Shown one piece after another: positions 1 to 64,000 of a stretch of DNA of 64,000 nt. The translations under genes were made by a program, and so were the position numbers. The DNA lies in the NCBI GenBank assembly GCA_026461075.1, contig JAPJNH010000042.1, forward strand, positions 40,166-104,165, written 5' to 3'. This DNA is from Chitinophagales bacterium (GTDB taxonomy: Bacteria; Bacteroidota; Bacteroidia; Chitinophagales; CAIODY01). Within the stretch, counting starts at the first letter, position 1, and the number at the start of each line of letters is the position of its first letter. Below the pieces are notes generated by a model, which did not search any database, was not told the DNA's origin, and saw only the letters and a program-made list of their open reading frames with translations.

Positions 1-1173
1 TGGATGAGTCATGGCGATTCAATCCTTCGTCTTCCGGATAACTTTGAAATTGTCGGTACGACCGAACATATTCCTGTGGCTTTCTATCAAAGCAAGGCTG
101 GCGCTTTCGCACACCCAGTTTGGGGCGTGCAATTCCACCCGGAAGTAACGCATAGTGAAAAGGGGTTGGATATGTTGAAGTCATTCCTATACGATATCTG
201 TGGATGTGGTGGTGATTGGACAAGCGAGCATTTTATCGATAGCACGGTTGAATCACTAAGAAAGCAAATAGGTGACGAAGAAGTGATTTTAGCATTAAGC
301 GGCGGGGTAGATTCTACCGTTGCTGCAGTTCTTCTACATAAAGCGATTGGTTCTAAACTGCATTGCATATTCGTAGATAACGGCCTATTACGTAAAGGAG
401 AATACGAGCAAGTATTAAATACCTATCGCAATGAAATGGGCTTGAATGTAAAGGGTATCGACGCATCAGGTTTATTCTACGGCCATTTGAATGGAGTGAG
501 TGATCCAGAAACGAAACGTAAAATCATTGGTAAAACATTTATCGATGTTTTTGAAATGGAAGCTAAGCAGATTTCTGCTGCTAAATGGCTCGCGCAAGGA
601 ACTATCTATCCTGACGTAATTGAATCGGTAAGTGTGCATGGTGGCCCAAGTCAGACAATTAAGTCGCACCACAATGTGGGTGGTTTGCCAGAAAAGTTGA
701 ACTTGAAAATTGTAGAGCCTTTACGTTTGTTGTTTAAAGACGAAGTTCGTCGCGTAGGTAAAGCATTAGGAATCGCTCCGCATATTTTAGGACGTCATCC
801 TTTCCCTGGTCCTGGATTAGCTATTCGTATTATCGGTGCTATTACCGAAGAAAAAGTTAAATTGTTACAAGAAGCAGATGCAATCTATATTGGTCATTTA
901 CGTGAAGCGGGTTGGTATGATAAAATCTGGCAAGCAGGTGCTATCTTAACTCCGATTCAAACAGTAGGTGTTATGGGTGATGAACGTACGTACGAATTCG
1001 TGCTCGCGTTACGTGCTGTTAGTAGCGTAGATGGAATGACTGCCGATTGGATACATTTACCTTATGAGCTTTTAGCTAAAATTTCTAACGATATCATCAA
1101 TCGCGTGAAAGGAATTAATCGAGTGGTGTATGATATCAGCTCGAAGCCGCCTGCAACCATTGAGTGGGAATAA
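1..1173 (+). CDS. guaA: GMP synthase (glutamine-hydrolysing), 5'-truncated by the window edge
   Basis: The frame is open from nt 1. It covers the end of the GATase domain ([10 protein letters not shown]), the ATP-PPase P-loop SGGVDS, and the conserved C-terminal dimerisation region ending KPPATIEWE. Confidence 0.95.
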
Positions 1174-1194
1174 TTAACCTTCCAAAAAATAGTT

Positions 1195-2745
1195 ATGAAG
1201 TTTTTAAAAAGCTTACTTCTTTCACTTATATGCTTGCTAAGTCTGCAACAGGCCAAAGCTGGGGTGTTTGATGTGGGCACCGTTAAACTTCTCTCTCCGA
1301 AAGTGTTTTTATGTTTGGGAGACACGGTTCCGCTGAACATGGTGATTCAAAACTTCGGCTCCGATACAGTGTATTCTGTGCCGGTACGTGTCAATATTGG
1401 AGGGATTGTACCTTTTGTCTTGCTTGCTACCTCTACCAAAACACTCCTGCCAGGTGATACCGCTGTTGTCTATTTAGGCGATGTCCCTTGTCCTACAAAC
1501 GGACTCTATCACTTCACCTTTTTTACGCAATTAAACGGCGATGCGAATCTGCAGAATGATACCTCGTATCAAACGTCTTATATTGCTAATACCACCTTTC
1601 CCATGCAAAGGGTGGATGCTCACCGTTGTGGAAGTGGTGCTTTGCAAATCAGGGCTTCTGTTACAGATGGATTGATTTATTGGTATACTTCTGATACGGC
1701 AAGTAATAGCATAGGGATTGGGGAAACATTTCAAACGCCTAATTTATCCTTCACTCAAACCTATTGGGCCGAACCACATGCCAATGTGCATGTGAATTTA
1801 GGGGAGAGAGACACAACATTTGCTAGTTTTAATGGTACCAACTTTTTAACGGATGCTATGAGCTTCGATGTCTTCGAGGGAATGGTTTTAGACTCCGTAA
1901 AAGTATATCCCATGAATCCGGGTATGCTGGTTATGCGCTTGCTAAATAATCAAAATGTGGTATTGTACCGCGATACCTTCTATTTCCCAAATGCGAATGG
2001 TGTTGGGCATTTTGTGAATTTGCATTGGCAATTGCAAAAGGGGGTAGGCTATAGAATGGATGCCTTAGGTACAAATACAGGTTTGCTGCGCAATACAAGT
2101 GCTGCGAAATATCCTTACGAAGTTCCTTATGTGGTATCAATCAATGGAAATACCATTAGTCCAAATTATTACTTGTATTTCTATGATTGGCATTTTCGAC
2201 TTGGCGGTTGTGCAGGGCCTCGTCAGCCTGTGAACGCTTTTATACGCACAACACCGCCGAACGCAAACTTTAGTATTCAATCGAATGGAGCTTTAGTGAT
2301 TTTTACTAACCATACGACCAATTCCGATAGCGTCTGGTGGAATTTTGGTGATGGTATTATCAATACCACCTGGCAGCCGAATCACCTATATGCAAAGAGT
2401 GGTTTATATATTGTTACGCTTTACGCTAAGAATGATTGTGGCATCGACTCCTTTAAAATGGGGATTAATGTAATTGCTGGGATACAGGATATTTCTAGTA
2501 ATAGTGGAGCGATTAGTCCGAACCCTTCAAGTGATTGGATGCAATGGGCATTACCAAACGGAGTGCTTCCAAATGAGTCATCTATTCGAGTCTATGCATT
2601 GGACGGCAAGTGGCTGCCAGTGAAATTTTTTAATGAAAATGGACGAATCCATTTCGATGTCAGCACACTTCCGCAAGGAAATTATGAAGTGCAAATGCGC
2701 ACACAAAGCGGGTTGTTAATCCATAATCGATTTAATAAACTCTAA
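1195..2745 (+). CDS. Secreted protein with a PKD-like domain and a T9SS C-terminal sorting domain
   Basis: N-terminal signal peptide (MKFLKSLLLSLICLLSLQQAKA). PKD-type motif WWNFGDG...YAKSGLYIVTLYAKNDCG. C-terminal ~80 aa beta-sandwich tail beginning ISPNPSSD, typical of T9SS cargo. Confidence 0.75.
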   Translation: MKFLKSLLLSLICLLSLQQAKAGVFDVGTVKLLSPKVFLCLGDTVPLNMVIQNFGSDTVYSVPVRVNIGGIVPFVLLATSTKTLLPGDTAVVYLGDVPCPTNGLYHFTFFTQLNGDANLQNDTSYQTSYIANTTFPMQRVDAHRCGSGALQIRASVTDGLIYWYTSDTASNSIGIGETFQTPNLSFTQTYWAEPHANVHVNLGERDTTFASFNGTNFLTDAMSFDVFEGMVLDSVKVYPMNPGMLVMRLLNNQNVVLYRDTFYFPNANGVGHFVNLHWQLQKGVGYRMDALGTNTGLLRNTSAAKYPYEVPYVVSINGNTISPNYYLYFYDWHFRLGGCAGPRQPVNAFIRTTPPNANFSIQSNGALVIFTNHTTNSDSVWWNFGDGIINTTWQPNHLYAKSGLYIVTLYAKNDCGIDSFKMGINVIAGIQDISSNSGAISPNPSSDWMQWALPNGVLPNESSIRVYALDGKWLPVKFFNENGRIHFDVSTLPQGNYEVQMRTQSGLLIHNRFNKL

Positions 2746-2788
2746 AGGTATTCTTTCTTATCTCCTCAAAATTTACGAACTTAGTTTT

Positions 2789-5278
2789 ATGAAAAAGCCA
2801 TTATATCTCCATTTGATCTTTATCGTTATCGGTATAGTTTTGAGCGTAATTTATCTGTCACCTGTTTTAGAAGGTAAGTTATTGGTTCAAAGTGACTCTA
2901 TCCAATCGAAGGCAATGCAAGCCGAGGTTTTGCAAGCAAAAGAGTCGAAGGGATATTATTCCTTGTGGACCAATACTAGTTTTTCAGGGATGCCAACCTT
3001 CACTATGGGCGTAGATTATAAAAACCCTGTAATAGGTAGTTTGTTGACTCCTTTTGAGCAGTTTTTCAAAAGTCCATTATGTTATTTGATTTATTATTTC
3101 GTAGGGTTCTATATCCTCATGATAGCCTTGCGTGTCGACCCTTGGTTAGCTTTCCTTGGTGCGATCATGTTCACCTTCTCTAGCTATAATTTTATCATTT
3201 TAGAGGCTGGACACAACACAAAAGCACGCAACATCGGATTAATGCCTTTAGTCTTAGCTGGGGTTATATTCTTGTTCCAAAAACGATATTGGGTTGGAGC
3301 TATTTTGGTTTCATTATTTATGTTCCATGAAATCAAATCGAATCACCCGCAAATCACTTATTATTTACTAATCATTTTAGGATGTTATTTTGTTTATCAA
3401 TTGGTAGAAACCATTCGTTCTAAAGAATGGTTACATTTTTCAAAGGCTGTTGGGATATTTACTTTAGCGACTATGCTCGCTGTTATGGCGAACTTCGCGC
3501 AGTTATGGGTTGTTTATGAATATACCAAAGATACGATGCGTGGTGGCTCTGAATTGGCTGTTACCGGTATTGACAACGGTAAAAACAAGAAGGGCTTAGA
3601 TAAAGATTATGCGTTTCAATGGAGTTATGGTAAAATGGAAAGTTTTACTTTCTTGATTCCAAACGCATTCGGAGGATCGTCTTCAGCTGAATTTAATGAG
3701 GATAGTAAAATCTATGAGTTTCTCAGTGATAAGAATATCCCTGCAGAGGCATCTGAACAAATCTCTCGTCAATTAGGTGGTTATTGGGGGCCAAAACCAT
3801 TCACTTCTGGACCAGTCTATTTAGGGGTATTAGTATGCTTTTTGTTTGTGCTCGGTATCGTAGTTCTGAAAGATGCTTGGCGTTGGTGGCTAGTCGCAGC
3901 TTCCCTTATTGGACTCCTTTTAGCTTGGGGTAAAAACTTAATGTGGTTTAATAGTCTTGCCTTCGATATTGTTCCGTTCTATAACAAATTCAGAACAGTT
4001 GAAATGGCTCTTGTCATTTTACAAATGACTTTCCCTTTAATGGCGGTGCTTACCTTACAACGTATCTTGGATGCAAAGATAGATCGTGCCGCATTGCTGA
4101 AGAAGTTCTATTATGTTGCAGGTGGATTCGCTGCTGTTATTTTGATTTTTGCTGTGATGCCAAGTTCTGTCTTAGACTTCAAAGGCTTGCAGGATGAGCA
4201 GATTAAAGAAATGTATGCGAAGCAGGGTGGTGCAGAGCTTGCTCGCGATTTGATGAGTGCGGTTAAAGCTGAACGTGCTCGTTTGGTTTCTGCTGACGCT
4301 TGGACAGCCTTTTTAATATTGATTTTAGGAGCTGGTTTATTATTTGCCTATCTGCGTAATAAGATTAGCGCGCAAGTTGTACTCATTGCCTTTACAGTTA
4401 TAACACTCGTCGATCTTTGGCGAGTAGACAAACGTTATCTGAATGATGATAAATTTACCGAAGCTACCTCTATTGAAGATAACTACGCTCCGTCAGAAAT
4501 TGATCGCCAAATTATGGCCGACAACTCCGTTTCATACCGCGTGTTTAACGTAGCTACAGACCCATTCAACGACGCGATCCCTTCTTACTTCCATAAAAAT
4601 GTGGGAGGTTACAACCCTGCTAAGTTGGCGCGTTATCAAGATTTGATCGACTCATGTATTCGTAAAAATAACCAGAATGTGTTGAATATGTTGAATACAA
4701 AGTATATCATTTTTGCTCCGCAGCAAAATGCCAAACCTATGGTGCAAATGAATCCGCAAGCCTTAGGCAACGCATGGTTTATCGATACTTTGCAAAAAGT
4801 AAACTCTCCACGTGAAGAGATTATGTCTTTAAACATGTCTAATTGGAATCCTGCACGTATTGCTTTTGTAGATGCTTCTAAATTTGCAGAAGATATCTCT
4901 CAAACAACTTTCAAAAAGGATACTTTGGCTAAAGTCGCTTTGTTGAGAAACGGATTGGATACACTTCAATACGCTTATACCAGTGCTCAACCAGGCTTCT
5001 TGGTAATGAGTGAAGTGTTTTATGCAGATAAAAAAGGTAAAGGGTGGCAAGCTTACCTAGACGGAAATCCTGTTTCGCATATTCGTGTGAATTATGTGTT
5101 ACGTGGGATGAATGTGCCTGCAGGAAATCATAAAATTGAATTCCGTTTCGAACCTAAGCCTTTCCTACGCGGACAGAATTACGCGATGATTGGATCCTAC
5201 TTAATTTTGCTAATAATAGCCTTAAGTGGATTTATGATTTGGCGTGAGTATACTTTATCGAAAAAGAACGCAAAGTAA
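2789..5278 (+). CDS. Large polytopic membrane protein, YfhO-like
   Basis: 829 aa with many hydrophobic helices in the N-terminal two thirds, a soluble C-terminal part and a final TM helix. This architecture matches Bacteroidota YfhO-family proteins. The family assignment is from memory only. Confidence 0.5.
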   Translation: MKKPLYLHLIFIVIGIVLSVIYLSPVLEGKLLVQSDSIQSKAMQAEVLQAKESKGYYSLWTNTSFSGMPTFTMGVDYKNPVIGSLLTPFEQFFKSPLCYLIYYFVGFYILMIALRVDPWLAFLGAIMFTFSSYNFIILEAGHNTKARNIGLMPLVLAGVIFLFQKRYWVGAILVSLFMFHEIKSNHPQITYYLLIILGCYFVYQLVETIRSKEWLHFSKAVGIFTLATMLAVMANFAQLWVVYEYTKDTMRGGSELAVTGIDNGKNKKGLDKDYAFQWSYGKMESFTFLIPNAFGGSSSAEFNEDSKIYEFLSDKNIPAEASEQISRQLGGYWGPKPFTSGPVYLGVLVCFLFVLGIVVLKDAWRWWLVAASLIGLLLAWGKNLMWFNSLAFDIVPFYNKFRTVEMALVILQMTFPLMAVLTLQRILDAKIDRAALLKKFYYVAGGFAAVILIFAVMPSSVLDFKGLQDEQIKEMYAKQGGAELARDLMSAVKAERARLVSADAWTAFLILILGAGLLFAYLRNKISAQVVLIAFTVITLVDLWRVDKRYLNDDKFTEATSIEDNYAPSEIDRQIMADNSVSYRVFNVATDPFNDAIPSYFHKNVGGYNPAKLARYQDLIDSCIRKNNQNVLNMLNTKYIIFAPQQNAKPMVQMNPQALGNAWFIDTLQKVNSPREEIMSLNMSNWNPARIAFVDASKFAEDISQTTFKKDTLAKVALLRNGLDTLQYAYTSAQPGFLVMSEVFYADKKGKGWQAYLDGNPVSHIRVNYVLRGMNVPAGNHKIEFRFEPKPFLRGQNYAMIGSYLILLIIALSGFMIWREYTLSKKNAK

Positions 5279-5289
5279 TTTTGCAATAA

Positions 5290-5466
5290 TTATTCCTTTG
5301 GCATTGCAATTGCCAAAATGATATACAGCAATAGTCCGCTACCAAAGCAAATTACGCCTACGAGAAATAGGATTCGAATAATCGTTGGGTCGATAGTAAA
5401 ATAGTCGCCCATGCCCTCGCATACACCGAACAATTTGCCAGATTTTTTGGTTATTTTTTTTTGCAT
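5290..5466 (-). CDS. PspC-domain small membrane protein (58 aa, below the ORF-track size cut-off)
   Basis: Hand translation of the minus strand gives MQKKITKKSGKLFGVCEGMGDYFTIDPTIIRILFLVGVICFGSGLLLYIILAIAMPKE. The G(V)C.G...YF.IDPT..R..F motif followed by one TM helix is the PspC domain signature. Confidence 0.75.
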   Translation of the reverse strand: MQKKITKKSGKLFGVCEGMGDYFTIDPTIIRILFLVGVICFGSGLLLYIILAIAMPKE

Positions 5467-5610
5467 AAACCAAATTTAATTGTTTTTAAATGGTTTATCC
5501 AAATCTTAATTAGCAATTAAATTAAGGAAGGTCATTTTTTATTAGCGTTTCTTTATGTAAATTGTGTCTAGCAAACAATTTAATATCAACTACAAAACAA
5601 TTCTACGCTT

Positions 5611-6795
5611 ATGTTACATTTTTTTTCTGCTAGTACGCGAATGGTGAATACCAAAAGAGGGGTAATGGAATTGATGGAATCGGCTATGGGTAGCGATTAT
5701 GCAAATGCAGATTTGATTATATTACATGCGTCGATTGGTCATAATTTTCAAGATTTAGTAGATCAAGCTCATGAAATGGCTCCGAATGCGCGTATCGTAG
5801 CAGCTTCTTGTTGTGGCGTTGTTGGAGTGGAAGGGGTGAGTGAGTCGATGAAAGACATAGCTTTAATGGCGGTTAAAGGCAAAGATTTTGCATTGGCAAG
5901 TGTAGATGGAATAAACGGACATAACTCCTATGAAAAATGCAAAGAAATGGCTTTGTCCATGAAGGCGGATAAGCCAGGTATCAATATGATTTATTTCTTA
6001 GGTTCTGGAATTGATATTGCCAATGATCTTTGCATTAAAGCCTTTGAAGAAGTGTTCGGTAAAGATGTCACGATATTTGGGGCAACATCTTCTGATAACA
6101 TGAAAGGCTTCGTTTCTTATCAAGCGGTTGATAATAAAGTTACGGAGCACGGTGCTTATGCGATTGGTTTTGCGGATCCTACTTTAAGCGTTGATACGCA
6201 AGCAACACATGGATTTGTAGCGGTGGGCGAACCATTGCTTGTTACGAAGTCGAATGGACATATTATAGAGGAGTTTAATGGTAAACCGGCTTGGGAAGAA
6301 TATACTCGCCGTTTAGGTTTGAGTGCTGATTCAACCTGCGGTGACACTATACCCGTCGGAGCATTAGGAGAGAAGTTAAATCCTGAATTGGCAAAAGAAT
6401 ATGGTAATCAACATATACTACGCGTTGTAACAAAACGTGTGGGCAATGATATGTATTATTCCACACAATGTCCTTTTGGAACTGAATTGTGGTTGACCAC
6501 CCGTGATGAAGATTTGATATTCTCAGAAATGGATCGAATGGTGAATGATATGATTACTCGTTCTAACGGTAAGCAAGCAGTTGCTGTTTTTCATGCAGAC
6601 TGTTTAGCTCGTGGTCGATTTTTGTTCAATAGAATTATTAAAGAAGAATTAGTAAGCCGTATGCAAAATCCATTCTATACCAATGGCGTTTGTCCTCCTT
6701 GGTTAGGCATGTATGGGTTCGGAGAATTTGCAAGATTAGGTGGCGAAAACACCTATCATAATTATACTACTGCGCTTTATGTCATTTATCGTTAA
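5611..6795 (+). CDS. FIST-domain signal-sensing protein (FIST_N + FIST_C)
   Basis: 394 aa and soluble. SCCGVVG-type motif in the N-terminal half and NGKPAWEEYTRRLGL-type motif in the C-terminal half. It lies directly upstream of a histidine kinase. Confidence 0.65.
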   Translation: MLHFFSASTRMVNTKRGVMELMESAMGSDYANADLIILHASIGHNFQDLVDQAHEMAPNARIVAASCCGVVGVEGVSESMKDIALMAVKGKDFALASVDGINGHNSYEKCKEMALSMKADKPGINMIYFLGSGIDIANDLCIKAFEEVFGKDVTIFGATSSDNMKGFVSYQAVDNKVTEHGAYAIGFADPTLSVDTQATHGFVAVGEPLLVTKSNGHIIEEFNGKPAWEEYTRRLGLSADSTCGDTIPVGALGEKLNPELAKEYGNQHILRVVTKRVGNDMYYSTQCPFGTELWLTTRDEDLIFSEMDRMVNDMITRSNGKQAVAVFHADCLARGRFLFNRIIKEELVSRMQNPFYTNGVCPPWLGMYGFGEFARLGGENTYHNYTTALYVIYR

Positions 6796-6806
6796 TTAGA
6801 ATTAAA

Positions 6807-9686
6807 TTGAGCGAAACGCCTTCCTATAATGAATTATTGCAATCCTATCGTGATTTGCAATTACGTGTTACTCGATTTTCTTCGGTTGAACAGGAGTTAA
6901 TTAATATTCGTGATCGATTGGATCATGAGTTGGTATTATATCGTCGACTTCAAGACTTTTCAAATGAAGCCATTAGTGAAAACTCCCTTATTGGTTTTTT
7001 TCGTAAAATTGTTGAATCTGTTGTTGATATCTTCGAGACTGAAGGTGCTATTTTTATGACCGATAAGGGTGATTTTTTTACCGAAGGTTATAATTTTAAA
7101 GAGGAGCAGGTTCAGCAATGCAAACAAACTATAATTAATTTCAGTAAGCGTTTTCGAGGAGGTACCGCCAATCGTATTAGCAATGCTGATTTGGAGAAAG
7201 AAGGTGTTGTTGATTTTGCGCGCGGTTTGTTTTATCATTTGAATGATAAAAGTTCAGGACAGACCATCTATATACTTGGATTCATCTCCAAGGAAAAGGA
7301 TCCTTTATATAATGAGTTTTTAGTTCGTCATGAAACGATTTTTGCTGTTTTTGCAGAACAAGTACGCGCTATTCTTGGCAATCTAATAAAATCTGTACGC
7401 CTTGCTGAAAACAGTATTTTATTAAAGCAGCTTTCTCTAATTGCAACCAAAACAAAAAATGGTGTCATCATCTCGGATCGATTTGGGAATATTGAATGGG
7501 TTAATGATGCGTTTGAGAATTCGACAGGATATACATTAACGGAGGTGAAAGGTAAGAAGCCAAAGGACTTCCTTCAAGGCGAAGAAACCTCTCCGGAATC
7601 AAAGCTAAAGTTGTCCATAGCATTAAAGAATAGAGATACGGTTGAAGTGCCTGTGGTTAATTATACCAAAGAAGGGAAGCCGTATACCGTTATGCTGGAA
7701 ATTACTCCTATTTTTAATGAGGAGGGACAGCATATTAATTTTATTGCATTACAAAAGGATGTTACGGAGGAGTTGAAGTATCGCTCAGAAATTCTTCGGA
7801 TCAATCAACGTTTCGAACAGATTAGTAATAAGTCTGAAATCGGTATTTGGGCCTCGGAATTTGAAACACATAAAGTCGAATGGAATGAGGTCATGTATCG
7901 AATATATGGGGTTCAACGCACAGGTGAAGAGCTAGATTATTTCAACTTATGGCTCAGTCATATTCATCCAGATGATTTTAATTCTGTGAATGAAAATATG
8001 CATGCCATTGTTTCTGGTACCATTGATCGAGTAGATGAAGAATATCGAATCATTCGTTCAGATAATAAGGAGGTAAGAATTCTTAGTACACTGACCATTG
8101 CAGAAAGAGACGCAGATGGGAAGTTGATTCGATTAATAGGAACATCTACTGATATAACGGAGCGTAAGTCTGCCGAGCAAAAACTTAAGGCAAGTGAGGA
8201 AAAGTATCGTGTGATTATCGATAATATGGCGCTCGGATTGGTGGAGGTAGATTTGGAAGAGGAAATCCTTTTTAACAATAAAAAGTATCTGGAGTTCGTT
8301 GGAGAAGGGAATGAATCTGATTTAATACTTGGGGCTAATCCTGAATCCACCTTGATGGAAAAAGTGGAAAATGGCTTGATTGTCAGCTATACGAAAATTG
8401 AGGATAATGTTTTTGAGGTTGAATTGAATGCAAGTGTTGAAGTTTCAAAAACACTTTTGCTAAGTACTAGTCCGATTTATCAAGGAGATTCCTTGAAAGG
8501 GTATATTAGTATTTACTTAGATATTACGCCGATAAAATCGCTGCAACGAAATCTTGAAAATGCACTATTAGAAAGAAATGAATTCATTCAGCAAATTGAT
8601 AGTGTAAAACAGTTTTATGAAAGTGTATTGAATCACACTCCGTCAGAAATAGCCGTTATAGATGCGAATGCTAAGGTGTTATTTGTGAACAATCATTGGA
8701 GAGAAAATGAAAGTGCTTGGAGTAAATTAAACGGTCAATCTTTATTGCAAATTGCGCAAAATAATCTTTCTGAATATGATTCTATTCGTAATTTGATTTA
8801 TAAATTAAATACGGCAATGGCTCAAAATAGTCTATTGCAATTTGAAGAAGAACGTGCTAGCGGTGTAGGAAGTAGTACTTCTATTTTAAGAAATATTCTA
8901 CCGTATTCTAATGAGGCAGGATTATTAGAGTATTTAGTAGTTTCTGGTACAGAGATTACCGAATTAAAGCAAATTCAAATAGATCTAGAATCAAAGAACG
9001 AAGAGTTGAATAAGATCAATTCCGAACTAGATAAATTCGTCTACTCCGTTTCACATGATTTGCGATCTCCATTATTAAGTATCAAAGGTATTTTAAGTTT
9101 GGTATTTAAAACCGCTCAACTTGACGAAAAAACACAACAGTATCTTAAGTTGGCAGAAACCTCTGTATTACGATTGGACGGTACCATTAAAGAAATACTT
9201 AATTATTCCAGAAATGCTCGTTTTGGAATTGAGTTGGATGAGTTTGATTTGTCCAATGTAATTAATGCCGTTATTGATGATTTACGTTTTTCTGAAGAGT
9301 CGAAGGTTAATTTTATGGTAGAGATGCCAAATGAATTCCTTTTAAAATCAGATAAAATGCGGGTGGAGGTGATTCTCAAAAATTTGATAGGAAATGCGGT
9401 GAAATATGCTCGAAAGGATATTCATGACGCCTATGTTAAAATTACCGTTTCACGGAGTGTCAATGAATTTGAAATAAAAATAGAGGATAACGGAGAAGGA
9501 ATCGCTGAAGAAAATCTAAGTAAGATATTCGACATGTTCTATCGTGCCACTAGTTCTAGTGTTGGGACAGGTCTTGGTTTATATATTTGTAAAGAAATGG
9601 TTCAAAAATTAAACGGAAAGCTATTTGTGGAATCTGTCTTGAAAAAAGGTAGTATATTCACTTTAATACTTCCAGCTAATTCTTAA
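6807..9686 (+). CDS. Cytoplasmic multi-PAS sensor histidine kinase (TTG start)
   Basis: No TM helices. Several PAS/PAC units (e.g. GYTLTEVKGKKPKDFLQGEE; HIHPDDF...YRIIRSDNKEVRIL). HisKA H-box FVYSVSHDLRSPL. HATPase N/G boxes GNAVKYA, DNGEGI, GTGLGLYICK. Confidence 0.9.
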   Translation: MSETPSYNELLQSYRDLQLRVTRFSSVEQELINIRDRLDHELVLYRRLQDFSNEAISENSLIGFFRKIVESVVDIFETEGAIFMTDKGDFFTEGYNFKEEQVQQCKQTIINFSKRFRGGTANRISNADLEKEGVVDFARGLFYHLNDKSSGQTIYILGFISKEKDPLYNEFLVRHETIFAVFAEQVRAILGNLIKSVRLAENSILLKQLSLIATKTKNGVIISDRFGNIEWVNDAFENSTGYTLTEVKGKKPKDFLQGEETSPESKLKLSIALKNRDTVEVPVVNYTKEGKPYTVMLEITPIFNEEGQHINFIALQKDVTEELKYRSEILRINQRFEQISNKSEIGIWASEFETHKVEWNEVMYRIYGVQRTGEELDYFNLWLSHIHPDDFNSVNENMHAIVSGTIDRVDEEYRIIRSDNKEVRILSTLTIAERDADGKLIRLIGTSTDITERKSAEQKLKASEEKYRVIIDNMALGLVEVDLEEEILFNNKKYLEFVGEGNESDLILGANPESTLMEKVENGLIVSYTKIEDNVFEVELNASVEVSKTLLLSTSPIYQGDSLKGYISIYLDITPIKSLQRNLENALLERNEFIQQIDSVKQFYESVLNHTPSEIAVIDANAKVLFVNNHWRENESAWSKLNGQSLLQIAQNNLSEYDSIRNLIYKLNTAMAQNSLLQFEEERASGVGSSTSILRNILPYSNEAGLLEYLVVSGTEITELKQIQIDLESKNEELNKINSELDKFVYSVSHDLRSPLLSIKGILSLVFKTAQLDEKTQQYLKLAETSVLRLDGTIKEILNYSRNARFGIELDEFDLSNVINAVIDDLRFSEESKVNFMVEMPNEFLLKSDKMRVEVILKNLIGNAVKYARKDIHDAYVKITVSRSVNEFEIKIEDNGEGIAEENLSKIFDMFYRATSSSVGTGLGLYICKEMVQKLNGKLFVESVLKKGSIFTLILPANS

Positions 9687-9688
9687 CC

Positions 9689-10072
9689 ATGTACGAATAT
9701 TTGTTAATTGATGACGATTCTGTAATCAACTTCCTACACAAGGAGTTGATTACAATTGCGATTCCAAATGCAATTATTCACGAGTTTCAATCCAGCAAAC
9801 AAGCTTTGAATAAGATGAAACAAAGAATGCAAGAAGGTACTTGTCCGACGGCGGTCATATTTTTAGATATTAATATGCCTGAAATGAATGGATTCGAGTT
9901 TTTGGATGAATTGAAGATGATTGCGGGAGATCATTTCGATCAAGGTTGTAAAATTGTAATGGTTACTTCTTCGCTCAATGAAAAGGATAGAGAACGAGCA
10001 ATGTCTTATCCTTTCGTAAGCAATTACATGGAGAAGCCACTAACTTTAGAATATTTAAGTAGTCTTTCGTAA
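9689..10072 (+). CDS. Single-domain response regulator (receiver only)
   Basis: Acidic pocket LLIDDD, phospho-acceptor in FLDINMPEMNG, conserved T/S (VTSS) and K (EKP). It starts 2 nt after the kinase stop. Confidence 0.9.
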   Translation: MYEYLLIDDDSVINFLHKELITIAIPNAIIHEFQSSKQALNKMKQRMQEGTCPTAVIFLDINMPEMNGFEFLDELKMIAGDHFDQGCKIVMVTSSLNEKDRERAMSYPFVSNYMEKPLTLEYLSSLS

Positions 10073-10099
10073 TTCTGTTGCTTTGCGTACCTTTAACGT

Positions 10100-10720
10100 A
10101 TGCGATATATTTTGATTTTCTTATTGTTTTGGCAATATAATGCACAGGCAAAAAAGCTTGTATTGAATCCTTGTCAAATTCGAGTAAGCGCCATTCGTCC
10201 CGCTTTTCCTCTAACTAAATTCTATGGGGTAATAGGAGATGGTCCAATACACCCAATGATTGAAGTCGGGACTAGTTTTAATTGGAATCATTCACCTAAA
10301 AACTGTTTTTCCCAATCTATAAATATCGGCTTTGCCTATCACCGTTTTCTGCAAAGCATGCTACCTATCTACTCTGATTTAAACTATATGCGTATGATTA
10401 GTTTTAAAAAGCAGAAAATTGGCGCAGGTTTATCTCTTGGCGCTGGCTATTTACATAGTTTTCCATTAACAGATCAATTTAAAATGGTGAATGGTGTCTA
10501 CGAACAAGTAGGGCGATTGGGGCGTTCACAAGCGATGTTGAAAGTAGGTGCTTTTATACGTTTTAAGCAGTTTACATTTGGGTATAACAACATCATTCAA
10601 ACCCCATTTGTTAAAAGTTATGTGCCGTTAATGCCTTACAATTGCTTGAGCCTTTCCTATACGTTCAATTCTAATTGTTGTGTTTCTCCAACTAAAAAAT
10701 CTACTGATGCGACTAAATAA
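10100..10720 (+). CDS. Hypothetical secreted protein, possibly a small outer-membrane beta-barrel
   Basis: Signal peptide (MRYILIFLLFWQYNAQA). Alternating hydrophobic pattern, with LSLSYTF near the C-terminus. No recognisable catalytic motif. Confidence 0.45.
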   Translation: MRYILIFLLFWQYNAQAKKLVLNPCQIRVSAIRPAFPLTKFYGVIGDGPIHPMIEVGTSFNWNHSPKNCFSQSINIGFAYHRFLQSMLPIYSDLNYMRMISFKKQKIGAGLSLGAGYLHSFPLTDQFKMVNGVYEQVGRLGRSQAMLKVGAFIRFKQFTFGYNNIIQTPFVKSYVPLMPYNCLSLSYTFNSNCCVSPTKKSTDATK

Positions 10721-11876
10721 ATTTTTTTTGTTTCTAAGTGTTTTCACACTTATAACATGGAATGCGTGTCGTAAGGCGGAAACAAATGCTTCATCGGCAT
10801 GTACGGTAGAGGCGCCTAAAAGTCATCCTAAATCTGTCGCCTTTCAATCCTTGATGGATGAGGCTACGAAAGCCGGATTGCCTGGTATGAGCTTATTGAT
10901 CGCTGATTCAAATGGCGTCTGGTACGGAGCTTCCGGTATGGCTGATATCGAATCTAATATAGCCTATCAACCTTGCTCGGTACAAAAATTAGGTAGCATT
11001 ACAAAAATGATGATGGCGGTAATGGTGATGAAATTGGTGGAAGAAGGCAAAGTAAATATCGATGATAAAGTCTCGAAATGGTTGGATGCAAAGACTATTG
11101 ATGGTATTGCCAATGCAGATCAAGTAACGCTCCGCAATTTAATGCAACATGCCACTGGTATTTATGATATCATTCGTAGCAGCGATTTCTATTTGGCGGT
11201 TTTACATAATCCAAATAAGCACTGGACTGGCGAGGAATTACTGACTTATGTAAGAGGGCAGGCTGCGGTATTTACAGCTAATACAGAAGTGCGTTATTCA
11301 AATACCAACACTTTGCTTTTAAGCATGTGCATCGAAAAAATTACGGGCCGTCCGCACAATGAATTACTACATGAAAAGGTGATTGACCCAATCGGGATGA
11401 CGAATACCTATTATCATACACATGATGCATTACCAGCCATTACTGCGCAAGGATACTATGATTTGTATAATAAAGGGACCGTTTCTAATGTTAGCAACAT
11501 CGTAACAGGAAGTGGAAATGGGTTTACGGGTGTTTATAGCAATGTCTTCGATTTGCAGAAATTCGTGAAGGCGGTCTTTATCAATAAGACTATTCTCAAG
11601 CAAAGCACTTTGGATACCATGATGCAATGGAAGCAGAACTCGCCAGATACCGACTTTGGTTTAGGTTTATTTAGGAAGAGCCTTGGAACTAATAGCACTG
11701 AATACCGAATTGGTCATACCGGAGGCGATTTAGGTTATGCCTGCGAGATGTATTATTTCCCGCATAACGGCCGATACTTTATTTTGTGTGTCAATTATGG
11801 CACAGACAGCGATAGCTACTTAAAACCGACTTATGTGCAATTGGTGAAGGATATCGTGACGGAGATGAAGAAGTAA
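10707..11876 (+). CDS. Serine hydrolase of the beta-lactamase / class C (AmpC-like) fold, lipoprotein
   Basis: SxxK (SVQK) and YxN (YSN) motifs. Lipobox LITWNAC after the ATG at 10707. The track start at 10680 would overlap the upstream gene and precede the signal peptide. Confidence 0.8.
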   Translation: MRLNKFFLFLSVFTLITWNACRKAETNASSACTVEAPKSHPKSVAFQSLMDEATKAGLPGMSLLIADSNGVWYGASGMADIESNIAYQPCSVQKLGSITKMMMAVMVMKLVEEGKVNIDDKVSKWLDAKTIDGIANADQVTLRNLMQHATGIYDIIRSSDFYLAVLHNPNKHWTGEELLTYVRGQAAVFTANTEVRYSNTNTLLLSMCIEKITGRPHNELLHEKVIDPIGMTNTYYHTHDALPAITAQGYYDLYNKGTVSNVSNIVTGSGNGFTGVYSNVFDLQKFVKAVFINKTILKQSTLDTMMQWKQNSPDTDFGLGLFRKSLGTNSTEYRIGHTGGDLGYACEMYYFPHNGRYFILCVNYGTDSDSYLKPTYVQLVKDIVTEMKK

Positions 11877-11879
11877 TGC
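11796..11879 (+). repeat. Direct repeat DR1-left (the functional 3' end of the hydrolase gene)
   Basis: 84 nt. 80/84 identical to 12747-12830 by hand alignment. Confidence 0.9.
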
Positions 11880-11899
11880 GGATACTTTATTTATAAGTA

Positions 11900-12622
11900 T
11901 TAATGACCCAATATCATTTTTCTGGTGCCCTCCTTTCCTACATTAAATAAAGTATCTATTATGGAAAGATTGGCAACGAATGGACCGTTAATTTGTGTGT
12001 ATTCTTGAGGGGTATAATCGGAGTAAATTAGCTCAATATTTTTTTTTATAAATACGTCCTCTTGATTATATTTTCTAGCTCCTGTTCCGGATAAATATTT
12101 ATTAGCTTTGAAATGTAAGCAAATGTTTAAGTTACGTTCGTTTTGTGTTCCTAAACTTCCATCATCAAAATGCGAAGCAATTTTAATGGTTGTGTGGATA
12201 TTTAATTGATTCAATATCCATAAGATTATTTTGGTGTTGAACGCCGCTAAATTTGATGCAGGCTCTAAATAAAGTTTTTCTAATTCTGGATAAAATTCTT
12301 TGAAATAGGGTGCCTTGAAATACGCGTCTTTTATTTGATTTAAGTGCTTTAAATGCCATTTGGTGCTATAATCAAGTTCTAATTCATTGTAATTCTGAAA
12401 TGCTCCTTTCGATTTTTTTACAGATACAGACAGTAATACTTTTTCACCCGTTTTACCTTTGATGTAATTTCGAGCTGCAGGACTTTCTTTAGGAAATTGA
12501 ACATTATCAAGAAAAACGAATGTATCACTATGGGCAATTTTATAAAAATAGCCTAGCCATGGGATATAGTTGGGTTGGTGTATAGCTATAATACAAGAAG
12601 TATCTTTTGAATTTGCAGTCAT
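11900..12622 (-). CDS. WbqC-family protein
   Basis: N-terminal IHQPNYIPWLGYFYKI motif and an overall length of ~240 aa, typical of the WbqC-like family seen in O-antigen/glycan clusters. No other glycan gene lies next to it here. Confidence 0.7.
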   Translation of the reverse strand: MTANSKDTSCIIAIHQPNYIPWLGYFYKIAHSDTFVFLDNVQFPKESPAARNYIKGKTGEKVLLSVSVKKSKGAFQNYNELELDYSTKWHLKHLNQIKDAYFKAPYFKEFYPELEKLYLEPASNLAAFNTKIILWILNQLNIHTTIKIASHFDDGSLGTQNERNLNICLHFKANKYLSGTGARKYNQEDVFIKKNIELIYSDYTPQEYTQINGPFVANLSIIDTLFNVGKEGTRKMILGH

Positions 12623-12746
12623 TCTTTATTTTATAATTCAATGCTCAAATGGTTTGAAACAACTTAAACCTCGCACTAAGATAGGTGTTTTAAACCACAT
12701 TAGAAATCAAAACTCAAGTCATTCAGCGAGAATTAATTTCAGTCTA

Positions 12747-12830
12747 TATGGCACAGACAGCGATAGCTATTTAAAACCGACGTATGTGCAATTGGTGAAG
12801 GATATCGTGACGGAGATGAAAAAGTGATGC
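12747..12830 (+). pseudogene. Direct repeat DR1-right: orphan duplicate of the last 26 codons plus stop of the hydrolase gene
   Basis: Encodes YGTDSDSYLKPTYVQLVKDIVTEMKK*, identical in protein to the end of 10707..11876. The upstream part of track ORF 12570..12827 has no similarity to the hydrolase. Confidence 0.85.
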
Positions 12831-12890
12831 CTAGTATAAATCTAATTTCTTTGAAAGAAAGAAGATTGATTCAGCAATTAAACTACTTGC

Positions 12891-13343
12891 TTAGTTGAAT
12901 TGCTGCTTTTGTAATTCTACCAGTTTTACAATTGATGAAACAATATTGGCAAAAACAGTTTTGTTCCCTTTGTAAAAGTAATCGGTAGCTCCGTTACGGA
13001 TAGTTTCAATGGCAATCTCTAAATCGTCTTGACCTGAAACCATCATGACTACCGCAAATTTGTTTTTTTGTTTGATAGCTTTTAAAATGTCGATTCCAGT
13101 TAAATTACTGTTTGAATCGAAATAATAATCTAGTATTATTATTCTAAAATCTTCAGCTGTAAAATCTTCTAAGAATGATTCCCCATTGGTATAAACATCC
13201 ATTCTCATTTTGCATTCATCATACAAAAAATCACCAAGCATGGTAGTAAAGGATAAGTCATCGTCTACTATTATGATTTTCGGCTTTTTGATACCCTCTG
13301 GTATCGCTTTCATTTTTTCTAAAGCTTCAAAAATTGTGATCAT
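12891..13343 (-). CDS. Orphan single-domain response regulator
   Basis: IIIVDDD, ILDYYF (acceptor Asp), MVSG and YFYKG motifs. No kinase is adjacent. Confidence 0.85.
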   Translation of the reverse strand: MITIFEALEKMKAIPEGIKKPKIIIVDDDLSFTTMLGDFLYDECKMRMDVYTNGESFLEDFTAEDFRIIILDYYFDSNSNLTGIDILKAIKQKNKFAVVMMVSGQDDLEIAIETIRNGATDYFYKGNKTVFANIVSSIVKLVELQKQQFN

Positions 13344-13574
13344 GATTAGGGAACTATTGTTGACTGAACGAGCGAATGACGAGTTAAAACTAAAAATTTA
13401 TTTTTGGAATATAAGGAGCTAATGGTGGTTTTGTTTTCCAGTGTGGATGATATTAATTATTTTATTATTTTTAAGAATAATTCTATTTGCAATGAAAAAC
13501 TTTAAGGCTTGATTTTTAAACTTGATTGCTTTTATTGATAAAAATGAATTAGAATCGTACTTAATTGCTTTAAA

Positions 13575-14018
13575 TTGAAACAAAACATCCATTCTCACTT
13601 TCTTCAACTAGCATCTGGCAAAGTTCAATTGCTGCAAAAGTGTTTGGAGGATTTGAAAGAAAGTGCCACTAACGAAACCAAAAGCACCGCAGGCGATAAA
13701 TACGAAACGGCTTTAGCTATGCTTCAAATCGAGCAAGCCAATATTGGTAAGCAATTAGAAGAAGCCTTAGTACAACTTCGTTTTTTTGAAAAGTTGAATC
13801 CGCAAATTATCACTATAAAAATCACAAACGGAAGTTTAGTAAAAACCAATAGAGGATACTTTTATGTTAGTGTTGCTTTGGGAAAGGCAATGATTGATGG
13901 CGTTGAAATTATAGCATTATCAATGCTTTCGCCATTAGGCAATAAATTTAAGGGTTTAAAACCAGGAGATCAATTTGAATTGAACGGAAATCTGTTTTTG
14001 ATTGAAAGTGTTTACTAG
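13575..14018 (+). CDS. GreA/GreB-like protein (coiled-coil N-terminus, Gre C-terminal-like domain), TTG start
   Basis: The C-terminal segment IIALSMLSPLGNKFKGLKPGDQFELNG resembles the GreA C-terminal SPxGxALxGxxxGD motif. The start codon is uncertain. Confidence 0.55.
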   Translation: MKQNIHSHFLQLASGKVQLLQKCLEDLKESATNETKSTAGDKYETALAMLQIEQANIGKQLEEALVQLRFFEKLNPQIITIKITNGSLVKTNRGYFYVSVALGKAMIDGVEIIALSMLSPLGNKFKGLKPGDQFELNGNLFLIESVY

Positions 14019-14042
14019 AATCAAAAGTGATTATTCTCCTTC

Positions 14043-14140
14043 CTTGTGCATAGTGCAAGCCATGAAAAATGCGGGGAAAATGTAATTCAATTCCCCTAAA
14101 ACAAAAAAGCCTTTCTTTTCAGAAAGGCTTCTTGTGATCC
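14043..14140. repeat. Repeat copy A: 98-nt duplicate of the spacer, terminator and first nt of the tRNA-Lys 3' end
   Basis: 93/98 identical to 20268-20365. It contains the hairpin AGCCTTTCT-TTTC-AGAAAGGCT flanked by A-run and T-run, a bidirectional terminator between 13575..14018 (+) and 14198..15799 (-). Confidence 0.9.
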
Positions 14141-14197
14141 TAACATTACCAGATTTCTTGTTTTATTCGGTAACATTTATAAGTGAATTAAACACAC

Positions 14198-15799
14198 TTA
14201 AAAATGTTCAAACTTCTGTAAGGAAAGTCTCTTCCCATTTTTACTAAACATAGCAAAATACTGGCCGGGCAATAATTTGGAGATATTGATAGTTTGTTGG
14301 CTTTGCGTTAGCTCATAAGTGCTTATTTGCTTGCCAACCAGATCATACACCGTGAATTGAATAGGAAAGCCTATTTGATTGTCTTTAATTTTAATACTTA
14401 ACTCATCACTGCTTGGGTTGGGATACAGTAGTATATTTAATGCTTGCGTGTTAGAAGCAGTAGGCGGATCAAATAGGCCTGTCTCCACACCACAATCATT
14501 TGGACTAAGACAACCATCAGGGCTTAGACGAAGCAGCCAGCCTTGTTGACTGATAAAATTGGGAGCGACTTTTTGAATAAATATATTGCCTAATACTATA
14601 ATTGAACCATCAGAAAGGTAATCAAAATCATCAAATTCATCAGTAGTTAAAAAATTTGGAATAGGGTGGCTTCCAATATAATTTCGTTCCCAGGTAGTAT
14701 TGCCTAATGTATCTGTTTTGACAAGAAATCCGTAAAACCCTGAAATAGAGGTATCTTTTGAATTTACATGTCTTTCGCCTACCATTAAAAGGTTGCCTTG
14801 ATTAGGGACTTGTTTTATTTTATTTAAGCCAAAATACTCTGTTGTGTCTGCGTAGGTCTGTTTATATAATCGCTGATAATTACTATTAAATTTATAAAAT
14901 GATGGTTTTAGATAAGCGTTACCACTGCCATTGGGGTAAGAAAATCTGTTTATGATGTGTTTCCCACAGCCATAAAATCTGTTATTAAAGAAGATGGTTG
15001 ATTGAGAAGCATAGGCATTACTATCAGAATAATTGTGAGTTGTTACTAAGTTGCATGCGGTGTCTAATTCATAAATGTAGTTAATAGTATGTATGTGATA
15101 AATAGGGTCAGTAATATTCAAGTTACTATCTCCAGAAACTGTTAGATATAGTTTGTTGTTGTGAAATAAGATTGAATTAGTATAAATATTTGACCTATCA
15201 AACAATGAATCAATAGTTTTATGTACGAAATTTCCATTGCTATCTGTTTTAATAATAAATGGATGTGTGGGGTGGTGTTCGTAAATTGTTTTAAGTTCTT
15301 TTTGTGTAACACCTGCTATGTAAAAATTTTTTGTTGCATCCATTGTTAAACAATATCCTGAGTATATCTGAACTGCGGTATCTTTAGCATCAAACAGTAG
15401 AGTGCCATTTAAATTAGTATCTACTTTTAAGAGAAATACATGGAATGGGGGGCGATAATTAGAGTTTGAATTGGTATCAATTAAATAACCTGTAAGATAA
15501 ATATTTTTCTTCCAAATCAATTCACTATTTCCTTGTGGAACAAATTGCATAATTCCACTTTTTCTATAATATTTATATTGGATAAGGTTTCCATTTGCAT
15601 CAAATTTTGCCACAAAGGTTTTTAAACTATTAAAAGTGCTATCATTAGTGTAACCTGTTACATAAATATTGTTATCTATCACATTTATAGCAGTAGTAAC
15701 TACAGCTTGACTATCTAATACAAATGTTTTGCTGAAGTTTTGTGCAAGCAAATAATTAGCTTGTAACAATAACATTAATAGAATTATTTTTCTCATCAT
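14198..15799 (-). CDS. T9SS cargo protein with repeated beta-propeller-like units
   Basis: Signal peptide from MMRKIILLMLLLQANYLLAQ. The track start at 15832 lies inside a hairpin loop, so the ATG at 15799 is preferred. Repeated D.NGN motifs. C-terminal LYPNPSSDELSI... sorting domain. Confidence 0.75.
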   Translation of the reverse strand: MMRKIILLMLLLQANYLLAQNFSKTFVLDSQAVVTTAINVIDNNIYVTGYTNDSTFNSLKTFVAKFDANGNLIQYKYYRKSGIMQFVPQGNSELIWKKNIYLTGYLIDTNSNSNYRPPFHVFLLKVDTNLNGTLLFDAKDTAVQIYSGYCLTMDATKNFYIAGVTQKELKTIYEHHPTHPFIIKTDSNGNFVHKTIDSLFDRSNIYTNSILFHNNKLYLTVSGDSNLNITDPIYHIHTINYIYELDTACNLVTTHNYSDSNAYASQSTIFFNNRFYGCGKHIINRFSYPNGSGNAYLKPSFYKFNSNYQRLYKQTYADTTEYFGLNKIKQVPNQGNLLMVGERHVNSKDTSISGFYGFLVKTDTLGNTTWERNYIGSHPIPNFLTTDEFDDFDYLSDGSIIVLGNIFIQKVAPNFISQQGWLLRLSPDGCLSPNDCGVETGLFDPPTASNTQALNILLYPNPSSDELSIKIKDNQIGFPIQFTVYDLVGKQISTYELTQSQQTINISKLLPGQYFAMFSKNGKRLSLQKFEHF

Positions 15800-15812
15800 T
15801 GAATACATTAAT

Positions 15813-15850
15813 CTTACCTTCCCCCTATCCATTGATAGGGGGAAGGTAAG
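15813..15850. other. Perfect 16-bp GC-rich inverted repeat (hairpin) between two cargo genes
   Basis: CTTACCTTCCCCCTAT-ccattg-ATAGGGGGAAGGTAAG, read directly from the sequence. Confidence 0.8.
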
Positions 15851-15865
15851 GAATTAATTTAAAAT

Positions 15866-16957
15866 TTATTTTTGAATAATGAAATTGCCTTGACCGATTA
15901 TATTATTATCGCAAATCAGTTTATAGTAATATGTCCCATCTACAAATTGAGAAGCGTTGATAATTTTTAGGGATTGTGTGCCTGTTACTTCTTCTATTAA
16001 AACATTTACACCTTGGGTATTGAATACTTCAAGATGTGCTGCATAGTTGCATGGTACTTTGTATTCAAAGGCTACATAACTGTTGGATGGGTTAGGATAC
16101 ACTTTTACGTAATTTTTAATATCGGTAATAGGTTTTGTAACTTTTGCTTTTGGTTCAGATTTACGCATTTCAGCTTCATCTGGTATTTCAGGATAATTTC
16201 TATAATTACCATCATAAAAGAAATTTATTACGTTTTTAGCTTTTGTGCCTGCTAAGCTACTATGGCTATCAGCAAATTTTTTTAGGTCGGCAAGGTTTTG
16301 ACTGCTTAATTCATTCATGCTTTGCTCCGATTTCAGCCAACTGATTTTTAAATTTAACCAATCTCTAAAATCGGTTTGCTCGGTTTGCTGTTTTTCATCT
16401 AAAGTATATTTGAGTGGGATGCTATCGGTAATTGTGTTTGCTGTTGCAATATCTCCATCTTCGAGATATTCTTCAGCCAACATCATATCGGCTTCAGGAT
16501 TTTGTAATAATACTAACCAATGCCGATGAGTATTATTGTCGAAACCAATAGAATCATTTTGCTGGCTATAGCTTACCTCACGATAGGTTTGCATCATATT
16601 GCTAACGGCTGCTGCATCATTGCGATTAAGAATAGTACGATAGGTAACTTGGTCGGCATTAGCGGTGATAGCTTCATACATCCATTCAGGAAATTGACTT
16701 TGCTCTACCATTTCTCTTAAATGGTCGTCAAATGCTGGTTGACGTGTTACATCAGGGTTTGCCATTAAAATTTCAAACACCACAGCATCGCCAAAAATGC
16801 TTATTTGATTGCATAACTCAAACAAGGCATCCATACTTAAGAATGGCGATTGATTTAATAACTCTAATCTACGTGCTTGCACTTCGGGTGCTAAGGTGGT
16901 GGCAACTTGGTCAACTAATTGAACGGTATTCCCATTATCAATTAGGCTGTTGAGCAT
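15866..16957 (-). CDS. T9SS cargo gene remnant lacking a signal peptide (probably 5'-truncated)
   Basis: C-terminal VYPNPSNSYVAFEY... sorting domain, but the N-terminus MLNSLIDNGN has no signal peptide. The frame stays open upstream of the first ATG until a stop at 17009-17011, inside repeat copy B. Confidence 0.6.
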   Translation of the reverse strand: MLNSLIDNGNTVQLVDQVATTLAPEVQARRLELLNQSPFLSMDALFELCNQISIFGDAVVFEILMANPDVTRQPAFDDHLREMVEQSQFPEWMYEAITANADQVTYRTILNRNDAAAVSNMMQTYREVSYSQQNDSIGFDNNTHRHWLVLLQNPEADMMLAEEYLEDGDIATANTITDSIPLKYTLDEKQQTEQTDFRDWLNLKISWLKSEQSMNELSSQNLADLKKFADSHSSLAGTKAKNVINFFYDGNYRNYPEIPDEAEMRKSEPKAKVTKPITDIKNYVKVYPNPSNSYVAFEYKVPCNYAAHLEVFNTQGVNVLIEEVTGTQSLKIINASQFVDGTYYYKLICDNNIIGQGNFIIQK

Positions 16958-16995
16958 ATTATCGTAATAATAATGTTGCCCTTTTTGATAGTTGA

Positions 16996-17044
16996 AATCT
17001 GTTTCTTTTCAGAAAGGCTTCTTGTGATCCCGCTGGGACTCGAA
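16996..17044. repeat. Repeat copy B: half terminator plus the last 20 nt of tRNA-Lys
   Basis: 17002-17044 matches 20337-20379 at 42/43 positions. Its single difference from copy C (C instead of T) is shared with copy A. Confidence 0.9.
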
Positions 17045-17382
17045 AAGGAATTTTAATAATGCTGTTAAATTTCGAATCGTTGAACAGTTGCCTTGCGCAT
17101 TAGGCATATATTAGTTAAAAGTGAAAGCCATTTGTTGTTTTATATACTTCAAGAATTTTTTTTGAAAAAAATGTTTTAAATATAAATTACTTAAAAACAA
17201 TTATTTAACGTCATTAAATGCAAAAAAAAACTATTGCTCATTTCTAGGGTATTGCATATATTAATAATGTAATGTACATTGTGCAAAGCCTTGGCATGTA
17301 CTCCTCTTGCTAAGACTAAACAATAAGCCTATTTCTTTCAAAACCTTTGAAATTATTAATCACTAACTAAATAGCATTTAGA

Positions 17383-19824
17383 ATGAAAAATCTACTAATA
17401 ATTATTTTTACTTTAATCGCGTTTAAGTCATTCGCGCAAATGCCACCAACCAATACCATTGGCGATTGGCAATGGTCGAGTAACTATGCAACAAGTTGGG
17501 ATAAACAAAATTATATGCCCGACTATTCAAATACAATACTTTATGTCCATGAGGATTCCTTTTCCAATGTTATAAGTGTAGGAATTACAACAAAACATAC
17601 CATACTAAAAAACTTAAATGGGCTCCACACAGGTTATGATTCTATTTATCCTAGTGACAAAATTGGACAGATGGGTGGAATCATTACAAAATATGATTGT
17701 GCAGGAATGGTAATATGGTCGCATTTAATTGGGGTTAAAAAAAGTTTTTCAAGTGCTGGTCGCTTATATATGGCAGATGCTTTAACTGACGAAGGTGGTA
17801 ATACTTACCTATATATTTGTTGTGAATCGGCTGACTTTTTGGATACTGTATGGTTTGGAAATAAAGTGCTTGCGATGCCCTATAGCACGAATTCGCCTAA
17901 TTACAGAAATATAATGACAAAAATTGATGCGAATGGGAATATTGCATGGGTAAAAGACTTTCAAGACGATTTCTTAATTAATAATTATTTAACATTAGCC
18001 CCTCATCAAAATAAACATTTTACAGCTTGGAGGTACACTATGACAGATTTTTATGATATTGGAAAAGGAGCGCATATGTTTAGTTTGTTGAATGACACTA
18101 TTCATTTTTTTGGAATGATTGATTCTACTTTCATTTTATTTCCGAACAATAACTTACATCCTCCAACTTGCCAATGGCCCGCAGCTGCTCGTCAACCGAC
18201 CCTTTTGGAAATTGCTGCACAATCAGGGAGCTTACTTAATAAATATCAATTTGTTCCTAGAAAATATTTGGGAGATACTACCTTATGGTCTTTGTATGAC
18301 TTAAAAGCAAACTTCGAGAATCTAGGACATGGGGAATTTAGAGCTATTATTGCAATTTCACCTACAGGACCAAAAAGTATGTGGGATTCATTACCGCCAA
18401 CTCCATTTTTGGACGCAATACTTTTAGGACGTAATTTTCCACTTTATATTAGAGGTGGTGCTCCTGAAGATTCGTATCGAAGATATTTCTCTTTAACCTT
18501 TACAAAAACGCATTTGATTTCAATTAATTTTTTAGGAGATTCAGTAGCAATTATTGATGCACAAAGTCATCCGAATATGCCACGTTATGAATTATTGGTC
18601 AGTGGCTCCCGAAACACAAAAATACTGGGCACTAATTTAGCTTTAAAATCTAAAGTAAAATCGAATGAACTTAGGCAACAAGACTATATTAATCAAGGCA
18701 CTCCATATTGGGCCTCACCTCTCGCTGTAACTGAAAGTGAAGGTGTTTTACAGCTAGGAAAAAATGATCAGTTAAATAGAATTATTCAAACCGATTCAAG
18801 TAATTTTGAGTTTTTTAGAAGCGTAGCATGTATTAAAAATCCTATTGCCTCTATTTATTCTATGGAATCCTATGCTACATTTACAACAACATTACCAGCA
18901 GAGGTAGCAATTCAAGGTTATAAAATAACGACTTCCAATATTATTGGGCAAGGGGGACTGATTCAATTCGATGGTAATTCAGGACAGATAATCAATCAAA
19001 ATCTAAGTAATAAACAGCTTAGCCGAGTTATCCCGTCAAACTATCCTGAGTTCCCTATGTGGCATTACTCAGAAATTTATCAATCAGAAAAAGGAAATAT
19101 TTACTATTATGGTCATTTACTTGGTGGTTGGAAAATAACTATCCCTGGGGACGACACAACAAAAGGTCAAAGTTCATCCAGTTTTCCTTATCCAGATGCA
19201 GACGCTTTGTTTATTAAATTCGGTAATAAATGCGGTATCAATTCAGATACCGTTACGGTGGCGCCATTAGAGCCAAGCTGGCTAAGCGCCAGCTGCTCAG
19301 ATGAAACAGGTATTGTACTTAAATGGGATGATAACTCCCATACAGAAATTGGGTATAAGATATATCGAGCAGTGAATAAAGGTTCCTATTCTTTACTTTG
19401 TACTTTACCTGCCAATTCAAAGGGTTATACAGATCATCTAGTAATACCTGCTTCAACGTACCACTACAAAGTGTATGCTTATAATCGTATAGACACCAGC
19501 TTTGCAGCTACGGTTAGTAAAACGCTTTGTTATGCCGATGGCACTGAGAATATCAATCCATTACAAACAAATGGAAGAATTTACCCAAATCCAAGTGCTA
19601 CTAATCATTTTACGGTGCTATACAATGCTACGCAAAATGAAACCGCAATCTTACGTGTAGTTAGTTTAAACGGTGCATTACTTTATGAAAGTAAAGTTGC
19701 AATCAATCCTAACGCTAATAGTTACGAAGTAGTATTGCCTAGCACCACACCTGCAGGAACGTATTTAGTTAGTTTAATTGGTACACAAACTATATATCAA
19801 GATAAAGTTGTGTTGGTGAAATAA
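17383..19824 (+). CDS. Large T9SS cargo protein with an FN3 domain
   Basis: Signal peptide MKNLLIIIFTLIAFKSFAQ. FN3-like LKWDDNSHTEIGYKIYRA...YHYKVYAYN. C-terminal IYPNPSATNHFTV... sorting domain. A terminator hairpin follows at ~19857-19890. Confidence 0.8.
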   Translation: MKNLLIIIFTLIAFKSFAQMPPTNTIGDWQWSSNYATSWDKQNYMPDYSNTILYVHEDSFSNVISVGITTKHTILKNLNGLHTGYDSIYPSDKIGQMGGIITKYDCAGMVIWSHLIGVKKSFSSAGRLYMADALTDEGGNTYLYICCESADFLDTVWFGNKVLAMPYSTNSPNYRNIMTKIDANGNIAWVKDFQDDFLINNYLTLAPHQNKHFTAWRYTMTDFYDIGKGAHMFSLLNDTIHFFGMIDSTFILFPNNNLHPPTCQWPAAARQPTLLEIAAQSGSLLNKYQFVPRKYLGDTTLWSLYDLKANFENLGHGEFRAIIAISPTGPKSMWDSLPPTPFLDAILLGRNFPLYIRGGAPEDSYRRYFSLTFTKTHLISINFLGDSVAIIDAQSHPNMPRYELLVSGSRNTKILGTNLALKSKVKSNELRQQDYINQGTPYWASPLAVTESEGVLQLGKNDQLNRIIQTDSSNFEFFRSVACIKNPIASIYSMESYATFTTTLPAEVAIQGYKITTSNIIGQGGLIQFDGNSGQIINQNLSNKQLSRVIPSNYPEFPMWHYSEIYQSEKGNIYYYGHLLGGWKITIPGDDTTKGQSSSSFPYPDADALFIKFGNKCGINSDTVTVAPLEPSWLSASCSDETGIVLKWDDNSHTEIGYKIYRAVNKGSYSLLCTLPANSKGYTDHLVIPASTYHYKVYAYNRIDTSFAATVSKTLCYADGTENINPLQTNGRIYPNPSATNHFTVLYNATQNETAILRVVSLNGALLYESKVAINPNANSYEVVLPSTTPAGTYLVSLIGTQTIYQDKVVLVK

Positions 19825-20267
19825 GGCTTCTTCGTAAGTTATTTATCATTTGCACAAAAAAGCCTCCAATAATTCTATTGGGGGCTTTTTTGTGCGCTAG
19901 GTCTATTCATAACACTAAGCAGTAATTTAACATCACATCTACTAAAATTGGGGCTTATTAAATAACATAGAAAACAGGTAATAATTCCAAATAGATTCAC
20001 ATCAATTCAAATCGAATTAAATCAATTTAAAAGGATATAACCAGAGACTATTTTATTCTTGTATACGAACGTAGGTGAGAATGGAAATAGAGCGATTAGC
20101 ATTAAAAGCGGTTGAAAATTATAGAGAATCCAATGCAATAGTGGCTATGCATTCACTTATTTATACCCATCAATTCAAAAGTAAATAACGACTTAGCTAC
20201 AAATTGAACCTGTTTACGGTGCAAATTCCGTGCAATATGCCTTCATTTTTATCCTCCAAGAAAAATA

Positions 20268-20365
20268 CTTGTGCACAGCGCAAGTCATGAAAAATGTGGG
20301 GAAAATGTAATTCAATTCCCCTAAAACAAAAAAGCCTTTCTTTTCAGAAAGGCTTTTTGTGATCC
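20268..20365. repeat. Repeat copy C (adjacent to and overlapping the 3' end of the intact tRNA-Lys)
   Basis: Partner of copy A. It includes the tRNA terminator hairpin at ~20333-20354. Confidence 0.9.
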
Positions 20366-20432
20366 CGCTGGGACTCGAACCCAGGACCCCAACATTAAAA
20401 GTGTTATGCTCTACCAGCTGAGCTACGGAATC
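20360..20432 (-). tRNA. tRNA-Lys (anticodon UUU)
   Basis: Minus strand reads GATTCCGTAGCTCAGCTGGTAGAGCATAACACTTTTAATGTTGGGGTCCTGGGTTCGAGTCCCAGCGGGATCA. It forms a cloverleaf with a 7-bp acceptor stem (one G-U pair), anticodon loop CUUUUAA and T-loop GGTTCGAGTCC. CCA is not encoded. Confidence 0.9.
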
Positions 20433-20473
20433 ATCCCGCTTTTATCATTTACCGTTGGTAAATTTTGGGACTG

Positions 20474-20504
20474 CAAAAATACAAATCGTTTCATTATTTC
20501 CAAA
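20474..20504 (-). promoter_or_regulatory. Bacteroidota-type promoter for tRNA-Lys
   Basis: On the minus strand, TTTG, a 19-nt spacer, then TATTTTTG (TAnnTTTG -7 box), about 40 nt upstream of the mature tRNA 5' end. Confidence 0.5.
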
Positions 20505-20514
20505 AATAAATCAA

Positions 20515-22158
20515 TTATTTTTTAAAATTTTTTCGCCAATCTTCAAAGTCATTCAAATCTAAAGCGTTCAAAGTATTCGTTTTTAACAAGCCTCCTTTGC
20601 GCCCACTAATAACCCCCCAATGAATATCTTGAATCCCGTCTATACTATGCGCATCTGGGTTGATACTTATCCAAACACCTTTCTCCTGCGCATATTGCAG
20701 CCAACGCCAATCCATATCTAAACGATACGGACTCGCGTTAATTTCAATCGCTACTTTATTCGCCGCACAGGCATCTATGATCTTTTTGTGGTCAATAGGG
20801 TAGCCCGGACGCGATAATAATAAACGCCCTGTCATATGACCTAAAATACGCGTACTCGGATGTTCAATCGCACGAATCAAACGCTGCATCGCTGTTGCCT
20901 CATCCATCTTTAATCCGGCATGCACCGAGACAATAATTAAATCAAATGCCGACAACTCCTCATCGGTATAATCCAAGGAGCCGTCCGTCAAAATATCGCT
21001 CTCTACACTCTTATAAATTCTGAAATCTGGATGCTTGGCATTCCATTGGTCAATTGTTTTAAATTGAGAGAACACCTTATCCATTCCCATACCGCCCGCA
21101 TAAGCTGCTGTTTGCGAGTGGTCGCTTATCACCAAATATTCATAGCCTGCTTTTTTACAAGCAATCGCCATTTCTTCTACTGTATTCTTGCCGTCGCTAT
21201 AAGTGCTGTGATTATGAATGACTCCACGAATATCTTTGTCTTGAACCAAGCCATTAATATAGCTTTCGTCCCATTTAATTTTGAATTCACGACATTCCGT
21301 TGGATGAAAAGCTAAATTGTTATAGGAATAGATCTCGGCTTCGTTAGTAAATGTTTTATCCAACTTGATGTCTTGCTGATGTTCCTCAGAAGAAGAACTG
21401 AGCCATAGTTCCTTATAAAAGACTTCCGCGGCAATAGGCTTGTATTCTATCTTATACTTGTCTGCAATACTTCCAGTCCAACCCTTGTCGTCGCATTGTT
21501 CAATTACTAGATTTGGATAAGCTGAAAAATTACCGATCGGTACTTGCATACTTCCTTTACCAGCAATGGATATCTTTTCTAAAACATCTGTCTTGCGTCG
21601 CGTGTGTCCGTAGGCAGTGATTGCTTGACCAGGGAATAAGTCGTTTAAAATGGGTAAAAGCTCCGTTAAAATTTCTTCGCCTTCTGCATAATGAAACTTC
21701 CCTTGATGCGCTAGAAAAAAGGTAATCGCCTTTTCTAAGTCGGCTTGTGTTTTTTCTCCAAAGCCTTTCAAGGTTGAAAGACGTTGTTCTTGGATGGCGT
21801 ATAATAATTCTCCGGGTGTTTCAATATTTAACTGCGTCCAAATGCTTTTCACCTTTTTGGGACCTAAGCCTTTGATACGCATCATCTCTAAAATTCCTTT
21901 CGGCGTTTTAGTCAATAATTCTTGTAAGGTACTCCAAGTGCCTGTACGTAAGATTTCATCCACTACCGAAGCGGTGGTCTTCCCTAATTCAGGTAAGGCC
22001 TGCAGCTCAGCCAAAGATTTACCTTCTAACGGAGTCGCGAGCTTCTCAATTCTGTAAGCGGCCGAAGCGTAGGATTTTGATTTGAATGGATTCTCCTCAT
22101 GAAGATCCATCAACTTCACCGTCAATTCTAAAATGGATGCAATATCGTCGTTCGTCAT
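20515..22158 (-). CDS. polX: Family X DNA polymerase with C-terminal PHP (histidinol-phosphatase-like) domain
   Basis: N-terminal HhH / pol-beta-like region (NPFKSKSYASAAYRIE, IKGLGPKKV). C-terminal PHP motifs (GVIHNHSTYSDG, VISDHS, NPDAHS). The ATG at 22158 is preferred over 22200 because it avoids overlap with the upstream gene. Confidence 0.85.
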   Translation of the reverse strand: MTNDDIASILELTVKLMDLHEENPFKSKSYASAAYRIEKLATPLEGKSLAELQALPELGKTTASVVDEILRTGTWSTLQELLTKTPKGILEMMRIKGLGPKKVKSIWTQLNIETPGELLYAIQEQRLSTLKGFGEKTQADLEKAITFFLAHQGKFHYAEGEEILTELLPILNDLFPGQAITAYGHTRRKTDVLEKISIAGKGSMQVPIGNFSAYPNLVIEQCDDKGWTGSIADKYKIEYKPIAAEVFYKELWLSSSSEEHQQDIKLDKTFTNEAEIYSYNNLAFHPTECREFKIKWDESYINGLVQDKDIRGVIHNHSTYSDGKNTVEEMAIACKKAGYEYLVISDHSQTAAYAGGMGMDKVFSQFKTIDQWNAKHPDFRIYKSVESDILTDGSLDYTDEELSAFDLIIVSVHAGLKMDEATAMQRLIRAIEHPSTRILGHMTGRLLLSRPGYPIDHKKIIDACAANKVAIEINASPYRLDMDWRWLQYAQEKGVWISINPDAHSIDGIQDIHWGVISGRKGGLLKTNTLNALDLNDFEDWRKNFKK

Positions 22159-22162
22159 AATA

Positions 22163-24253
22163 CTAGTAAGCGCCAAAATACTTGCGCAAGCCCCATTCAA
22201 TCGTAAGGATCAAAACAATCAATAACAATACCCATGGGAGGTTGATAATAGGATCTACTTTCTTTTCGCTCACAATAATCGGCTTACTGCTGCTTTGTTT
22301 CTTTAAATGCTCCACGATTTTCTGCAACTCATTTGGATAACAGAAAATACCTTGATGCTTGTTCGCCACTTGTTTTAACAAGCCATGGTTGGCTACTAGA
22401 TTTTGTAATTCTTGCTCGCTATTCTCAATTCTAAAAGCTCCCACACTAGTATAAGTTTTGCCATTACGTACGCATTGCCCAGCGAAACTATAAATGCCAC
22501 TCGGTAGAATACCTGCATTCAAAGAGTAGGTATTGCTTTCTTTATTCATCACATAGGAATATTCCTTTTTCTGCGCATCGACTAATTTCAAATTAACATC
22601 GGGCGTATTTGTATACTCACCACTTTCGTTCCGTAGATAGGCGTCGAAATTGATTAACTCATCTGCGGCATAAATTTTCTTGCTTGCACTCACTTCAAAA
22701 GGTTGTCTGTTGGAATGACGAACCAAATAATTACACGTTTTATTGATTAATTCATTACAAACATTGCCATAGCTGTTTTCTGGTCGCTTATCCTGCATCG
22801 ACCAACGCCAAATGCCTTCGCCTAACAAAATGGCTTGCTGCTGCCCTAAAACAAGTAATGGATAAGAAGTTTTAGTGTTCCCGATTTTTTGAGTAGCCAA
22901 AACTTGTACATCCCCATTGATTTTAAAATCTGCAAAGGGAACCAATAGCGGAGGGTAATTATCAATTGCCGTTGGCACATTTGTTTCAACCGTAAAATGA
23001 TTAAAATCTTTATTGAAAACAGCCTGTACTTCATTGGCGTTAGAACCACCCGGACGGATACCAACACATTCTTGCGCATTGCTCAAGGCCACTAGATTAC
23101 TCGTACTGCTCACGATATAAAAGCTCGGTGTATTATTGCGTTTGATGGCTGTTAAGACATCACTTGCAGGATTTCTTCTCGACGGCAAGCCGTGCAGTAT
23201 CACCAAATCAAAGTTGCTGATTTTTTGTGCATTAAATCCGTTCACGAAAACAATCTCCGCTTCGATACCTATTTGATCCGTTAAGGCATTTTTTAGCGCA
23301 GCCAAATCAGGATGTGGTGCATCTGCTAAAATCAAGACGTGTTGCTTCTTTTCGATTACCTCTACATAAAAATCCTTCGTATTGTTGAATAGATTTTGTT
23401 CGGAGTTGAGGGTGTCTAATTTTAACTGGTAATGATGAATGCCAATTTCCTTCGGTGATAGAATTAGTTGAACCGTTCCTGTTGAATTACTTCCATTCAA
23501 ACTGATTTTCCCATTTTCAAGTAATTGCCATTTGCCTTTTACGTTTTCATACAAACGGTAATTAGGTGAATTTGCACGAAGCTGTACCGCTTTCCATTCG
23601 GCTCTTACATTCAATTGATCGTTTAAAAAACAAGTCTTATTGGCTTTGATTTCTTGCCATCCTAAATCTGGTCTTTTGGTAGTATCGCCAATGCCCACAC
23701 AATAAATAGGGGCGCTGCCTTCAATCTGTGAATAGAGTGGGTTGCTACCTGCATTGTAAATACCATCGCTGCAAAGCACAATTCCTGCCATTGCCTGTCC
23801 TGCATTTCGTTCTCCAACTTCCTGTAAAGCATTCGAAATATTACTGCTGCTGGCAGAGAAATAAGCATTCGAATTATCTGCTGTTAACGCCCCTCCAAAT
23901 TGATAGGATTTTACTTCGTATTCGTCTTTCAAAGACTCCTTTAAAAGGTCCCAATACTTTTTTAGTGATACGCTGTCATTATTATAACGCATCGACTTTG
24001 ATTGGTCCATTACCAAGCAAACAATTGGTTTTTTGGTTTCGGAACGTAAGTGCTCAATTAATGGAACTAATAGTAATAGTGCGAGCAGACTGACGAAAAT
24101 AGCTCGAAGGCCGAAAAGGACATGCTTAAGCTTTTTGAATTTTAGGAAAGGTTCTTCAAATGACTTTTCCTTTCTATAGAGTAAAAAAGCGTATAGCACT
24201 CCAAGGCACAAACAAGGGATGATCCACCACACGGAATACTGGAAATGAAACAC
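22163..24253 (-). CDS. Membrane-anchored VWA-domain protein (N-terminal double-TM anchor, C-terminal TM)
   Basis: Two N-terminal TM helices. DxSxS MIDAS-like motif (VMDQSKSM). C-terminal hydrophobic helix. The stop is 4 nt before the polX start. Confidence 0.6.
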   Translation of the reverse strand: MFHFQYSVWWIIPCLCLGVLYAFLLYRKEKSFEEPFLKFKKLKHVLFGLRAIFVSLLALLLLVPLIEHLRSETKKPIVCLVMDQSKSMRYNNDSVSLKKYWDLLKESLKDEYEVKSYQFGGALTADNSNAYFSASSSNISNALQEVGERNAGQAMAGIVLCSDGIYNAGSNPLYSQIEGSAPIYCVGIGDTTKRPDLGWQEIKANKTCFLNDQLNVRAEWKAVQLRANSPNYRLYENVKGKWQLLENGKISLNGSNSTGTVQLILSPKEIGIHHYQLKLDTLNSEQNLFNNTKDFYVEVIEKKQHVLILADAPHPDLAALKNALTDQIGIEAEIVFVNGFNAQKISNFDLVILHGLPSRRNPASDVLTAIKRNNTPSFYIVSSTSNLVALSNAQECVGIRPGGSNANEVQAVFNKDFNHFTVETNVPTAIDNYPPLLVPFADFKINGDVQVLATQKIGNTKTSYPLLVLGQQQAILLGEGIWRWSMQDKRPENSYGNVCNELINKTCNYLVRHSNRQPFEVSASKKIYAADELINFDAYLRNESGEYTNTPDVNLKLVDAQKKEYSYVMNKESNTYSLNAGILPSGIYSFAGQCVRNGKTYTSVGAFRIENSEQELQNLVANHGLLKQVANKHQGIFCYPNELQKIVEHLKKQSSSKPIIVSEKKVDPIINLPWVLLLIVLILTIEWGLRKYFGAY

Positions 24254-24412
24254 GGCTGATTTTTTCGAAAATTAATTGGATTGCTCTAAAATTAGAAGGA
24301 AATCAGCAATAATTTTCAATTTTGAACATTATTCCTAAAGAATTGTTATGACTTTCGTTAGGTTTTCCCAAATTGATAAATCTAGATTTATTCAAAAAAG
24401 TATTTTTGCCAA

Positions 24413-26833
24413 ATGTTGAAATTTTTTACCCTTTCCCTTCTTTTTGCTAGTGCTGTTTTTTTTAATGTAAACGCTCAATCTGTTATTAAAGGAAGAGTGT
24501 CGGATGCGCTGAATAACGAACCGCTTTCGTTCGCATCTGTTAAATTGCAAGGAACTGAACTGGGTGCCTATACCGATTCTGCTGGTTTTTATATTATTAG
24601 TAACCTAAAACCAGGGGCGTATAACGTAGAATGTTCTACTTTAGGGTATATCACCAAAGTAGAATTTGAAGTAGAAGTTCGTACAAGTGCTCCGAAACAA
24701 GTCGATTTTCAACTAGAAAAGGCTAAAAAAGCCCTCGGTGAAGTACGCGTTACTGCGGCTGATAAGTTTAAAACCATGGAAGAAAGCCCATTGAGTGTAC
24801 GCTCAATTGGCGTAAATGAAATTCAACGTAATCCTGGCTCAAACCGCGATATCTCTAAGGTGCTACAGAATCTTCCTGGCGTTGCTAGTACAGTTTCTTA
24901 CAGAAACGACTTATTAGTGCGTGGGGGTGGTCCTTCAGAAAATCGTTTTTATTTGGATGGAATTGAAATTCCTAACATCAACCACTTTGCAACGCAAGGT
25001 TCTACCGGAGGACCGGTTGGTTTATTGAATGTTGACTTTATTCGTGAAGCGGATTTCTACACGGGCGCTTTTCCTGCCAACCGCGGCAATAGCATGAGCT
25101 CTGTATTAGATTTGAAAAATAAAGATGGTCGTACCGATCGTTGGGGAGGTACCCTTACTTCTGGCTATACAGCCTCTGGATTGAGTTTGGAGGGTCCCCT
25201 CGGAAAGCATACGAATATTCTATTCTCTGCTCGTCAAAGCTATCTGCAAGTATTGTTCCGTCAAATCGGATTACCGTTTTTGCCTACATTCAATGATTAC
25301 GAGATAAAGGTAAGTATCAAGCCAAACAAGAGCAATGATATCACTTTCCTAGGCTTATGTGCGATTGATAAATTCGCCTATAATTTGGATGCTGTTACCT
25401 TCGCTAGAGAGAAAGGGGATTCGAATGGCGTTGCCTATGCGCAATATATTCTTGGAAATTTGCCAAAGAATGAGCAGAATAACGCTACGGTAGGTGTGAA
25501 TTGGAAGCATTTTAGAAAGAATGGTTATTCGACAGTGGTTGTGAGTAGAAATGCGTTGAACAATACAATCAGCAAGTATTTTAATAATGATGAAACCGTT
25601 GCTGATAATCTTATTTACAATTATAAGTCCTATGAGGCGGAGACGAAGTTGCGTGCAGAAAACAACGGCATGTGGAATGGGTTTAAATTTAATTACGGAG
25701 CGGGGGTAGAACATGCATACTACACTAATAATACCTTCAACCGATTTACCACTCCTTTTGGAATTGATACCGTAAACTTTGATTCTAAATTGCAATTCTT
25801 AAAATACTCCTTATTCACGCAGTGGTCGAAGTCGTATGCAAACGATAAATTGAAAGTGTCTTTCGGCGTTCGTACTGATTTCAATAACTATGCTTCCTCC
25901 ATGGCAAATCCGCTGGAACAACTATCGCCACGCGTTTCAGCCTCTTATTTGATTGCAAAAGACGCACATATTAATTTCAATACAGGAATTTACTATCAGT
26001 TGCCAAGCTATACGATTCTTGGTTATCGTAATACCGAAGGTGATTTGGTTAATAAACTAAATAAGGTAAAATATATTCAATGTAAACAAGTTGTTTTGGG
26101 CGCCGACTGGTTCTCCGCTATCAACTCGAAAGTATCATTAGAAGGCTTCTTTAAATTGTATGATCGCTATCCTTTCTCCGACAACTTCCAGGTTTCTTTA
26201 GCCAATTTGGGTGGCGACTTCGGCGTATTGGGTAATGAGTCGGTTAAATCGACTAACAAAGGACGTGCTTACGGAGCCGAGCTTTCCTATCAACAAAAAT
26301 TATTCAAAGGGATGTATGGGATCTTTACCTACACCTTCGTTCGCTCTTCCTTCCAAAATGCAAAAGGAGAATATGTGGCAGCCTCTTGGGACTATAGAAA
26401 CATTATTAATGCGACTATTGGAAAGAAATTTAAAAACAATTGGGAAGTCGGAACGAAAATTCGTTATCAAGGGGGGCAGCCTTATACGCCATTTGATTCC
26501 GTATCGAGTTTGTTACGCGCTAATTGGGATATTACCGGACAAGGAATCTTCGATTTTACACGTCTAAATACAATGCGTACTCAAGATTTGTTCAATATTG
26601 ATTTGCGTGTCGATAAGAAATTCAACTTCAAAAAGTGGTCGATGGTGTTTTATGTCGACGTTCAAAATATCCTAGGAACCAAAACACGTCAGCAGGCATT
26701 TTTATCCGTAAAACGTGATGCCGCAGGTAATCCTTTAGTGGATAAAAACAACCCTCTTTATTACCAAGGTAGCTATATTCAAAACTCGAACGGAGTTAGA
26801 ACACCGAATATTGGATTGATCGTAGAGTTTTAA
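24413..26833 (+). CDS. TonB-dependent receptor with N-terminal carboxypeptidase-regulatory-like domain
   Basis: Signal peptide. CarboxypepD_reg-like VIKGRVSDALNNEPLSFASV...GYI. A plug region, a long beta-barrel, and a C-terminal ...IGLIVEF. Confidence 0.85.
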   Translation: MLKFFTLSLLFASAVFFNVNAQSVIKGRVSDALNNEPLSFASVKLQGTELGAYTDSAGFYIISNLKPGAYNVECSTLGYITKVEFEVEVRTSAPKQVDFQLEKAKKALGEVRVTAADKFKTMEESPLSVRSIGVNEIQRNPGSNRDISKVLQNLPGVASTVSYRNDLLVRGGGPSENRFYLDGIEIPNINHFATQGSTGGPVGLLNVDFIREADFYTGAFPANRGNSMSSVLDLKNKDGRTDRWGGTLTSGYTASGLSLEGPLGKHTNILFSARQSYLQVLFRQIGLPFLPTFNDYEIKVSIKPNKSNDITFLGLCAIDKFAYNLDAVTFAREKGDSNGVAYAQYILGNLPKNEQNNATVGVNWKHFRKNGYSTVVVSRNALNNTISKYFNNDETVADNLIYNYKSYEAETKLRAENNGMWNGFKFNYGAGVEHAYYTNNTFNRFTTPFGIDTVNFDSKLQFLKYSLFTQWSKSYANDKLKVSFGVRTDFNNYASSMANPLEQLSPRVSASYLIAKDAHINFNTGIYYQLPSYTILGYRNTEGDLVNKLNKVKYIQCKQVVLGADWFSAINSKVSLEGFFKLYDRYPFSDNFQVSLANLGGDFGVLGNESVKSTNKGRAYGAELSYQQKLFKGMYGIFTYTFVRSSFQNAKGEYVAASWDYRNIINATIGKKFKNNWEVGTKIRYQGGQPYTPFDSVSSLLRANWDITGQGIFDFTRLNTMRTQDLFNIDLRVDKKFNFKKWSMVFYVDVQNILGTKTRQQAFLSVKRDAAGNPLVDKNNPLYYQGSYIQNSNGVRTPNIGLIVEF

Positions 26834-26919
26834 CGTATATTTTATTAGGCAAGCGGGGATATCTTTTGAAGGATAGGCGATAATTAAATCTTAAATTTGT
26901 TTCGATTTATAAATCGCCT

Positions 26920-28248
26920 GTGAAAAAACTCATCAACCTGCCTACGGCCACCTTCTTGGTCATTGCTAATATGATTGGGACAGGCGTGTTCACTTCCTTG
27001 TGTTTTCAAACGGGAAGCATTCATTCAGGCTTCGCCCTCTTATTTATTTGGATTCTAGGCGGGATTGCAGCCCTTTGCGGATCCTTAGTTTATTCCGAAC
27101 TAGCCACTCGTTTTCCGAGAAGTGGGGGAGAATACAATCTCTTAGGTGAAATTTATCATCCTTCTATTGGTTTTATCTCAGGCTGGATATCAATTACAGT
27201 CGGTTTTGCAGCCCCAGTAGCCTTTAACTCAATGATTCTAGGAGAATACCTGCATCATATTTATCCCAATATTCAAGCATTGAAAGTCGGAGTGGCTGTG
27301 GTGATTATCATCTCCATTATTCACTCGGTAAGCGTTAAATTTGGCGCGCAGTTTCAAAATATATTTACCATTCTAAAGCTATCCTTAATTCTCTTACTTA
27401 TCGGAGGGGGATTTTATGTTAGCTCGAATGAGCACTATCCAATAATCGCCAATACCGCTGCCTGGAAAGATATCTTCTCGCAGCCCTATGCCGTGTCTTT
27501 AGTCTTTGTAAGCTATGCCTTTAGTGGCTGGAATGCGGCCTCTTATTTCGCCAGCGATATCGAGAATCCGCGCCGCAATATCCCACGCGCCATGATCTTC
27601 GGAACGCTAATCGTACTATGCCTTTACGTGCTACTTAACTATACCTTCTTACAACATATCCCATTTGATCAAATTGGCAAAATGGACGCCAACGGTCCTG
27701 TGAATCCTGATACCGGACTTCTAGCTGCGATCAATATTTTCGGACCAACTTGGGGTAAGATTTATGGTATTTTGTTCTCCCTTGCTTTAGTGGCTTCTAT
27801 CAGCAGTATGATTTTTGCTGGCCCGCGCGTTACGCAAGTAATGGGGGAGGATTATGAGTTTTTTAAGTTCGCCGCTTTAAAGAACAAAAACGGAGCTCCG
27901 TATGTGGCAACTCTAGTGCAAATGACTATCGCTCTTTTGCTCATGTTGACTTCTTCCTATGAGTCGATTTTAGCGTATATCGGCTTCACCTTAAGTTTGA
28001 TGACCTTGTTAACCGTATTCGGTATTTTTAGAGTGCGTATGAAAAATAAAGAGGAAAACACCGCTTATAAAACTTGGTTATATCCTGTAACACCAATAAT
28101 CTTCTTACTCCTTAGTTTGTGGATGATCCATTTCACGATCGTTAGTAAGCCGTTTATCAGCTTAATCGGCTTCGTCACCGCACTCTCTGGAATCGCCTTT
28201 TATTATTTCTCTCCTAAGTCTAATCTTGAATCAAAAGAAAAAGTCTAA
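26920..28248 (+). CDS. APC-superfamily amino-acid permease (GTG start)
   Basis: About 12 TM helices. N-terminal VIANMIGTGVF motif, typical of APC transporters. Confidence 0.8.
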   Translation: MKKLINLPTATFLVIANMIGTGVFTSLCFQTGSIHSGFALLFIWILGGIAALCGSLVYSELATRFPRSGGEYNLLGEIYHPSIGFISGWISITVGFAAPVAFNSMILGEYLHHIYPNIQALKVGVAVVIIISIIHSVSVKFGAQFQNIFTILKLSLILLLIGGGFYVSSNEHYPIIANTAAWKDIFSQPYAVSLVFVSYAFSGWNAASYFASDIENPRRNIPRAMIFGTLIVLCLYVLLNYTFLQHIPFDQIGKMDANGPVNPDTGLLAAINIFGPTWGKIYGILFSLALVASISSMIFAGPRVTQVMGEDYEFFKFAALKNKNGAPYVATLVQMTIALLLMLTSSYESILAYIGFTLSLMTLLTVFGIFRVRMKNKEENTAYKTWLYPVTPIIFLLLSLWMIHFTIVSKPFISLIGFVTALSGIAFYYFSPKSNLESKEKV

Positions 28249-28258
28249 TCTGTTATCC

Positions 28259-29443
28259 ATGGTTTCTCTAAAACGTTTATCTCCTTTGTTTCTTGCCCTC
28301 GCCTTATTAATGGCTTGTAATCAACATGCACAAAACAAAGAACAACCTAAATCTGTAGCGAAAGATTCAACTGCTAAAATCACCTTCAAGGATAATGCGT
28401 ATAATCACGCAGCACGCTTTATTGCAGGTTTGCCACAGTTGGATTCAAATGAATATACTGCCTTGGAAAACAAAGCAGTTTGGAAAAAGTATAGCCATCG
28501 TGTTGACAGTATCTGGGGTGCCTATGAGAAAAATCGCCTCTCTCTTATGCGTGATTGGTACGGTAAACAATTCGACTCCGTTATTAAGTCTGATCGTGAT
28601 GTATTATATCCTTTCTCCGCTTGCGACTTTTTAAATATCTATACCCTTTACCCGAATGGTAAGAAATATGTCCTTTGTGGTTTAGAATTGGTGGGAAGAA
28701 ATCCGCAACCGAAAAATTTGTCTGACCACGAATTGGATGTTGCTTTGGATGGTTTGATGACCGGACTTAAAACCCTTATCGAACGTGGTTATTTTATCAC
28801 GTCTTATATGGGACATGATCTTTACTCGTCGCAGTTGAATGGTACATTGCCGGTAATCTATTTCTTCATGGCGCGTATGAACTGTAATATCGTTGATCAA
28901 CAATTTGTAGGCTTAGATAAAGCTGGTAATGAACATGCGCTTAAATCTGCAATGCGCGATTCTAGCAATGCTTCTTATATCCGTGGTGTAAAAATCACCT
29001 TCCAACACCCTGGCTCTAAGAAATTAGCGACCATGTATTATTTCGGTGGCGACCTTTCTGATGGAGGAATCGCAGCGCACCCAGGTTATGTCAACTTCGT
29101 TAAAGCGAACTTCAAAAACACGAACACCTTTATCAAAGCAGCTTCTTATTTGTTGCATACGCCTCAGTTTACATCGATGAAAAGCTTGATCTTGGCGCAA
29201 AGTCATGCTATCCTTACAGACGATTCAGGCTTGCCGCTTAAAGCGGTTAACGATAATAAATGGAAGTTGACCTACTACGGTAAGTACAACGGACCAACAA
29301 AAGATTTTCCTTATATCCACGAGTCTGATCGCTTAGCTATTTACAATAGCAAAGACTCGGCTAAAATTGCGCCTATCCCTTTCGGTACAGGTTATAAATG
29401 GAAACTGAATGAATCGAACTTATTATTCTGCGTGAAGAAATAA
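28259..29443 (+). CDS. Hypothetical lipoprotein
   Basis: The ATG at 28259 gives MVSLKRLSPLFLALALLMAC (lipobox), 10 nt after the permease stop. No recognisable domain. Confidence 0.55.
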   Translation: MVSLKRLSPLFLALALLMACNQHAQNKEQPKSVAKDSTAKITFKDNAYNHAARFIAGLPQLDSNEYTALENKAVWKKYSHRVDSIWGAYEKNRLSLMRDWYGKQFDSVIKSDRDVLYPFSACDFLNIYTLYPNGKKYVLCGLELVGRNPQPKNLSDHELDVALDGLMTGLKTLIERGYFITSYMGHDLYSSQLNGTLPVIYFFMARMNCNIVDQQFVGLDKAGNEHALKSAMRDSSNASYIRGVKITFQHPGSKKLATMYYFGGDLSDGGIAAHPGYVNFVKANFKNTNTFIKAASYLLHTPQFTSMKSLILAQSHAILTDDSGLPLKAVNDNKWKLTYYGKYNGPTKDFPYIHESDRLAIYNSKDSAKIAPIPFGTGYKWKLNESNLLFCVKK

Positions 29444-29468
29444 GTTCTGGTATTGCACTATTAAAAAA

Positions 29469-29497
29469 GCCTCTCGAATTTTCGAGAGGCTTTTTTT
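29469..29497 (+). terminator. Rho-independent terminator
   Basis: GCCTCTCGAA-tt-TTCGAGAGGC followed by T7. Confidence 0.8.
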
Positions 29498-29518
29498 GTT
29501 GCTTTAAACTCGCGTTAT

Positions 29519-29807
29519 GTCCCGAAGTTTCGGGACGTGTCTCACGAACCATATCAGATCATTATATTTTCAAGGTTCGTGGGGACACGAACCTTGACAT
29601 AGTTAATCACGTTTTTTCGAAAGATATTGGCCGTTATATACCGCCCCTACAGGGCGGAGAGAGGATTCTCTCCGTCACATATTTACGGTTGTCGCACCCC
29701 TACAGGGTGCTTTCATTAAATGTTATTCATTTTCAAGTTCGTGGGGTCCCGAACGTTCGGGACGAACCTTGGCTTGGAGTCCAATTTTTATCCCGAACAT
29801 TCGGGAT
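29519..29807. repeat. Cluster of nested GC-rich palindromic units (REP-like)
   Basis: Three copies of TCCCGAA-NN-TTCGGGA (29519-36, 29746-63, 29790-807). Two copies of a CCC-CTACA-GGG hairpin (29641-57, 29694-710). Several copies of CACGAACC / GGTTCGTG that form alternative stems (29543-96). Confidence 0.85.
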
Positions 29808-29831
29808 CTAATCATTAATTCTTAATTTTAA

Positions 29832-32800
29832 TTAGAAGTTTCTAGAAACTCCCAACGTGAAATAGTTCCAATAATTCGTGTTTTGGAATGTGAAATCACT
29901 GCTATTCATCCACAATGGGAAGTCAGCACGGATACTGATAGGTTTCGCTGTTTCTAACTTGCCAAAACGTTTAATCGTAGCAACCAATCCTAAACCTGCA
30001 TCCATAAATGGCTTTTCAATCATCGATGCGAATGGCGTTAAAATACTACCATTGTTCATACCAAGATCTGTTTGCAATAAGGCAAAATCATAGTATAAAT
30101 AGCTATCAAAATGAAGCCAATTACGTGTTGCCTTAGGACGAATTTTGATATAATCGTCAAATTCAAGTTCGTTGCTGAAACCAAATCCAGAACGACCACG
30201 CAAATTGTTCAAATTAGAACCCATATTCATCACGAACAAACTAGAATAATAATTACGCGCCATCAATCCACCACCAATTTGTAATGGAATATTCGTTGAT
30301 TGACTTGGATCATAAGCGAAGGTATTAATGTTCTGATTGACTGGTATACCAAAGCCATTCGCACGAACATACTTATTGTCTAACCATTCCTCAGGTGCAG
30401 CATTTCCTACATAAATCGCGCTCTCGTTAGGAATACTACCTTGCATTGTTGCCAAAATAGCTTTCATGCGCCATTCTAGTTTATTCATGCGCAAGCTCTG
30501 TTGGTAGCTAACTTTCTGTGAAGCATAAAAACGACCATTGCCATAATTCGCTTCATCGTTTGTTACGCCTACCGTAAAGGTACTTTGCAATAAGCCCCAA
30601 CCTTTATCAAAAGCAAAAGTTCTGTCATGACTTAAATAGGCTTTTACATGTTGATGCTCTACTAAAATAGGAGACGTCATCCCTTGGTAATAAGGAATAT
30701 ACAGGTTGGTCATTGGAGCAAAACTATAAAAGTAAATTGGCGGTAGATTGTTTAGGTATGATTGATACCCCCACAAGTTTTTATTGCTTAAATAATTGCG
30801 ATCTTTTAAGAAGTAATTCGTCACGCCAATGTTCCAAGTACTGTTCGACTTGTGCTTATATTGGAATTGCGCATTATTAACCATAAACCCGTCTTGTAAA
30901 CGACTGCCTAGGCTAAGCGAACTGTTATTGATAAACTTAGGGGTAATCGTACTGTATTGAATTTGGTAGTTAAACCAATGCATGATCGGGAATTGGTTAA
31001 ATTGATTAACCGCAGTACGTGCATCTGCCGGATCGAAGCCCGGCTTGTTATATTGTAATGGGGTATAATAGGTGTTATACCAATAAATAGGTGTAGGTGC
31101 AAAACGATAATTATACCAATCAATGGTATTTAAAGCGTGTGTATTCAAGTATAAGTTTGCGTTGAAGTTGTGTTTCAATCCCATATATCCTCCTTCAAAG
31201 TGCGCACCCGCTTTAACGCCATCAATAGCATTCCACCAAGCAATTGGACGCCAGCTTAATTTATATTCACTGCGATTGTTTGGTTGATTCACCATATAAT
31301 CAAAACGCAATTTACTTGGGTACTCCAAGTAATTATCCATTGGCCAAACATCCGCCAAACGCTTAGTAGTGTCAATGATTACTTGTTCAATCTCGTCCTG
31401 CAACTGAACCTTAAACGTATAAGTCTCATTCAACTTACCCCAGCCCGTCCATTTAGGCAGAATAGTCGCTGTTGTCTTCTTTTCAAACCATGTATTTGGA
31501 ATATGATAAGCGTACTTTAAACCGCTCTCATCCGTCACTAGTAAATCAATCGGCATCTGCATTTCACCCTTACGCTCTAAGGTAATATTATAGGTATTAT
31601 GTCCGAGTGCTTTTGTCTTTGCTACGGAATAGTCGATGGTTTTCGAAGTCTCCATCCATTGGTCAAAAAACCAATTCAAATCAACTTTAGTATAATCGAT
31701 AATGCTCTGTCTGAAATCTTCCGGATAAGGATGCGCTATTTTGTATTGGTTGAAGTAATTACTGAAAGCTCCCCAGAATAAGCTATCACCTAAAACATAC
31801 TGCAAATTGAACAACATCGTACTTGTTTTGAAATACACATTACGATATCCTCCACCATGACCTAGTGCGGAGTTGAAGTCGTCTGAATGCGTATTTAGTG
31901 TGCTATTGTCTTGACGAATGGCATCACTCATATAACCATTATAGGTCTCTGAATTTAGAATGAAATCTGTTTGACGATGTTTGTTACCAAATGACTTTGG
32001 GTCTCCTTCTATAATGCGTTTAGGGCCGTCAATAGCTATACAGGCGTTTGAATTCAAGAATTGTGTAAAACCCTCATCTAACATGGCACGATAGGTTTCG
32101 TTGTTTCCAACCATCCCAAAGAACCAGTTATGACCCACCTCATGTGCTAATAAATCGCGGTAGTTCGGGTCCCAACCCCCGTCTAAGGTCAACATCGGAT
32201 ATTCCATGCCATCTTGCGCATCCGCCACTACCATTTTAGGGTATGCATACATTCCAACGCGGCTAGAGTAGTAGGCAATAACTTTTGCAGTATAATCCGC
32301 AGCATTTTGCCAACCCCACGCATGGCCTTCTTGCGCTAAAGAAATGATTCGAATACCATTCCAATTCGCTTCTCCGATACGATAACTCGGATCGGCCGTC
32401 CACGCTACGTCATGCACATTGATTGCATGATAACGCCATGTTTTTTTCTGACCAGGAACGTATGGTAAAACGCTTTTGTCGAGCGTGGTTCCTGCCTTGA
32501 CAAAGTTCTTTATATCTAACTTTTCTCTCAACTCTTTAGGTAGCACTTCCGCTTCGTTAGTAATTGAACCCGTAGCTTCCATTATATAGTTGCTGCTAAT
32601 GGTCATGGAGAAATCAAAACAACCATAATCACCGTAAAATTCTTTGCCTAAATGTTGTTGACGATCCCAACCCATTTTGCGATCATATACACAGATACGC
32701 GGGTACCAATGCACACCATCGTAGTGGCGATAACCAGCTTCGTCATGATGCCCTTGTACATCGAATTTCTTCATACGACGACGTTGACTACCGGAGTCGA

Positions 32801-33341
32801 AATAAGTTTTGAAACCAATTTCAAAACGCACTTGGGCATTCGGTGCAATTGGATGCGGTAAACGTATTCTTAAAATAGTATTATCGTACGTAAGTGCACT
32901 TTTGTCTAGCGTTACGCCTTGATATTGAATGCTTTCGATGGTTGTACCTAAACCCTTACTTTCATATTTGGTGCCCCATTTCGTATGAAAATTATTTGCA
33001 TTATTTAAGCGATCCAAATAAGAACCTGGTTGAAAAGCGTTTTGATATAAGTGGAAAAACACCTCTTTTAAAGTATCAGGAGAATTGTTGGTATAGATTA
33101 AGGTTTCAGCACCGCTAACTACATCTGCCACTTCGTCCATCTCCACATCGATGATATAATGTACATCCTGTTGCCAATAACCAGGGTAGGGAAGTCTGTT
33201 CTTCCAATAATAAGGATTATTCGCACTTTGGAAATCGTTTTCAGGAATTGCTCTTTGCGCCTTTCCTACCGGAGCCATCGGCTGAGCTATAGAAATACTT
33301 ATCAAACAGCTAAAAAATGCTGTTAAGAGTGTTCTTTTCAT
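29832..33341 (-). CDS. M1-family (aminopeptidase N-like) zinc metallopeptidase with a ~550-aa C-terminal extension
   Basis: HEVGHNWF-(x18)-E gluzincin motif and GMEYP (GAMEN-like) motif in the N-terminal half. Signal peptide from the ATG at 33341 (MKRTLLTAFFSCLISISIAQ). The C-terminal half is rich in aromatic/Gly/Asn residues and ends ...TLGVSRNF. Confidence 0.8.
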   Translation of the reverse strand: MKRTLLTAFFSCLISISIAQPMAPVGKAQRAIPENDFQSANNPYYWKNRLPYPGYWQQDVHYIIDVEMDEVADVVSGAETLIYTNNSPDTLKEVFFHLYQNAFQPGSYLDRLNNANNFHTKWGTKYESKGLGTTIESIQYQGVTLDKSALTYDNTILRIRLPHPIAPNAQVRFEIGFKTYFDSGSQRRRMKKFDVQGHHDEAGYRHYDGVHWYPRICVYDRKMGWDRQQHLGKEFYGDYGCFDFSMTISSNYIMEATGSITNEAEVLPKELREKLDIKNFVKAGTTLDKSVLPYVPGQKKTWRYHAINVHDVAWTADPSYRIGEANWNGIRIISLAQEGHAWGWQNAADYTAKVIAYYSSRVGMYAYPKMVVADAQDGMEYPMLTLDGGWDPNYRDLLAHEVGHNWFFGMVGNNETYRAMLDEGFTQFLNSNACIAIDGPKRIIEGDPKSFGNKHRQTDFILNSETYNGYMSDAIRQDNSTLNTHSDDFNSALGHGGGYRNVYFKTSTMLFNLQYVLGDSLFWGAFSNYFNQYKIAHPYPEDFRQSIIDYTKVDLNWFFDQWMETSKTIDYSVAKTKALGHNTYNITLERKGEMQMPIDLLVTDESGLKYAYHIPNTWFEKKTTATILPKWTGWGKLNETYTFKVQLQDEIEQVIIDTTKRLADVWPMDNYLEYPSKLRFDYMVNQPNNRSEYKLSWRPIAWWNAIDGVKAGAHFEGGYMGLKHNFNANLYLNTHALNTIDWYNYRFAPTPIYWYNTYYTPLQYNKPGFDPADARTAVNQFNQFPIMHWFNYQIQYSTITPKFINNSSLSLGSRLQDGFMVNNAQFQYKHKSNSTWNIGVTNYFLKDRNYLSNKNLWGYQSYLNNLPPIYFYSFAPMTNLYIPYYQGMTSPILVEHQHVKAYLSHDRTFAFDKGWGLLQSTFTVGVTNDEANYGNGRFYASQKVSYQQSLRMNKLEWRMKAILATMQGSIPNESAIYVGNAAPEEWLDNKYVRANGFGIPVNQNINTFAYDPSQSTNIPLQIGGGLMARNYYSSLFVMNMGSNLNNLRGRSGFGFSNELEFDDYIKIRPKATRNWLHFDSYLYYDFALLQTDLGMNNGSILTPFASMIEKPFMDAGLGLVATIKRFGKLETAKPISIRADFPLWMNSSDFTFQNTNYWNYFTLGVSRNF

Positions 33342-33646
33342 ACTTGTCTGTTTGCGTCTAAGATACAAATTAATCCGTTTTTCGAAACGACTAAACGTTG
33401 CTAAATTCCTGCTAAAAATACGTTTCGAAAAATGTCTAGCCATTCGTGATTTGATTTAATTGTTAATTGTTTCTTAAATCGATTCTGCTTTGAATTCTAA
33501 ATCATTGATTTTTAGATTGATTCAGATGCATTAATTCTAAGTTTTAGAATCATTCCCAAAATGGAAATTCATTATTCCCTTAAAGGTGTATTTTAGTTGT
33601 TCAAAGACTCACCCAAACTAGTCTATGAATAAACAAACACCACAAA

Positions 33647-34081
33647 ATGAGAAACACAATTTTGGCATTAATATTTATGTTATTGCCGCTTAGTAGCTTA
33701 CTTGCACAAGATTGCACGCAGGTAAGTCAAGAACAAAATACGCTTGTATCTCTTTTTAAAGAAAAAGGATTTGTTGTAAAAACAGGAAAAGAGATGCGCT
33801 TTATTTCCGGTAATGAAGTAAAGGAGAAATTAACACTTACTGGCGGTAAACAATATGTGTTGATGATGGTTACTGAAAAAATGATTGATCAGTCAGGAAT
33901 CTCACTTCTAAATAACTTCGGACTAATTGTTTCGAGTACTTTCAAAGAAACAGGCAATGATCGTCACTTGATTTTAATAGAGTACAAACCTACGACTACT
34001 GCTGATTTTACTGCAGCCTTTAAAATGATTGACTTCGAAGGAAGAACCGTTTGCGGTTTCTGGACGCTATTTGAAAAGTAA
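33647..34081 (+). CDS. Small secreted hypothetical protein
   Basis: Signal peptide MRNTILALIFMLLPLSSLLAQ. No known motif. Confidence 0.5.
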   Translation: MRNTILALIFMLLPLSSLLAQDCTQVSQEQNTLVSLFKEKGFVVKTGKEMRFISGNEVKEKLTLTGGKQYVLMMVTEKMIDQSGISLLNNFGLIVSSTFKETGNDRHLILIEYKPTTTADFTAAFKMIDFEGRTVCGFWTLFEK

Positions 34082-34090
34082 TTTCTAGTA

Positions 34091-35284
34091 TTAATATTCG
34101 AAGGTCCCCTTATCTGATTGTATCGTTAAGTGGGCCTTTTCTTTTTTCATCGCTTCCACACGACCAGTAATTTGCGCCTTGATATTGAAAGATGCAGCAA
34201 TCGCTAGAATAGATTCGGCAGCCTCAGCAGTGGTATACACTTCCATGCGTTGTCCCATATTATAAACCTGATACATCTCTTTCCAATCCGTGCCAGAGGA
34301 CGCTTGGATCAATTCAAAAACAGGCGCTACCGGTAGCAAATTGTGCTTGATGATATGTACGCCTTTTGCAAAATGTAAAATCTTCGTTTGTCCGCCACCA
34401 CTACAATGTATTACACTATGAATCGCATCTCTGTGCTTTTCTAGTAGTTGTTTTACCAAAGGAGCATAAGAACGTGTAGGACTCAATAATAACTCACCAA
34501 TCGTTTTTCCAGTTCCTTCATGCACTTCACTTAAGCGATGCTTGCCTCTGAAAACGACCTCCTTGCTCAAGTTCAAATCGTAGGCCTCAGGATAGTTTTC
34601 AGCGTAATAGTTACTCAAAGTATCATGACGAGCTGCCGTTAATCCATTACTGCCAATACCGCTATTATAAGTAGTTTCGTAGCTTGTTTGCCCCTCCGAA
34701 CTAAATCCGATAATCACATCACCAACCGCAATTTTATCATTACTAATTACCTCCGAACGTTTCATGCGACAGGTCATAGTGCCATCTACCAAAACGGTTT
34801 TCACAACATCTCCTAAATCCGCCGTCTCTCCTCCCATAAAGTGAATTTCAACGCCTGCTGCCTTCAACTCATCCATTACCGTTTGATGTCCCTGAATTAA
34901 AGCCGCTAAAGGAGCTGCTGGGAACAAGGCTTTATTTCTTCCAATGGTCGAAGTATATAAAAACGGTCCTGTAGCACCCGCGCAGATCAAATCATCCAAA
35001 TTCATGACAATCGCATCTTGCGCTATATGTTTCCATACATTTTGATCGCCCGTCTCTTTCCAGTACAAATACGCTAAAATGGATTTTGTCCCAGCGCCGT
35101 CTGCATGACTAATTAAGCAATAATCAGAATCACCGGTTAATGTGTCTGGATATACCTTGCAGAAGGCATTTGGAAAAAGACCTTTGTCAAGATTTGCAAT
35201 TGCTGCATGGACATCTTCTTTCGTGGCGCTAACACCAAGTTGCTGATAACGGGCTGATGCGTTCAATTTTCTACTTTTTTGCAA
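34091..35284 (-). CDS. purM: Phosphoribosylformylglycinamidine cyclo-ligase (AIR synthase, Bacteroidota long form)
   Basis: YQQLGVSATKEDVH...FCKVYPD...ISHADGAGTKS, plus PurM-like N and C domains. Confidence 0.75.
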   Translation of the reverse strand: MQKSRKLNASARYQQLGVSATKEDVHAAIANLDKGLFPNAFCKVYPDTLTGDSDYCLISHADGAGTKSILAYLYWKETGDQNVWKHIAQDAIVMNLDDLICAGATGPFLYTSTIGRNKALFPAAPLAALIQGHQTVMDELKAAGVEIHFMGGETADLGDVVKTVLVDGTMTCRMKRSEVISNDKIAVGDVIIGFSSEGQTSYETTYNSGIGSNGLTAARHDTLSNYYAENYPEAYDLNLSKEVVFRGKHRLSEVHEGTGKTIGELLLSPTRSYAPLVKQLLEKHRDAIHSVIHCSGGGQTKILHFAKGVHIIKHNLLPVAPVFELIQASSGTDWKEMYQVYNMGQRMEVYTTAEAAESILAIAASFNIKAQITGRVEAMKKEKAHLTIQSDKGTFEY

Positions 35285-35392
35285 ATATACGACCTCCCTT
35301 TAGCATTATTTAATGCTTCGCCACATAAACTTTTGCATATTTTTTTTATATTTGGTACAATATCTATTTTATATCCTTAAACACGAATCACA

Positions 35393-36064
35393 ATGGCAGC
35401 TCCAGAGCGCGTAAAAATCCTAATTGCAGATGATCACCAGTTGATTATCGACACTTTAACATTGTTGTTGAAGGATGCTCCGGATATGGATGTCCTGGAA
35501 GAAGCCAATAATGGCGAAGAAGTAATGCAAATTCTTCAACGCCGTAAAGTTGATTTGGTATTAATGGATATTGAAATGCCAGAACTAGACGGTATTGAAG
35601 CAACGAAACAAATTCGTGCAAAATACCCAGATGTTAAAGTAATGGCATTGAGTGGTACAAAAGAGAAGAAAACCATCACCAAGATGTTAGATGCCGGCGC
35701 AGCTGGTTTCGTTTTGAAAAATTGTACCAAAGATGAATTGATTTCCGCTATTCGTAAAATCGCTCGCGGTAGTAAATACTTCTCAAGCGACGTTTCTGAA
35801 GCCTTAATGGATATCATGGCGGAAAGCAAGGAAAAGCAAAAGTCGGTGACTGCTGTTATCCAACGTGATCAATTAACCCCTCGTGAAATCGAAATTATCA
35901 AGTTATTAGCAGAAGGGATGTCTAGTCCGGATATCGCTAAAAAGCTATTCCGCTCTTCGCGTACCATCGATACGCATAGAACCAATATTATGAAAAAAAT
36001 CGGTGTGCATAATATCGCAGGCTTAATCAAATATGCCATTCAAAATGGTATCATAGAAGGTTAA
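35393..36064 (+). CDS. NarL/LuxR-family response regulator (REC + HTH_LuxR)
   Basis: ILIADDH, LMDIEMPELDG and KVMALSG motifs. C-terminal LTPREIEIIKLLAEGMSSPDIAKKLFRSSRTIDTHRTNIMKKIGV. Confidence 0.9.
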   Translation: MAAPERVKILIADDHQLIIDTLTLLLKDAPDMDVLEEANNGEEVMQILQRRKVDLVLMDIEMPELDGIEATKQIRAKYPDVKVMALSGTKEKKTITKMLDAGAAGFVLKNCTKDELISAIRKIARGSKYFSSDVSEALMDIMAESKEKQKSVTAVIQRDQLTPREIEIIKLLAEGMSSPDIAKKLFRSSRTIDTHRTNIMKKIGVHNIAGLIKYAIQNGIIEG

Positions 36065-36097
36065 GCACGATAAGGCGGCCGGCTAAATGGATGATGG

Positions 36098-36871
36098 ATG
36101 ATGAGAACAAAAAAAGATATTGTAGAAAACTGGTTGCCTCGCTATACGGGCCTGCAGTTAGAGCAGTTCACGCCCTATGTACTGCTAACTAATTTCGAAT
36201 CTTATCTAGATAAGTTTTGTGCCTTTACTGGTGCAACCATACGCACCAGCGGAGTGGCTATGCCTGCTGCAGTTGGCGACGGAATTACCATGATCAACTT
36301 CGGTATGGGAAGCGCAAATGCCGCCACCGTCATGGATTTATTAAGTAGCATTCAGCCTAAAGCAGTTTTGTTTTTGGGTAAATGCGGTGGCTTGAAAAAA
36401 GAACCAGGCGTCGGTGGATTAGTTCTTCCGATTGCTGCCGTTAGAGGCGAAGGAACTTCCAACGACTACTTTCCTGTAGAAGTGCCCGCCTTACCTGCTT
36501 TCGCCCTTCAAAAGGCTATTTCAACTACGATACGAGATTACGAATTAGACTATTGGACCGGTACTGTTTATACCACGAACCGTCGTGTTTGGGAATGGGA
36601 TGAAAAGTTTAAAGATTATCTCAGCATGATTCGTGTTCGTGCGATTGATATGGAAACGGCTACCGTCTTTTCAGTCGCCTTTGCAAATAAAATCCCAAGT
36701 GGTGCTCTATTACTTGTTAGCGACCTGCCAATGACACCAGAAGGGGTGAAAACAATCGAAAGTGATCTTGCGGTTTCTAAAAATTATGTAGATAACCATA
36801 TTCGTATTGGAATCGATTCCTTAAAGCAATTAATTAATAACGGACATACCGTAAAACATCTGAAATTCTAA
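36098..36871 (+). CDS. PNP/UDP-1 family nucleosidase (short AMP nucleosidase-like)
   Basis: About 257 aa. GMGSANAATVMDLL and DMETATVF motifs of nucleoside phosphorylase family 1. Confidence 0.65.
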   Translation: MMRTKKDIVENWLPRYTGLQLEQFTPYVLLTNFESYLDKFCAFTGATIRTSGVAMPAAVGDGITMINFGMGSANAATVMDLLSSIQPKAVLFLGKCGGLKKEPGVGGLVLPIAAVRGEGTSNDYFPVEVPALPAFALQKAISTTIRDYELDYWTGTVYTTNRRVWEWDEKFKDYLSMIRVRAIDMETATVFSVAFANKIPSGALLLVSDLPMTPEGVKTIESDLAVSKNYVDNHIRIGIDSLKQLINNGHTVKHLKF

Positions 36872-37887
36872 TGGCATTAAGTGCTGAAGATATCATTGGT
36901 CAGATTAAAAAAGGAGCCATCAAGCCTGTTTATTTTTTAGCAGGAGAGGAGGCGTACTATATCGATGAGATAACACATTTTGCCGAAGAGAATTTGATTT
37001 CCGAAGCCGAACGTAGCTTTAACCAAGTTGTTTTCTACGGTAAAGAAACCAATTGGCGCCAACTACTTGAAGCACTCAATCGCTTTCCTATGATGGCGGC
37101 TCGTCAAGTAGTCGTACTTCGCGAAGCACAAGATTTTAAAGATTGGGATGAACTAGAAAATTATTTCAATCGACCCGTGCCTAGCACCGTCTTTTTAATA
37201 GCGTATAAATCAACCATAGATAAGCGTCGCAAATTTGCAAAAACAGTTACCAAAAGTGATTCCATCTTATATTTTGAATCCAACCCAATCAAGGAGTGGG
37301 ATATAGAGAATTGGATGAAACAATATGTAGCAGAGAAAGGTTATAAGATTTCTACCGTTACTGCAGCCATTCTAAAAGAATATCTCGGCACACAATTGCA
37401 GGTAATCGTAAATGAACTATCGAAGTTGATGCTCAATGTGCCGAAGGGTAAAGAAATTACAGCTGAAGATATTGAGAAATGGATTGGTATCAGTAAGGAG
37501 TTTAATGTGTTTGAATTAACCAAATCCTTAGGTGCGCGTGATGTGGTTAAAGCACAGAAGTTTGTCCACTATTGCCGTGCCAATGCCAAATCGAATCCAT
37601 TACCGATGGTCATCGGAACCCTTTATACCTATTTTTCGAAGCTGTATTTAATGTCGCTGGAACCCAACGCCGCAGATGCCCGAATTCTGGCTTTGGCAGG
37701 CTTGTCGCCGAACAATAGAAGTGCATTGATGGATTATCGTGTTGCCTTACGAAATTATCCAATGAAACGTGTAGAAAGAGCCTTGTCGCTCCTTCAAGAA
37801 TATGATCTTAAATTCAAAGGCGTGAATAATGTGAGTATGGACGAAGGGCAGCTCTTACAAGAAATGGTTATTAAGATTTTACAATAA
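36871..37887 (+). CDS. holA: DNA polymerase III subunit delta
   Basis: Typical N-terminus (..IKKGAIKPVYFLAGEEAYYIDE) and length. The ATG overlaps the upstream stop by 1 nt. Confidence 0.8.
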   Translation: MALSAEDIIGQIKKGAIKPVYFLAGEEAYYIDEITHFAEENLISEAERSFNQVVFYGKETNWRQLLEALNRFPMMAARQVVVLREAQDFKDWDELENYFNRPVPSTVFLIAYKSTIDKRRKFAKTVTKSDSILYFESNPIKEWDIENWMKQYVAEKGYKISTVTAAILKEYLGTQLQVIVNELSKLMLNVPKGKEITAEDIEKWIGISKEFNVFELTKSLGARDVVKAQKFVHYCRANAKSNPLPMVIGTLYTYFSKLYLMSLEPNAADARILALAGLSPNNRSALMDYRVALRNYPMKRVERALSLLQEYDLKFKGVNNVSMDEGQLLQEMVIKILQ

Positions 37888-37909
37888 GCATCTAGCTTTA
37901 AACTAAAAA

Positions 37910-37933
37910 AGCCTCCCTAAGGAGGCTTTTTTT
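37910..37933. terminator. Bidirectional rho-independent terminator
   Basis: AGCCTCC-ctaa-GGAGGCT flanked by A6 and T7, between convergent genes. Confidence 0.8.
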
Positions 37934-37947
37934 ATGGAACATTCTAT

Positions 37948-39999
37948 TTAGTTCTTAACAGGTAAGAAACTGTATTCTTTGCCATATTCCATCATTTGTT
38001 GGAAGAAGGAATTTGGATACATTACTTTCACATCAGTGATTTCATTTCCTTTCATTAATGGCACCAATTTAGGTTGGATGAATCCTTTGTAAGGTTTTAA
38101 TCCTAATGTCGTAAAACGAGTTAAAACTTCTTTCAAAAGATCTTGATCTACTTGTACACCATATCCTTCTACTAAAGCTTTGGCAGCTGCATAATCTCCT
38201 TCAGACTTGATACGTTGAATTTCACGAAGTAATTGACCGAATAAATCACGCAATTTATTGTAATCATTAATGCGAACAAATGTTTTACCATCACGCTTTA
38301 CAAACTCAATGACATTGTCTTTTTTACCCATTTCATAAGCCCATTTCGCATTCAGTTGACGATTACGCATATGCGCTTCCTCCAAGTTGTCACCCATTTT
38401 CAAACGAGTCAATTGCATAATTAAGCCATTGGTAATGTAATTGTCATATTGCGCTTTAGCAACATCCATATTTGGCATAACGCCTAACTCAACTATTTTC
38501 GGATCCATGATAAAGTATAAACCTACTAAATCAGCACGTGCTTCTTCCAAGCAACTAGCATAGTTTTTCAAGGTCTTATCTGTTGTTTCTACACCAGGGT
38601 TGATCTGACCAGAAGCATGACCAATACATTCGTGCATATCTGTATGCAAATCGCTCGATAGCGCTCCATATTTTTTATAACGTTGAATCACCTCTTGATC
38701 ATAACCAAACTCATCGAAGGTTCCTTTTACTGCGCTCATCGCATTATACGATGCAATGATATTACTTAAAGAAACAGACTTGCTACCGTGCTCTTTACGA
38801 ATCCAATCTGCGTTCGGCAAGTTGATACCAATTGGAGTGGCAGGGGCTGCATCTCCGCTTTCAACGATTACAGTTATCGCTTTAGCAGTGATTCCTTTTA
38901 CCGTTTTCTTTTTGTGCATATCACTAATCGGAGAGTGGTCTTCGAACCATTGCGCGTTTTCTGCAATCGCTTTAATACGCTTCGTAGCCTCCATATCTTT
39001 GATACTTACAACGCTCTCATAACTTGCTTTTTTACCAATCGCATCTAAGTATACTTCGATGAAACCGTTTACACAATCAATGCGCGATTCAGTATCTTTT
39101 ACCCATGCCAAGCAATAAGCATCAAAATCCTTTACTTCTCCTGATTGATAAAATTTTACAAGCTTTTGTAAGGCGTCTTTTTGTTGCTCATTTTCAGCAA
39201 CACCAACAGCCAAATTCAACCAGTAAACCATCTTTTCGATAGCGGCGCCATACATGCCACCCACTTTCCAAGGACGTTCTACGATCTGACCATTTTCCTT
39301 TACCACTTTAGTGTTCAAACCCCAAGAAGGTGCATCACCGGCTGTTGGGAATTTATCATAATAAGCTTCAACTTCCTTCTGTGTAACTCCTTCGTAGAAG
39401 TTATTGCTAGAAGCAACAACGTTATCAATACCCGGACGTAAGTCCACACATTTAGGGTCTACATTTTTATCAAAGAATAAAGGTTGAACACGTGTTAAGA
39501 ATTGCTCTAGGCTTTCCCCTTGATTAGTTGGAAAACCTTTTGCATTAGAAGCTAATGCTACGCTTTTGAAATAATCCCACGAACAGGTTGGGATGAATTT
39601 TTCATTGCCATAGTGATGGTGATTGCCATTGCTAAACCAAAACTGACCACAATACGCTTCGAAGTTTTTCCAATCAGCGCTGTTCTTGTCGCCACTATAA
39701 GTGCCGTACATATTCTCTAGCGTCTTACGCAACAAAATCCCGTTTCTGTCTTTTTGGTCATAGATCATATCACGACCACTCAGAGCAGCTTGATACAAGT
39801 AATAAGCCAATTTTTTCTGTTGAAGAGTCAACTCTTCAAATCCAGGAATTTGATAACGTAACAATTGCAAATCAGCAAACGACTCAGCCGCTACTTGAAA
39901 GCTTTCAGGCTTATTCGTCACTTTTTCTTCAGTACTTTGAAAAGAGAAAAGTCCTAAACTTAAGGACAATGCACTTATTCCAAGGATTGTTTTTTTCAT
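37948..39999 (-). CDS. M49-family dipeptidyl-peptidase III-like metallopeptidase, secreted or lipoprotein
   Basis: HECIGH (HExxGH) and EEARAD (EExR(A/K)(E/D)) zinc motifs. Signal peptide present. Confidence 0.75.
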   Translation of the reverse strand: MKKTILGISALSLSLGLFSFQSTEEKVTNKPESFQVAAESFADLQLLRYQIPGFEELTLQQKKLAYYLYQAALSGRDMIYDQKDRNGILLRKTLENMYGTYSGDKNSADWKNFEAYCGQFWFSNGNHHHYGNEKFIPTCSWDYFKSVALASNAKGFPTNQGESLEQFLTRVQPLFFDKNVDPKCVDLRPGIDNVVASSNNFYEGVTQKEVEAYYDKFPTAGDAPSWGLNTKVVKENGQIVERPWKVGGMYGAAIEKMVYWLNLAVGVAENEQQKDALQKLVKFYQSGEVKDFDAYCLAWVKDTESRIDCVNGFIEVYLDAIGKKASYESVVSIKDMEATKRIKAIAENAQWFEDHSPISDMHKKKTVKGITAKAITVIVESGDAAPATPIGINLPNADWIRKEHGSKSVSLSNIIASYNAMSAVKGTFDEFGYDQEVIQRYKKYGALSSDLHTDMHECIGHASGQINPGVETTDKTLKNYASCLEEARADLVGLYFIMDPKIVELGVMPNMDVAKAQYDNYITNGLIMQLTRLKMGDNLEEAHMRNRQLNAKWAYEMGKKDNVIEFVKRDGKTFVRINDYNKLRDLFGQLLREIQRIKSEGDYAAAKALVEGYGVQVDQDLLKEVLTRFTTLGLKPYKGFIQPKLVPLMKGNEITDVKVMYPNSFFQQMMEYGKEYSFLPVKN

Positions 40000-40030
40000 C
40001 TTATGAGGTTTAAGGGTACTAATTTATAAA

Positions 40031-41047
40031 TTATGCTTCAGATTCTTGCTGTTTGCGTTTATGACTCGCCAAAATAAATGCTCCTATGATAGCGGGTAGA
40101 ATCAAATTCACTAACCACAAACTCACGCTCGCGTCAATTATTCGTAAAGAGTAATCTGCAGTAAGCAGAAAGCTCAACAGGTAAACACTTACTTGACCGC
40201 GTACCCCAATTTCCGTTAAGGTAAAAGATGGGATTATGGTCTGAACAAAAAATATTAAGGAAATCACCATGAGGCCGCTCCATAATGGAACAGGCACTTG
40301 AAATGCTTTAAGTAATAGATAAAATTGAAAAGTAAAAACACTAAAACGTAGCAAGGAAAGCCCTAACAACTTTGCCAAATCCACATAGCCAAATTGTCCG
40401 ATAATACTTAAGTAGGAGCGTACACGCTTTAGATAGGGGATACGATTGCTTAAATTTTCAACTAAACTAATATTGAAATAGAGTAGTAATAAGCATGCAA
40501 TTAATAAGGCAAATAAAATAGGCAATATCCAAATTAAAAATTCATGGGGTGGAAGAAATTGATGCGGAATCTGAAATGGATTAATAAAAAGCACAAATAA
40601 AATCAAACTACTTAAGCCTGTAATAAGGGTGGTTGTAATTTGACCAAAACTCCCAATAAGCGTGACAATGATTCCTTTAATTTGATTGCGCTCGCGTAGA
40701 AAAAGTATTCTGCCTCCGAACTCACCGACGCGGTTGGGTGTGAAAGTGCCAATAGTTACGCCACACCAAACACCTTTTAATGCGTCAAGGAAGCTAATCT
40801 TTTGCATTTTGCTGACTAACAATTTCCACTTATAGGCCTCTATACTCCAATTTACCAACATAAGTAGTAATAGCAAGACCAAGGCTGCATAAGATTTTGG
40901 TCCGAAATGATGAAGAATAGTTGCGTTTAAACTACGGATATTCTTATGCTGAAATTGAAAATAAAGTGAAATACCAAAAGCGATTGCTAAAATCGCTTTA
41001 ATCATCCACGCAATACGCTTGCTTGGTTTGGGTACTTGAAACTTCAT
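40031..41047 (-). CDS. Polytopic membrane protein, lysyl-PG-synthase TM-region-like (UPF0104/flippase-like)
   Basis: About 8 TM helices. The family call rests on general resemblance only. Confidence 0.45.
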   Translation of the reverse strand: MKFQVPKPSKRIAWMIKAILAIAFGISLYFQFQHKNIRSLNATILHHFGPKSYAALVLLLLLMLVNWSIEAYKWKLLVSKMQKISFLDALKGVWCGVTIGTFTPNRVGEFGGRILFLRERNQIKGIIVTLIGSFGQITTTLITGLSSLILFVLFINPFQIPHQFLPPHEFLIWILPILFALLIACLLLLYFNISLVENLSNRIPYLKRVRSYLSIIGQFGYVDLAKLLGLSLLRFSVFTFQFYLLLKAFQVPVPLWSGLMVISLIFFVQTIIPSFTLTEIGVRGQVSVYLLSFLLTADYSLRIIDASVSLWLVNLILPAIIGAFILASHKRKQQESEA

Positions 41048-41144
41048 CCCCTAAAGTTAACCAAAATAGACAATTTATTAACGAATGAATTTTTGCGTTT
41101 TCGTTGGGATAACCGACAAATTGCCTTAGGTTTGATGTTGAAAT

Positions 41145-41882
41145 ATGAGACCACTTTTTCATTTAGGGCGTTACTTAATAATGCTCAGTTATTTTTTTAG
41201 AAAGCCTGAGAATTGGCGGATGTATGTTCAAGAAACATTTCGTCAGATGTATGCCATGGGGGTAGGCTCTTTATTAATCGTAGCAGTAATCTCTCTCTTT
41301 ATTGGGGCTGTAATTACACTGCAGACAGCTTATCAATTGGTCTCTCCCTTGGTTCCTGTTTATGTAGTAGCCTCTATCGTTCGCGAATCAACAATATTAG
41401 AACTTTCCGTCTCCGTATTAAGTTTGGTGCTTGCTGGTAAAATTGGCTCTAGTTTGGCTACAGAATTAGGTACTATGCGTATTAGCGAACAAATTGATGC
41501 ATTAGAGATAATGGGTGTTAACAGCCGTTCTTATTTGATTTTACCGAAATTAATCGCGGCTTTAATCACGATTCCTGGATTAGTGATTATTTCTTGTAAC
41601 GTAGCCCTCTTTAGTGGTTTTCTTGTTTCCACCGCCACAGGTGTTATGTCGTCTGATCAATTCTTGTTCGGATTACGTGAAGACTTTGTTCCATTCAACG
41701 TAGTCTTTTGTATGATAAAAGCTGTTACCTTTTCTTTTATTATAGCTACAGTTGCTTGTTATCATGGTTATTATGCTGAAGGTGGTGCTTATGAGATAGG
41801 TGCTGCTAGTACTAAAGCCGTGGTCTATTGCTGTATCATCATTTTGGTTTTTGATTATATCTTAGCCCAACTTCTTCTATGA
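41145..41882 (+). CDS. MlaE-family ABC transporter permease
   Basis: Conserved ...GTMRISEQIDALEIMGVN... motif of the MlaE/Ttg2B family. Confidence 0.85.
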   Translation: MRPLFHLGRYLIMLSYFFRKPENWRMYVQETFRQMYAMGVGSLLIVAVISLFIGAVITLQTAYQLVSPLVPVYVVASIVRESTILELSVSVLSLVLAGKIGSSLATELGTMRISEQIDALEIMGVNSRSYLILPKLIAALITIPGLVIISCNVALFSGFLVSTATGVMSSDQFLFGLREDFVPFNVVFCMIKAVTFSFIIATVACYHGYYAEGGAYEIGAASTKAVVYCCIIILVFDYILAQLLL

Positions 41883-42646
41883 TTGAATTACTCGATATCC
41901 GTAAAAAATTCGGTGGGCAAGAGGTATTGAAAGGGATCTCTGCTCAGTTTCAACCTGGTCAAACAAGCCTAATCATCGGTACTTCAGGTAGTGGAAAAAC
42001 CGTTACGCTCAAATGTATGGTTGGATTGATTGAAGTAGATAGTGGAGCTGTAATGTATGATGGCAAGAATTTTTCTGCCATGACCAATGAAGAAAGAATT
42101 GAAATTCGAAAAGATATTGGGATGTTGTTTCAAGGGGGCGCTTTGTTCGACTCTATGACTATTGAGGAAAATGTTATGTTTCCTTTGAATATGTTTAGTA
42201 AAATGACCAAAGCCGAGAAACAGAAGAGAGTAGACGAGTGCCTAGATCGTGTTAATCTAAGTGGAAAGAATAAGTTGCATCCCTCTGAAATCTCTGGAGG
42301 AATGAAAAAGCGTGTTGGTATTGCCCGCGCGATAGTAATGAAACCGAAATTCTTGTTCTGTGATGAACCCAATTCCGGATTAGATCCTAAGACTTCTTTA
42401 GTGATTGATAAATTGATACGTGAAATTACGGTCGATCTCAATATGACAACCGTAGTGAATACACACGATATGAACTCCGTTATGGAAATTGGTGATCATA
42501 TTATATTCCTATGGCAAGGTTTGAAGAATTGGGAAGGAAATAAACAAGAGGTCTTACACTCCGGCAATAAAGAATTAGACGACTTTATTTTTGCGTCAGA
42601 ATTTTTGAAAAAAGTAAGAGAAAACTACGATAAACTTATTCACTAG
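41879..42646 (+). CDS. ABC transporter ATP-binding protein (MlaF-like)
   Basis: Walker A GTSGSGKT, signature ISGGMKKR, Walker B FLFCDEP. ATGA overlap with the permease gene. Confidence 0.9.
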   Translation: MIELLDIRKKFGGQEVLKGISAQFQPGQTSLIIGTSGSGKTVTLKCMVGLIEVDSGAVMYDGKNFSAMTNEERIEIRKDIGMLFQGGALFDSMTIEENVMFPLNMFSKMTKAEKQKRVDECLDRVNLSGKNKLHPSEISGGMKKRVGIARAIVMKPKFLFCDEPNSGLDPKTSLVIDKLIREITVDLNMTTVVNTHDMNSVMEIGDHIIFLWQGLKNWEGNKQEVLHSGNKELDDFIFASEFLKKVRENYDKLIH

Positions 42647-43337
42647 ACAGGAGCACTTTTGCTACTTGTAAGTCGATAGGTGTCGTTATTTTAATGTTTT
42701 TGCTTTCTCCTTCGCAAATATAAATCGTTTCCCCTGACTGCTCCCATAAGGACGCATCATCACTAAAGCTTCCACTTGCGTTATTGTATAATGATTTTAA
42801 TTTTTCTGCATTAAAACATTGGGGAGTTTGCACCAATAATAATTGATTACGGTCGAAATTTTTACTGCAGATTGAGTCGTCGATGGTTGCGTTATCGCCG
42901 GTAGTTATTATTCGAGTTGAATCATTACAACGAATACAAGGAATGCAAGCTCCATGCTGCTGAGCAGTTTCGAAGCATTTTGCAATTAGTGTAGCGCTGA
43001 TAAAAGGACGAGCCGCATCATGAATAGCAACAATTCCCTCATTATGACATAGGGCTAATCCATTTCTAACGGAGTCCGTTCTAGAAGCCCCACCCGCACA
43101 AACGGATAGCTGGGAATGGGCATATACTTCACTGAGCTTTTGTTGCCAGGTATCAAGATATTGGACTGGTAATACCAAAATGATATGAATGGCCTTACTA
43201 TATGACAGAAAAGCATCAATAGTATGCAACAAAATTTCCTTTCCCGCGACCTTTATAAATTGTTTCGGCATTTCAGATTGCATGCGACTGCCGCTGCCTC
43301 CTGCTACAATAATCACCGATTGCTTAGCTTCATTCAT
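42636..43337 (-). CDS. ispD: 2-C-methyl-D-erythritol 4-phosphate cytidylyltransferase
   Basis: VIIVAGGSGSRMQSEMPKQF motif and IspD length. Confidence 0.85.
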   Translation of the reverse strand: MNEAKQSVIIVAGGSGSRMQSEMPKQFIKVAGKEILLHTIDAFLSYSKAIHIILVLPVQYLDTWQQKLSEVYAHSQLSVCAGGASRTDSVRNGLALCHNEGIVAIHDAARPFISATLIAKCFETAQQHGACIPCIRCNDSTRIITTGDNATIDDSICSKNFDRNQLLLVQTPQCFNAEKLKSLYNNASGSFSDDASLWEQSGETIYICEGESKNIKITTPIDLQVAKVLLSSE

Positions 43338-43381
43338 AGCTTAAAGAAAAACAATTTTATCCAAATTTATTATATTTAAGG

Positions 43382-44131
43382 ATGAAGTATAGGTTCGTCT
43401 CTATTTTTTTTATCCTTTTAGTAGGCGTAAATACAGCATCAGTAAATGCCCAAAATAATTGGGACTTTGGTTCATGGAATACCTTGAATTTAAATTATCA
43501 TCTTAATAAGAACCTTTCTGTATTGATGACGCAAGAGGCTCGTTTTAAAAGTAATTTGAGTCAGTTAAACCTTTTTTATACGAATATTGGTGTCGAATAT
43601 CGTTCGAATGAATATTTTCGAAATGCACTCGTTTATCGCCATATAGATAAATATATTAACGAAGATAATCGCTTTAGTTTTCGTCATCGTATCATGTGGG
43701 ACATGACCGTGCGTTATCCAATCAATGAGAAACTGACAGTCTCTTATCGTCATCGCTTGCAAATCGAAAATAGAAATATCTATTCTAGTTCGAAGGGATA
43801 TTTGGCAGAAGTGTATTCAAGGAACAAATTTACAATCAAATACAATTTAAGTGATCGCATTTCAACAGATGTTTCTGCAGAATTTAGATATCAATTGCAT
43901 GATCCTCGTAATTTAGAATCAGAATCAACTTGGCACAGGAATCGTTTTATGGCAGGAATAAACTACCAAGCCTCTGACGCCTTGGAATGGGGAGCCTACT
44001 ATTTGCTACAAAAAGAATTTAATGTTTCTTTACGTGAAAATCTTTCTATTATCGGACTTGAATTGAATGTCGATATGAACAGACTCCTTAAAAGTGTCCG
44101 TCCTAGAGAGGAAGATTTCTACTTAGAATAG
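43382..44131 (+). CDS. DUF2490-like outer-membrane protein
   Basis: Signal peptide and a beta-strand-rich repeat pattern. The family assignment is from memory. Confidence 0.45.
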   Translation: MKYRFVSIFFILLVGVNTASVNAQNNWDFGSWNTLNLNYHLNKNLSVLMTQEARFKSNLSQLNLFYTNIGVEYRSNEYFRNALVYRHIDKYINEDNRFSFRHRIMWDMTVRYPINEKLTVSYRHRLQIENRNIYSSSKGYLAEVYSRNKFTIKYNLSDRISTDVSAEFRYQLHDPRNLESESTWHRNRFMAGINYQASDALEWGAYYLLQKEFNVSLRENLSIIGLELNVDMNRLLKSVRPREEDFYLE

Positions 44132-45343
44132 TTACTCAAAATCTTCATATAGCAAATACTTTTTACGCATTTGTTTGAATTTAATCAAATCACTTTCCCA
44201 ACTTGCCTTGATATCAGCAGGCGAAAGGCCATTTTTTAATTGAATTTGTAGCTTGTTGCCACCATCCAATGTATTAAAGAATTCACTGAAGAATTTTTCA
44301 GGATTAGGATAAGCATGATATGCTTTGTACAAGTAGGATAAGTCTATACCAGGTTTTGTTTGAAGGGAGCTTTCTGTAAGATTGCTTAAATCTTCTCCGT
44401 TACACAATTGGTTTAAGCAAGGTGGGTTTTTAGCGCCAACTCGACTTGTAGGCGTGAATTGAAAATTGAAATTATTTTTCGATAATGCGGGTGAACCGTA
44501 AATCTGGAAGGCTTTGTCGGTTCCTCTTCCTAGAGAAATCGGCGTACCTTCAAACCAACATAAACTTGGATAAAGATAAATTGCGCGCATGTTTGCCAGA
44601 TTAGGAGAGGGTTTTACCATTAATTGATAGAAGTCTTTATGGGTATAGTTTTTACAAGGGATTACTTTCAAATCACACTGAATAGAACCAACGGAAGTTT
44701 GAATCAACCAGCCTTCTCCATTAACCATTTGTGCATATTCTCCTGCTGTCATGCCATGTACTACGGGCACTTTATGCATACACACAAAGGAGTATTTTGA
44801 AGCTGAGGGCATCGGTCCGTCCACATAAAATCCATTAGGATTTGGGCGATCTAGAACAATTACTTGCTTGTGATGAATGGCTGCAGCATGCATAACATAG
44901 TCGAGTGTGCCTAAGTACGTATAAAAGCGAACACCAACATCTTGCAAATCGTATAGTATAATATCAATGTCCTGAAGATCCTCTTTTGTAGGCATTCTAT
45001 GCTCGCCGTATAATGAAACAATCGCGAGTCCAGTCTTGCTATCGATTCCATTATTTAAATGCTCGCCCGCATCAGCAGTCCCTCTAAATCCGTGTTCCGG
45101 TGCGAAAATCTTTTTCACAGCAACCCCACGTTTCAGTAAAGTGTCCACGATTAAACTACTGCCAACCAAAGAACTTTGGTTCATTACAATACCAACTTGT
45201 TTGCCTTTTAAACTTGTTAAATACTGATCCATTCGTGCTGCGCCCACTAACATTTTATCGTTGCAATAACTTTGTGCCATTAAAATGTTCGAACAAATGA
45301 ACAAAATAGCAAGGATGGCGGTTGTAAATTTATAGTTCTTCAT
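44132..45343 (-). CDS. DUF1343 family protein (NamZ-like exo-beta-N-acetylmuramidase)
   Basis: IFAPEHGFRG...DIQDVGVRFYTY motifs. Signal peptide from the ATG at 45343. Confidence 0.7.
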   Translation of the reverse strand: MKNYKFTTAILAILFICSNILMAQSYCNDKMLVGAARMDQYLTSLKGKQVGIVMNQSSLVGSSLIVDTLLKRGVAVKKIFAPEHGFRGTADAGEHLNNGIDSKTGLAIVSLYGEHRMPTKEDLQDIDIILYDLQDVGVRFYTYLGTLDYVMHAAAIHHKQVIVLDRPNPNGFYVDGPMPSASKYSFVCMHKVPVVHGMTAGEYAQMVNGEGWLIQTSVGSIQCDLKVIPCKNYTHKDFYQLMVKPSPNLANMRAIYLYPSLCWFEGTPISLGRGTDKAFQIYGSPALSKNNFNFQFTPTSRVGAKNPPCLNQLCNGEDLSNLTESSLQTKPGIDLSYLYKAYHAYPNPEKFFSEFFNTLDGGNKLQIQLKNGLSPADIKASWESDLIKFKQMRKKYLLYEDFE

Positions 45344-45390
45344 AGTGAATAATCGACGATGATTTTTTTTTACTTTGTAGCCGTTAAGCA

Positions 45391-46407
45391 ATGCGCGAAA
45401 ATAAGATTAAATATAAACTTGGTGACCATGTCTGGCTCAAACATACGCAAGAAGAAGCGGTGGTGGTAGATTTTGTAGATATGTTTATGCTCAAGGTGCG
45501 TGTGAATGACTTAGAAGTACCTGTTTATAAGGAGGATGTTGATTTCTACCAAAAACAAGACCAAAAAGTAATTGAAGCAGAAGCAAAAGAAGTTTGGTCG
45601 GATGAAGAACTCTATTTTCAGAAATATGGTAAAGAAGTACAGTCTGGATTTTACCTGAGTTTTGTCCCTGTTTCAAGCAAAGAAGGCGCTGATTATTTTG
45701 ATATGATGTTGGTGAATGATACCAACGATGATATACGTTTCGAAGTTAAGCTATATCTAATGGGGGAGTTGTATATGCATTTGAAAAACCCGCTTGCTCG
45801 ACGTTATATCTATCAACTTGGGGATATCGCCTTTGATGAATTGAATGAGAATCCTGAAATTGAGATTATTTTAGAACATCGCTCTCATCCTTTATTACAG
45901 CTGTTTAAACGAATTAAAATACGTCCGAAGTCCTTTTTCAAAGACTTGTCCTCGACACCTGTTTTGGAAAGCACGGCTTATAATTATAAGCTTGGCTTCC
46001 TTTCTGAAATTCCTAGTCGACCTGATCAAGAAATTATTATTACTCCTGCACTGAAAAAACAATTGCAACGAAAATTGTCAGAAAATAAAATGGTGCAACC
46101 ACAGCAAAAGCATGCTTACTTTTTTGTGCCAGATGTGATCGATTTGCATATTGAATGTTTAGTGGATAATCCAAAAGGGATGTCGAATGCAGAGATGATT
46201 AAGGTTCAGTTAAATCATTTCAAGCATACCTTAGATGATGCAATAGCACATCATCGTGAAAAGCTGACGGTAATTCATGGTATTGGTAAAGGTAAATTAC
46301 GTCAAGAGATTTGGGATATCCTCCGTCAAACGCCGGCGGTGCGTTCTTATAACAACGAATATCATCCGAATTATGGTTTCGGAGCTACTTTCGTTTACCT
46401 GCGTTAA
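45391..46407 (+). CDS. Smr-domain protein
   Basis: C-terminal Smr domain (IDLHIE....LTVIHGIGKGKLRQEI). Confidence 0.7.
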   Translation: MRENKIKYKLGDHVWLKHTQEEAVVVDFVDMFMLKVRVNDLEVPVYKEDVDFYQKQDQKVIEAEAKEVWSDEELYFQKYGKEVQSGFYLSFVPVSSKEGADYFDMMLVNDTNDDIRFEVKLYLMGELYMHLKNPLARRYIYQLGDIAFDELNENPEIEIILEHRSHPLLQLFKRIKIRPKSFFKDLSSTPVLESTAYNYKLGFLSEIPSRPDQEIIITPALKKQLQRKLSENKMVQPQQKHAYFFVPDVIDLHIECLVDNPKGMSNAEMIKVQLNHFKHTLDDAIAHHREKLTVIHGIGKGKLRQEIWDILRQTPAVRSYNNEYHPNYGFGATFVYLR

Positions 46408-46434
46408 GTCATTTCCTTTTCGTATTTTTACAGC

Positions 46435-46792
46435 GTCAGTCAGGCTATCGCTCCGATTCGTCGGGGAGGAAAGTCCGGGCAGCATAGAGTACCGCACTTC
46501 CTAACGGGAAGGCTGATATTCGTATCAGACAGCTAGTCGTACAGAAAATAACCGCCTTATCGCTTGCGTTAGGGTAAGGGTGAAAATGAGAGGTAAGAGC
46601 TCTCGTCGAACTATAGTGATATAGTTGGAGATGAAACCTTGCGGGCTGAAAGACCAAATATACCAACGCTTGAGGGCTACTCGCTCGAGTTGGGTGGGTA
46701 GGTCGTTAGAGGTGTTTGGCGACAAACATCCAAGATAAATGATAGCCTCGTTCCGATTTCGGAATCAGACAGAACCCGGCTTATCGACTGAC
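46435..46792 (+). ncRNA. rnpB: RNase P RNA (bacterial type A)
   Basis: Universally conserved GAGGAAAGTCCGGGC at 46467-81 and ACAGAACCCGGCTTA near the 3' end. P1 pairing of GTCAGTC (5') with GACTGAC (3'). Confidence 0.9.
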
Positions 46793-46818
46793 ACGTTTGA
46801 CTTAAATTGAAAACAGAT

Positions 46819-47598
46819 ATGAAAAAGTTGATTTTTGTAATGGTGAGTTTCTGCTTCGGCTTTATTAGCTCTAAAGCACAAACTTCAAATCTCGCGCCCA
46901 TCGCTTCAAAAGCAGCCATTGTTAAACCAGATACTACAATTGTAATGGACAAGGCCAATCCGAAGCTTAAACATTTCTTGGTAAAGAAGGGCGATTTGCC
47001 GCAAGAGCAAGGTGATTTGCTGAATGGTAAAAAAGAAGGTATTTGGAGAATGTATTATGAAACAGGTTCTCCTCGTTCTATAATGGAATATCATAATGGT
47101 GTGGTGAATGGAATGGTTATGACTTTAGATCATAGTGGTTTTATTATGAAAGAGGAACATTATGTCGATGGGAAATTAGATGGCTTTACCATCAATTATC
47201 ATAACGGAGGAAAGATTAAAAGCTATGCCACCTACAGTGCCGGATTATTGAATGGAAAAAAAGTAGTAAACTATGATGATGGTACACGTCAAGAAGAATC
47301 CAATTGGAACATGGGAAAGAAGAATGGCTTGACAAAATGGTATTATCAAGGCGGGAAACCACTCGGTGAATACAACTATACTAATGATGTCAATAATGGA
47401 AAATGCACCCTCTATGACACTAAAGGTAATGTGATTAAAGTAGGACAGTTTGTCAATGGAAAGGAAGAAGGGGAATGGTTGTTTTATGCAGAGAAATATG
47501 GTTCTGAGCCTTATAAGAAAGTAGTTTATAAGTTTGGTATCATGATTACAGAGACCTGGATGAACGCAACCGCTGAAGCAGAGGAAAAGAAAAAATAA
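46819..47598 (+). CDS. MORN-variant repeat protein (YwqK-like), secreted
   Basis: Signal peptide. Repeated G..EG.W..YYE.G / Y..G...G units. Confidence 0.55.
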   Translation: MKKLIFVMVSFCFGFISSKAQTSNLAPIASKAAIVKPDTTIVMDKANPKLKHFLVKKGDLPQEQGDLLNGKKEGIWRMYYETGSPRSIMEYHNGVVNGMVMTLDHSGFIMKEEHYVDGKLDGFTINYHNGGKIKSYATYSAGLLNGKKVVNYDDGTRQEESNWNMGKKNGLTKWYYQGGKPLGEYNYTNDVNNGKCTLYDTKGNVIKVGQFVNGKEEGEWLFYAEKYGSEPYKKVVYKFGIMITETWMNATAEAEEKKK

Positions 47599-47599
47599 G

Positions 47600-48346
47600 T
47601 TGAAAAAGAAGGTCGCACTGATTAATTATTTTAATTCTATTCCATTTCTGGAAGGGATGAAGGATAGTGATGCTTTTGCTTCAACATTTGAAGTGCAAAC
47701 CGCTGTTCCTGCTGAATGTGCGCGCTTATTCAAAGAGCAGCAAGTGGATGTGGCAATCGTTCCTGTCGGAGCGCTAAATTCCATAGGGAATTATCATCTT
47801 TTAAGTGATTATTGTATCGGTGCAATCGATCATGTGAAAACCGTTGCTGTTTTTGCTAAAGATTCCTTAGAAAAGCTTAGCACAATTTATTTGGATACAG
47901 AAAGTCGTTCAAGTGTAAAGCTGTTAAAAGTATTATTAGCTGAGTTTTGGAAAGTGTCTCCAATACTAAAGGACATGCATTCATATAATGGTGAATTGCT
48001 ACAAAATGAAGGATTGCTATGTATCGGTGACAAGACCTTTCCCATGTTGTCACAATTTGCCTTCCAATATGATTTAGCAACAGCATGGAATCAGTATACT
48101 GGTTTGCCGTTTGTTTTCGCCGTTTGGGTGCAAAATGGAACATTAAGTGATTCGGAGCAAAAGATATTTAATCAAACGATTTCTGAAGGAATAGCTCATC
48201 TAGCAGAATATGCTGTTAAAATGCACGCATTATATCCTGAAATCGACTTTCAAGATTATTATTTTAATTGTATTAACTATAATTTAGAGGCTGAGAAATT
48301 AAAAGCCATACATTTGTTTTTAGAAAAATCGAAAAATTATGATTGA
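47600..48346 (+). CDS. mqnA: MqnA-family chorismate dehydratase (futalosine menaquinone pathway), TTG start
   Basis: N-terminal VALINYFNSIPF, with MqnA/MqnD periplasmic-binding-like fold and length. Confidence 0.65.
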   Translation: MKKKVALINYFNSIPFLEGMKDSDAFASTFEVQTAVPAECARLFKEQQVDVAIVPVGALNSIGNYHLLSDYCIGAIDHVKTVAVFAKDSLEKLSTIYLDTESRSSVKLLKVLLAEFWKVSPILKDMHSYNGELLQNEGLLCIGDKTFPMLSQFAFQYDLATAWNQYTGLPFVFAVWVQNGTLSDSEQKIFNQTISEGIAHLAEYAVKMHALYPEIDFQDYYFNCINYNLEAEKLKAIHLFLEKSKNYD

Positions 48347-48572
48347 ACCGGATATCCGTTGGAATGATTACGAAGATATAGCTATCAAGTTGTACGAAAA
48401 GTTTGGAGATGATTTTACTGAAAGTAAAATCTATCGAATACGTTTCACAGAACTATTAGAGTGGGTATTAACACTGCCTAACTTTATTGGTAAGCGCGAA
48501 GAGTGCAATGAAGGCCACTTGGAGATGATTCAATCATCTTGGGTTTATGAATGGCGCGATAATCAAAAGTAA
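48339..48572 (+). CDS. iscX: IscX (YfhJ)-like small acidic protein
   Basis: Aligns by eye to E. coli IscX (W.D..EI...LY....D......RFT.L..W...L..F.......NE..LE.I...W). Confidence 0.6.
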   Translation: MIEPDIRWNDYEDIAIKLYEKFGDDFTESKIYRIRFTELLEWVLTLPNFIGKREECNEGHLEMIQSSWVYEWRDNQK

Positions 48573-49297
48573 TGAAGAACAATCTTGTCTTCTTTCAAGA
48601 TTTAGGCGTTCTCGACTATCGTTCTGCATGGGATTATCAAGAAAAGCTTTTCAACGAGATTTTAGAAATAAAGTCTAGAAATCGTCAGGCAGAAATGTCT
48701 GGTGCGAGTGAGGGACCAGAAATTACTCCCAATCATTTGTTGTTTGTCGAACATCCGCCTGTTTTTACCCTAGGAAAAGCAGGTAAAATGAATCATTTAC
48801 TGGCGTCTACCGATTTGTTAAATCAAAGGAAGATTTCTTTCTTCCAAACAAATCGTGGTGGCGATATCACCTTTCATGGTCCTGCACAATGTGTTGGTTA
48901 TCCAATTATAGATCTCGATAATTTCTTTACCGATATTGGTCGCTATATGCGCTCTTTAGAGGATGTCATGATTATGACTATTGCGCATTATGGGCTTAAG
49001 GGAGAACGTAGTCAAGGCGAAACTGGGGTTTGGTTAGATGCATCACATCCTGCCAAAGCGCGTAAAATATGTGCCTTAGGCGTTCGTTGCAGTCGTTGGG
49101 TGACGATGCACGGCTGGGCATTGAACGTGAATACTGATTTGAGTTACTTTGATTTAATTGTGCCTTGTGGAATAGTAGGAAAACAAGTTACCTCAATTGA
49201 AAAAGAGTTGGGTCATCCAGTGGATATGGAACAGGTAAAAGCGCTGATTCAAGAGAATTTTGCCAAAGTTTTTGGAGTAGAGTGGGGCGTGCAATAG
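48572..49297 (+). CDS. lipB: Lipoyl(octanoyl) transferase
   Basis: Motifs EHPPVFTLG, RGGDITFHGPAQ, and K in ARKICALG. Confidence 0.9.
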   Translation: MKNNLVFFQDLGVLDYRSAWDYQEKLFNEILEIKSRNRQAEMSGASEGPEITPNHLLFVEHPPVFTLGKAGKMNHLLASTDLLNQRKISFFQTNRGGDITFHGPAQCVGYPIIDLDNFFTDIGRYMRSLEDVMIMTIAHYGLKGERSQGETGVWLDASHPAKARKICALGVRCSRWVTMHGWALNVNTDLSYFDLIVPCGIVGKQVTSIEKELGHPVDMEQVKALIQENFAKVFGVEWGVQ

Positions 49298-49334
49298 ACA
49301 AATATTTTTCGAGTTTATTTTGTAGGTTTGTTAT

Positions 49335-50681
49335 ATGAAAATAGTACGAGTACTAATAGTGCTTTTCTTGTTCGGTCAACAAGTGAATGCGCAGGCTGTT
49401 TGGGATCTTAAACGTTGTATTTCTTATGCAATGGAGAACAATCTTCAAATCAAACAAGCGGGTGTTGCGGCCTTGTCTTCTAACTATTCATTTCAAACGG
49501 CAAAATACGCAATCTTGCCTAGTCTGAATGCAGATGCCAGCCATTCCTATAACTTCGGCCGTGGAATCGATCCAACGACCAATATTTACATTTCTGATAG
49601 ACAAATACAAGTAAATAGCTTTAGTGTTAGCAGCTCTGCAGCCTTGTTTAACGGAGGTCAACGACAGTATCAACGTCAAGTTGCTTCCCTAGAATGGCAA
49701 GCGGCCTTGCAAGATTTGAAAAAAGCTCAAAATGACGTCGCCATGAACATTGCCATGGCTTATCTAAATGTATTGTTTACCAAAGAACAAGCACAAATTG
49801 CTGCTCGTCAATTAGACTTAACCGGCCAACAGAAAAAGCAGACTACTAGATTAGTCGAAGTGGGTAATATTTCTGAATTAAGTTTACTAGATGTGGAAGC
49901 GCAATATGCCAATGAAGAGTCTAATTTGGTTGGTGCACAAAACAATTATGTGTTAGCAAAATTGAAGCTAATACAATTGTTGCAATTACCGATGAATATG
50001 GATATTCAAGTCGATACCATGCAGTTTAGTATGGAGGCGGTTAAAATTCCAAGTGCCGATCCGACCGAAGTTTTTGAATTCGCTCGTAAAACACAACCTT
50101 ATATTCTTTCTCAACAAATTCGATTACTAGAGGCTCGTAAACAAACCTATGTTCGTCGCGCTTCTTTTTATCCTTCATTGAATGTGTTTGGAAGTATTCG
50201 TACTTCTTATTCCAGTGCAATGATGAATTACTTCCCAGACCCTTTACATCCAACTAAAATCAGCTTCAGCGATCAGCTTAATCAAAACTACGGTAAAGCC
50301 GTAGGCGTAAGCTTGAGTCTGCCTATTTTTAATGGCATGCAAACGCATTATGCCTTTCAAAAGGCTCGTCTAGGAGAACTTAATGCTAGTTATAATTTGC
50401 AATCTGCCGAACTTAGTCTTCAACAAGAAGTAACCCAAGCCATTGCTAATTGGAAGGCTGCTGTTGCTAAGTTTGAATCGGTACAAAAATATGCAGCCTC
50501 TATGCAAGCCGCTTATGATGCTAATGCTAAGAAATTAAATGCTGGTATAATCAATACCCTTGAATTCAATACAGCAAAAAATAACTTAGCCAAATCACAA
50601 TCAGATTTGGTTTCTGCCAAATATGATTTGTTGCTAAAAACAAAAATTGTAGACTTTTACTTAGGCCGTCCGCTTTACTAA
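49335..50681 (+). CDS. TolC-family outer-membrane efflux protein
   Basis: Signal peptide. Tandem OEP repeats (NNLQIKQA..., ...LDLLDAEAQY-like). Confidence 0.85.
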   Translation: MKIVRVLIVLFLFGQQVNAQAVWDLKRCISYAMENNLQIKQAGVAALSSNYSFQTAKYAILPSLNADASHSYNFGRGIDPTTNIYISDRQIQVNSFSVSSSAALFNGGQRQYQRQVASLEWQAALQDLKKAQNDVAMNIAMAYLNVLFTKEQAQIAARQLDLTGQQKKQTTRLVEVGNISELSLLDVEAQYANEESNLVGAQNNYVLAKLKLIQLLQLPMNMDIQVDTMQFSMEAVKIPSADPTEVFEFARKTQPYILSQQIRLLEARKQTYVRRASFYPSLNVFGSIRTSYSSAMMNYFPDPLHPTKISFSDQLNQNYGKAVGVSLSLPIFNGMQTHYAFQKARLGELNASYNLQSAELSLQQEVTQAIANWKAAVAKFESVQKYAASMQAAYDANAKKLNAGIINTLEFNTAKNNLAKSQSDLVSAKYDLLLKTKIVDFYLGRPLY

Positions 50682-51718
50682 AAGGAAAACGACGAGTCTT
50701 TCTTTTTATCTGCTGTTTCGTGCCAGCCTAGCTGCTTAGCTGTATTGAAATCTTTACTTGCGTTCTGCGTATCGCCTTGTTTCATCTCTATTAAAGCTTT
50801 GAAATAATACGCGTCTCCATTCTTTGGGTCAATCTCCAAATAACGTTGACAAAACTTTAAGGCTTGTTCCAGTTGCCCGTTTTTAATGAAATGATCTGTG
50901 TACAGGTAACTTGTCATAGATAATACACCTTTGCAGCGAACTGCAACCAAATCAGTATTGTCTTTGGATAGATGTGCTACTATGCGTTTCCAATCTGTGT
51001 CTGAAAAACTTCCATACTGTTCCATATAGGATTGCTGAAGGTTTAGTTCTTGTTGCAATTGCGTTTGAAGGCTCGTTGTGATTGATTCGTTAGCTTTTGT
51101 CCAAGCGACTTCTTCGCCAAAGGCAAGACTAAAAGTATTTGCATCTGGCCAGCTATGTGTTGCGTTCCAAGTTACATGATAACAATGTGCATTATTAAAA
51201 AGTCGCATGGAGGCGTAGTTCATGTCTTTTTCCCCGCAAAATAATAGGCTAGGGGTATTGTTTAAATTGGTTTCTACGACTGCGCCACAAGCTACCACAC
51301 GGTTTATTGTGCGGTTATTTGCTGCATACAAGAGTGCATATTTTGCTCCGCCACTAAATCCCGCAAGGACGATTTCTTTATTCGTTTTTGTGCTTATTAA
51401 GGATGCAAGCAAGGAATCGATGAAGGTATTTACAATAGGTATTGCCAAGCCATTATAAATCTTCGGCGAGGCATAGAGCGTATAGTGATACTTCTTTGCT
51501 AACGGAGCGTATTTACGCAGTACGCTATCAGCCTCCCCATGCGGATCTAATAAAATCATGATTTTATTGCCGGCAATTGGGTTCGCACATTTCCAGCTTT
51601 CACTTAATTGTACAGAGTTCTTTTTATCCGAATAAGGGCTTTCATGCTCTTGGCTTTGACAACTGCTAAAAAAGCAACTATGCAACACGAAAAGGACAAT
51701 AATTCTATTCATCGACAT
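50678..51718 (-). CDS. Lipoprotein with alpha/beta-hydrolase-like core and C-terminal TPR
   Basis: Lipobox FFSSC. GxSxG nucleophile elbow (GFSGG). TPR-like C-terminus. The start at 51718 is chosen for the signal peptide. Confidence 0.5.
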   Translation of the reverse strand: MSMNRIIVLFVLHSCFFSSCQSQEHESPYSDKKNSVQLSESWKCANPIAGNKIMILLDPHGEADSVLRKYAPLAKKYHYTLYASPKIYNGLAIPIVNTFIDSLLASLISTKTNKEIVLAGFSGGAKYALLYAANNRTINRVVACGAVVETNLNNTPSLLFCGEKDMNYASMRLFNNAHCYHVTWNATHSWPDANTFSLAFGEEVAWTKANESITTSLQTQLQQELNLQQSYMEQYGSFSDTDWKRIVAHLSKDNTDLVAVRCKGVLSMTSYLYTDHFIKNGQLEQALKFCQRYLEIDPKNGDAYYFKALIEMKQGDTQNASKDFNTAKQLGWHETADKKKDSSFSF

Positions 51719-51807
51719 ATTTGTTGGATTCACTTTGTTTAACAATTTATCATGCGTCAAATGTCCGCATTTTTGTTAACTTGTGGTCGTAAATTAATAA
51801 TCTACTA

Positions 51808-54039
51808 ATGAAAAAAATTACATTACTTTTTCTCGCAGCAATGAGCTTTACGAAGATAAATGCTCAGATTACTGCAACTGCAGCACACAATTCTGCAACA
51901 GGAACAGTTGTAACGGTAAACGGTATCGTTACGAATGGTTCAGAACTTGGAACAACGACTCGTTATTTCCAAGATGCAACAGGTGGTATTGCTGCATATA
52001 GTGGAACGCAATTGACTAACGTAAAAAGAGGAGATAGCGTCTCCATTACTGGTTCAATTTCAAATTTCAATGGTCTTATTGAAATTGTGTCACCTAGCTT
52101 TTCTGCATCGGTGATTGCAAGTGGAAAAACTGTCCCAGCTCCCTTAGTAACTTCTGCCATCGCAGGTTTTGTTGAAGCAAATGAAAGTCGTTTGATTCGT
52201 ATCAATAATGTTACGTTCTCTGCAGCAGGTACTTTTGCTGGTAACACGAATTACACGTTTACTCATAATGGTACACAAGAAGATATTCGTATCAATAACT
52301 CAAGTAATCTAGTGGGTACAACTATTCCTGTTGGACCAGTAGACATCATTGGTATCTTGAGTGAATATAATGTAGGTACTTACACTGGTACATCTTATCA
52401 ATTGTTGCTTCGCGACTTAAACGATATCGTATATGCAGGAAATCCTCCATTAATTACGACCTCTCTTCGTCAGTCGAATATTACTATTACTTCTTTTGAT
52501 GTTAGCTTCTTGACGCAAAAACAAGGTAATACAATTGTAAAATATGGTTTAACACCAACTGCCTTGACATCGAGCGTATCTTCTGCTACCATGACCACCA
52601 ATCACAATGCTTCATTGACAGGTTTAACACCTGCAACAGTTTACTATGTGCAAGGTTTGACTATCAGTGCTACGAATGATACTTCCTTCTCTGCCGTGAC
52701 TGCGATGGCTACCGCCTCGAATTCTAGCGGCAAAATCAAAGTTTACTTTAATCGCTCTGTAAATAACAATGTAGCGCATTACGGACATTTAGCGCAACAA
52801 TTGAATGGTACTTTTGATGATACCTTAATTGCCTACATCAATCGTGCGGTTTCTACTTTAGATATCGCTATCTATAACGTTGATAATAATCTAGGTGTGA
52901 TCAGTGCTGTGAATGCAGCTACTGCACGTGGGGTGAATGTACGTGTTATATGTGATTTCTCGGTAGGTAATGTTTTAAACTCTTTTACTACACCTAACAA
53001 GAAACTAGCTCCAGCAGGAACTACACTTTATGGTATCATGCACAATAAATTTATGGTGATCGATGTGAACGATCCGAATTTAGCGACAGTATGGACAGGT
53101 TCTACAAACTGGACTGATCAGCAATTGTTGACGGATGCAAATAACGTTATTATCATTCAAGATCAATCATTGGCTCGCGGTTATACTATCGAGTTTGAAG
53201 AAATGTTTACGAACTACTTGTTCGGTGCCTCTAAAAAGAATAATACACCACATGATTATATGATTGGTGGTAAACATATTGAATCTTATTTCAGTCCTTC
53301 TGACAATACGCATGCTAACTTGAAGCGTGCTGTGGCTACAGCAAATTATGATCTATATGCAGGTGTAATGTCATGGACAAAAACGGACATCGGATATGTT
53401 ATTATCGACTCAGCTATTAATAAAAATGGTGCTTATTATGCAGGTATCGTAGATGATACTTCAGGAACAGGTGCCGCAGCTCCTTTTAATAACTTCTATA
53501 ACAAAGGGATCACTACCCAGTTGATTGATAAAGGTTCTTACATCTTCCACCACAAGTATGCAATCATTGATCCAAACGACGCTTGTAGCGATCCTATGGT
53601 AACCACTGGTTCTCATAACTGGAGTACTGCAGCAGATACTAAAAATGACGAGAATGAATTATTTATTCATGATTCTACAACTGCTAATATGTATTATCAA
53701 GAGTTCTCACAACGCTATGCTGATTTGAACGGAACTTTATTAAATAAGGTTTATAAGTCTTGTCCTAAAGGAGTTGGTGTTGAAACTATCCAAACAGAAG
53801 GTTTGAATTTGTTCCCAAATCCAGCTACGGATCAACTATTCCTAGTTCATGCAAATTTAGATAACCAACCAATGCAAGTTTTATTCACCGACATGAGTGG
53901 TCGTGTGGTAAAACAAGAACGCATGATTAGTAATACGCACAAGCAAATTTTGGATGTAAATTCCTTAACGCCGGGTGTATACATGATTACAGTAATGATG
54001 AACAATCAAGTACAATCATTCAAATTAATCAAAGAATAA
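51808..54039 (+). CDS. Secreted phospholipase-D-superfamily protein (two HKD motifs, probable nuclease) with N-terminal OB-like and FN3-like domains and a T9SS sorting domain
   Basis: HKD motifs HNKFMVIDVND and HHKYAIIDPND. Signal peptide. C-terminal LFPNPATDQLFL... sorting domain. Confidence 0.75.
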   Translation: MKKITLLFLAAMSFTKINAQITATAAHNSATGTVVTVNGIVTNGSELGTTTRYFQDATGGIAAYSGTQLTNVKRGDSVSITGSISNFNGLIEIVSPSFSASVIASGKTVPAPLVTSAIAGFVEANESRLIRINNVTFSAAGTFAGNTNYTFTHNGTQEDIRINNSSNLVGTTIPVGPVDIIGILSEYNVGTYTGTSYQLLLRDLNDIVYAGNPPLITTSLRQSNITITSFDVSFLTQKQGNTIVKYGLTPTALTSSVSSATMTTNHNASLTGLTPATVYYVQGLTISATNDTSFSAVTAMATASNSSGKIKVYFNRSVNNNVAHYGHLAQQLNGTFDDTLIAYINRAVSTLDIAIYNVDNNLGVISAVNAATARGVNVRVICDFSVGNVLNSFTTPNKKLAPAGTTLYGIMHNKFMVIDVNDPNLATVWTGSTNWTDQQLLTDANNVIIIQDQSLARGYTIEFEEMFTNYLFGASKKNNTPHDYMIGGKHIESYFSPSDNTHANLKRAVATANYDLYAGVMSWTKTDIGYVIIDSAINKNGAYYAGIVDDTSGTGAAAPFNNFYNKGITTQLIDKGSYIFHHKYAIIDPNDACSDPMVTTGSHNWSTAADTKNDENELFIHDSTTANMYYQEFSQRYADLNGTLLNKVYKSCPKGVGVETIQTEGLNLFPNPATDQLFLVHANLDNQPMQVLFTDMSGRVVKQERMISNTHKQILDVNSLTPGVYMITVMMNNQVQSFKLIKE

Positions 54040-54059
54040 TTTCTCTGAAATCATCTAAA

Positions 54060-54086
54060 GGCTCCTTCATTGAAGGGGCCTTTTTT
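54060..54086. terminator. Bidirectional terminator
   Basis: GGCTCCTTCA-t-TGAAGGGGCC followed by T6, between convergent genes. Confidence 0.7.
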
Positions 54087-54088
54087 GT

Positions 54089-57000
54089 TTAGAAAAGGGC
54101 CCTTAGGGTCATTCTTCCCATTTGAATCCAACGCGTATTGGCGCCATTCTGACGTAATTCATAGCCAATGGTCCATTCCAGCCCCGACTTAGTTCTTTTC
54201 TCCCAATTAACCCCTGCTAAAAAGTTTCTGCCAGGACGTAAGCCCTCCAAAACATTGAGTGCAAGAACAGTGTTCGTAGCATAAGGGAATTGAACACTTG
54301 CATATTGAAGCTTTCCTGTGAATTGACCGAAGTTGGCTTTCGCCCATTTATAATCCGCAGTGTATTGAATGATTTTTGATTTTCCTACAATCTCGTTTTG
54401 GATATGCCTCAAGTCTTTCACTTGAACATCCAAACTGATTCTATTTGCTTGCTTAAGCCAAAAAATGACCGGCTGATAAGTGACATAATGAATGCTATAA
54501 GCTTGTGTTTTATTGTAAGAGTTTTCTGCAAATTTGTTCCCAAAAGAAACGATAGGCTGTAATTCAATCTGCCAAAACATAGGAACTCGACCCCGGATCA
54601 GCCATTCATCTCTACCTTTGTTTTCTAATCCTAAAGTAGTTAGCATTCGCCCTTGATTCTTGTTCCAAATAATCCAAGCGTACCAATTATTAGAACTTGG
54701 TTTGATGCTGATAGAAGACTGTAAGGATAGCTGATTGCCTACAATAGAGGAGTCTGCAATTTTTGAAAAGGGGAGATAGCCTTGGTCGCCTTCGCTTAAT
54801 AAAGCCTTACGCAAATAACTGCTGTTTCCTTGCCAGCTCCATTGTTTATACCAAGGAAGACTCGTTTTCTCTTCCTCCTCTTCATCACCACTCGTATTGC
54901 TAAAATCTAAATTCAGCATTCCGTTCCATAAGATCTGATTAGCGGCCACATATTCATTCGTTGGTATGAATACCTTGTCGTAGCGAAGGTTGTTGCTATA
55001 ATCATTTTCTGTAAACTCATTCAATTGTTGTATGCCGTCATTGTTTAAATCCACCCAACTAAAGTGCCCTTGACCATCCGGCACTTTTAAGAACGCATAT
55101 TGACGTTTAGGCTCTTGAATAGTTCCGCTTTCATAGGCTGTTTGCCAATGCCAGAGTCCTTTTTTACTCTCGCCTTCGTAAGATAATTGCGCCAGTAAAG
55201 TTTGTTTGTTTTTACTAGAAGATAATGCGAGATATCTCCAGTTTCCGATAACCTGTATTCGTTGCAAATCGTTTAATTTAAAACCCGCTCTGCTTTGTAT
55301 TTGGTCGGCACGCTGGAATAAGCTATCGGAGCCGTATTGCGGGTGATAGTCCCATCTTCTGTCAAACTGAATAGTATAAACAGCTTTGCTACTGTCTGTG
55401 TTTTTTACGAAGCCCCCTAAGGTTTTATTATGAAACGAAGTTTTTAAATAGGCTAAGGTAGAATCCTTCCAACGATTGTTTTCTTCATTATAATGAACAG
55501 TCCATTCGCTTTTTTGATGCTTATCCGAACGAACACTTAACATCGCATCTTGACGGGCAAAGCTTGAACTTTTCTCCTCTGTTTTCGAATTTAATAAGGA
55601 ACTTCTGTTTTTTACACGCCAACGTTTTTCGTTCCAATCAATATTTAAGGTTTGCCGATCACCTCGATAACTTTGATCGGAAGGAATAAGCAGTCGCTCA
55701 AAATCATAAATAATATTTTGCTTGAGTGATTTAGCAACTTTAATTTGTGGGTGTAGGTAATTTTGCTCTAAGTTATGCGGCGTACCTAAATTCCAATCGC
55801 GGGCAAATTCTTGTGTCTGGAAATTTTCAATAGCGGTGAATGTTTCTTGAATACCTATATAATGAAGTCCTGGTGTGATTTTCCATCGGTGAATTACCAT
55901 TGGCCTTTCAATATCTATTTGAGTGGCTAAGCCTTTATCATCTTGCTTATCTAGAGAAGAAAATAAATTATGATTATAATCTGATAAAGAAAGATTACCT
56001 CTAAATACCAGGCCTTTTAGTTGATAGTCGCCACTAAAACTCAACATTTGCTTTCGTTGCGGGGCTACCAAAATGCTTATTGGTAAGTATTCTCCATTTC
56101 GTCTGCCAACATATCTATACACCTTGCCATTCGCTAAAGTTTGTGCAATAGTATATTCACCATTCCCTTTGCCAACATTGGTAAAGCTTAACTGAAAAAG
56201 ATTGATATTGCTTTCATTGGTATACACGAAAATGCTATCGGTATAGCCTAAGGTATCGATGAGCACCTTCTTGTAAAGCACTTTGTTCGGATCAAAACTA
56301 CTTGATTGTGCTGAAGGAATATAGGCAGAACGAATACTGTCGCCTATCGCCGCTAAAGCGTCTTGCGTACCTGCTCTAAAACTTTCTTGCGGTTGGTTTT
56401 TGGCATCTTGTTCTTGAAAAAATTGAACGTTAAAGGAGCCCTGTTTGAATTTTAAATTTTCTTCCGCAAATAAGGTCGTTCTCAAATAATTTCGCTCCGC
56501 ATACTGGAATTCAACGATGATACGACTTTGATTATTGATTAATCGTTTTGCGGTGAAAGTCAATTCTCCGGTATTATAATCAATGAAATAATCTGCGCCA
56601 GCACCTCTCTGCATCAACTCTCCGTTAATGTAAACGCGCTCCGTCCCTGCAATAATTATGATAAAAAGCTCTCCATTAGCACCTTTCAATCGGTAAGGAC
56701 CTTGGTTTTGTTCGATTCCATTGATAGTCTGACGATTGTACTTTCCCTTTGTAATAGCCACTGCAAGCTTCGTCTGTTGTCGAATGCCGCTATACACACT
56801 ATCACTGTTTTGAAATAATAATCCTTGCAACTTTTTGTCAAAACGCAAAAAAGGGAAATTAGTTTGCCTTAAGTAATAATCACCTGCAGTTAATAGGCTA
56901 TTATCCTTTTTTAATTGAATAAATAGGTTGTCGAAATCTTGAATTTGTGCTGTATTTCCTTCCGGTTGTATAGGGATTTGATTGTCGGCTAGAACAGCGT

Positions 57001-57529
57001 TTATTTCGATGTCATTCGTCAATCTTCCTTGCATTCGTAAGTTGAAATTCGAATTCGAACTTAGGTTTTGATTATTGCCCAAAGTGATGCCGCGCATATA
57101 TTGACCGCTGATATCTAAATTGCGATCTTGTTTTTTCCAGTCGCTTAAATTGCTTGTAGGCGTATAGGTGAAAGGGTCTATCACAAAGCCTTTTAAAGGT
57201 ATTTGTCTCGCAATGTTCTTGTGTGTACTGCGTTGATAAAAAGTGCTGTTTAATACCTTGTACTTTAAAATAATGATTGAGTCGGTACTTGTTTTTGCTA
57301 TTGAAATAGAATTGTTTCCCGCAAGAAAAGTGGTATTGCTTAGTATTAAACTTCCTCGTGAATTGCTACAAGTTATACTTGATGGAATAATAACTAAGGA
57401 ATCACTAATTTGGGTTGGCGTGTTCCTTATAACGACTTTTCTTTCCAAAGTTTGTCCAATACCAAGCTGTGAAAGACTTAGTGCAAGGATTAGCGCAAAT
57501 GTTATTTTTAACTTTGGATGAAAGATCAC
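54089..57529 (-). CDS. Very large conserved hypothetical protein, predicted outer-membrane
   Basis: 1146-1164 aa, beta-rich, ending ...RMTLRALF. The GTG at 57529 gives a plausible signal peptide (IFHPKLKITFALILALSLSQLG). The alternative GTG at 57583 would overlap the divergent neighbour. Confidence 0.5.
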   Translation of the reverse strand: MIFHPKLKITFALILALSLSQLGIGQTLERKVVIRNTPTQISDSLVIIPSSITCSNSRGSLILSNTTFLAGNNSISIAKTSTDSIIILKYKVLNSTFYQRSTHKNIARQIPLKGFVIDPFTYTPTSNLSDWKKQDRNLDISGQYMRGITLGNNQNLSSNSNFNLRMQGRLTNDIEINAVLADNQIPIQPEGNTAQIQDFDNLFIQLKKDNSLLTAGDYYLRQTNFPFLRFDKKLQGLLFQNSDSVYSGIRQQTKLAVAITKGKYNRQTINGIEQNQGPYRLKGANGELFIIIIAGTERVYINGELMQRGAGADYFIDYNTGELTFTAKRLINNQSRIIVEFQYAERNYLRTTLFAEENLKFKQGSFNVQFFQEQDAKNQPQESFRAGTQDALAAIGDSIRSAYIPSAQSSSFDPNKVLYKKVLIDTLGYTDSIFVYTNESNINLFQLSFTNVGKGNGEYTIAQTLANGKVYRYVGRRNGEYLPISILVAPQRKQMLSFSGDYQLKGLVFRGNLSLSDYNHNLFSSLDKQDDKGLATQIDIERPMVIHRWKITPGLHYIGIQETFTAIENFQTQEFARDWNLGTPHNLEQNYLHPQIKVAKSLKQNIIYDFERLLIPSDQSYRGDRQTLNIDWNEKRWRVKNRSSLLNSKTEEKSSSFARQDAMLSVRSDKHQKSEWTVHYNEENNRWKDSTLAYLKTSFHNKTLGGFVKNTDSSKAVYTIQFDRRWDYHPQYGSDSLFQRADQIQSRAGFKLNDLQRIQVIGNWRYLALSSSKNKQTLLAQLSYEGESKKGLWHWQTAYESGTIQEPKRQYAFLKVPDGQGHFSWVDLNNDGIQQLNEFTENDYSNNLRYDKVFIPTNEYVAANQILWNGMLNLDFSNTSGDEEEEEKTSLPWYKQWSWQGNSSYLRKALLSEGDQGYLPFSKIADSSIVGNQLSLQSSISIKPSSNNWYAWIIWNKNQGRMLTTLGLENKGRDEWLIRGRVPMFWQIELQPIVSFGNKFAENSYNKTQAYSIHYVTYQPVIFWLKQANRISLDVQVKDLRHIQNEIVGKSKIIQYTADYKWAKANFGQFTGKLQYASVQFPYATNTVLALNVLEGLRPGRNFLAGVNWEKRTKSGLEWTIGYELRQNGANTRWIQMGRMTLRALF

Positions 57530-57649
57530 TCTTGCAAATTTGAGAAATTTGCAGGAGATACTTTTGTCTATTTTCCACAACACTTCGTTAAAAGATACTC
57601 TGAATTCAGTTCGATTTCATTCGACAAAATTCTTGATATTTACAAAATC

Positions 57650-58864
57650 GTGAAAAAAGTAAAAAAAATATCCTTGCTACATATTCTACTCCTTGTTTTT
57701 GGGTTCAATTTTCTTAATTCCTGCTCTCCTTCCGGAGCTAAAACCGATCCTAATGCTCGCCCTCGTGTCGATTCTGTAAGAAGTGCGCAGTTTTTTAAGC
57801 AAATTGATGGTCCGGCAAAAGCACATCGTTGTGATTCTGTCTTTCATTGGAAAGTGGCAAAACAACGCTTTAACGGAGCGGTGTTAGTTGGACAATACGG
57901 ACAAGTGATTTACAAAAACACTTCTGGTTACGCAGATTTTGAAAATGGTCATGCAATCAATAATCACACATCCTTTCAATTAGCCTCCGTTTCTAAGCAG
58001 TTTACCGCTGTGGCAGTCTTGATGTTGTTTGAAAAGAAAATGTTGTCTTTAGATGACGATGTTAAAAAATTCTACCCTGAATTTCCTTATAATGGAATCA
58101 CAATTCGATTGCTATTATCCCATAGAAGTGGCATGCCTAACTATTTGAACTTCGCTTATGCTTATTGGAAAAACAAGAGCGAATTGATGAGTAATCAAGA
58201 GCTGATGGATATGATGATTCTACATCATCCTACACGTGCAGCACTTCCTGATACGCATTTTGAGTATTGCAATACAAATTATGCAATCCTGGCTGCTATC
58301 GTAGAAAAGGTTTCGGGCTTGACTTTCACAGCTTTTATGCAACGCAATGTCTTTGAACCTTTGGATATGAAGGATGCCTTTGTTTATTCCCCGGCAGCCC
58401 TTGCAAAACATCCTAATACGGCCATTGGATATACACCGCATGCCCGTCGTGGTAATTTTGAGTTCACGGATGGCGTAGCAGGCGATAAGGGTTTATACTG
58501 CTCTATTGAGGATATGTGGAAATGGGACTGCGCGATGTATAACTATCAATTGATCTCGCGTGAGACAACTGAATTGGCTTATACGCCTTACAGTCATGAG
58601 AAGAGGGGGATGAAAAACTACGGCTTCGGTTGGCGTATGATCGTTTATTCGCCGCAACAAAAAGCTGTTTATCATAATGGTTGGTGGCACCAATTCAATA
58701 ACGCCTATTTTCGTGGCCTAAACGACCGCACAACGATTATCGTACTTGGAAACACCTCTAATTTTTCTAATTACCAAATTCAGCCGTTTTTGGACGCCTT
58801 AAGTGGTGCTAAGCGCGGTGGAGCAGGGGTGGACGCTCAAGACGAGGAAGATTTAGATAAGTAA
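57650..58864 (+). CDS. Serine hydrolase of the beta-lactamase fold (second paralogue-like copy), lipoprotein
   Basis: SxxK (SVSK) and YxN (YCN) motifs. The GTG at 57650 gives VKKVKKISLLHILLLVFGFNFLNSC (lipobox). The track start at 57518 overlaps the divergent gene. Confidence 0.75.
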   Translation: MKKVKKISLLHILLLVFGFNFLNSCSPSGAKTDPNARPRVDSVRSAQFFKQIDGPAKAHRCDSVFHWKVAKQRFNGAVLVGQYGQVIYKNTSGYADFENGHAINNHTSFQLASVSKQFTAVAVLMLFEKKMLSLDDDVKKFYPEFPYNGITIRLLLSHRSGMPNYLNFAYAYWKNKSELMSNQELMDMMILHHPTRAALPDTHFEYCNTNYAILAAIVEKVSGLTFTAFMQRNVFEPLDMKDAFVYSPAALAKHPNTAIGYTPHARRGNFEFTDGVAGDKGLYCSIEDMWKWDCAMYNYQLISRETTELAYTPYSHEKRGMKNYGFGWRMIVYSPQQKAVYHNGWWHQFNNAYFRGLNDRTTIIVLGNTSNFSNYQIQPFLDALSGAKRGGAGVDAQDEEDLDK

Positions 58865-58931
58865 GAGAAATTCTTTTTTAGAATTTTTTTTAAAAAATCT
58901 TCCATTTGATGTTTTTTTTTGAAATTATTCT

Positions 58932-58939
58932 TATATTTG
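58932..58939 (+). promoter_or_regulatory. TAnnTTTG -7 promoter box upstream of rpsU
   Basis: TATATTTG lies 32 nt upstream of the ATG. A TTTG lies 23 nt further upstream. Confidence 0.45.
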
Positions 58940-58970
58940 CGCCTCATTAAAATCAAAAAATTTAAAGCAC

Positions 58971-59165
58971 ATGTTGATTATTTCCAACAAAGATTGCGAC
59001 ACAGTAGATAAGTTGTTGAAGAAGTACAAAAAGAAATTTGACCGTACACAAACCGTTAAATCATTGCGTGCTCGTCAAGCTTTTGTGAAACCATCCGTAG
59101 TTCGTCGTAAAGAAATTTTGAAGGCGATTCACGTTCGTGGAAAATATCACAACCAAAACGCGTAA
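58971..59165 (+). CDS. rpsU: 30S ribosomal protein bS21
   Basis: 64 aa and basic. ...KKYKKKFDRTQTVKSLRARQAFVKPS..RR motif. Confidence 0.9.
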   Translation: MLIISNKDCDTVDKLLKKYKKKFDRTQTVKSLRARQAFVKPSVVRRKEILKAIHVRGKYHNQNA

Positions 59166-59194
59166 TTGCGTTTAATTTTCCTTAACTTCGATTT

Positions 59195-60076
59195 GTGATG
59201 TTAAGGGATCAATTCATAGAATATTTGCTCGTTGAGCGGCGCTATGCTCAACATACTATAACTGCTTACAAGTCAGACTTGGAGCAGTTTTTTATTTATA
59301 TCAATCAATGCTACGGCGAAATCGAGCTGATGGAAATCAATCATCAGCATATTAGAAGTTGGGTCGTCGAACTAGTTTCTTCCAATCATACCAATCGCTC
59401 CGTTAACAGAAAGCTCTCTACCTTAAAGAGCTTCTATAAGTTCCTTTTGCGTGAAAACGCGTTAAGTGAAAATCCGATGGACAAGGTGACTGCGCCGAAG
59501 ATGTCCAAGCGTTTGCCCGTTTATGTGGAAGAACGACAAATCGAAGCGTTGCTCGATGCAGCCTTCTTTGATGAATCCTTTGAAGGCGCCCGTGATCGTT
59601 TAATGCTAGAAGTGTTGTATAGTTGCGGTTTACGCCGCTCCGAATTAAACAAGTTGACTTGGCAAACGATTGATTTGCATTTAAAGCAAATTAAAGTGCT
59701 GGGAAAAGGAGGGAAAGAACGAATTATTCCAATTGATGAACGACTAATTAGTCGGGTCAATAGTTTTCAATCCTTATGCAAAACGATGGATATTCAAAGC
59801 CCTTTTCTGTTTACCACAAGAGTAGGGGATATACTCAATGAAAAGGCCTTATACAGCATTGTAAAGCATTATTTGAGCCGTATTCCTGGTTTAGAGAAAA
59901 AGAGCCCGCACGTATTGCGACATAGTTTTGCTACGCACCTGAGTAATCATGGAGCCGATTTAAATGCAATTAAAGAATTATTAGGGCACTCGAATTTAGC
60001 GGCTACGCAAGTCTATACGCACAACAGTATAGAAAAACTAAAAAAAACTTTCAAGCAAGCGCATCCTCGCTCTTGA
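59195..60076 (+). CDS. xerC: Tyrosine site-specific recombinase XerC/XerD type
   Basis: N-terminal SAM-like domain, then catalytic R...HxLRHSFAT...LGH...Y (HVLRHSFATH, LLGHSNLAATQVYTH). Conserved rpsU-xer-hpf neighbourhood. Confidence 0.85.
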   Translation: MMLRDQFIEYLLVERRYAQHTITAYKSDLEQFFIYINQCYGEIELMEINHQHIRSWVVELVSSNHTNRSVNRKLSTLKSFYKFLLRENALSENPMDKVTAPKMSKRLPVYVEERQIEALLDAAFFDESFEGARDRLMLEVLYSCGLRRSELNKLTWQTIDLHLKQIKVLGKGGKERIIPIDERLISRVNSFQSLCKTMDIQSPFLFTTRVGDILNEKALYSIVKHYLSRIPGLEKKSPHVLRHSFATHLSNHGADLNAIKELLGHSNLAATQVYTHNSIEKLKKTFKQAHPRS

Positions 60077-60128
60077 TTTTACGTACATTAGAATGACAGT
60101 GATTTTTTAAACTTTAAATTCCAATTTT

Positions 60129-60425
60129 ATGAACATCCAATTGCATGCAGTACATTTCAAAGCTGACAGTAAGTTAGAAGAGAAAATCATGGAGAAGATT
60201 GAGCATTTAGCACATTACCATTCTAAAATTGAACGTGCCGATGTTTTTTTGAAGTTAGAAAACAGTAGTGTGAACCTTAAAGAAAAAGTAATTGAAGTGA
60301 AGTTACATTTGCCTGGAGCAGACCTCTTTACAAGCCAGAATGGCCATCATTTCGAGGAAGCGTTGGAGTTGGCCTACGATCAAATTAAGGGACAAATTAT
60401 TAAGCACAAGGAGAAACATAGTTAG
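60129..60425 (+). CDS. hpf: Ribosome hibernation-promoting factor (short HPF/RaiA)
   Basis: 98 aa. The sigma-54-modulation/S30EA fold pattern (MNIQLHAVHFKADSKLEE...). Confidence 0.8.
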   Translation: MNIQLHAVHFKADSKLEEKIMEKIEHLAHYHSKIERADVFLKLENSSVNLKEKVIEVKLHLPGADLFTSQNGHHFEEALELAYDQIKGQIIKHKEKHS

Positions 60426-60449
60426 GCTAAAAAAAAAATTTAAAAAGAA

Positions 60450-60481
60450 TTTGCGAAAAAGAAAATAGTGTTCTATATTTG
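60450..60481 (+). promoter_or_regulatory. Bacteroidota-type promoter of the tRNA-tuf operon
   Basis: TTTG (60450-53), a 20-nt spacer, then TATATTTG (60474-81). Confidence 0.6.
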
Positions 60482-60571
60482 CATTCCTTTTATGAAGGTT
60501 GTGTGAAAGCAGTGGAGAAATATCGTTGAAAGGCGAAATTTAAAAGCAGAGCGCACAGTCTGAAATAGTAA

Positions 60572-60644
60572 GCCGAAGTAGCTCAGATGGTAGAGCAACT
60601 GATTTGTAATCAGTAGGTCGTCGGTTCGATTCCGTTCTTCGGCT
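60572..60644 (+). tRNA. tRNA-Thr (anticodon UGU)
   Basis: GCCGAAG acceptor stem, anticodon loop TTTGTAA, T-loop GGTTCGATTCC. One U-U mismatch in the T-stem by my folding. No CCA encoded. Confidence 0.85.
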
Positions 60645-60659
60645 CTTATTATTTTTTGG

Positions 60660-60742
60660 GGAGAGTTACCAGAGTGGCCAAATGGGGCAGACTGTAAATC
60701 TGCTGTTTTACGACTTCGGTGGTTCGAATCCACCACTCTCCA
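60660..60742 (+). tRNA. tRNA-Tyr (anticodon GUA), long variable arm
   Basis: GGAGAGT acceptor stem, anticodon loop CTGTAAA, T-loop GGTTCGAATCC. Confidence 0.9.
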
Positions 60743-60762
60743 CACTAACGTTCTTAAAACAA

Positions 60763-60835
60763 GCAGGAGTAGCTCATTTGGTAGAGCGACAGCCTTCCAA
60801 GCTGTAGGTAGCGGGTTCGAGCCTCGTCTCCTGCT
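60763..60835 (+). tRNA. tRNA-Gly (anticodon UCC)
   Basis: GCAGGAG acceptor stem, anticodon loop CTTCCAA, T-loop GGTTCGAGCC. Confidence 0.9.
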
Positions 60836-60902
60836 CTCCGGTTCACGAATAAAAAACGTGGAGTCCATGAGAGACCATCGTCCGTGAAGAGTGAACCAGT
60901 AA

Positions 60903-60978
60903 GCCGTTGTAGCTCAGCTGGTAGAGTGCGTCCTTGGTAAGGACGAGGTCACGGGTTCAAGTCCCGTCAATGGCTCCA
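60903..60978 (+). tRNA. tRNA-Thr (anticodon GGU), CCA encoded
   Basis: GCCGTTG acceptor stem, anticodon loop TTGGTAA, T-loop GGTTCAAGTCC, 3' TCCA. Confidence 0.9.
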
Positions 60979-61024
60979 AAAACGAATAGTAAAACATTCA
61001 TAACAATAACAAACATCTAAAACA

Positions 61025-62212
61025 ATGGCAAAAGAAACCTTTGTCCGCACGAAACCGCACGTCAATATCGGTACTATTGGTCACGTTGACCACGGTAAAA
61101 CTACATTGACTGCTGCCATTACTAACGTATTGGCTAATCGTGGTCTTGCTCAAAAGCGTGACTATGATTCAATCGATAACGCTCCTGAAGAAAAAGAGCG
61201 TGGTATCACAATTAATACTGCTCACGTAGAATACGAAACAGATAACCGTCACTACGCTCACGTTGACTGTCCAGGTCACGCCGATTACGTTAAGAACATG
61301 GTTACTGGTGCTGCCCAAATGGACGGTGCTATCTTGGTAGTAGCTTCTACTGATGGTCCTATGCCTCAAACTCGTGAACATATCTTGTTGGCTCGCCAGG
61401 TTGGTGTACCAAGAATCGTTGTTTTCATGAATAAAGTTGACTTGGTTGAAGATCCAGAATTATTAGACCTAGTTGAAATGGAAATCCGCGAATTGTTGAA
61501 ATTCTATCAATTCGATGGTGACAATATCTCTATCATCCGTGGTTCTGCTACAGGTGCTTTAGCTGGAGATCCTCAGTTTGTTAAGTCTATCGAAGACTTG
61601 ATGGCTGCTGTAGATAATGATATCCCAGTTCCTGAGCGTGCTGTTGATAAGCCTTTCTTGATGCCAGTTGAGGACGTGTTCTCTATCACTGGTCGTGGTA
61701 CAGTTGCTACTGGCCGTATCGAGCGTGGTGTAATCAACGTAGGTGATCCTGTAGAAATCATTGGTCTTCGCGAAGACGCTATCAAATCAACTTGTACCGG
61801 AGTAGAAATGTTCCGTAAGTTGTTGGATCGTGGTGAAGCTGGTGACAACTGTGGTATCTTGTTGCGTGGTGTTGAAAAATCAGATATCGAGCGCGGTATG
61901 GTTATTTGTGCTCCTGGTTCTATCACTCCTCACACTGAATTCAAATGTGAAGTTTACGTATTGAGCAAAGAAGAAGGTGGACGTCACACTCCATTCTTCA
62001 ACAAGTATCGCCCTCAATTCTACTGCCGTACAACGGACGTAACTGGTGAAGTTTCTTTACCAGAAGGAGTTGAAATGGTTATGCCTGGTGATAACGTAAC
62101 TTTGAACGTTAAGTTGATTGCTAAGGTTGCGATGGAAAAAGGTATGCGCTTTGCGATCCGTGAAGGCGGTCGTACAGTTGGTGCCGGTCAGGTAACTGAA
62201 ATCATCAAGTAA
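61025..62212 (+). CDS. tuf: Elongation factor Tu
   Basis: [14 protein letters not shown] and NKVD motifs. Full-length 395 aa. Confidence 0.98.
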
Positions 62213-62230
62213 TCTTGATATAAAAATACT

Positions 62231-62283
62231 AATGGTCATTGCTCGTTAGGTGCTTATCTGATGTTCAATGACCATTATTTTTT
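62231..62283 (+). terminator. Long-loop hairpin plus T-run after tuf
   Basis: AATGGTCATTG-(24 nt)-CAATGACCATT followed by ATTTTTTT. Confidence 0.55.
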
Positions 62284-62357
62284 ACGGGCATAGTTCAACG
62301 GCAGAATTGTGGTCTCCAAAACCTCCGATCTAGGTTCGAATCCTGGTGCCCGTGCCA
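62284..62357 (+). tRNA. tRNA-Trp (anticodon CCA), CCA end encoded
   Basis: ACGGGCA/TGCCCGT acceptor stem, anticodon loop CTCCAAA, T-loop GGTTCGAATCC. Confidence 0.9.
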
Positions 62358-62412
62358 ACAAAATTTAGCGTTTCTCCGGAAATTTATTATCTTCGCTAAA
62401 AGTCTTATTCTT

Positions 62413-62610
62413 ATGTTTCAACGTTTGAAAAATTATACCGCAGAATCTTATAATGAACTGATGCATAAAGTGTCTTGGCCTACTTGGCAAGAATTGCAAA
62501 GTTCAGTAATCGTAGTAGCTGTTGCGTCTGTCGTAGTAGCTGTTTTGGTATCTTTAATGGATGGCGGCTCCCATTTGATTCTCGATACCTTCTATCAATT
62601 ATTTAAATAG
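62413..62610 (+). CDS. secE: Preprotein translocase subunit SecE
   Basis: 65 aa, single C-terminal TM helix, KVSWPTW motif. Canonical position between tRNA-Trp and nusG. Confidence 0.85.
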   Translation: MFQRLKNYTAESYNELMHKVSWPTWQELQSSVIVVAVASVVVAVLVSLMDGGSHLILDTFYQLFK

Positions 62611-62622
62611 TATCGATCCAAT

Positions 62623-63186
62623 ATGGAAGCTTTGACTAGTGAAAAAAAATGGTTCGTTCTTCGTGTCGTAAGTGGCAAGGAAAAGAAAGCCAAAGAATAT
62701 ATTGATAAAGAAATCTCTCGCTCTAACTGGAACGAGATTATCTCTCAGGTTTTCTTGCCAATGGAGAAAGTTTACAAAATTGTAAACGGTAAGAAAGTTA
62801 TCAAAGAACGTAACTTCTATCCTGGATACCTTTTGATTGAAGCGGATGAATTCAAAATGAACTCTGAAATCATTCTTACTATTAAAAATATCTCTGGTAT
62901 CATCAATTTCTTGGGTAATAACCGCCCAACTCCACTACGTAAATCAGAAGTAAATAAAATCTTAGGTATCGCCGACGATTCTATCGAAGCTGGCGTACAA
63001 ATGGATGAACCGTACTTAGTTGGTGAATCAGTAAAAATCACCGACGGTCCTTTCAATACCTTTACCGGTACTATTGAGGAGGTTTCTGAAGATAAGAAGC
63101 GTCTAAAAGTGAATGTATTAATCTTCGGTCGTAAAACGCCTTTAGAATTGACCTTCACCCAAGTTGAAAAACTAGATAAGCAATAA
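62623..63186 (+). CDS. nusG: Transcription termination/antitermination factor NusG
   Basis: NGN domain (KWFVLRVVSGKEKK) and KOW motif (GESVKITDGPFNTFTGTIEEV). Confidence 0.95.
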   Translation: MEALTSEKKWFVLRVVSGKEKKAKEYIDKEISRSNWNEIISQVFLPMEKVYKIVNGKKVIKERNFYPGYLLIEADEFKMNSEIILTIKNISGIINFLGNNRPTPLRKSEVNKILGIADDSIEAGVQMDEPYLVGESVKITDGPFNTFTGTIEEVSEDKKRLKVNVLIFGRKTPLELTFTQVEKLDKQ

Positions 63187-63206
63187 TTGCTTTCCAATAA
63201 TAAAAA

Positions 63207-63240
63207 AGCCTGATTCTTAAGAGTCAGGCTTTTTGTTTTT
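63207..63240 (+). terminator. Rho-independent terminator after nusG
   Basis: AGCCTGA..TCAGGCT stem preceded by A6 and followed by a T-rich tract (TTTTTGTTTTT). Confidence 0.7.
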
Positions 63241-63376
63241 AAGAATGATATTAAATCCTAAAACCACGATACACAAAAAATTCCGCCTCTTTCGAAGCGG
63301 GATTTTTTTATATGTATCAAAAGCTAAATTATGCTTCTGGAGTAGGAGGGTAAGCCATTCCTGCTTTAGCTACAAA

Positions 63377-64000
63377 TTATCTTGTTACAATAAATTTAAA
63401 GGACTTTTGTTCCTTTCCATTTGATAAATTACAAACGTAAGTGCCGAAACTTAAATTCTCCAAAGAATAATTATATTCTGATGCTGGGTTGGAAGGGATA
63501 GTTTCAAGTTTTTCTAATTTGCCATCTATTGAATATAAGGTCATAGTGTTTGAATAATCGAAAGAGCCTTGGAAACGCAATTTTAAGTTCTTGCCATTTG
63601 CTTCATAATATACCTTAATCTCATTCGCACTTATAGGTTCGATCATCTTATTTGGTAAAGAATAGTGTTTTACAGAACCAAGTAAATAGGAGTTTTCCGT
63701 TGGGATGATATTGTTTTCTGTGGATCCAGTTTCGGATAAAATATTTTGCTCGCCTAAGTCTATTAAAGAAACATCGTCAATAAAATGGAATGATTGATGT
63801 ACAAGTGAAGCACCTGCATTCGCATTTTTTATCGAAGCCCATTTGATGTAGGTGTCTTTTTGAAAGTAGCCTAATTCTAAATAAGTATAAGCAGAATCAG
63901 CTACAAATTTTTGTTTTAATAGAACCCAGTTGCTCGTGTCGGTGATTAAAGTATCGAAGACGAATGCTTTGCTAGGATTATCCATCCATGGAACATCATT
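63377..64000 (-). CDS. T9SS cargo protein, 5' end outside the window
   Basis: The frame stays open through nt 64000. The C-terminal ~80 aa looks like a T9SS-type sorting tail (beta-sandwich-like, ...GTYVCNLSNGKEQKSFKFIVTR). Confidence 0.65.
   Translation of the reverse strand, partial: NDVPWMDNPSKAFVFDTLITDTSNWVLLKQKFVADSAYTYLELGYFQKDTYIKWASIKNANAGASLVHQSFHFIDDVSLIDLGEQNILSETGSTENNIIPTENSYLLGSVKHYSLPNKMIEPISANEIKVYYEANGKNLKLRFQGSFDYSNTMTLYSIDGKLEKLETIPSNPASEYNYSLENLSFGTYVCNLSNGKEQKSFKFIVTR

What the first reader, a model, noticed from the sequence alone, without database searches (positions are those of the whole stretch)
11796..12830. Lone WbqC-family gene bracketed by an 84-bp direct duplication of a gene 3' end, with all 4 differences silent
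The last 26 codons plus stop of the serine-hydrolase gene (11796-11879) recur at 12747-12830, 951 nt away. The WbqC gene, in antisense orientation, is the only thing in between. By hand alignment 80/84 nt match. The four differences are TAC/TAT, ACT/ACG, AAG/AAA and TAA/TGA, which are synonymous or stop-to-stop. This pattern suggests both copies diverged while under coding selection, one host-borne and one carried by incoming DNA, rather than by decay after a local duplication. That is the footprint of an element that integrates into a gene 3' end and restores it. However, the payload is a single glycan-modification-type gene with no recombinase.
Basis: seen in the sequence. Interest (0 to 1): 0.6.

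Follow-up and report, generated by a model that had tools for sequence, protein, structure and literature searches.

The report
Orphan gene-end left by haplotype recombination
The 84-base duplicate of a hydrolase gene's end beside a lone WbqC gene is real, and strains without the insertion exist, but it looks like a scar from recombination between two alternative versions of a variable gene island in a freshwater Chitinophagales bacterium, not a self-mobile element.

Summary
Windows 11796-11879 and 12747-12830 match at 80/84 with no indels. All four differences are synonymous or stop-to-stop. These are the only two copies in the genome.

Two independent metagenome assemblies of a conspecific strain (L040, L049) carry the empty site: the hydrolase gene runs straight into the 12831+ flank, and its 3' end carries copy-2 markers. 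Filled equals empty plus exactly 951 nt.

The "integrating element" reading is not supported, for these reasons:
- The closest WbqC anywhere (75% aa, L042) sits in the same convergent position after the orthologous hydrolase. There it has no duplication and is the last gene of a three-gene operon. So only the joint 12746|12747 is new.
- The unit has no recombinase, no terminal inverted repeats and almost no non-coding DNA.
- It has no other copy or context in any collection searched.

All filled strains share one recent origin. Segment 11876-13076 differs at 2 sites between strains whose flanks differ by 5-6%.

Best reading: one illegitimate joint fused a hydrolase-wbqC haplotype to a hydrolase-receiver haplotype, inside a flexible island that runs to tRNA-Lys. 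That stranded an orphan hydrolase 3' end. The process is known, so interest is modest.

The parts
10707..11876 (+). Beta-lactamase-family serine hydrolase gene (389 aa from ATG 10707; the ORF is open from GTG 10680). It is intact and is the functional copy.
   Evidence: PF00144 E 2.8e-50. It is 96-98% aa identical in L034, L035, L040 and G002. It is strongly mosaic among strains.
11796..11879 (+). Copy 1 of the repeat: the last 26 codons, the stop and 3 nt of the functional hydrolase gene.
   Evidence: It differs between filled strains at 4 silent sites.
11880..11899 (.). 20-nt spacer between the convergent stops of the hydrolase and wbqC genes. The adjacency is shared with L042, so it is not a new joint.
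   Evidence: L042rc 1-5687 aligns as a single collinear blastn match to window 6903-12589, across the spacer.
11900..12622 (-). Lone WbqC-family gene (240 aa), intact.
   Evidence: PF08889 E 3.9e-68. It is 0/723 nt different in L010-L013. G+C is 31.7% against 39.7% for the genome. The closest homolog is 75% identical, in L042.
12623..12746 (-). 124-nt region upstream of wbqC (29.8% G+C), presumably its promoter. It ends at the only novel joint, 12746|12747.
   Evidence: It cannot be aligned with the region upstream of wbqC in L042.
12747..12830 (+). Copy 2: an orphan 3' end of a second hydrolase allele, continuous with the downstream flank as in the empty-site allele.
   Evidence: It is identical in all filled strains.
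12891..13343 (-). Receiver-only response regulator (150 aa). It is the first gene of the flank that directly follows the hydrolase gene in the empty-site allele.
   Evidence: PF00072. It is 100% aa identical in L040, where it lies next to the hydrolase gene.
11876..13076 (.). Low-diversity tract shared by all filled strains: 2 differences, against 5-6% divergence on both sides. It marks a single recent origin of the filled haplotype.
14043..14140 (.). Left copy of a 98-nt repeat (tRNA-Lys downstream terminator plus 7 nt of the tRNA end). It bounds further strain-specific modules of the same island.
   Evidence: L040 goes straight from 14140 to 20268.
20268..20432 (-). Right copy of the 98-nt repeat plus the intact tRNA-Lys(UUU) gene (20359-20432). 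This is the right border of the variable region that begins after the hydrolase gene.
   Evidence: Synteny with G002 resumes at 20323.

Best explanation
The segment between the hydrolase gene and tRNA-Lys is a flexible genomic island that exists in several alternative versions in this Chitinophagales population. One version (A) has the hydrolase gene followed convergently by wbqC. Another (B) has the hydrolase gene followed directly by the receiver gene. The window carries a recombinant of the two. DNA of one version entered a cell of the other. It paired by ordinary homology on one side and was joined illegitimately on the other, at 12746|12747. This could have been homology-facilitated illegitimate recombination, or a single crossover of a re-circularised fragment. 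The joint fell 84 nt before the end of the B-type hydrolase sequence. As a result, the last 26 codons of that allele were stranded as an orphan downstream of wbqC, while the A-type gene stayed intact. The silent differences exist because the two copies were alleles of a working gene in different lineages before the event, and because copy 1 has stayed under selection since. Shown: the empty allele, the single novel joint, the allelic nature of the copies, and the single recent origin. Inferred: the direction of transfer, the type of recombination, and that an A-type haplotype exists in a close relative.
For: 1. Empty allele. L040 and L049 are independent assemblies, 100% identical to each other. 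In both, the hydrolase gene is followed directly by the 12831+ flank. Filled equals empty plus exactly 951 nt.
2. Copy 2 shares ACG, TGA and the downstream flank with that allele. Copy 1 shares ACT and AAG with G002, and the window's copy 1 also shares its TAA stop.
3. L042 holds the closest WbqC among 5.8 billion proteins (75% aa). It lies in the same context: histidine kinase, receiver, 203-aa gene, hydrolase, then convergent wbqC. It is collinear with window 6903-12589 at 72% nt. It has no repeat, and wbqC is the last gene of a ceramidase / 362-aa / wbqC operon. WbqC divergence (75% aa) is in the range of its neighbours there (59-84%). So the 11879|11880 adjacency is old and only 12746|12747 is new.
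4. The locus is a hot spot. G002 has two T9SS proteins after the hydrolase gene. L034/L035 have a six-gene biosynthetic cluster. L040 has the receiver gene.
5. Segment 11876-13076 differs at 2 sites between the window and L010/L011, while the hydrolase gene differs by 4.9% and the receiver gene beyond 13077 by about 6%. This indicates one recent event, and the copies already differed when it happened.
6. There is no recombinase in or near the unit. The genome has two Xer-like tyrosine recombinases, one integrase on contig C122, and no serine recombinase.
7. Both proposed mechanisms are documented. HFIR has been invoked for displaced orphan 3' ends in T6SS and Rhs arrays (PMC5361080). Single crossover of re-circularised fragments gave 109-950 bp duplications of the homologous segment (PMC3240628).
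Against: No A-type haplotype (hydrolase-wbqC followed by something other than copy 2) was found in a close relative. L042 is only 72% identical, and its region upstream of wbqC does not align with 12623-12746. Microhomology at the joint and the direction of transfer therefore cannot be checked. Classical HFIR usually deletes recipient DNA rather than duplicating it. The exact 'empty plus 951 nt' relation fits a Campbell-type insertion, which is also what a site-specific element would give. Two more duplication-flanked, recombinase-less modules lie in the same island at tRNA-Lys, so a shared trans-acting recombinase cannot be excluded.
Confidence: 0.62

Rival explanations
1. A small recombinase-less integrative cassette (CIME-like). 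A 951-nt circle carrying wbqC and an 84-nt attP-like copy of the hydrolase 3' end integrated site-specifically into the gene end, using an integrase supplied in trans. It restored the gene and displaced the host's own end.
For: The topology matches an integrated element. There are direct repeats, the target gene is intact, and the empty site is present in a conspecific strain and differs by exactly the unit length. The displaced copy carries host-type markers. The same island holds other recombinase-less modules bounded by tRNA-Lys 3'-end repeats, one with its border at the start of the T-loop in L010.
Against: The hydrolase-wbqC adjacency exists without repeats, and inside an operon, in L042. 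The unit has only 20 + 124 nt of non-coding DNA for att arms. It has no terminal inverted repeats. There is no other copy in the genome and no other context in any contig holding this WbqC. No haplotype has an integrase next to the hydrolase gene. All filled strains trace to a single event, so there is no sign of repeated mobility.
Confidence: 0.12
2. A purely local event. An 84-nt (or 951-nt) duplication arose in situ, for example by replication slippage or by repair of a staggered break during insertion of wbqC. The copies diverged afterwards. The silent pattern arises because copy 1 is under selection.
For: Two of the four differences (TAC, TAA) are indeed later changes in the functional copy of the window's lineage. 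In L010/L011 copy 1 has changed at other silent sites while copy 2 is invariant.
Against: The filled haplotype shows about 0.17% divergence over 1200 nt between strains. Yet the copies differ at two sites fixed in all filled strains, and at those sites copy 2 matches states seen in other haplotypes: ACG in L040, and AAA in L034/L035. The model does not explain where wbqC came from, or why the orthologous adjacency occurs in L042. An 84-nt target duplication is far beyond what transposases make, and the unit has no inverted ends.
Confidence: 0.08
3. The filled form is ancestral. The empty allele (L040/L049) is a pop-out by homologous recombination between the two 84-nt copies, so the 'empty site' is secondary.
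For: Direct repeats of 84 nt at 95% identity can recombine. L040's gene end is copy-2-like throughout, as expected for a crossover near the left edge of the repeat.
Against: L040 differs from the filled haplotype by about 3.5% in 12747-13076, where filled strains are nearly identical to each other. The B lineage is therefore older than the sampled filled haplotype. This rival also does not explain how the duplication first arose.
Confidence: 0.08

Closest known systems
Homology-facilitated illegitimate recombination (Acinetobacter baylyi, Streptococcus pneumoniae, Pseudomonas stutzeri), as invoked for displaced orphan 3' ends and immunity genes in T6SS, Rhs and CDI arrays (PMC5361080; PMC3240628 introduction)
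   Same: There is one homologous anchor and one illegitimate joint. New DNA arrives next to a conserved gene. The former gene end is pushed downstream and survives as an orphan. No recombinase is needed. The locus is a recombination hot spot with alternative modules.
   Different: This gene is a housekeeping-type hydrolase, not a polymorphic toxin. The orphan is only 26 codons long and has no partner gene of its own. Microhomology at the joint and the direction of transfer could not be tested. Natural competence of this uncultured lineage is unknown.
Campbell-type single-crossover insertion of a re-circularised fragment (insertion-duplication; duplications of 109-950 bp seen in E. coli conjugation experiments, PMC3240628)
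   Same: The insert is flanked by a direct duplication whose length equals the homology carried by the incoming molecule. No recipient DNA is lost. The two copies are chimeric alleles.
   Different: 84 nt is shorter than the experimental range. No circular intermediate was observed. The circle would itself require a prior illegitimate end-joining of donor DNA.
CIMEs and ICE/IME integration into the 3' end of a protein-coding gene (ICESt1/ICESt3 at fda in Streptococcus thermophilus; recalled from general knowledge, not tested here)
   Same: Direct repeats contain the 3' end of a protein gene. The gene is kept intact. The element lacks its own integrase. Empty sites exist in other strains.
   Different: No cognate integrase was found anywhere near any haplotype. 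The cargo is natively adjacent to the target gene in a relative that has no repeats. There is no evidence of excision or of a second insertion. There is very little non-coding DNA for recombinase binding.
Additive flexible genomic islands next to tRNA genes (concept from marine and freshwater population genomics; general knowledge)
   Same: A strain-variable, AT-richer block lies between a conserved gene and a tRNA gene. It contains surface- and secretion-related cargo, repeated tRNA 3' ends, and alternative cassettes in conspecific strains.
   Different: The 84-nt repeat lies at the far end of the island from the tRNA gene and involves a protein-coding gene end, not the tRNA.

Membership tests
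Site-specific integrative element / CIME at a gene 3' end | Direct repeats (attL/attR) flank the insert and the target gene is restored | tested here: met
   84-nt repeat at 95% identity; the hydrolase ORF is intact.
Site-specific integrative element / CIME at a gene 3' end | Empty site in related strains that differs by exactly the element | tested here: met
   L040/L049: the hydrolase gene is continuous with the 12831+ flank, and the difference is 951 nt.
Site-specific integrative element / CIME at a gene 3' end | A cognate recombinase in the element, or a related element with one at the same site | tested here: not met
   wbqC is the only ORF in the unit. No haplotype (G002, L034, L040, L042) has an integrase beside the hydrolase gene. 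The genome has two Xer-like recombinases, one integrase on C122, and no serine recombinase.
Site-specific integrative element / CIME at a gene 3' end | The cargo is foreign to the site, so both element borders are novel joints | tested here: not met
   The hydrolase-wbqC border is collinear with L042, which has no repeat.
Site-specific integrative element / CIME at a gene 3' end | Excision, a circular form, or independent insertions | not testable with these tools
No other copy or context was found, and all filled strains share one origin.
HFIR / displacement scar | Exactly one novel (illegitimate) joint, with the other side homologous in both parents | tested here: met
   Only 12746|12747 lacks a counterpart. 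Copy 1 and everything to its left is homologous in all haplotypes, and copy 2 and everything to its right is homologous to L040.
HFIR / displacement scar | Both parental haplotypes exist in the population | tested here: inconclusive
   The B type was found in a conspecific strain (L040/L049). The A type was found only in a relative 72% identical in DNA (L042). No WbqC between 75% and 100% identity is in the protein collection.
HFIR / displacement scar | 3-10 nt microhomology at the illegitimate joint | not testable with these tools
   This needs the donor sequence beyond 12746, which is not sampled.
Campbell-type single crossover | No loss of recipient DNA, and a duplication equal to the shared homology | tested here: met
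   Filled equals empty plus 951 nt. The repeat ends where the A and B flanks diverge.
Transposon / insertion sequence | Terminal inverted repeats, a transposase, and a short target-site duplication | tested here: not met
   No inverted repeats at the unit ends. There is no transposase ORF. An 84-nt duplication is far longer than transposase target-site duplications (general knowledge).
WbqC-like protein family (PF08889) | A full-length match above Pfam's gathering score | tested here: met
   230 bits against a cut-off of 21.3, covering profile positions 1-217 of 218.

The most novel reading that the evidence does not exclude
Single-gene and few-gene cassettes in this island spread without a recombinase of their own. 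Each carries a short copy of the 3' end of a conserved neighbour (84 nt of the hydrolase gene; about 112 and 29 nt at tRNA-Lys). Each would enter by RecA-type single crossover of a circular form and could pop out the same way. The three nested duplication-flanked modules in one locus would then be products of one general, homology-hitchhiking way of building additive islands.
Probability: 0.1. Interest if true: 0.55.

Novelty: new member of a known kind. Interest (0 to 1): 0.3.

Why it matters
It is a clean natural example of how flexible islands are rebuilt. One parent allele is in hand: the empty site, from a conspecific strain in the same lake study. A distant representative of the other parent is also in hand. 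A single illegitimate joint leaves a dated orphan gene end. The case also shows that "all differences silent" between a gene end and its duplicate is a useful sign that the copies were alleles before they came together. That signal must be polarised with outgroups, however, because selection on the functional copy alone produces part of it. There is no new mechanism or function here. WbqC remains biochemically uncharacterised. The gene is probably one more surface-glycan variable in a population that also shuffles T9SS cargo at this locus.

Tried and rejected
- **Assembly artefact:** rejected. The joint and both copies recur in contigs from five other samples.
- **Transposon or integron cassette:** rejected. 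There are no inverted ends, no transposase, and no array of like-oriented cassettes.
- **Other copies of the unit:** none in the genome. There are no close wbqC relatives among 150 species of the order (best 45%). No WbqC between 75% and 100% identity exists in the protein collection.
- **Remnant of the upstream L042 operon gene in 12623-12746:** there is no convincing alignment. An 8-codon open end (RLKLILAE*) abuts the joint but does not resemble the L042 protein. The L042 partner genes are absent from the whole genome.
- **Repeat flanking the wbqC operon in L042:** none.
- **Genome-wide search for similar duplication-flanked insertions:** apart from the three at this locus, only tandem or paralogous repeats, an intergenic 211-nt pair and a 66-nt pair on C119, and a 74-nt pair near the window's right end, none of them examined beyond the C119 211-nt pair.
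- **Shared motif at the repeat borders of the hydrolase and tRNA-Lys events:** only a GCACAG hexamer, judged to be chance.
- **Exact look-up of the window's hydrolase protein:** not on record with either start.
- **Literature on WbqC:** no functional study was found.
Full report
**1. The observation**

The window holds a two-copy direct repeat of 84 nt, at 11796-11879 and 12747-12830. The copies are 951 nt apart and match at 80/84 without gaps.

Copy 1 is the in-frame end of a 389-aa beta-lactamase-family serine hydrolase gene (PF00144, E 2.8e-50). It covers 26 codons, the stop and three more bases. The differences are TAC/TAT, ACT/ACG, AAG/AAA and TAA/TGA, all silent.

The only gene between the copies is a 240-aa WbqC-family gene on the opposite strand (PF08889, E 3.9e-68). 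The assembly is a 2.5-Mb, 166-contig genome of a freshwater Chitinophagales bacterium, and it contains exactly these two copies.

Contigs from other metagenome samples span both copies and the joint (L010, L011, L012). The structure is therefore not an assembly artefact.

**2. The empty site exists**

An exact look-up of the receiver protein downstream of copy 2 returned contig L040 (JGI 3300043520). There the hydrolase gene is followed directly by the 12831+ flank and the receiver gene, with no wbqC.

A second assembly from another project, L049 (ENA ERZ28594020), is 100% identical to L040 over 7 kb. To the right of the site this strain is 96-98.5% identical to the window, so it is conspecific.

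Filled equals empty plus exactly 951 nt. The empty allele's gene end shares TAT, ACG and TGA with copy 2 and continues into the same flank.

**3. The two copies are alleles, not a decayed local duplicate**

I aligned the gene end from the window, two more divergent filled strains (L010/L011), the empty strain, a third haplotype (L034/L035), the sister species G002, and L042.

- Two differences are fixed between copy 1 and copy 2 in all filled strains: ACT/ACG and AAG/AAA.
- TAC and TAA are private to the window's lineage of copy 1.
- L010/L011 carry other silent changes in copy 1 (GGT, AAA), while copy 2 is invariant.

Part of the "all silent" pattern is therefore ordinary purifying selection on the functional copy. 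Under neutrality the raw 4/4 has probability 0.001-0.006, but the polarised 2/2 only 0.04-0.07.

The stronger argument is about age. Between the window and L010/L011, segment 11876-13076 has 2 differences. This segment holds wbqC, its upstream region, copy 2 and 246 nt of flank. The hydrolase gene on its left differs by 4.9%, and the receiver gene beyond 13077 by about 6%.

The filled haplotype is thus very young and of single origin. That is too young for its two copies to have acquired their fixed differences afterwards. At those sites copy 2 carries states seen in other functional alleles: ACG in L040 and AAA in L034/L035.

**4. wbqC is not foreign to this position**

The closest WbqC in a 5.8-billion-protein collection (75% aa; nothing lies between 75% and 100%) sits on contig L042. 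Its context there is histidine kinase, receiver, 203-aa gene, hydrolase, then convergent wbqC.

L042 aligns collinearly with window 6903-12589 at 72% nt, straight across the hydrolase-wbqC boundary. WbqC divergence (75% aa) is in the range of its neighbours (59-84%).

L042 has no duplicate of the hydrolase end. Its wbqC is the last gene of a three-gene operon: alkaline ceramidase, a 362-aa protein, and WbqC. The window's genome lacks both partner genes.

The next-closest homologs (65-71%) lie inside conserved glycan clusters with the order PIG-L deacetylase, WbqC, GT1 glycosyltransferase, MocA oxidoreductase, hexapeptide acyltransferase and DegT aminotransferase.

The border 11879|11880 is therefore ancestral. 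The only new joint in the window is 12746|12747.

**5. The locus is a flexible island**

Synteny with the sister species G002 stops at the hydrolase stop codon and resumes at 20323, beside tRNA-Lys(UUU). The content between these points varies by haplotype:

| Haplotype | Content after the hydrolase gene |
|---|---|
| G002 | two small T9SS proteins |
| L042 | the wbqC operon, then those two T9SS proteins |
| L034/L035 | a six-gene cluster (KAS III, MBL-fold, epimerase, ATP-grasp), rejoining the window at 13367 |
| L040/L049 | the receiver gene and a 147-aa gene |
| The window | wbqC, the orphan end, receiver, the 147-aa gene, and two further T9SS-cargo modules |

The two T9SS-cargo modules in the window are bounded by copies of the tRNA-Lys end and its terminator: 14043-14140, 17002-17044 and 20268-20379.

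The block is AT-richer than the genome. wbqC is 31.7% G+C and the receiver gene 31.6%, against 39.7% for the genome.

**6. Mechanism**

The data show one illegitimate joint between two alternative haplotypes that share the hydrolase gene. Three routes fit.

- **(a) B-type DNA into an A-type cell.** The fragment starts 84 nt before the end of its hydrolase gene and runs rightwards. It is anchored by homology on the tRNA-Lys side and joined illegitimately upstream of wbqC, replacing the upstream operon genes. This is a textbook insertion-plus-deletion outcome of homology-facilitated illegitimate recombination (introduction of PMC3240628).
- **(b) A-type DNA into a B-type cell.** The fragment is anchored in the hydrolase gene, and its far end joins inside the resident gene. 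The resident gene end is displaced, as proposed for orphan 3' ends in T6SS and Rhs arrays (PMC5361080).
- **(c) A re-circularised 951-nt fragment enters by single crossover.** This route gave 109-950 bp duplications experimentally (PMC3240628).

I cannot choose among these without the donor sequence beyond 12746.

**7. Against a self-standing integrative cassette**

- The cargo is natively adjacent to the target gene in L042.
- There is no recombinase in the unit or beside the hydrolase gene in any haplotype.
- The genome has only two Xer-like recombinases, one integrase on another contig, and no serine recombinase.
- The unit has 20 + 124 nt of non-coding DNA and no inverted ends.
- It occurs in one context only and traces to a single insertion event.

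I keep this reading at about 0.12. The topology is that of an integrated element, and the tRNA-Lys modules nearby show that recombinase-less, repeat-bounded modules do accumulate in this island.

**8. What could not be done**

Allele frequencies, pop-out products and circular forms could not be examined. The one metagenome-contig scan and the one genome-contig scan were both spent on the hydrolase protein.

**9. Verdict**

The thing itself is a recombination scar in a flexible island, not a new kind of mobile element. Interest is modest at 0.3, and it is a new instance of a known process.

Noticed in passing
window 9500-11876 versus G002 (L009/L047): The window and the sister species G002 are 72-80% identical across most of the flanks. 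Identity jumps to 86-94% from about 9500 to the hydrolase stop codon, covering the receiver, 206-aa and hydrolase genes. This looks like a recent interspecies transfer of that segment. L010/L011 additionally carry a short G002-like tract at 11561-11594.
   Followed up: partly
window 5500-9400: The FIST and multi-PAS histidine kinase genes are hyperdivergent (72-85% nt) between strains that are 92-98% identical on both sides (L035, L040). This suggests alternative alleles of the sensor pair within one species.
   Followed up: partly
window 14043-14140, 17002-17044, 20268-20379: Two further recombinase-less modules carrying T9SS cargo genes are bounded by copies of the tRNA-Lys 3' end plus terminator. 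L040 lacks both modules and L010 lacks the first. In L010 the repeat border falls at the first base of the tRNA T-loop.
   Followed up: partly
L034 2033-8670 (also the tail of L035): An alternative haplotype replaces wbqC and the receiver gene with six co-oriented genes: KAS III-like, unknown, MBL-fold, NAD-epimerase/dehydratase, unknown, and ATP-grasp. This is a small biosynthetic cluster of unknown product, absent from the window's genome.
   Followed up: partly
own genome C119:9536-9746 and 17470-17680; window 19995-20030: A 211-nt intergenic sequence is repeated at 91% identity on either side of a 2083-aa ORF and a 343-aa ORF on contig C119. It contains the motif TTAATTCGATTTGAATTGATGTGAAT. 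The reverse complement of that motif occurs, partly reiterated, at window 19995-20030 between the 813-aa cargo gene and tRNA-Lys. It may be a shared regulatory element.
   Followed up: no
loci L044, L051, L053, L054: WbqC homologs 65-71% identical sit in a conserved gene order: acyl-carrier/hexapeptide protein, MBOAT, a 315-aa protein, PIG-L deacetylase, WbqC, GT1, MocA oxidoreductase, hexapeptide transferase, DegT. The tight PIG-L-WbqC pairing, with overlapping or 1-8 nt gaps, hints at a joint step on an N-acetylated sugar.
   Followed up: no
window 12570-12827 (+): An 85-aa TTG-started ORF runs antisense over the wbqC start and reads copy 2 in its original frame. It is probably spurious but would fuse new residues to the 26-aa hydrolase tail.
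   Followed up: no

Follow-up and report, generated by a model that had tools for sequence, protein, structure and literature searches.

Two small recombinase-less modules at a tRNA-Lys(UUU) gene of an uncultured Chitinophagales bacterium: a probable case of tandem accretion and decay at an integration hot spot

Results

The stretch of Chitinophagales DNA analysed here (64 kb, hereafter the window) contains an insertion of about 6.2 kb when compared with close relatives, in which the empty site has a single block of spacer, terminator and tRNA end. Two units, E1 and E2, make up the insertion, and a copy of this block bounds each of them. The explanation that we favour, at a probability of about 60%, is that small integrative modules accreted in tandem by integrase-type recombination and subsequently decayed, which would leave a CIME-like island at a tRNA-Lys(UUU) hot spot. 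As an integration hot spot the locus is ordinary and partly eroded, and it is not a new kind of element.

Repeat copies at the tRNA-Lys gene

The target of integration is an intact tRNA-Lys(UUU) gene on the reverse strand (20359/20360-20432; ARAGORN, and Rfam tRNA at 68.7 bits). A PolX-like gene followed by the same tRNA-Lys gene is present in relatives L002, L009, L010 and L011. A scan of a genome collection with the PolX-like flank protein returned one genus-level relative only, L002. The native flanking gene at the opposite end (13575-14018, forward strand) is convergent with the tRNA, encodes 147 aa without a family match, and adjoins the single repeat copy in the empty-site relatives.

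The tRNA-proximal block, copy C (20268-20379, reverse strand), was delimited by direct-repeat comparison and terminator scoring. It comprises the last 21 nt of the tRNA (20359-20379), a terminator hairpin (20329-20358) and a spacer (20268-20328), and would be the block that E2 delivered. The other two copies were identified by alignment. Copy A (14043-14140, reverse strand) is a displaced spacer and terminator with the 3'-terminal 7 nt of the tRNA (GGATCAC), and has 5 mismatches in 98 nt against 20268-20365. It is contiguous with the native flank, and the sequence to its left is collinear with that beside the empty sites of L009 and L010. Copy A is essentially a duplicate of the 91-nt terminator-plus-spacer and not of the tRNA end. 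Copy B (17002-17044, reverse strand) combines a displaced 21-nt tRNA 3' end (17024-17044) with half a terminator. It matches 20337-20379 at 42 of 43 positions, and its tRNA block starts exactly at T54 of the T-loop. Position 14131 in copy A and position 17021 in copy B are C, while the matching position 20356 in copy C is T. A first-pass annotation of this DNA had placed the three copies at these coordinates with these identities and had noted the C shared by A and B; our alignments agree on both points and show no further copy in the window.

The direct repeats at the locus are long (98-166 nt) and approximately 87-95% identical. The hairpin core, a 19-nt tRNA core and a palindrome in the spacer were each confined to these sites within the window, with 0 occurrences across 100 shuffles. 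The hairpins of copies A and C both score as intrinsic terminators on the tRNA strand. In Rfam, spacer and terminator matched no known RNA family, and the sub-threshold matches were all terminator look-alikes. Enrichment of a G[CT]GCAA motif over arm and spacer was considered and set aside; it is the local maximum of the window, but at 3 versus 2 copies per 120 nt it is too weak. A metagenome scan recovered orthologous tRNA-Lys sites only.

Occupancy of the site in relatives

Both E1 and E2 are missing from L009 and L010, two metagenome contigs with about 94-95% DNA identity. Here the sequence at window position 14140 runs straight on into the tRNA, and the flank gene, a lone block and the tRNA form one contiguous stretch, an uninterrupted site in the sense of the Islander absence criterion. 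L011, whose flanks are 96% identical, has a different arrangement: flank, A' (30 nt), a 1-kb module X, a full 166-nt B', E2, C' and the tRNA. Module X is unrelated to E1 and takes its place, the breakpoint of A' lies inside the spacer, and the T|E2 junction, at the left end of E2, is identical to that of the window. E1 is missing from L011 and was found in L001 and L032. Across relatives that are 94-99.7% identical we therefore count four occupancy states: empty, X plus E2, E1 plus E2, and E1 with an undeleted cargo gene. In the collections searched, this polymorphism (L009 and L010 empty, X plus E2 in L011, the undeleted E1 gene in L001) supports the tandem insertion that had been proposed from the window itself.

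Position 89 of the repeat follows this occupancy. It is T only in the tRNA-proximal copies of the E2-bearing genomes (20356 in the window, C' in L011), and C in every displaced copy and every empty site. This pattern, which concerns one site and in which the window and L011 probably represent one E2 event, is as expected for a crossover within the last ~23 nt of the block, in the tRNA part.

A deletion truncated copy B and an E1 cargo gene

Comparison with relatives delimits an E1 remnant of 2.9 kb (14141-17001, reverse strand), with two cargo genes and its tRNA-proximal part deleted. The first gene (14198-15832, reverse strand) encodes a 544-aa T9SS-secreted protein (Pfam, NCBIfam) with a signal peptide, a Por_Secre_tail and weak matches to the SBBP beta-propeller repeat. 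An NCBI entry that is 100% identical to this protein is annotated to a Chitinophagales MAG. The second (15866-16957, reverse strand) is a 5'-truncated T9SS cargo gene, recognised from L001 and from the homologue P0001, in which a 363-aa ORF lacks a signal peptide. Homologous coding sequence extends to about 17009. In L001 (99.67% identical, 3932 nt) the frame of this ORF stays open for at least 88 codons further upstream, and the extension aligns with the 503-aa P0001. The 363-aa ORF of the window is therefore the 3' part of a longer gene, and it follows that the half terminator of copy B is a deletion scar and not an att boundary.

The left edge of copy B (17002-17009) is the deletion junction, at an 8-nt microhomology AAAAGAAA. 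One deletion at this microhomology truncated both copy B and the E1 cargo gene. Contig L032, from an independent read set, reproduces 14111-17031 at 100% identity; since it carries the same junction, the junction at B is not an assembly artefact. A once full-length copy B predicts a full-length equivalent elsewhere, and the 166-nt B' of L011 is such an equivalent. L001, the undeleted contig, does not reach far enough to reveal what E1 lost. Segment X of L011 was considered as the lost tRNA-proximal part of E1 and rejected, as there is no similarity. A search for close full-length homologues of the truncated gene gave proteins of ~25% identity at best, and exact-match look-ups returned the short contigs L001 and L032 only.

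The scar directly supports an accreted and decayed island, which the first-pass annotation had listed as an alternative. Its other alternative, a CIME still open to mobilisation in trans, may apply as well. Its description of the copies needs two corrections: copy A has only 7 nt of the tRNA end, and the half terminator of B arose by deletion.

Module E2 and its right-hand arm

Comparison with L009, L010 and L011 delimits module E2 as 3.2 kb (17045-20267, forward strand), recombinase-less, with one cargo gene between non-coding ends of ~340 and ~440 nt. In sliding comparisons with L011 the ends are 91-98% identical and the centre 48-78%. On these alignments E2 is old, being common by descent to the window and its 96% relative, with a single integration event probably behind both. 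The cargo gene (17383-19824, forward strand) encodes an 813-aa T9SS-secreted protein, identified by Pfam, NCBIfam and homologues, with a signal peptide, an fn3 domain and a Por_Secre_tail; by sliding identity its middle (17486-19231) is hypervariable. The hairpin directly 3' of the gene (19852-19895) is, by inspection, its terminator. An exact-match look-up found no record of the 813-aa protein. An AlphaFold2 model built on a six-sequence alignment had a mean pLDDT of 35 and was unusable. Neither intact cargo protein (813 or 544 aa) had a match among PDB sequences.

Alignment and the 166-nt direct repeat of L011 define a 42-nt arm (TTCCGTGCAATA...AAGAAAAATA) at the right end of E2 (20226-20267). 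The arm adjoins the spacer, is common to copies B' and C' of L011, and is not in the empty sites. Modules X and E2, otherwise unrelated, both carry it beyond the chromosomal homology, and we regard it as a candidate cis-acting arm. IMG/VR scans with the arm-spacer junction and with the T|E2 junction gave chance matches of 16-19 nt or nothing. We also considered whether the right end of E2 is the decayed 3' end of the 147-aa gene. The nucleotide alignment score was within the shuffle range, and tblastn gave no collinear match on the strand of the gene (the best match overall, E 0.08, was to segment X of L011 on its opposite strand), and this origin was rejected.

Recombinase search and integrase-linked parallels

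None of the three ORFs of E1 and E2 matched an integrase, transposase or transfer domain in Pfam or PADLOC, and NCBIfam and Pfam showed no recombinase, helicase or primase domain in the island ORFs. Tblastn with four tyrosine recombinases revealed no relic at the island, and no integrase or relic was found at the locus in the window, L001, L002, L009, L010 or L011. The sole tyrosine recombinase in the window is an Xer-like housekeeping gene (59195-60076), 39 kb off. The earlier statement that both segments are without integrase, transposase and transfer genes is consistent with all of these searches.

Mobile elements also contain the 21-nt tRNA block of copy B in exact form, and a match of the att core to mobile elements is a check that the first-pass annotation had proposed; the block stands as a partial tRNA beside Bacteroidota-type tyrosine integrases on the viral IMG/VR contigs L025, L030 and L027. 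In L025 the identical block has the start point of copy B, T54; behind it come a terminator of the element itself and an integrase with Arm-DNA-bind_5, Phage_int_SAM_5 and Phage_integrase domains. L030 and L027 are arranged similarly. These contigs and the island had no further sequence in common beyond the 21-nt block. Sites in the T-loop or at the T-acceptor junction are one of the two major attP classes in Islander (PMC4383910).

Routes of entry

We infer that an integrase was involved. Under this reading each unit would enter as a circle by tyrosine-integrase-type recombination, with a crossover in the tRNA gene at its T-loop/acceptor part. A replacement tRNA 3' end, terminator and spacer would arrive with the new DNA and push the older copy to the far side, and repeated entries would build a tandem array. 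The recombinase may have been lost through deletions like the one mapped at copy B, or may always have been provided from elsewhere in the genome. The array would at present be simply a carrier of variable secreted or surface proteins, and most likely immobile, except that RecA could possibly delete DNA between copies A and C, which are 95% identical. Several observations count against this route. The locus has no integrase or relic of one in any genome examined, and three different modules (E1, E2 and X) are all recombinase-less, E2 with no more than ~340 and ~440 nt of non-coding DNA at its ends. Identity blocks at att sites are mostly shorter than the repeats seen here (98-166 nt). With just 7 tRNA nucleotides left in copy A, none of the known crossover subsites can be assigned to its junction. 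In two distant genomes, homologues of the E1 and E2 cargo genes occur linked and have neither a tRNA nor a repeat with them.

The main alternative, which we consider unlikely, dispenses with a recombinase. The modules would have been inserted by homologous or homology-facilitated illegitimate recombination with DNA of related strains. One end would be anchored in conserved sequence (tRNA/terminator or a gene 3' end), the tRNA being no more than a convenient anchor of this kind, and the other joined illegitimately upstream of the anchor, with 80-170 nt of the recipient duplicated. Long direct repeats at the observed identities fit donor and recipient copies of related strains, and every module is without a recombinase. 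An analogous structure lies 1.2 kb left of copy A, where a second direct repeat of 84 nt (80/84, 95% identical) duplicates the 3' end of a beta-lactamase-family gene and brackets only a WbqC gene; its position at the 3' end of a protein gene hints at a route without specificity for tRNA genes. The microhomology-mediated rearrangement at copy B, the further breakpoint within the spacer of A' in L011 and the mosaic identity of the E2 cargo gene, typical of recombination, all fit this alternative as well. Three points speak against it. Within the tRNA, the limit of the E2 block lies precisely at T54, the nucleotide at which the attP-like block of L025, linked to an integrase, also begins. The 42-nt arm common to X and E2, otherwise unrelated, would be difficult to account for if it had no role in cis. 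The empty and occupied sites stand in a clean one-copy versus two-copy relation.

We consider it improbable that the modules are cassettes which are still mobile. E2-type modules would then never have had a recombinase, an integrase elsewhere would insert and excise them in trans, and the unit of a tRNA-anchored array would be a T9SS cargo gene, the conserved 42-nt arm and a ~112-nt tRNA-end/terminator block. Three different small recombinase-less modules at one site, an arm conserved between X and E2, and E2 ends that are intact and conserved would suit such cassettes, and CIMEs provide a precedent in units mobilised with att sites alone (PMC5704250). Nevertheless, with its ends shared by descent with L011, E2 gives only one discernible integration event, E1 and X are visibly eroded, and in L012 unrelated DNA lies downstream of the E2 gene. 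Furthermore, the IMG/VR matches to the arm and to the E2 junction are no better than chance, and the one tyrosine recombinase of the window is the distant Xer-like gene.

That the structure was never mobile, and reflects a dispersed family of terminator repeats or a product of misassembly, is very improbable: repeat-bounded contigs such as L032 do break exactly at A and B, as when repeats confuse assemblers, but the repeats occupy three sites only in the window, the metagenome scan gave orthologous tRNA-Lys sites alone, contrary to the genome-wide terminator family once envisaged, and the junctions recur in the independent data sets L001, L032 and L011.

Discussion

Tandem accretion of modules by integrase-type recombination, followed by decay, is the reading that we favour. 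The locus, as it stands, confirms textbook behaviour without opening a new question. It provides a cleanly resolved natural case, in an uncultured member of the Chitinophagales, of how tRNA hot spots gather and then erode small cargo modules, with one erosion event mapped to the nucleotide. All island cargo genes encode T9SS-secreted proteins. Since the cargo is exclusively of this kind and one gene has a hypervariable middle, such hot spots may add to strain-level variation of surface and secretome in Bacteroidota. If the modules were in fact mobilised in trans, the CIME/cassette concept would extend to this phylum; trans-shuffled cassettes would functionally resemble integron cassettes or pdif modules, but with a tRNA target, and would diversify the secreted and surface proteome.

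CIMEs, tandem accretion and decay to a recombinase-less state have been described at ICE and IME att sites (PMC5704250). Like the CIMEs of the ICESt1/ICESt3 family of Streptococcus thermophilus, which arise by site-specific integration followed by deletion, the island keeps att-type repeats, has no integration or transfer genes, and lies in tandem at the 3' end of its target gene (PMC5704250). As putative att ends, copies A, B and C are present, B truncated and A without most of the tRNA core. A deletion did remove the tRNA-proximal part of E1. No ICE- or IME-derived gene is left to indicate such an ancestry, and mobilisation in cis is only putative. The island also differs in its very small modules (1-3 kb, one or two cargo genes), in its much longer repeats and in its host, a Bacteroidota and not a Firmicute.

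As in the tDNA islands found by Islander, an intact tRNA gene is regenerated by island sequence and a 3' piece of the tDNA, displaced and in direct orientation, marks the island end, with the boundary of copy B at the T-loop/J subsite (PMC4383910). The displaced fragments are 21 nt in copy B and 7 nt plus the 91-nt downstream block in copy A. Islander requires an integrase for each island, and here there is none (PMC4383910). The island does not fit an integron cassette array, which has an IntI integrase with attI and cassettes that end in attC hairpins. No integrase adjoins the island, and its repeats duplicate a tRNA-end and terminator region that is also present, once, in empty sites; they are not cassette-borne attC sites. 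By eye, no dif-like site (11-6-11, recognised by housekeeping XerC/D, as in IMEX or pdif modules) was seen in the repeats.

Tycheposon-shaped islands of Prochlorococcus also form tRNA-proximal hot spots in which newer integrations push older ones inward and in which partial tRNAs and degenerate remnants lie between cargo genes (bioRxiv 10.1101/2020.12.28.424599). Tycheposons are defined by integrase and replication modules of their own, none of which are seen here, and phylum and cargo differ. The viral contigs L025, L030 and L027 share with the island a 21-nt tRNA-Lys 3' block followed by an element-borne terminator, but they carry an integrase immediately beside the block. In the same phylum, the 10K island of Riemerella anatipestifer has a 53-bp att repeat at tRNA-Arg, and integrase plus attP suffice for its integration (PMC6764341). 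Unlike the island described here, it has its own tyrosine integrase beside the tRNA, integrates and excises experimentally, and has a perfect repeat of 53 bp. The two are alike in that the tRNA repeat has a distal terminator-like hairpin (for Riemerella, our own reading of the printed 53-bp sequence) and in that occupancy differs between strains (PMC6764341).

Occupied and empty sites at tRNA-Lys(UUU)

The tRNA-Lys(UUU) gene was placed by ARAGORN and Rfam at 20359/20360-20432 on the minus strand. The three copies of its 3′ end and terminator reported by the first-pass annotation were recovered exactly by a repeat finder: copy A (14043-14140) agrees with 20268-20365 at all but 5 of 98 nt, and copy B (17002-17044) matches 20337-20379 at 42/43. 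The nucleotide C said to be common to copies A and B was also seen (14131 and 17021), versus T at 20356 in copy C. Along the tRNA strand, the elements follow in the order tRNA, terminator and spacer (copy C), module E2 (20267 down to 17045), copy B, module E1 (17001 down to 14141), copy A and a convergent 147-aa gene. The proposed duplication of the tRNA 3′ end stood for copy B, which holds 21 nt of tRNA end and half a terminator, but hardly for copy A, which starts at GGATCAC, continues into terminator and spacer, and thus has just 7 nt of tRNA. On the tRNA strand, a terminator search scored the hairpin of copies A and C as an intrinsic terminator. Within the 64-kb window the hairpin, tRNA core and spacer palindrome were confined to these repeat sites, with no occurrence in 100 shuffles, and a dispersed terminator family of the kind the annotation had considered was not seen there.

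When metagenomes were scanned for a 23-nt pattern taken from the block, two contigs, L009 and L010, were recovered. The collections are incomplete, and the scan overlooked a further contig, L001, in which the pattern is present. L009 and L010 are ~94-95% identical to the window on either side of the island, and in both the sequence corresponding to window 14140 abuts the tRNA directly, in the order 147-aa gene, single spacer-terminator block, tRNA-Lys. Occupied and empty sites therefore differ by exactly 6225 nt, the length of one repeat copy and of the DNA that separates the copies. Judged from these alignments, the island is a real insertion. Occupancy of this tRNA-Lys, which the annotation had proposed comparing among relatives, is polymorphic: the site is empty in L009 and L010 and holds an unrelated module, X, plus E2 in a third contig, L011.

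Modularity of the island

L011 was recognized by a 67%-identical homologue of the 813-aa protein of E2 and matches the window at 96% identity in its flanks. It carries the response regulator and 147-aa gene, then A′ (just 30 nt from the start of the spacer), X, a full-length 166-nt copy B′, E2, and finally C′ with tRNA-Lys. X is a stretch of ~1 kb, unrelated in sequence, with a gene for a small protein that has a signal peptide. The junction of the 21-nt tRNA block with the left end of E2 has the same sequence in L011 and the window; copy B of the window was therefore formerly full-length, and E2 is a discrete unit between long direct repeats. A 42-nt arm beside the spacer (window 20226-20267) is common to B′, C′ and copy C and absent from the empty sites, so that the same arm is found on two unrelated modules, X and E2.

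In a sliding comparison of the window with L011, the ends of E2 (both non-coding flanks, the signal-peptide end and the fn3/sorting-domain end) were 91-98% identical, which places E2 already in their common ancestor. In its central part (17486-19231; L011 ~10100-11850) the cargo gene was only 48-78% identical at the DNA level and is thus hypervariable, and in a third allele, L012, the differences are likewise concentrated in the centre. Such a distribution of differences is suggestive of diversifying selection on, or allelic replacement in, a secreted or surface protein. The L012 allele (91% identical) is split into two overlapping ORFs of 273 and 532 aa, and the DNA past its terminator is unrelated to the right arm of E2 (L012 127-2539 and 2620-2886), so the 813-aa gene and the arm are separable.

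A deletion scar at copy B

The 4195-nt contig L001 was found by exact-protein look-up with the 544-aa protein of E1 and is 99.67% identical to the window from 17009 down to 13078. Upstream of window 17009 it has no copy B; there, the frame of the 363-aa ORF of E1 runs on for 88 more codons. This extension aligns to a 503-aa homologue (P0001) from residue 28 on, and is therefore genuine coding sequence of a gene of ~500 aa. In the window, the half terminator and tRNA fragment replace the upstream part of the frame, and the switch point falls in 8 nt, AAAAGAAA, that hairpin and gene share. The half terminator of copy B, which had been read as part of an att-like repeat, is thus a microhomology-mediated deletion scar. 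With the deletion went the remainder of the block, the end of E1 nearest the tRNA and ~135 codons of the cargo gene, and the 363-aa remnant is without a signal peptide. In an independent run (L032) the junction is identical (100%). A′ of L011 is also cut, within the spacer.

Cargo genes and absence of a recombinase

All three segment ORFs encode a T9SS C-terminal sorting domain. In E1, the 544-aa ORF (14198-15832, minus strand) adds a signal peptide and weak matches to SBBP beta-propeller repeats, and the 363-aa ORF (15866-16957) also lies on the minus strand; in E2, the 813-aa ORF (17383-19824, plus strand) adds a signal peptide and an fn3 domain. The source is a Chitinophagales bacterium, the annotation borne by a 100%-identical NCBI entry for the 544-aa protein. 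A near-perfect hairpin with an 18-bp stem (15812-15851) lies partly over the start of the 544-aa ORF and partly in the short gap before the truncated E1 gene; it scores as terminator-like on the plus strand, antisense to both E1 genes.

No defence-system match was found among the segment ORFs. The absence of integrase, transposase and transfer genes from both segments was borne out by domain searches of the three ORFs. With three viral integrases and the Xer-like protein of the window as queries, tblastn returned no recombinase relic in the island or related loci. The sole tyrosine recombinase of the window is that 293-aa Xer-type protein (59195-60076, plus strand; Phage_int_SAM_1 and Phage_integrase), 39 kb from the island and just upstream of a tRNA-Thr/Tyr/Gly/Thr cluster (60572-60978). 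It is probably a housekeeping protein without evident tie to the island. A bacterial RNase P RNA of class A lies at 46432-46799 on the plus strand (261 bits).

The tRNA block as a candidate att site

An att-core match in mobile elements, which the first-pass annotation had named as a check, was found in IMG/VR. The 21-nt block occurs in 15 contigs, in most of them inside an intact tRNA-Lys, but in L025, L030 and L027 as a partial tRNA adjoining a tyrosine integrase. The L025 and L030 integrases have the Bacteroidota-typical architecture Arm-DNA-bind_5, Phage_int_SAM_5 and Phage_integrase. In L025, tRNA identity starts at the very nucleotide where it starts in copy B, namely the T that opens TTCGA in the T-loop, and an element-borne terminator hairpin follows the block. 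Crossover sites in the T-loop and at the T/acceptor junction form one of the two major attP classes in Islander, where the target is regenerated by island sequence and the displaced fragment marks the island end (PMC4383910). Riemerella, of the same phylum, has a 53-bp att repeat at tRNA-Arg that is enough, with its integrase, for integration (PMC6764341); we read its end as a terminator-like hairpin.

At repeat position 89, T is limited to the tRNA-proximal copies of E2-bearing genomes, and every displaced copy and empty site has C. This allele pattern, at one site, fits a crossover within the tRNA part and probably goes back to one event.

In two further IMG/VR contigs (L022, 2671-4254; L028, 4-1581), large serine recombinases are immediate neighbours of tRNA-Lys genes with the same 3′ end, so in these communities tRNA-Lys is apparently targeted by recombinases of more than one class.

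Origin of the island

The best-supported reading is that small integrative modules accreted in tandem at tRNA-Lys by integrase-type recombination and were then eroded. The earlier view of an accreted, recombinase-less, att-bounded island is thus supported and made sharper. The insertion into an otherwise empty site, its modularity, the common 42-nt arm, the deletion scar and the absence of recombinase genes were directly observed; we infer the use of a tyrosine integrase, circular intermediates and the fate of the recombinase gene. The same sequence of accretion and erosion has been reviewed for CIMEs (PMC5704250) and seen in tycheposon-shaped islands (bioRxiv 10.1101/2020.12.28.424599).

The main rival is that homologous or homology-facilitated illegitimate recombination could have been the general route of the modules. 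None of E1, E2 and X carries a recombinase trace, the island repeats are long, copy A is nearly devoid of tRNA sequence, and the window has a second long repeat, in which the end of the beta-lactamase-family gene is duplicated around a WbqC gene. The last 84 nt of that gene, stop codon included (11796-11879), recur at 12747-12830 (80/84), with WbqC (11900-12622, minus strand) as the sole gene between them; L010, L011 and L002, a relative, have a single copy followed by different genes. This pair could be a second decayed integration site. Weaker similarity may reach ~25 nt further left. That the segments are cassettes mobilised in trans, the other possibility raised by the annotation, seems improbable.

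A further point against tandem accretion concerns the cargo genes. In two distant contigs, L013 (10001-22511) and L014 (500-9374), both without a tRNA or long repeats, homologues of all three (43-70% aa identity) are found within 5-8 kb of one another. They are arranged as a circular permutation of the order in the window, and what lies between them varies (an HNH endonuclease and unknown genes in L013, a C14 peptidase and an IS110 transposase in L014).

The surrounding variable interval

The nearest relative in the genome collection was a Chitinophagales MAG (L002). It has 77-80% DNA identity and keeps synteny on both sides; other ORFs occupy the 1.5 kb that separate its beta-lactamase-family gene from tRNA-Lys. 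The G+C content of the whole 11.9-20.3 kb interval is below that of the conserved flanks. The entire interval between these two genes varies among relatives (window 11877-20322; L002 11880-13403; L010 2033-8670; L011 6102-7378). L002 has two other ORFs there and neither the response regulator nor the 147-aa gene; in L010 a 6.6-kb biosynthetic cluster (KAS III, metallo-beta-lactamase fold, epimerase, ATP-grasp) replaces WbqC and the response regulator. In L011 an Lcl_C-domain gene (6275-7273) lies there, with a 38-nt direct repeat, 89% identical, near its start (6326-6363) and just past its end (7337-7374). It is another gene-sized unit between direct repeats in the same variable region.
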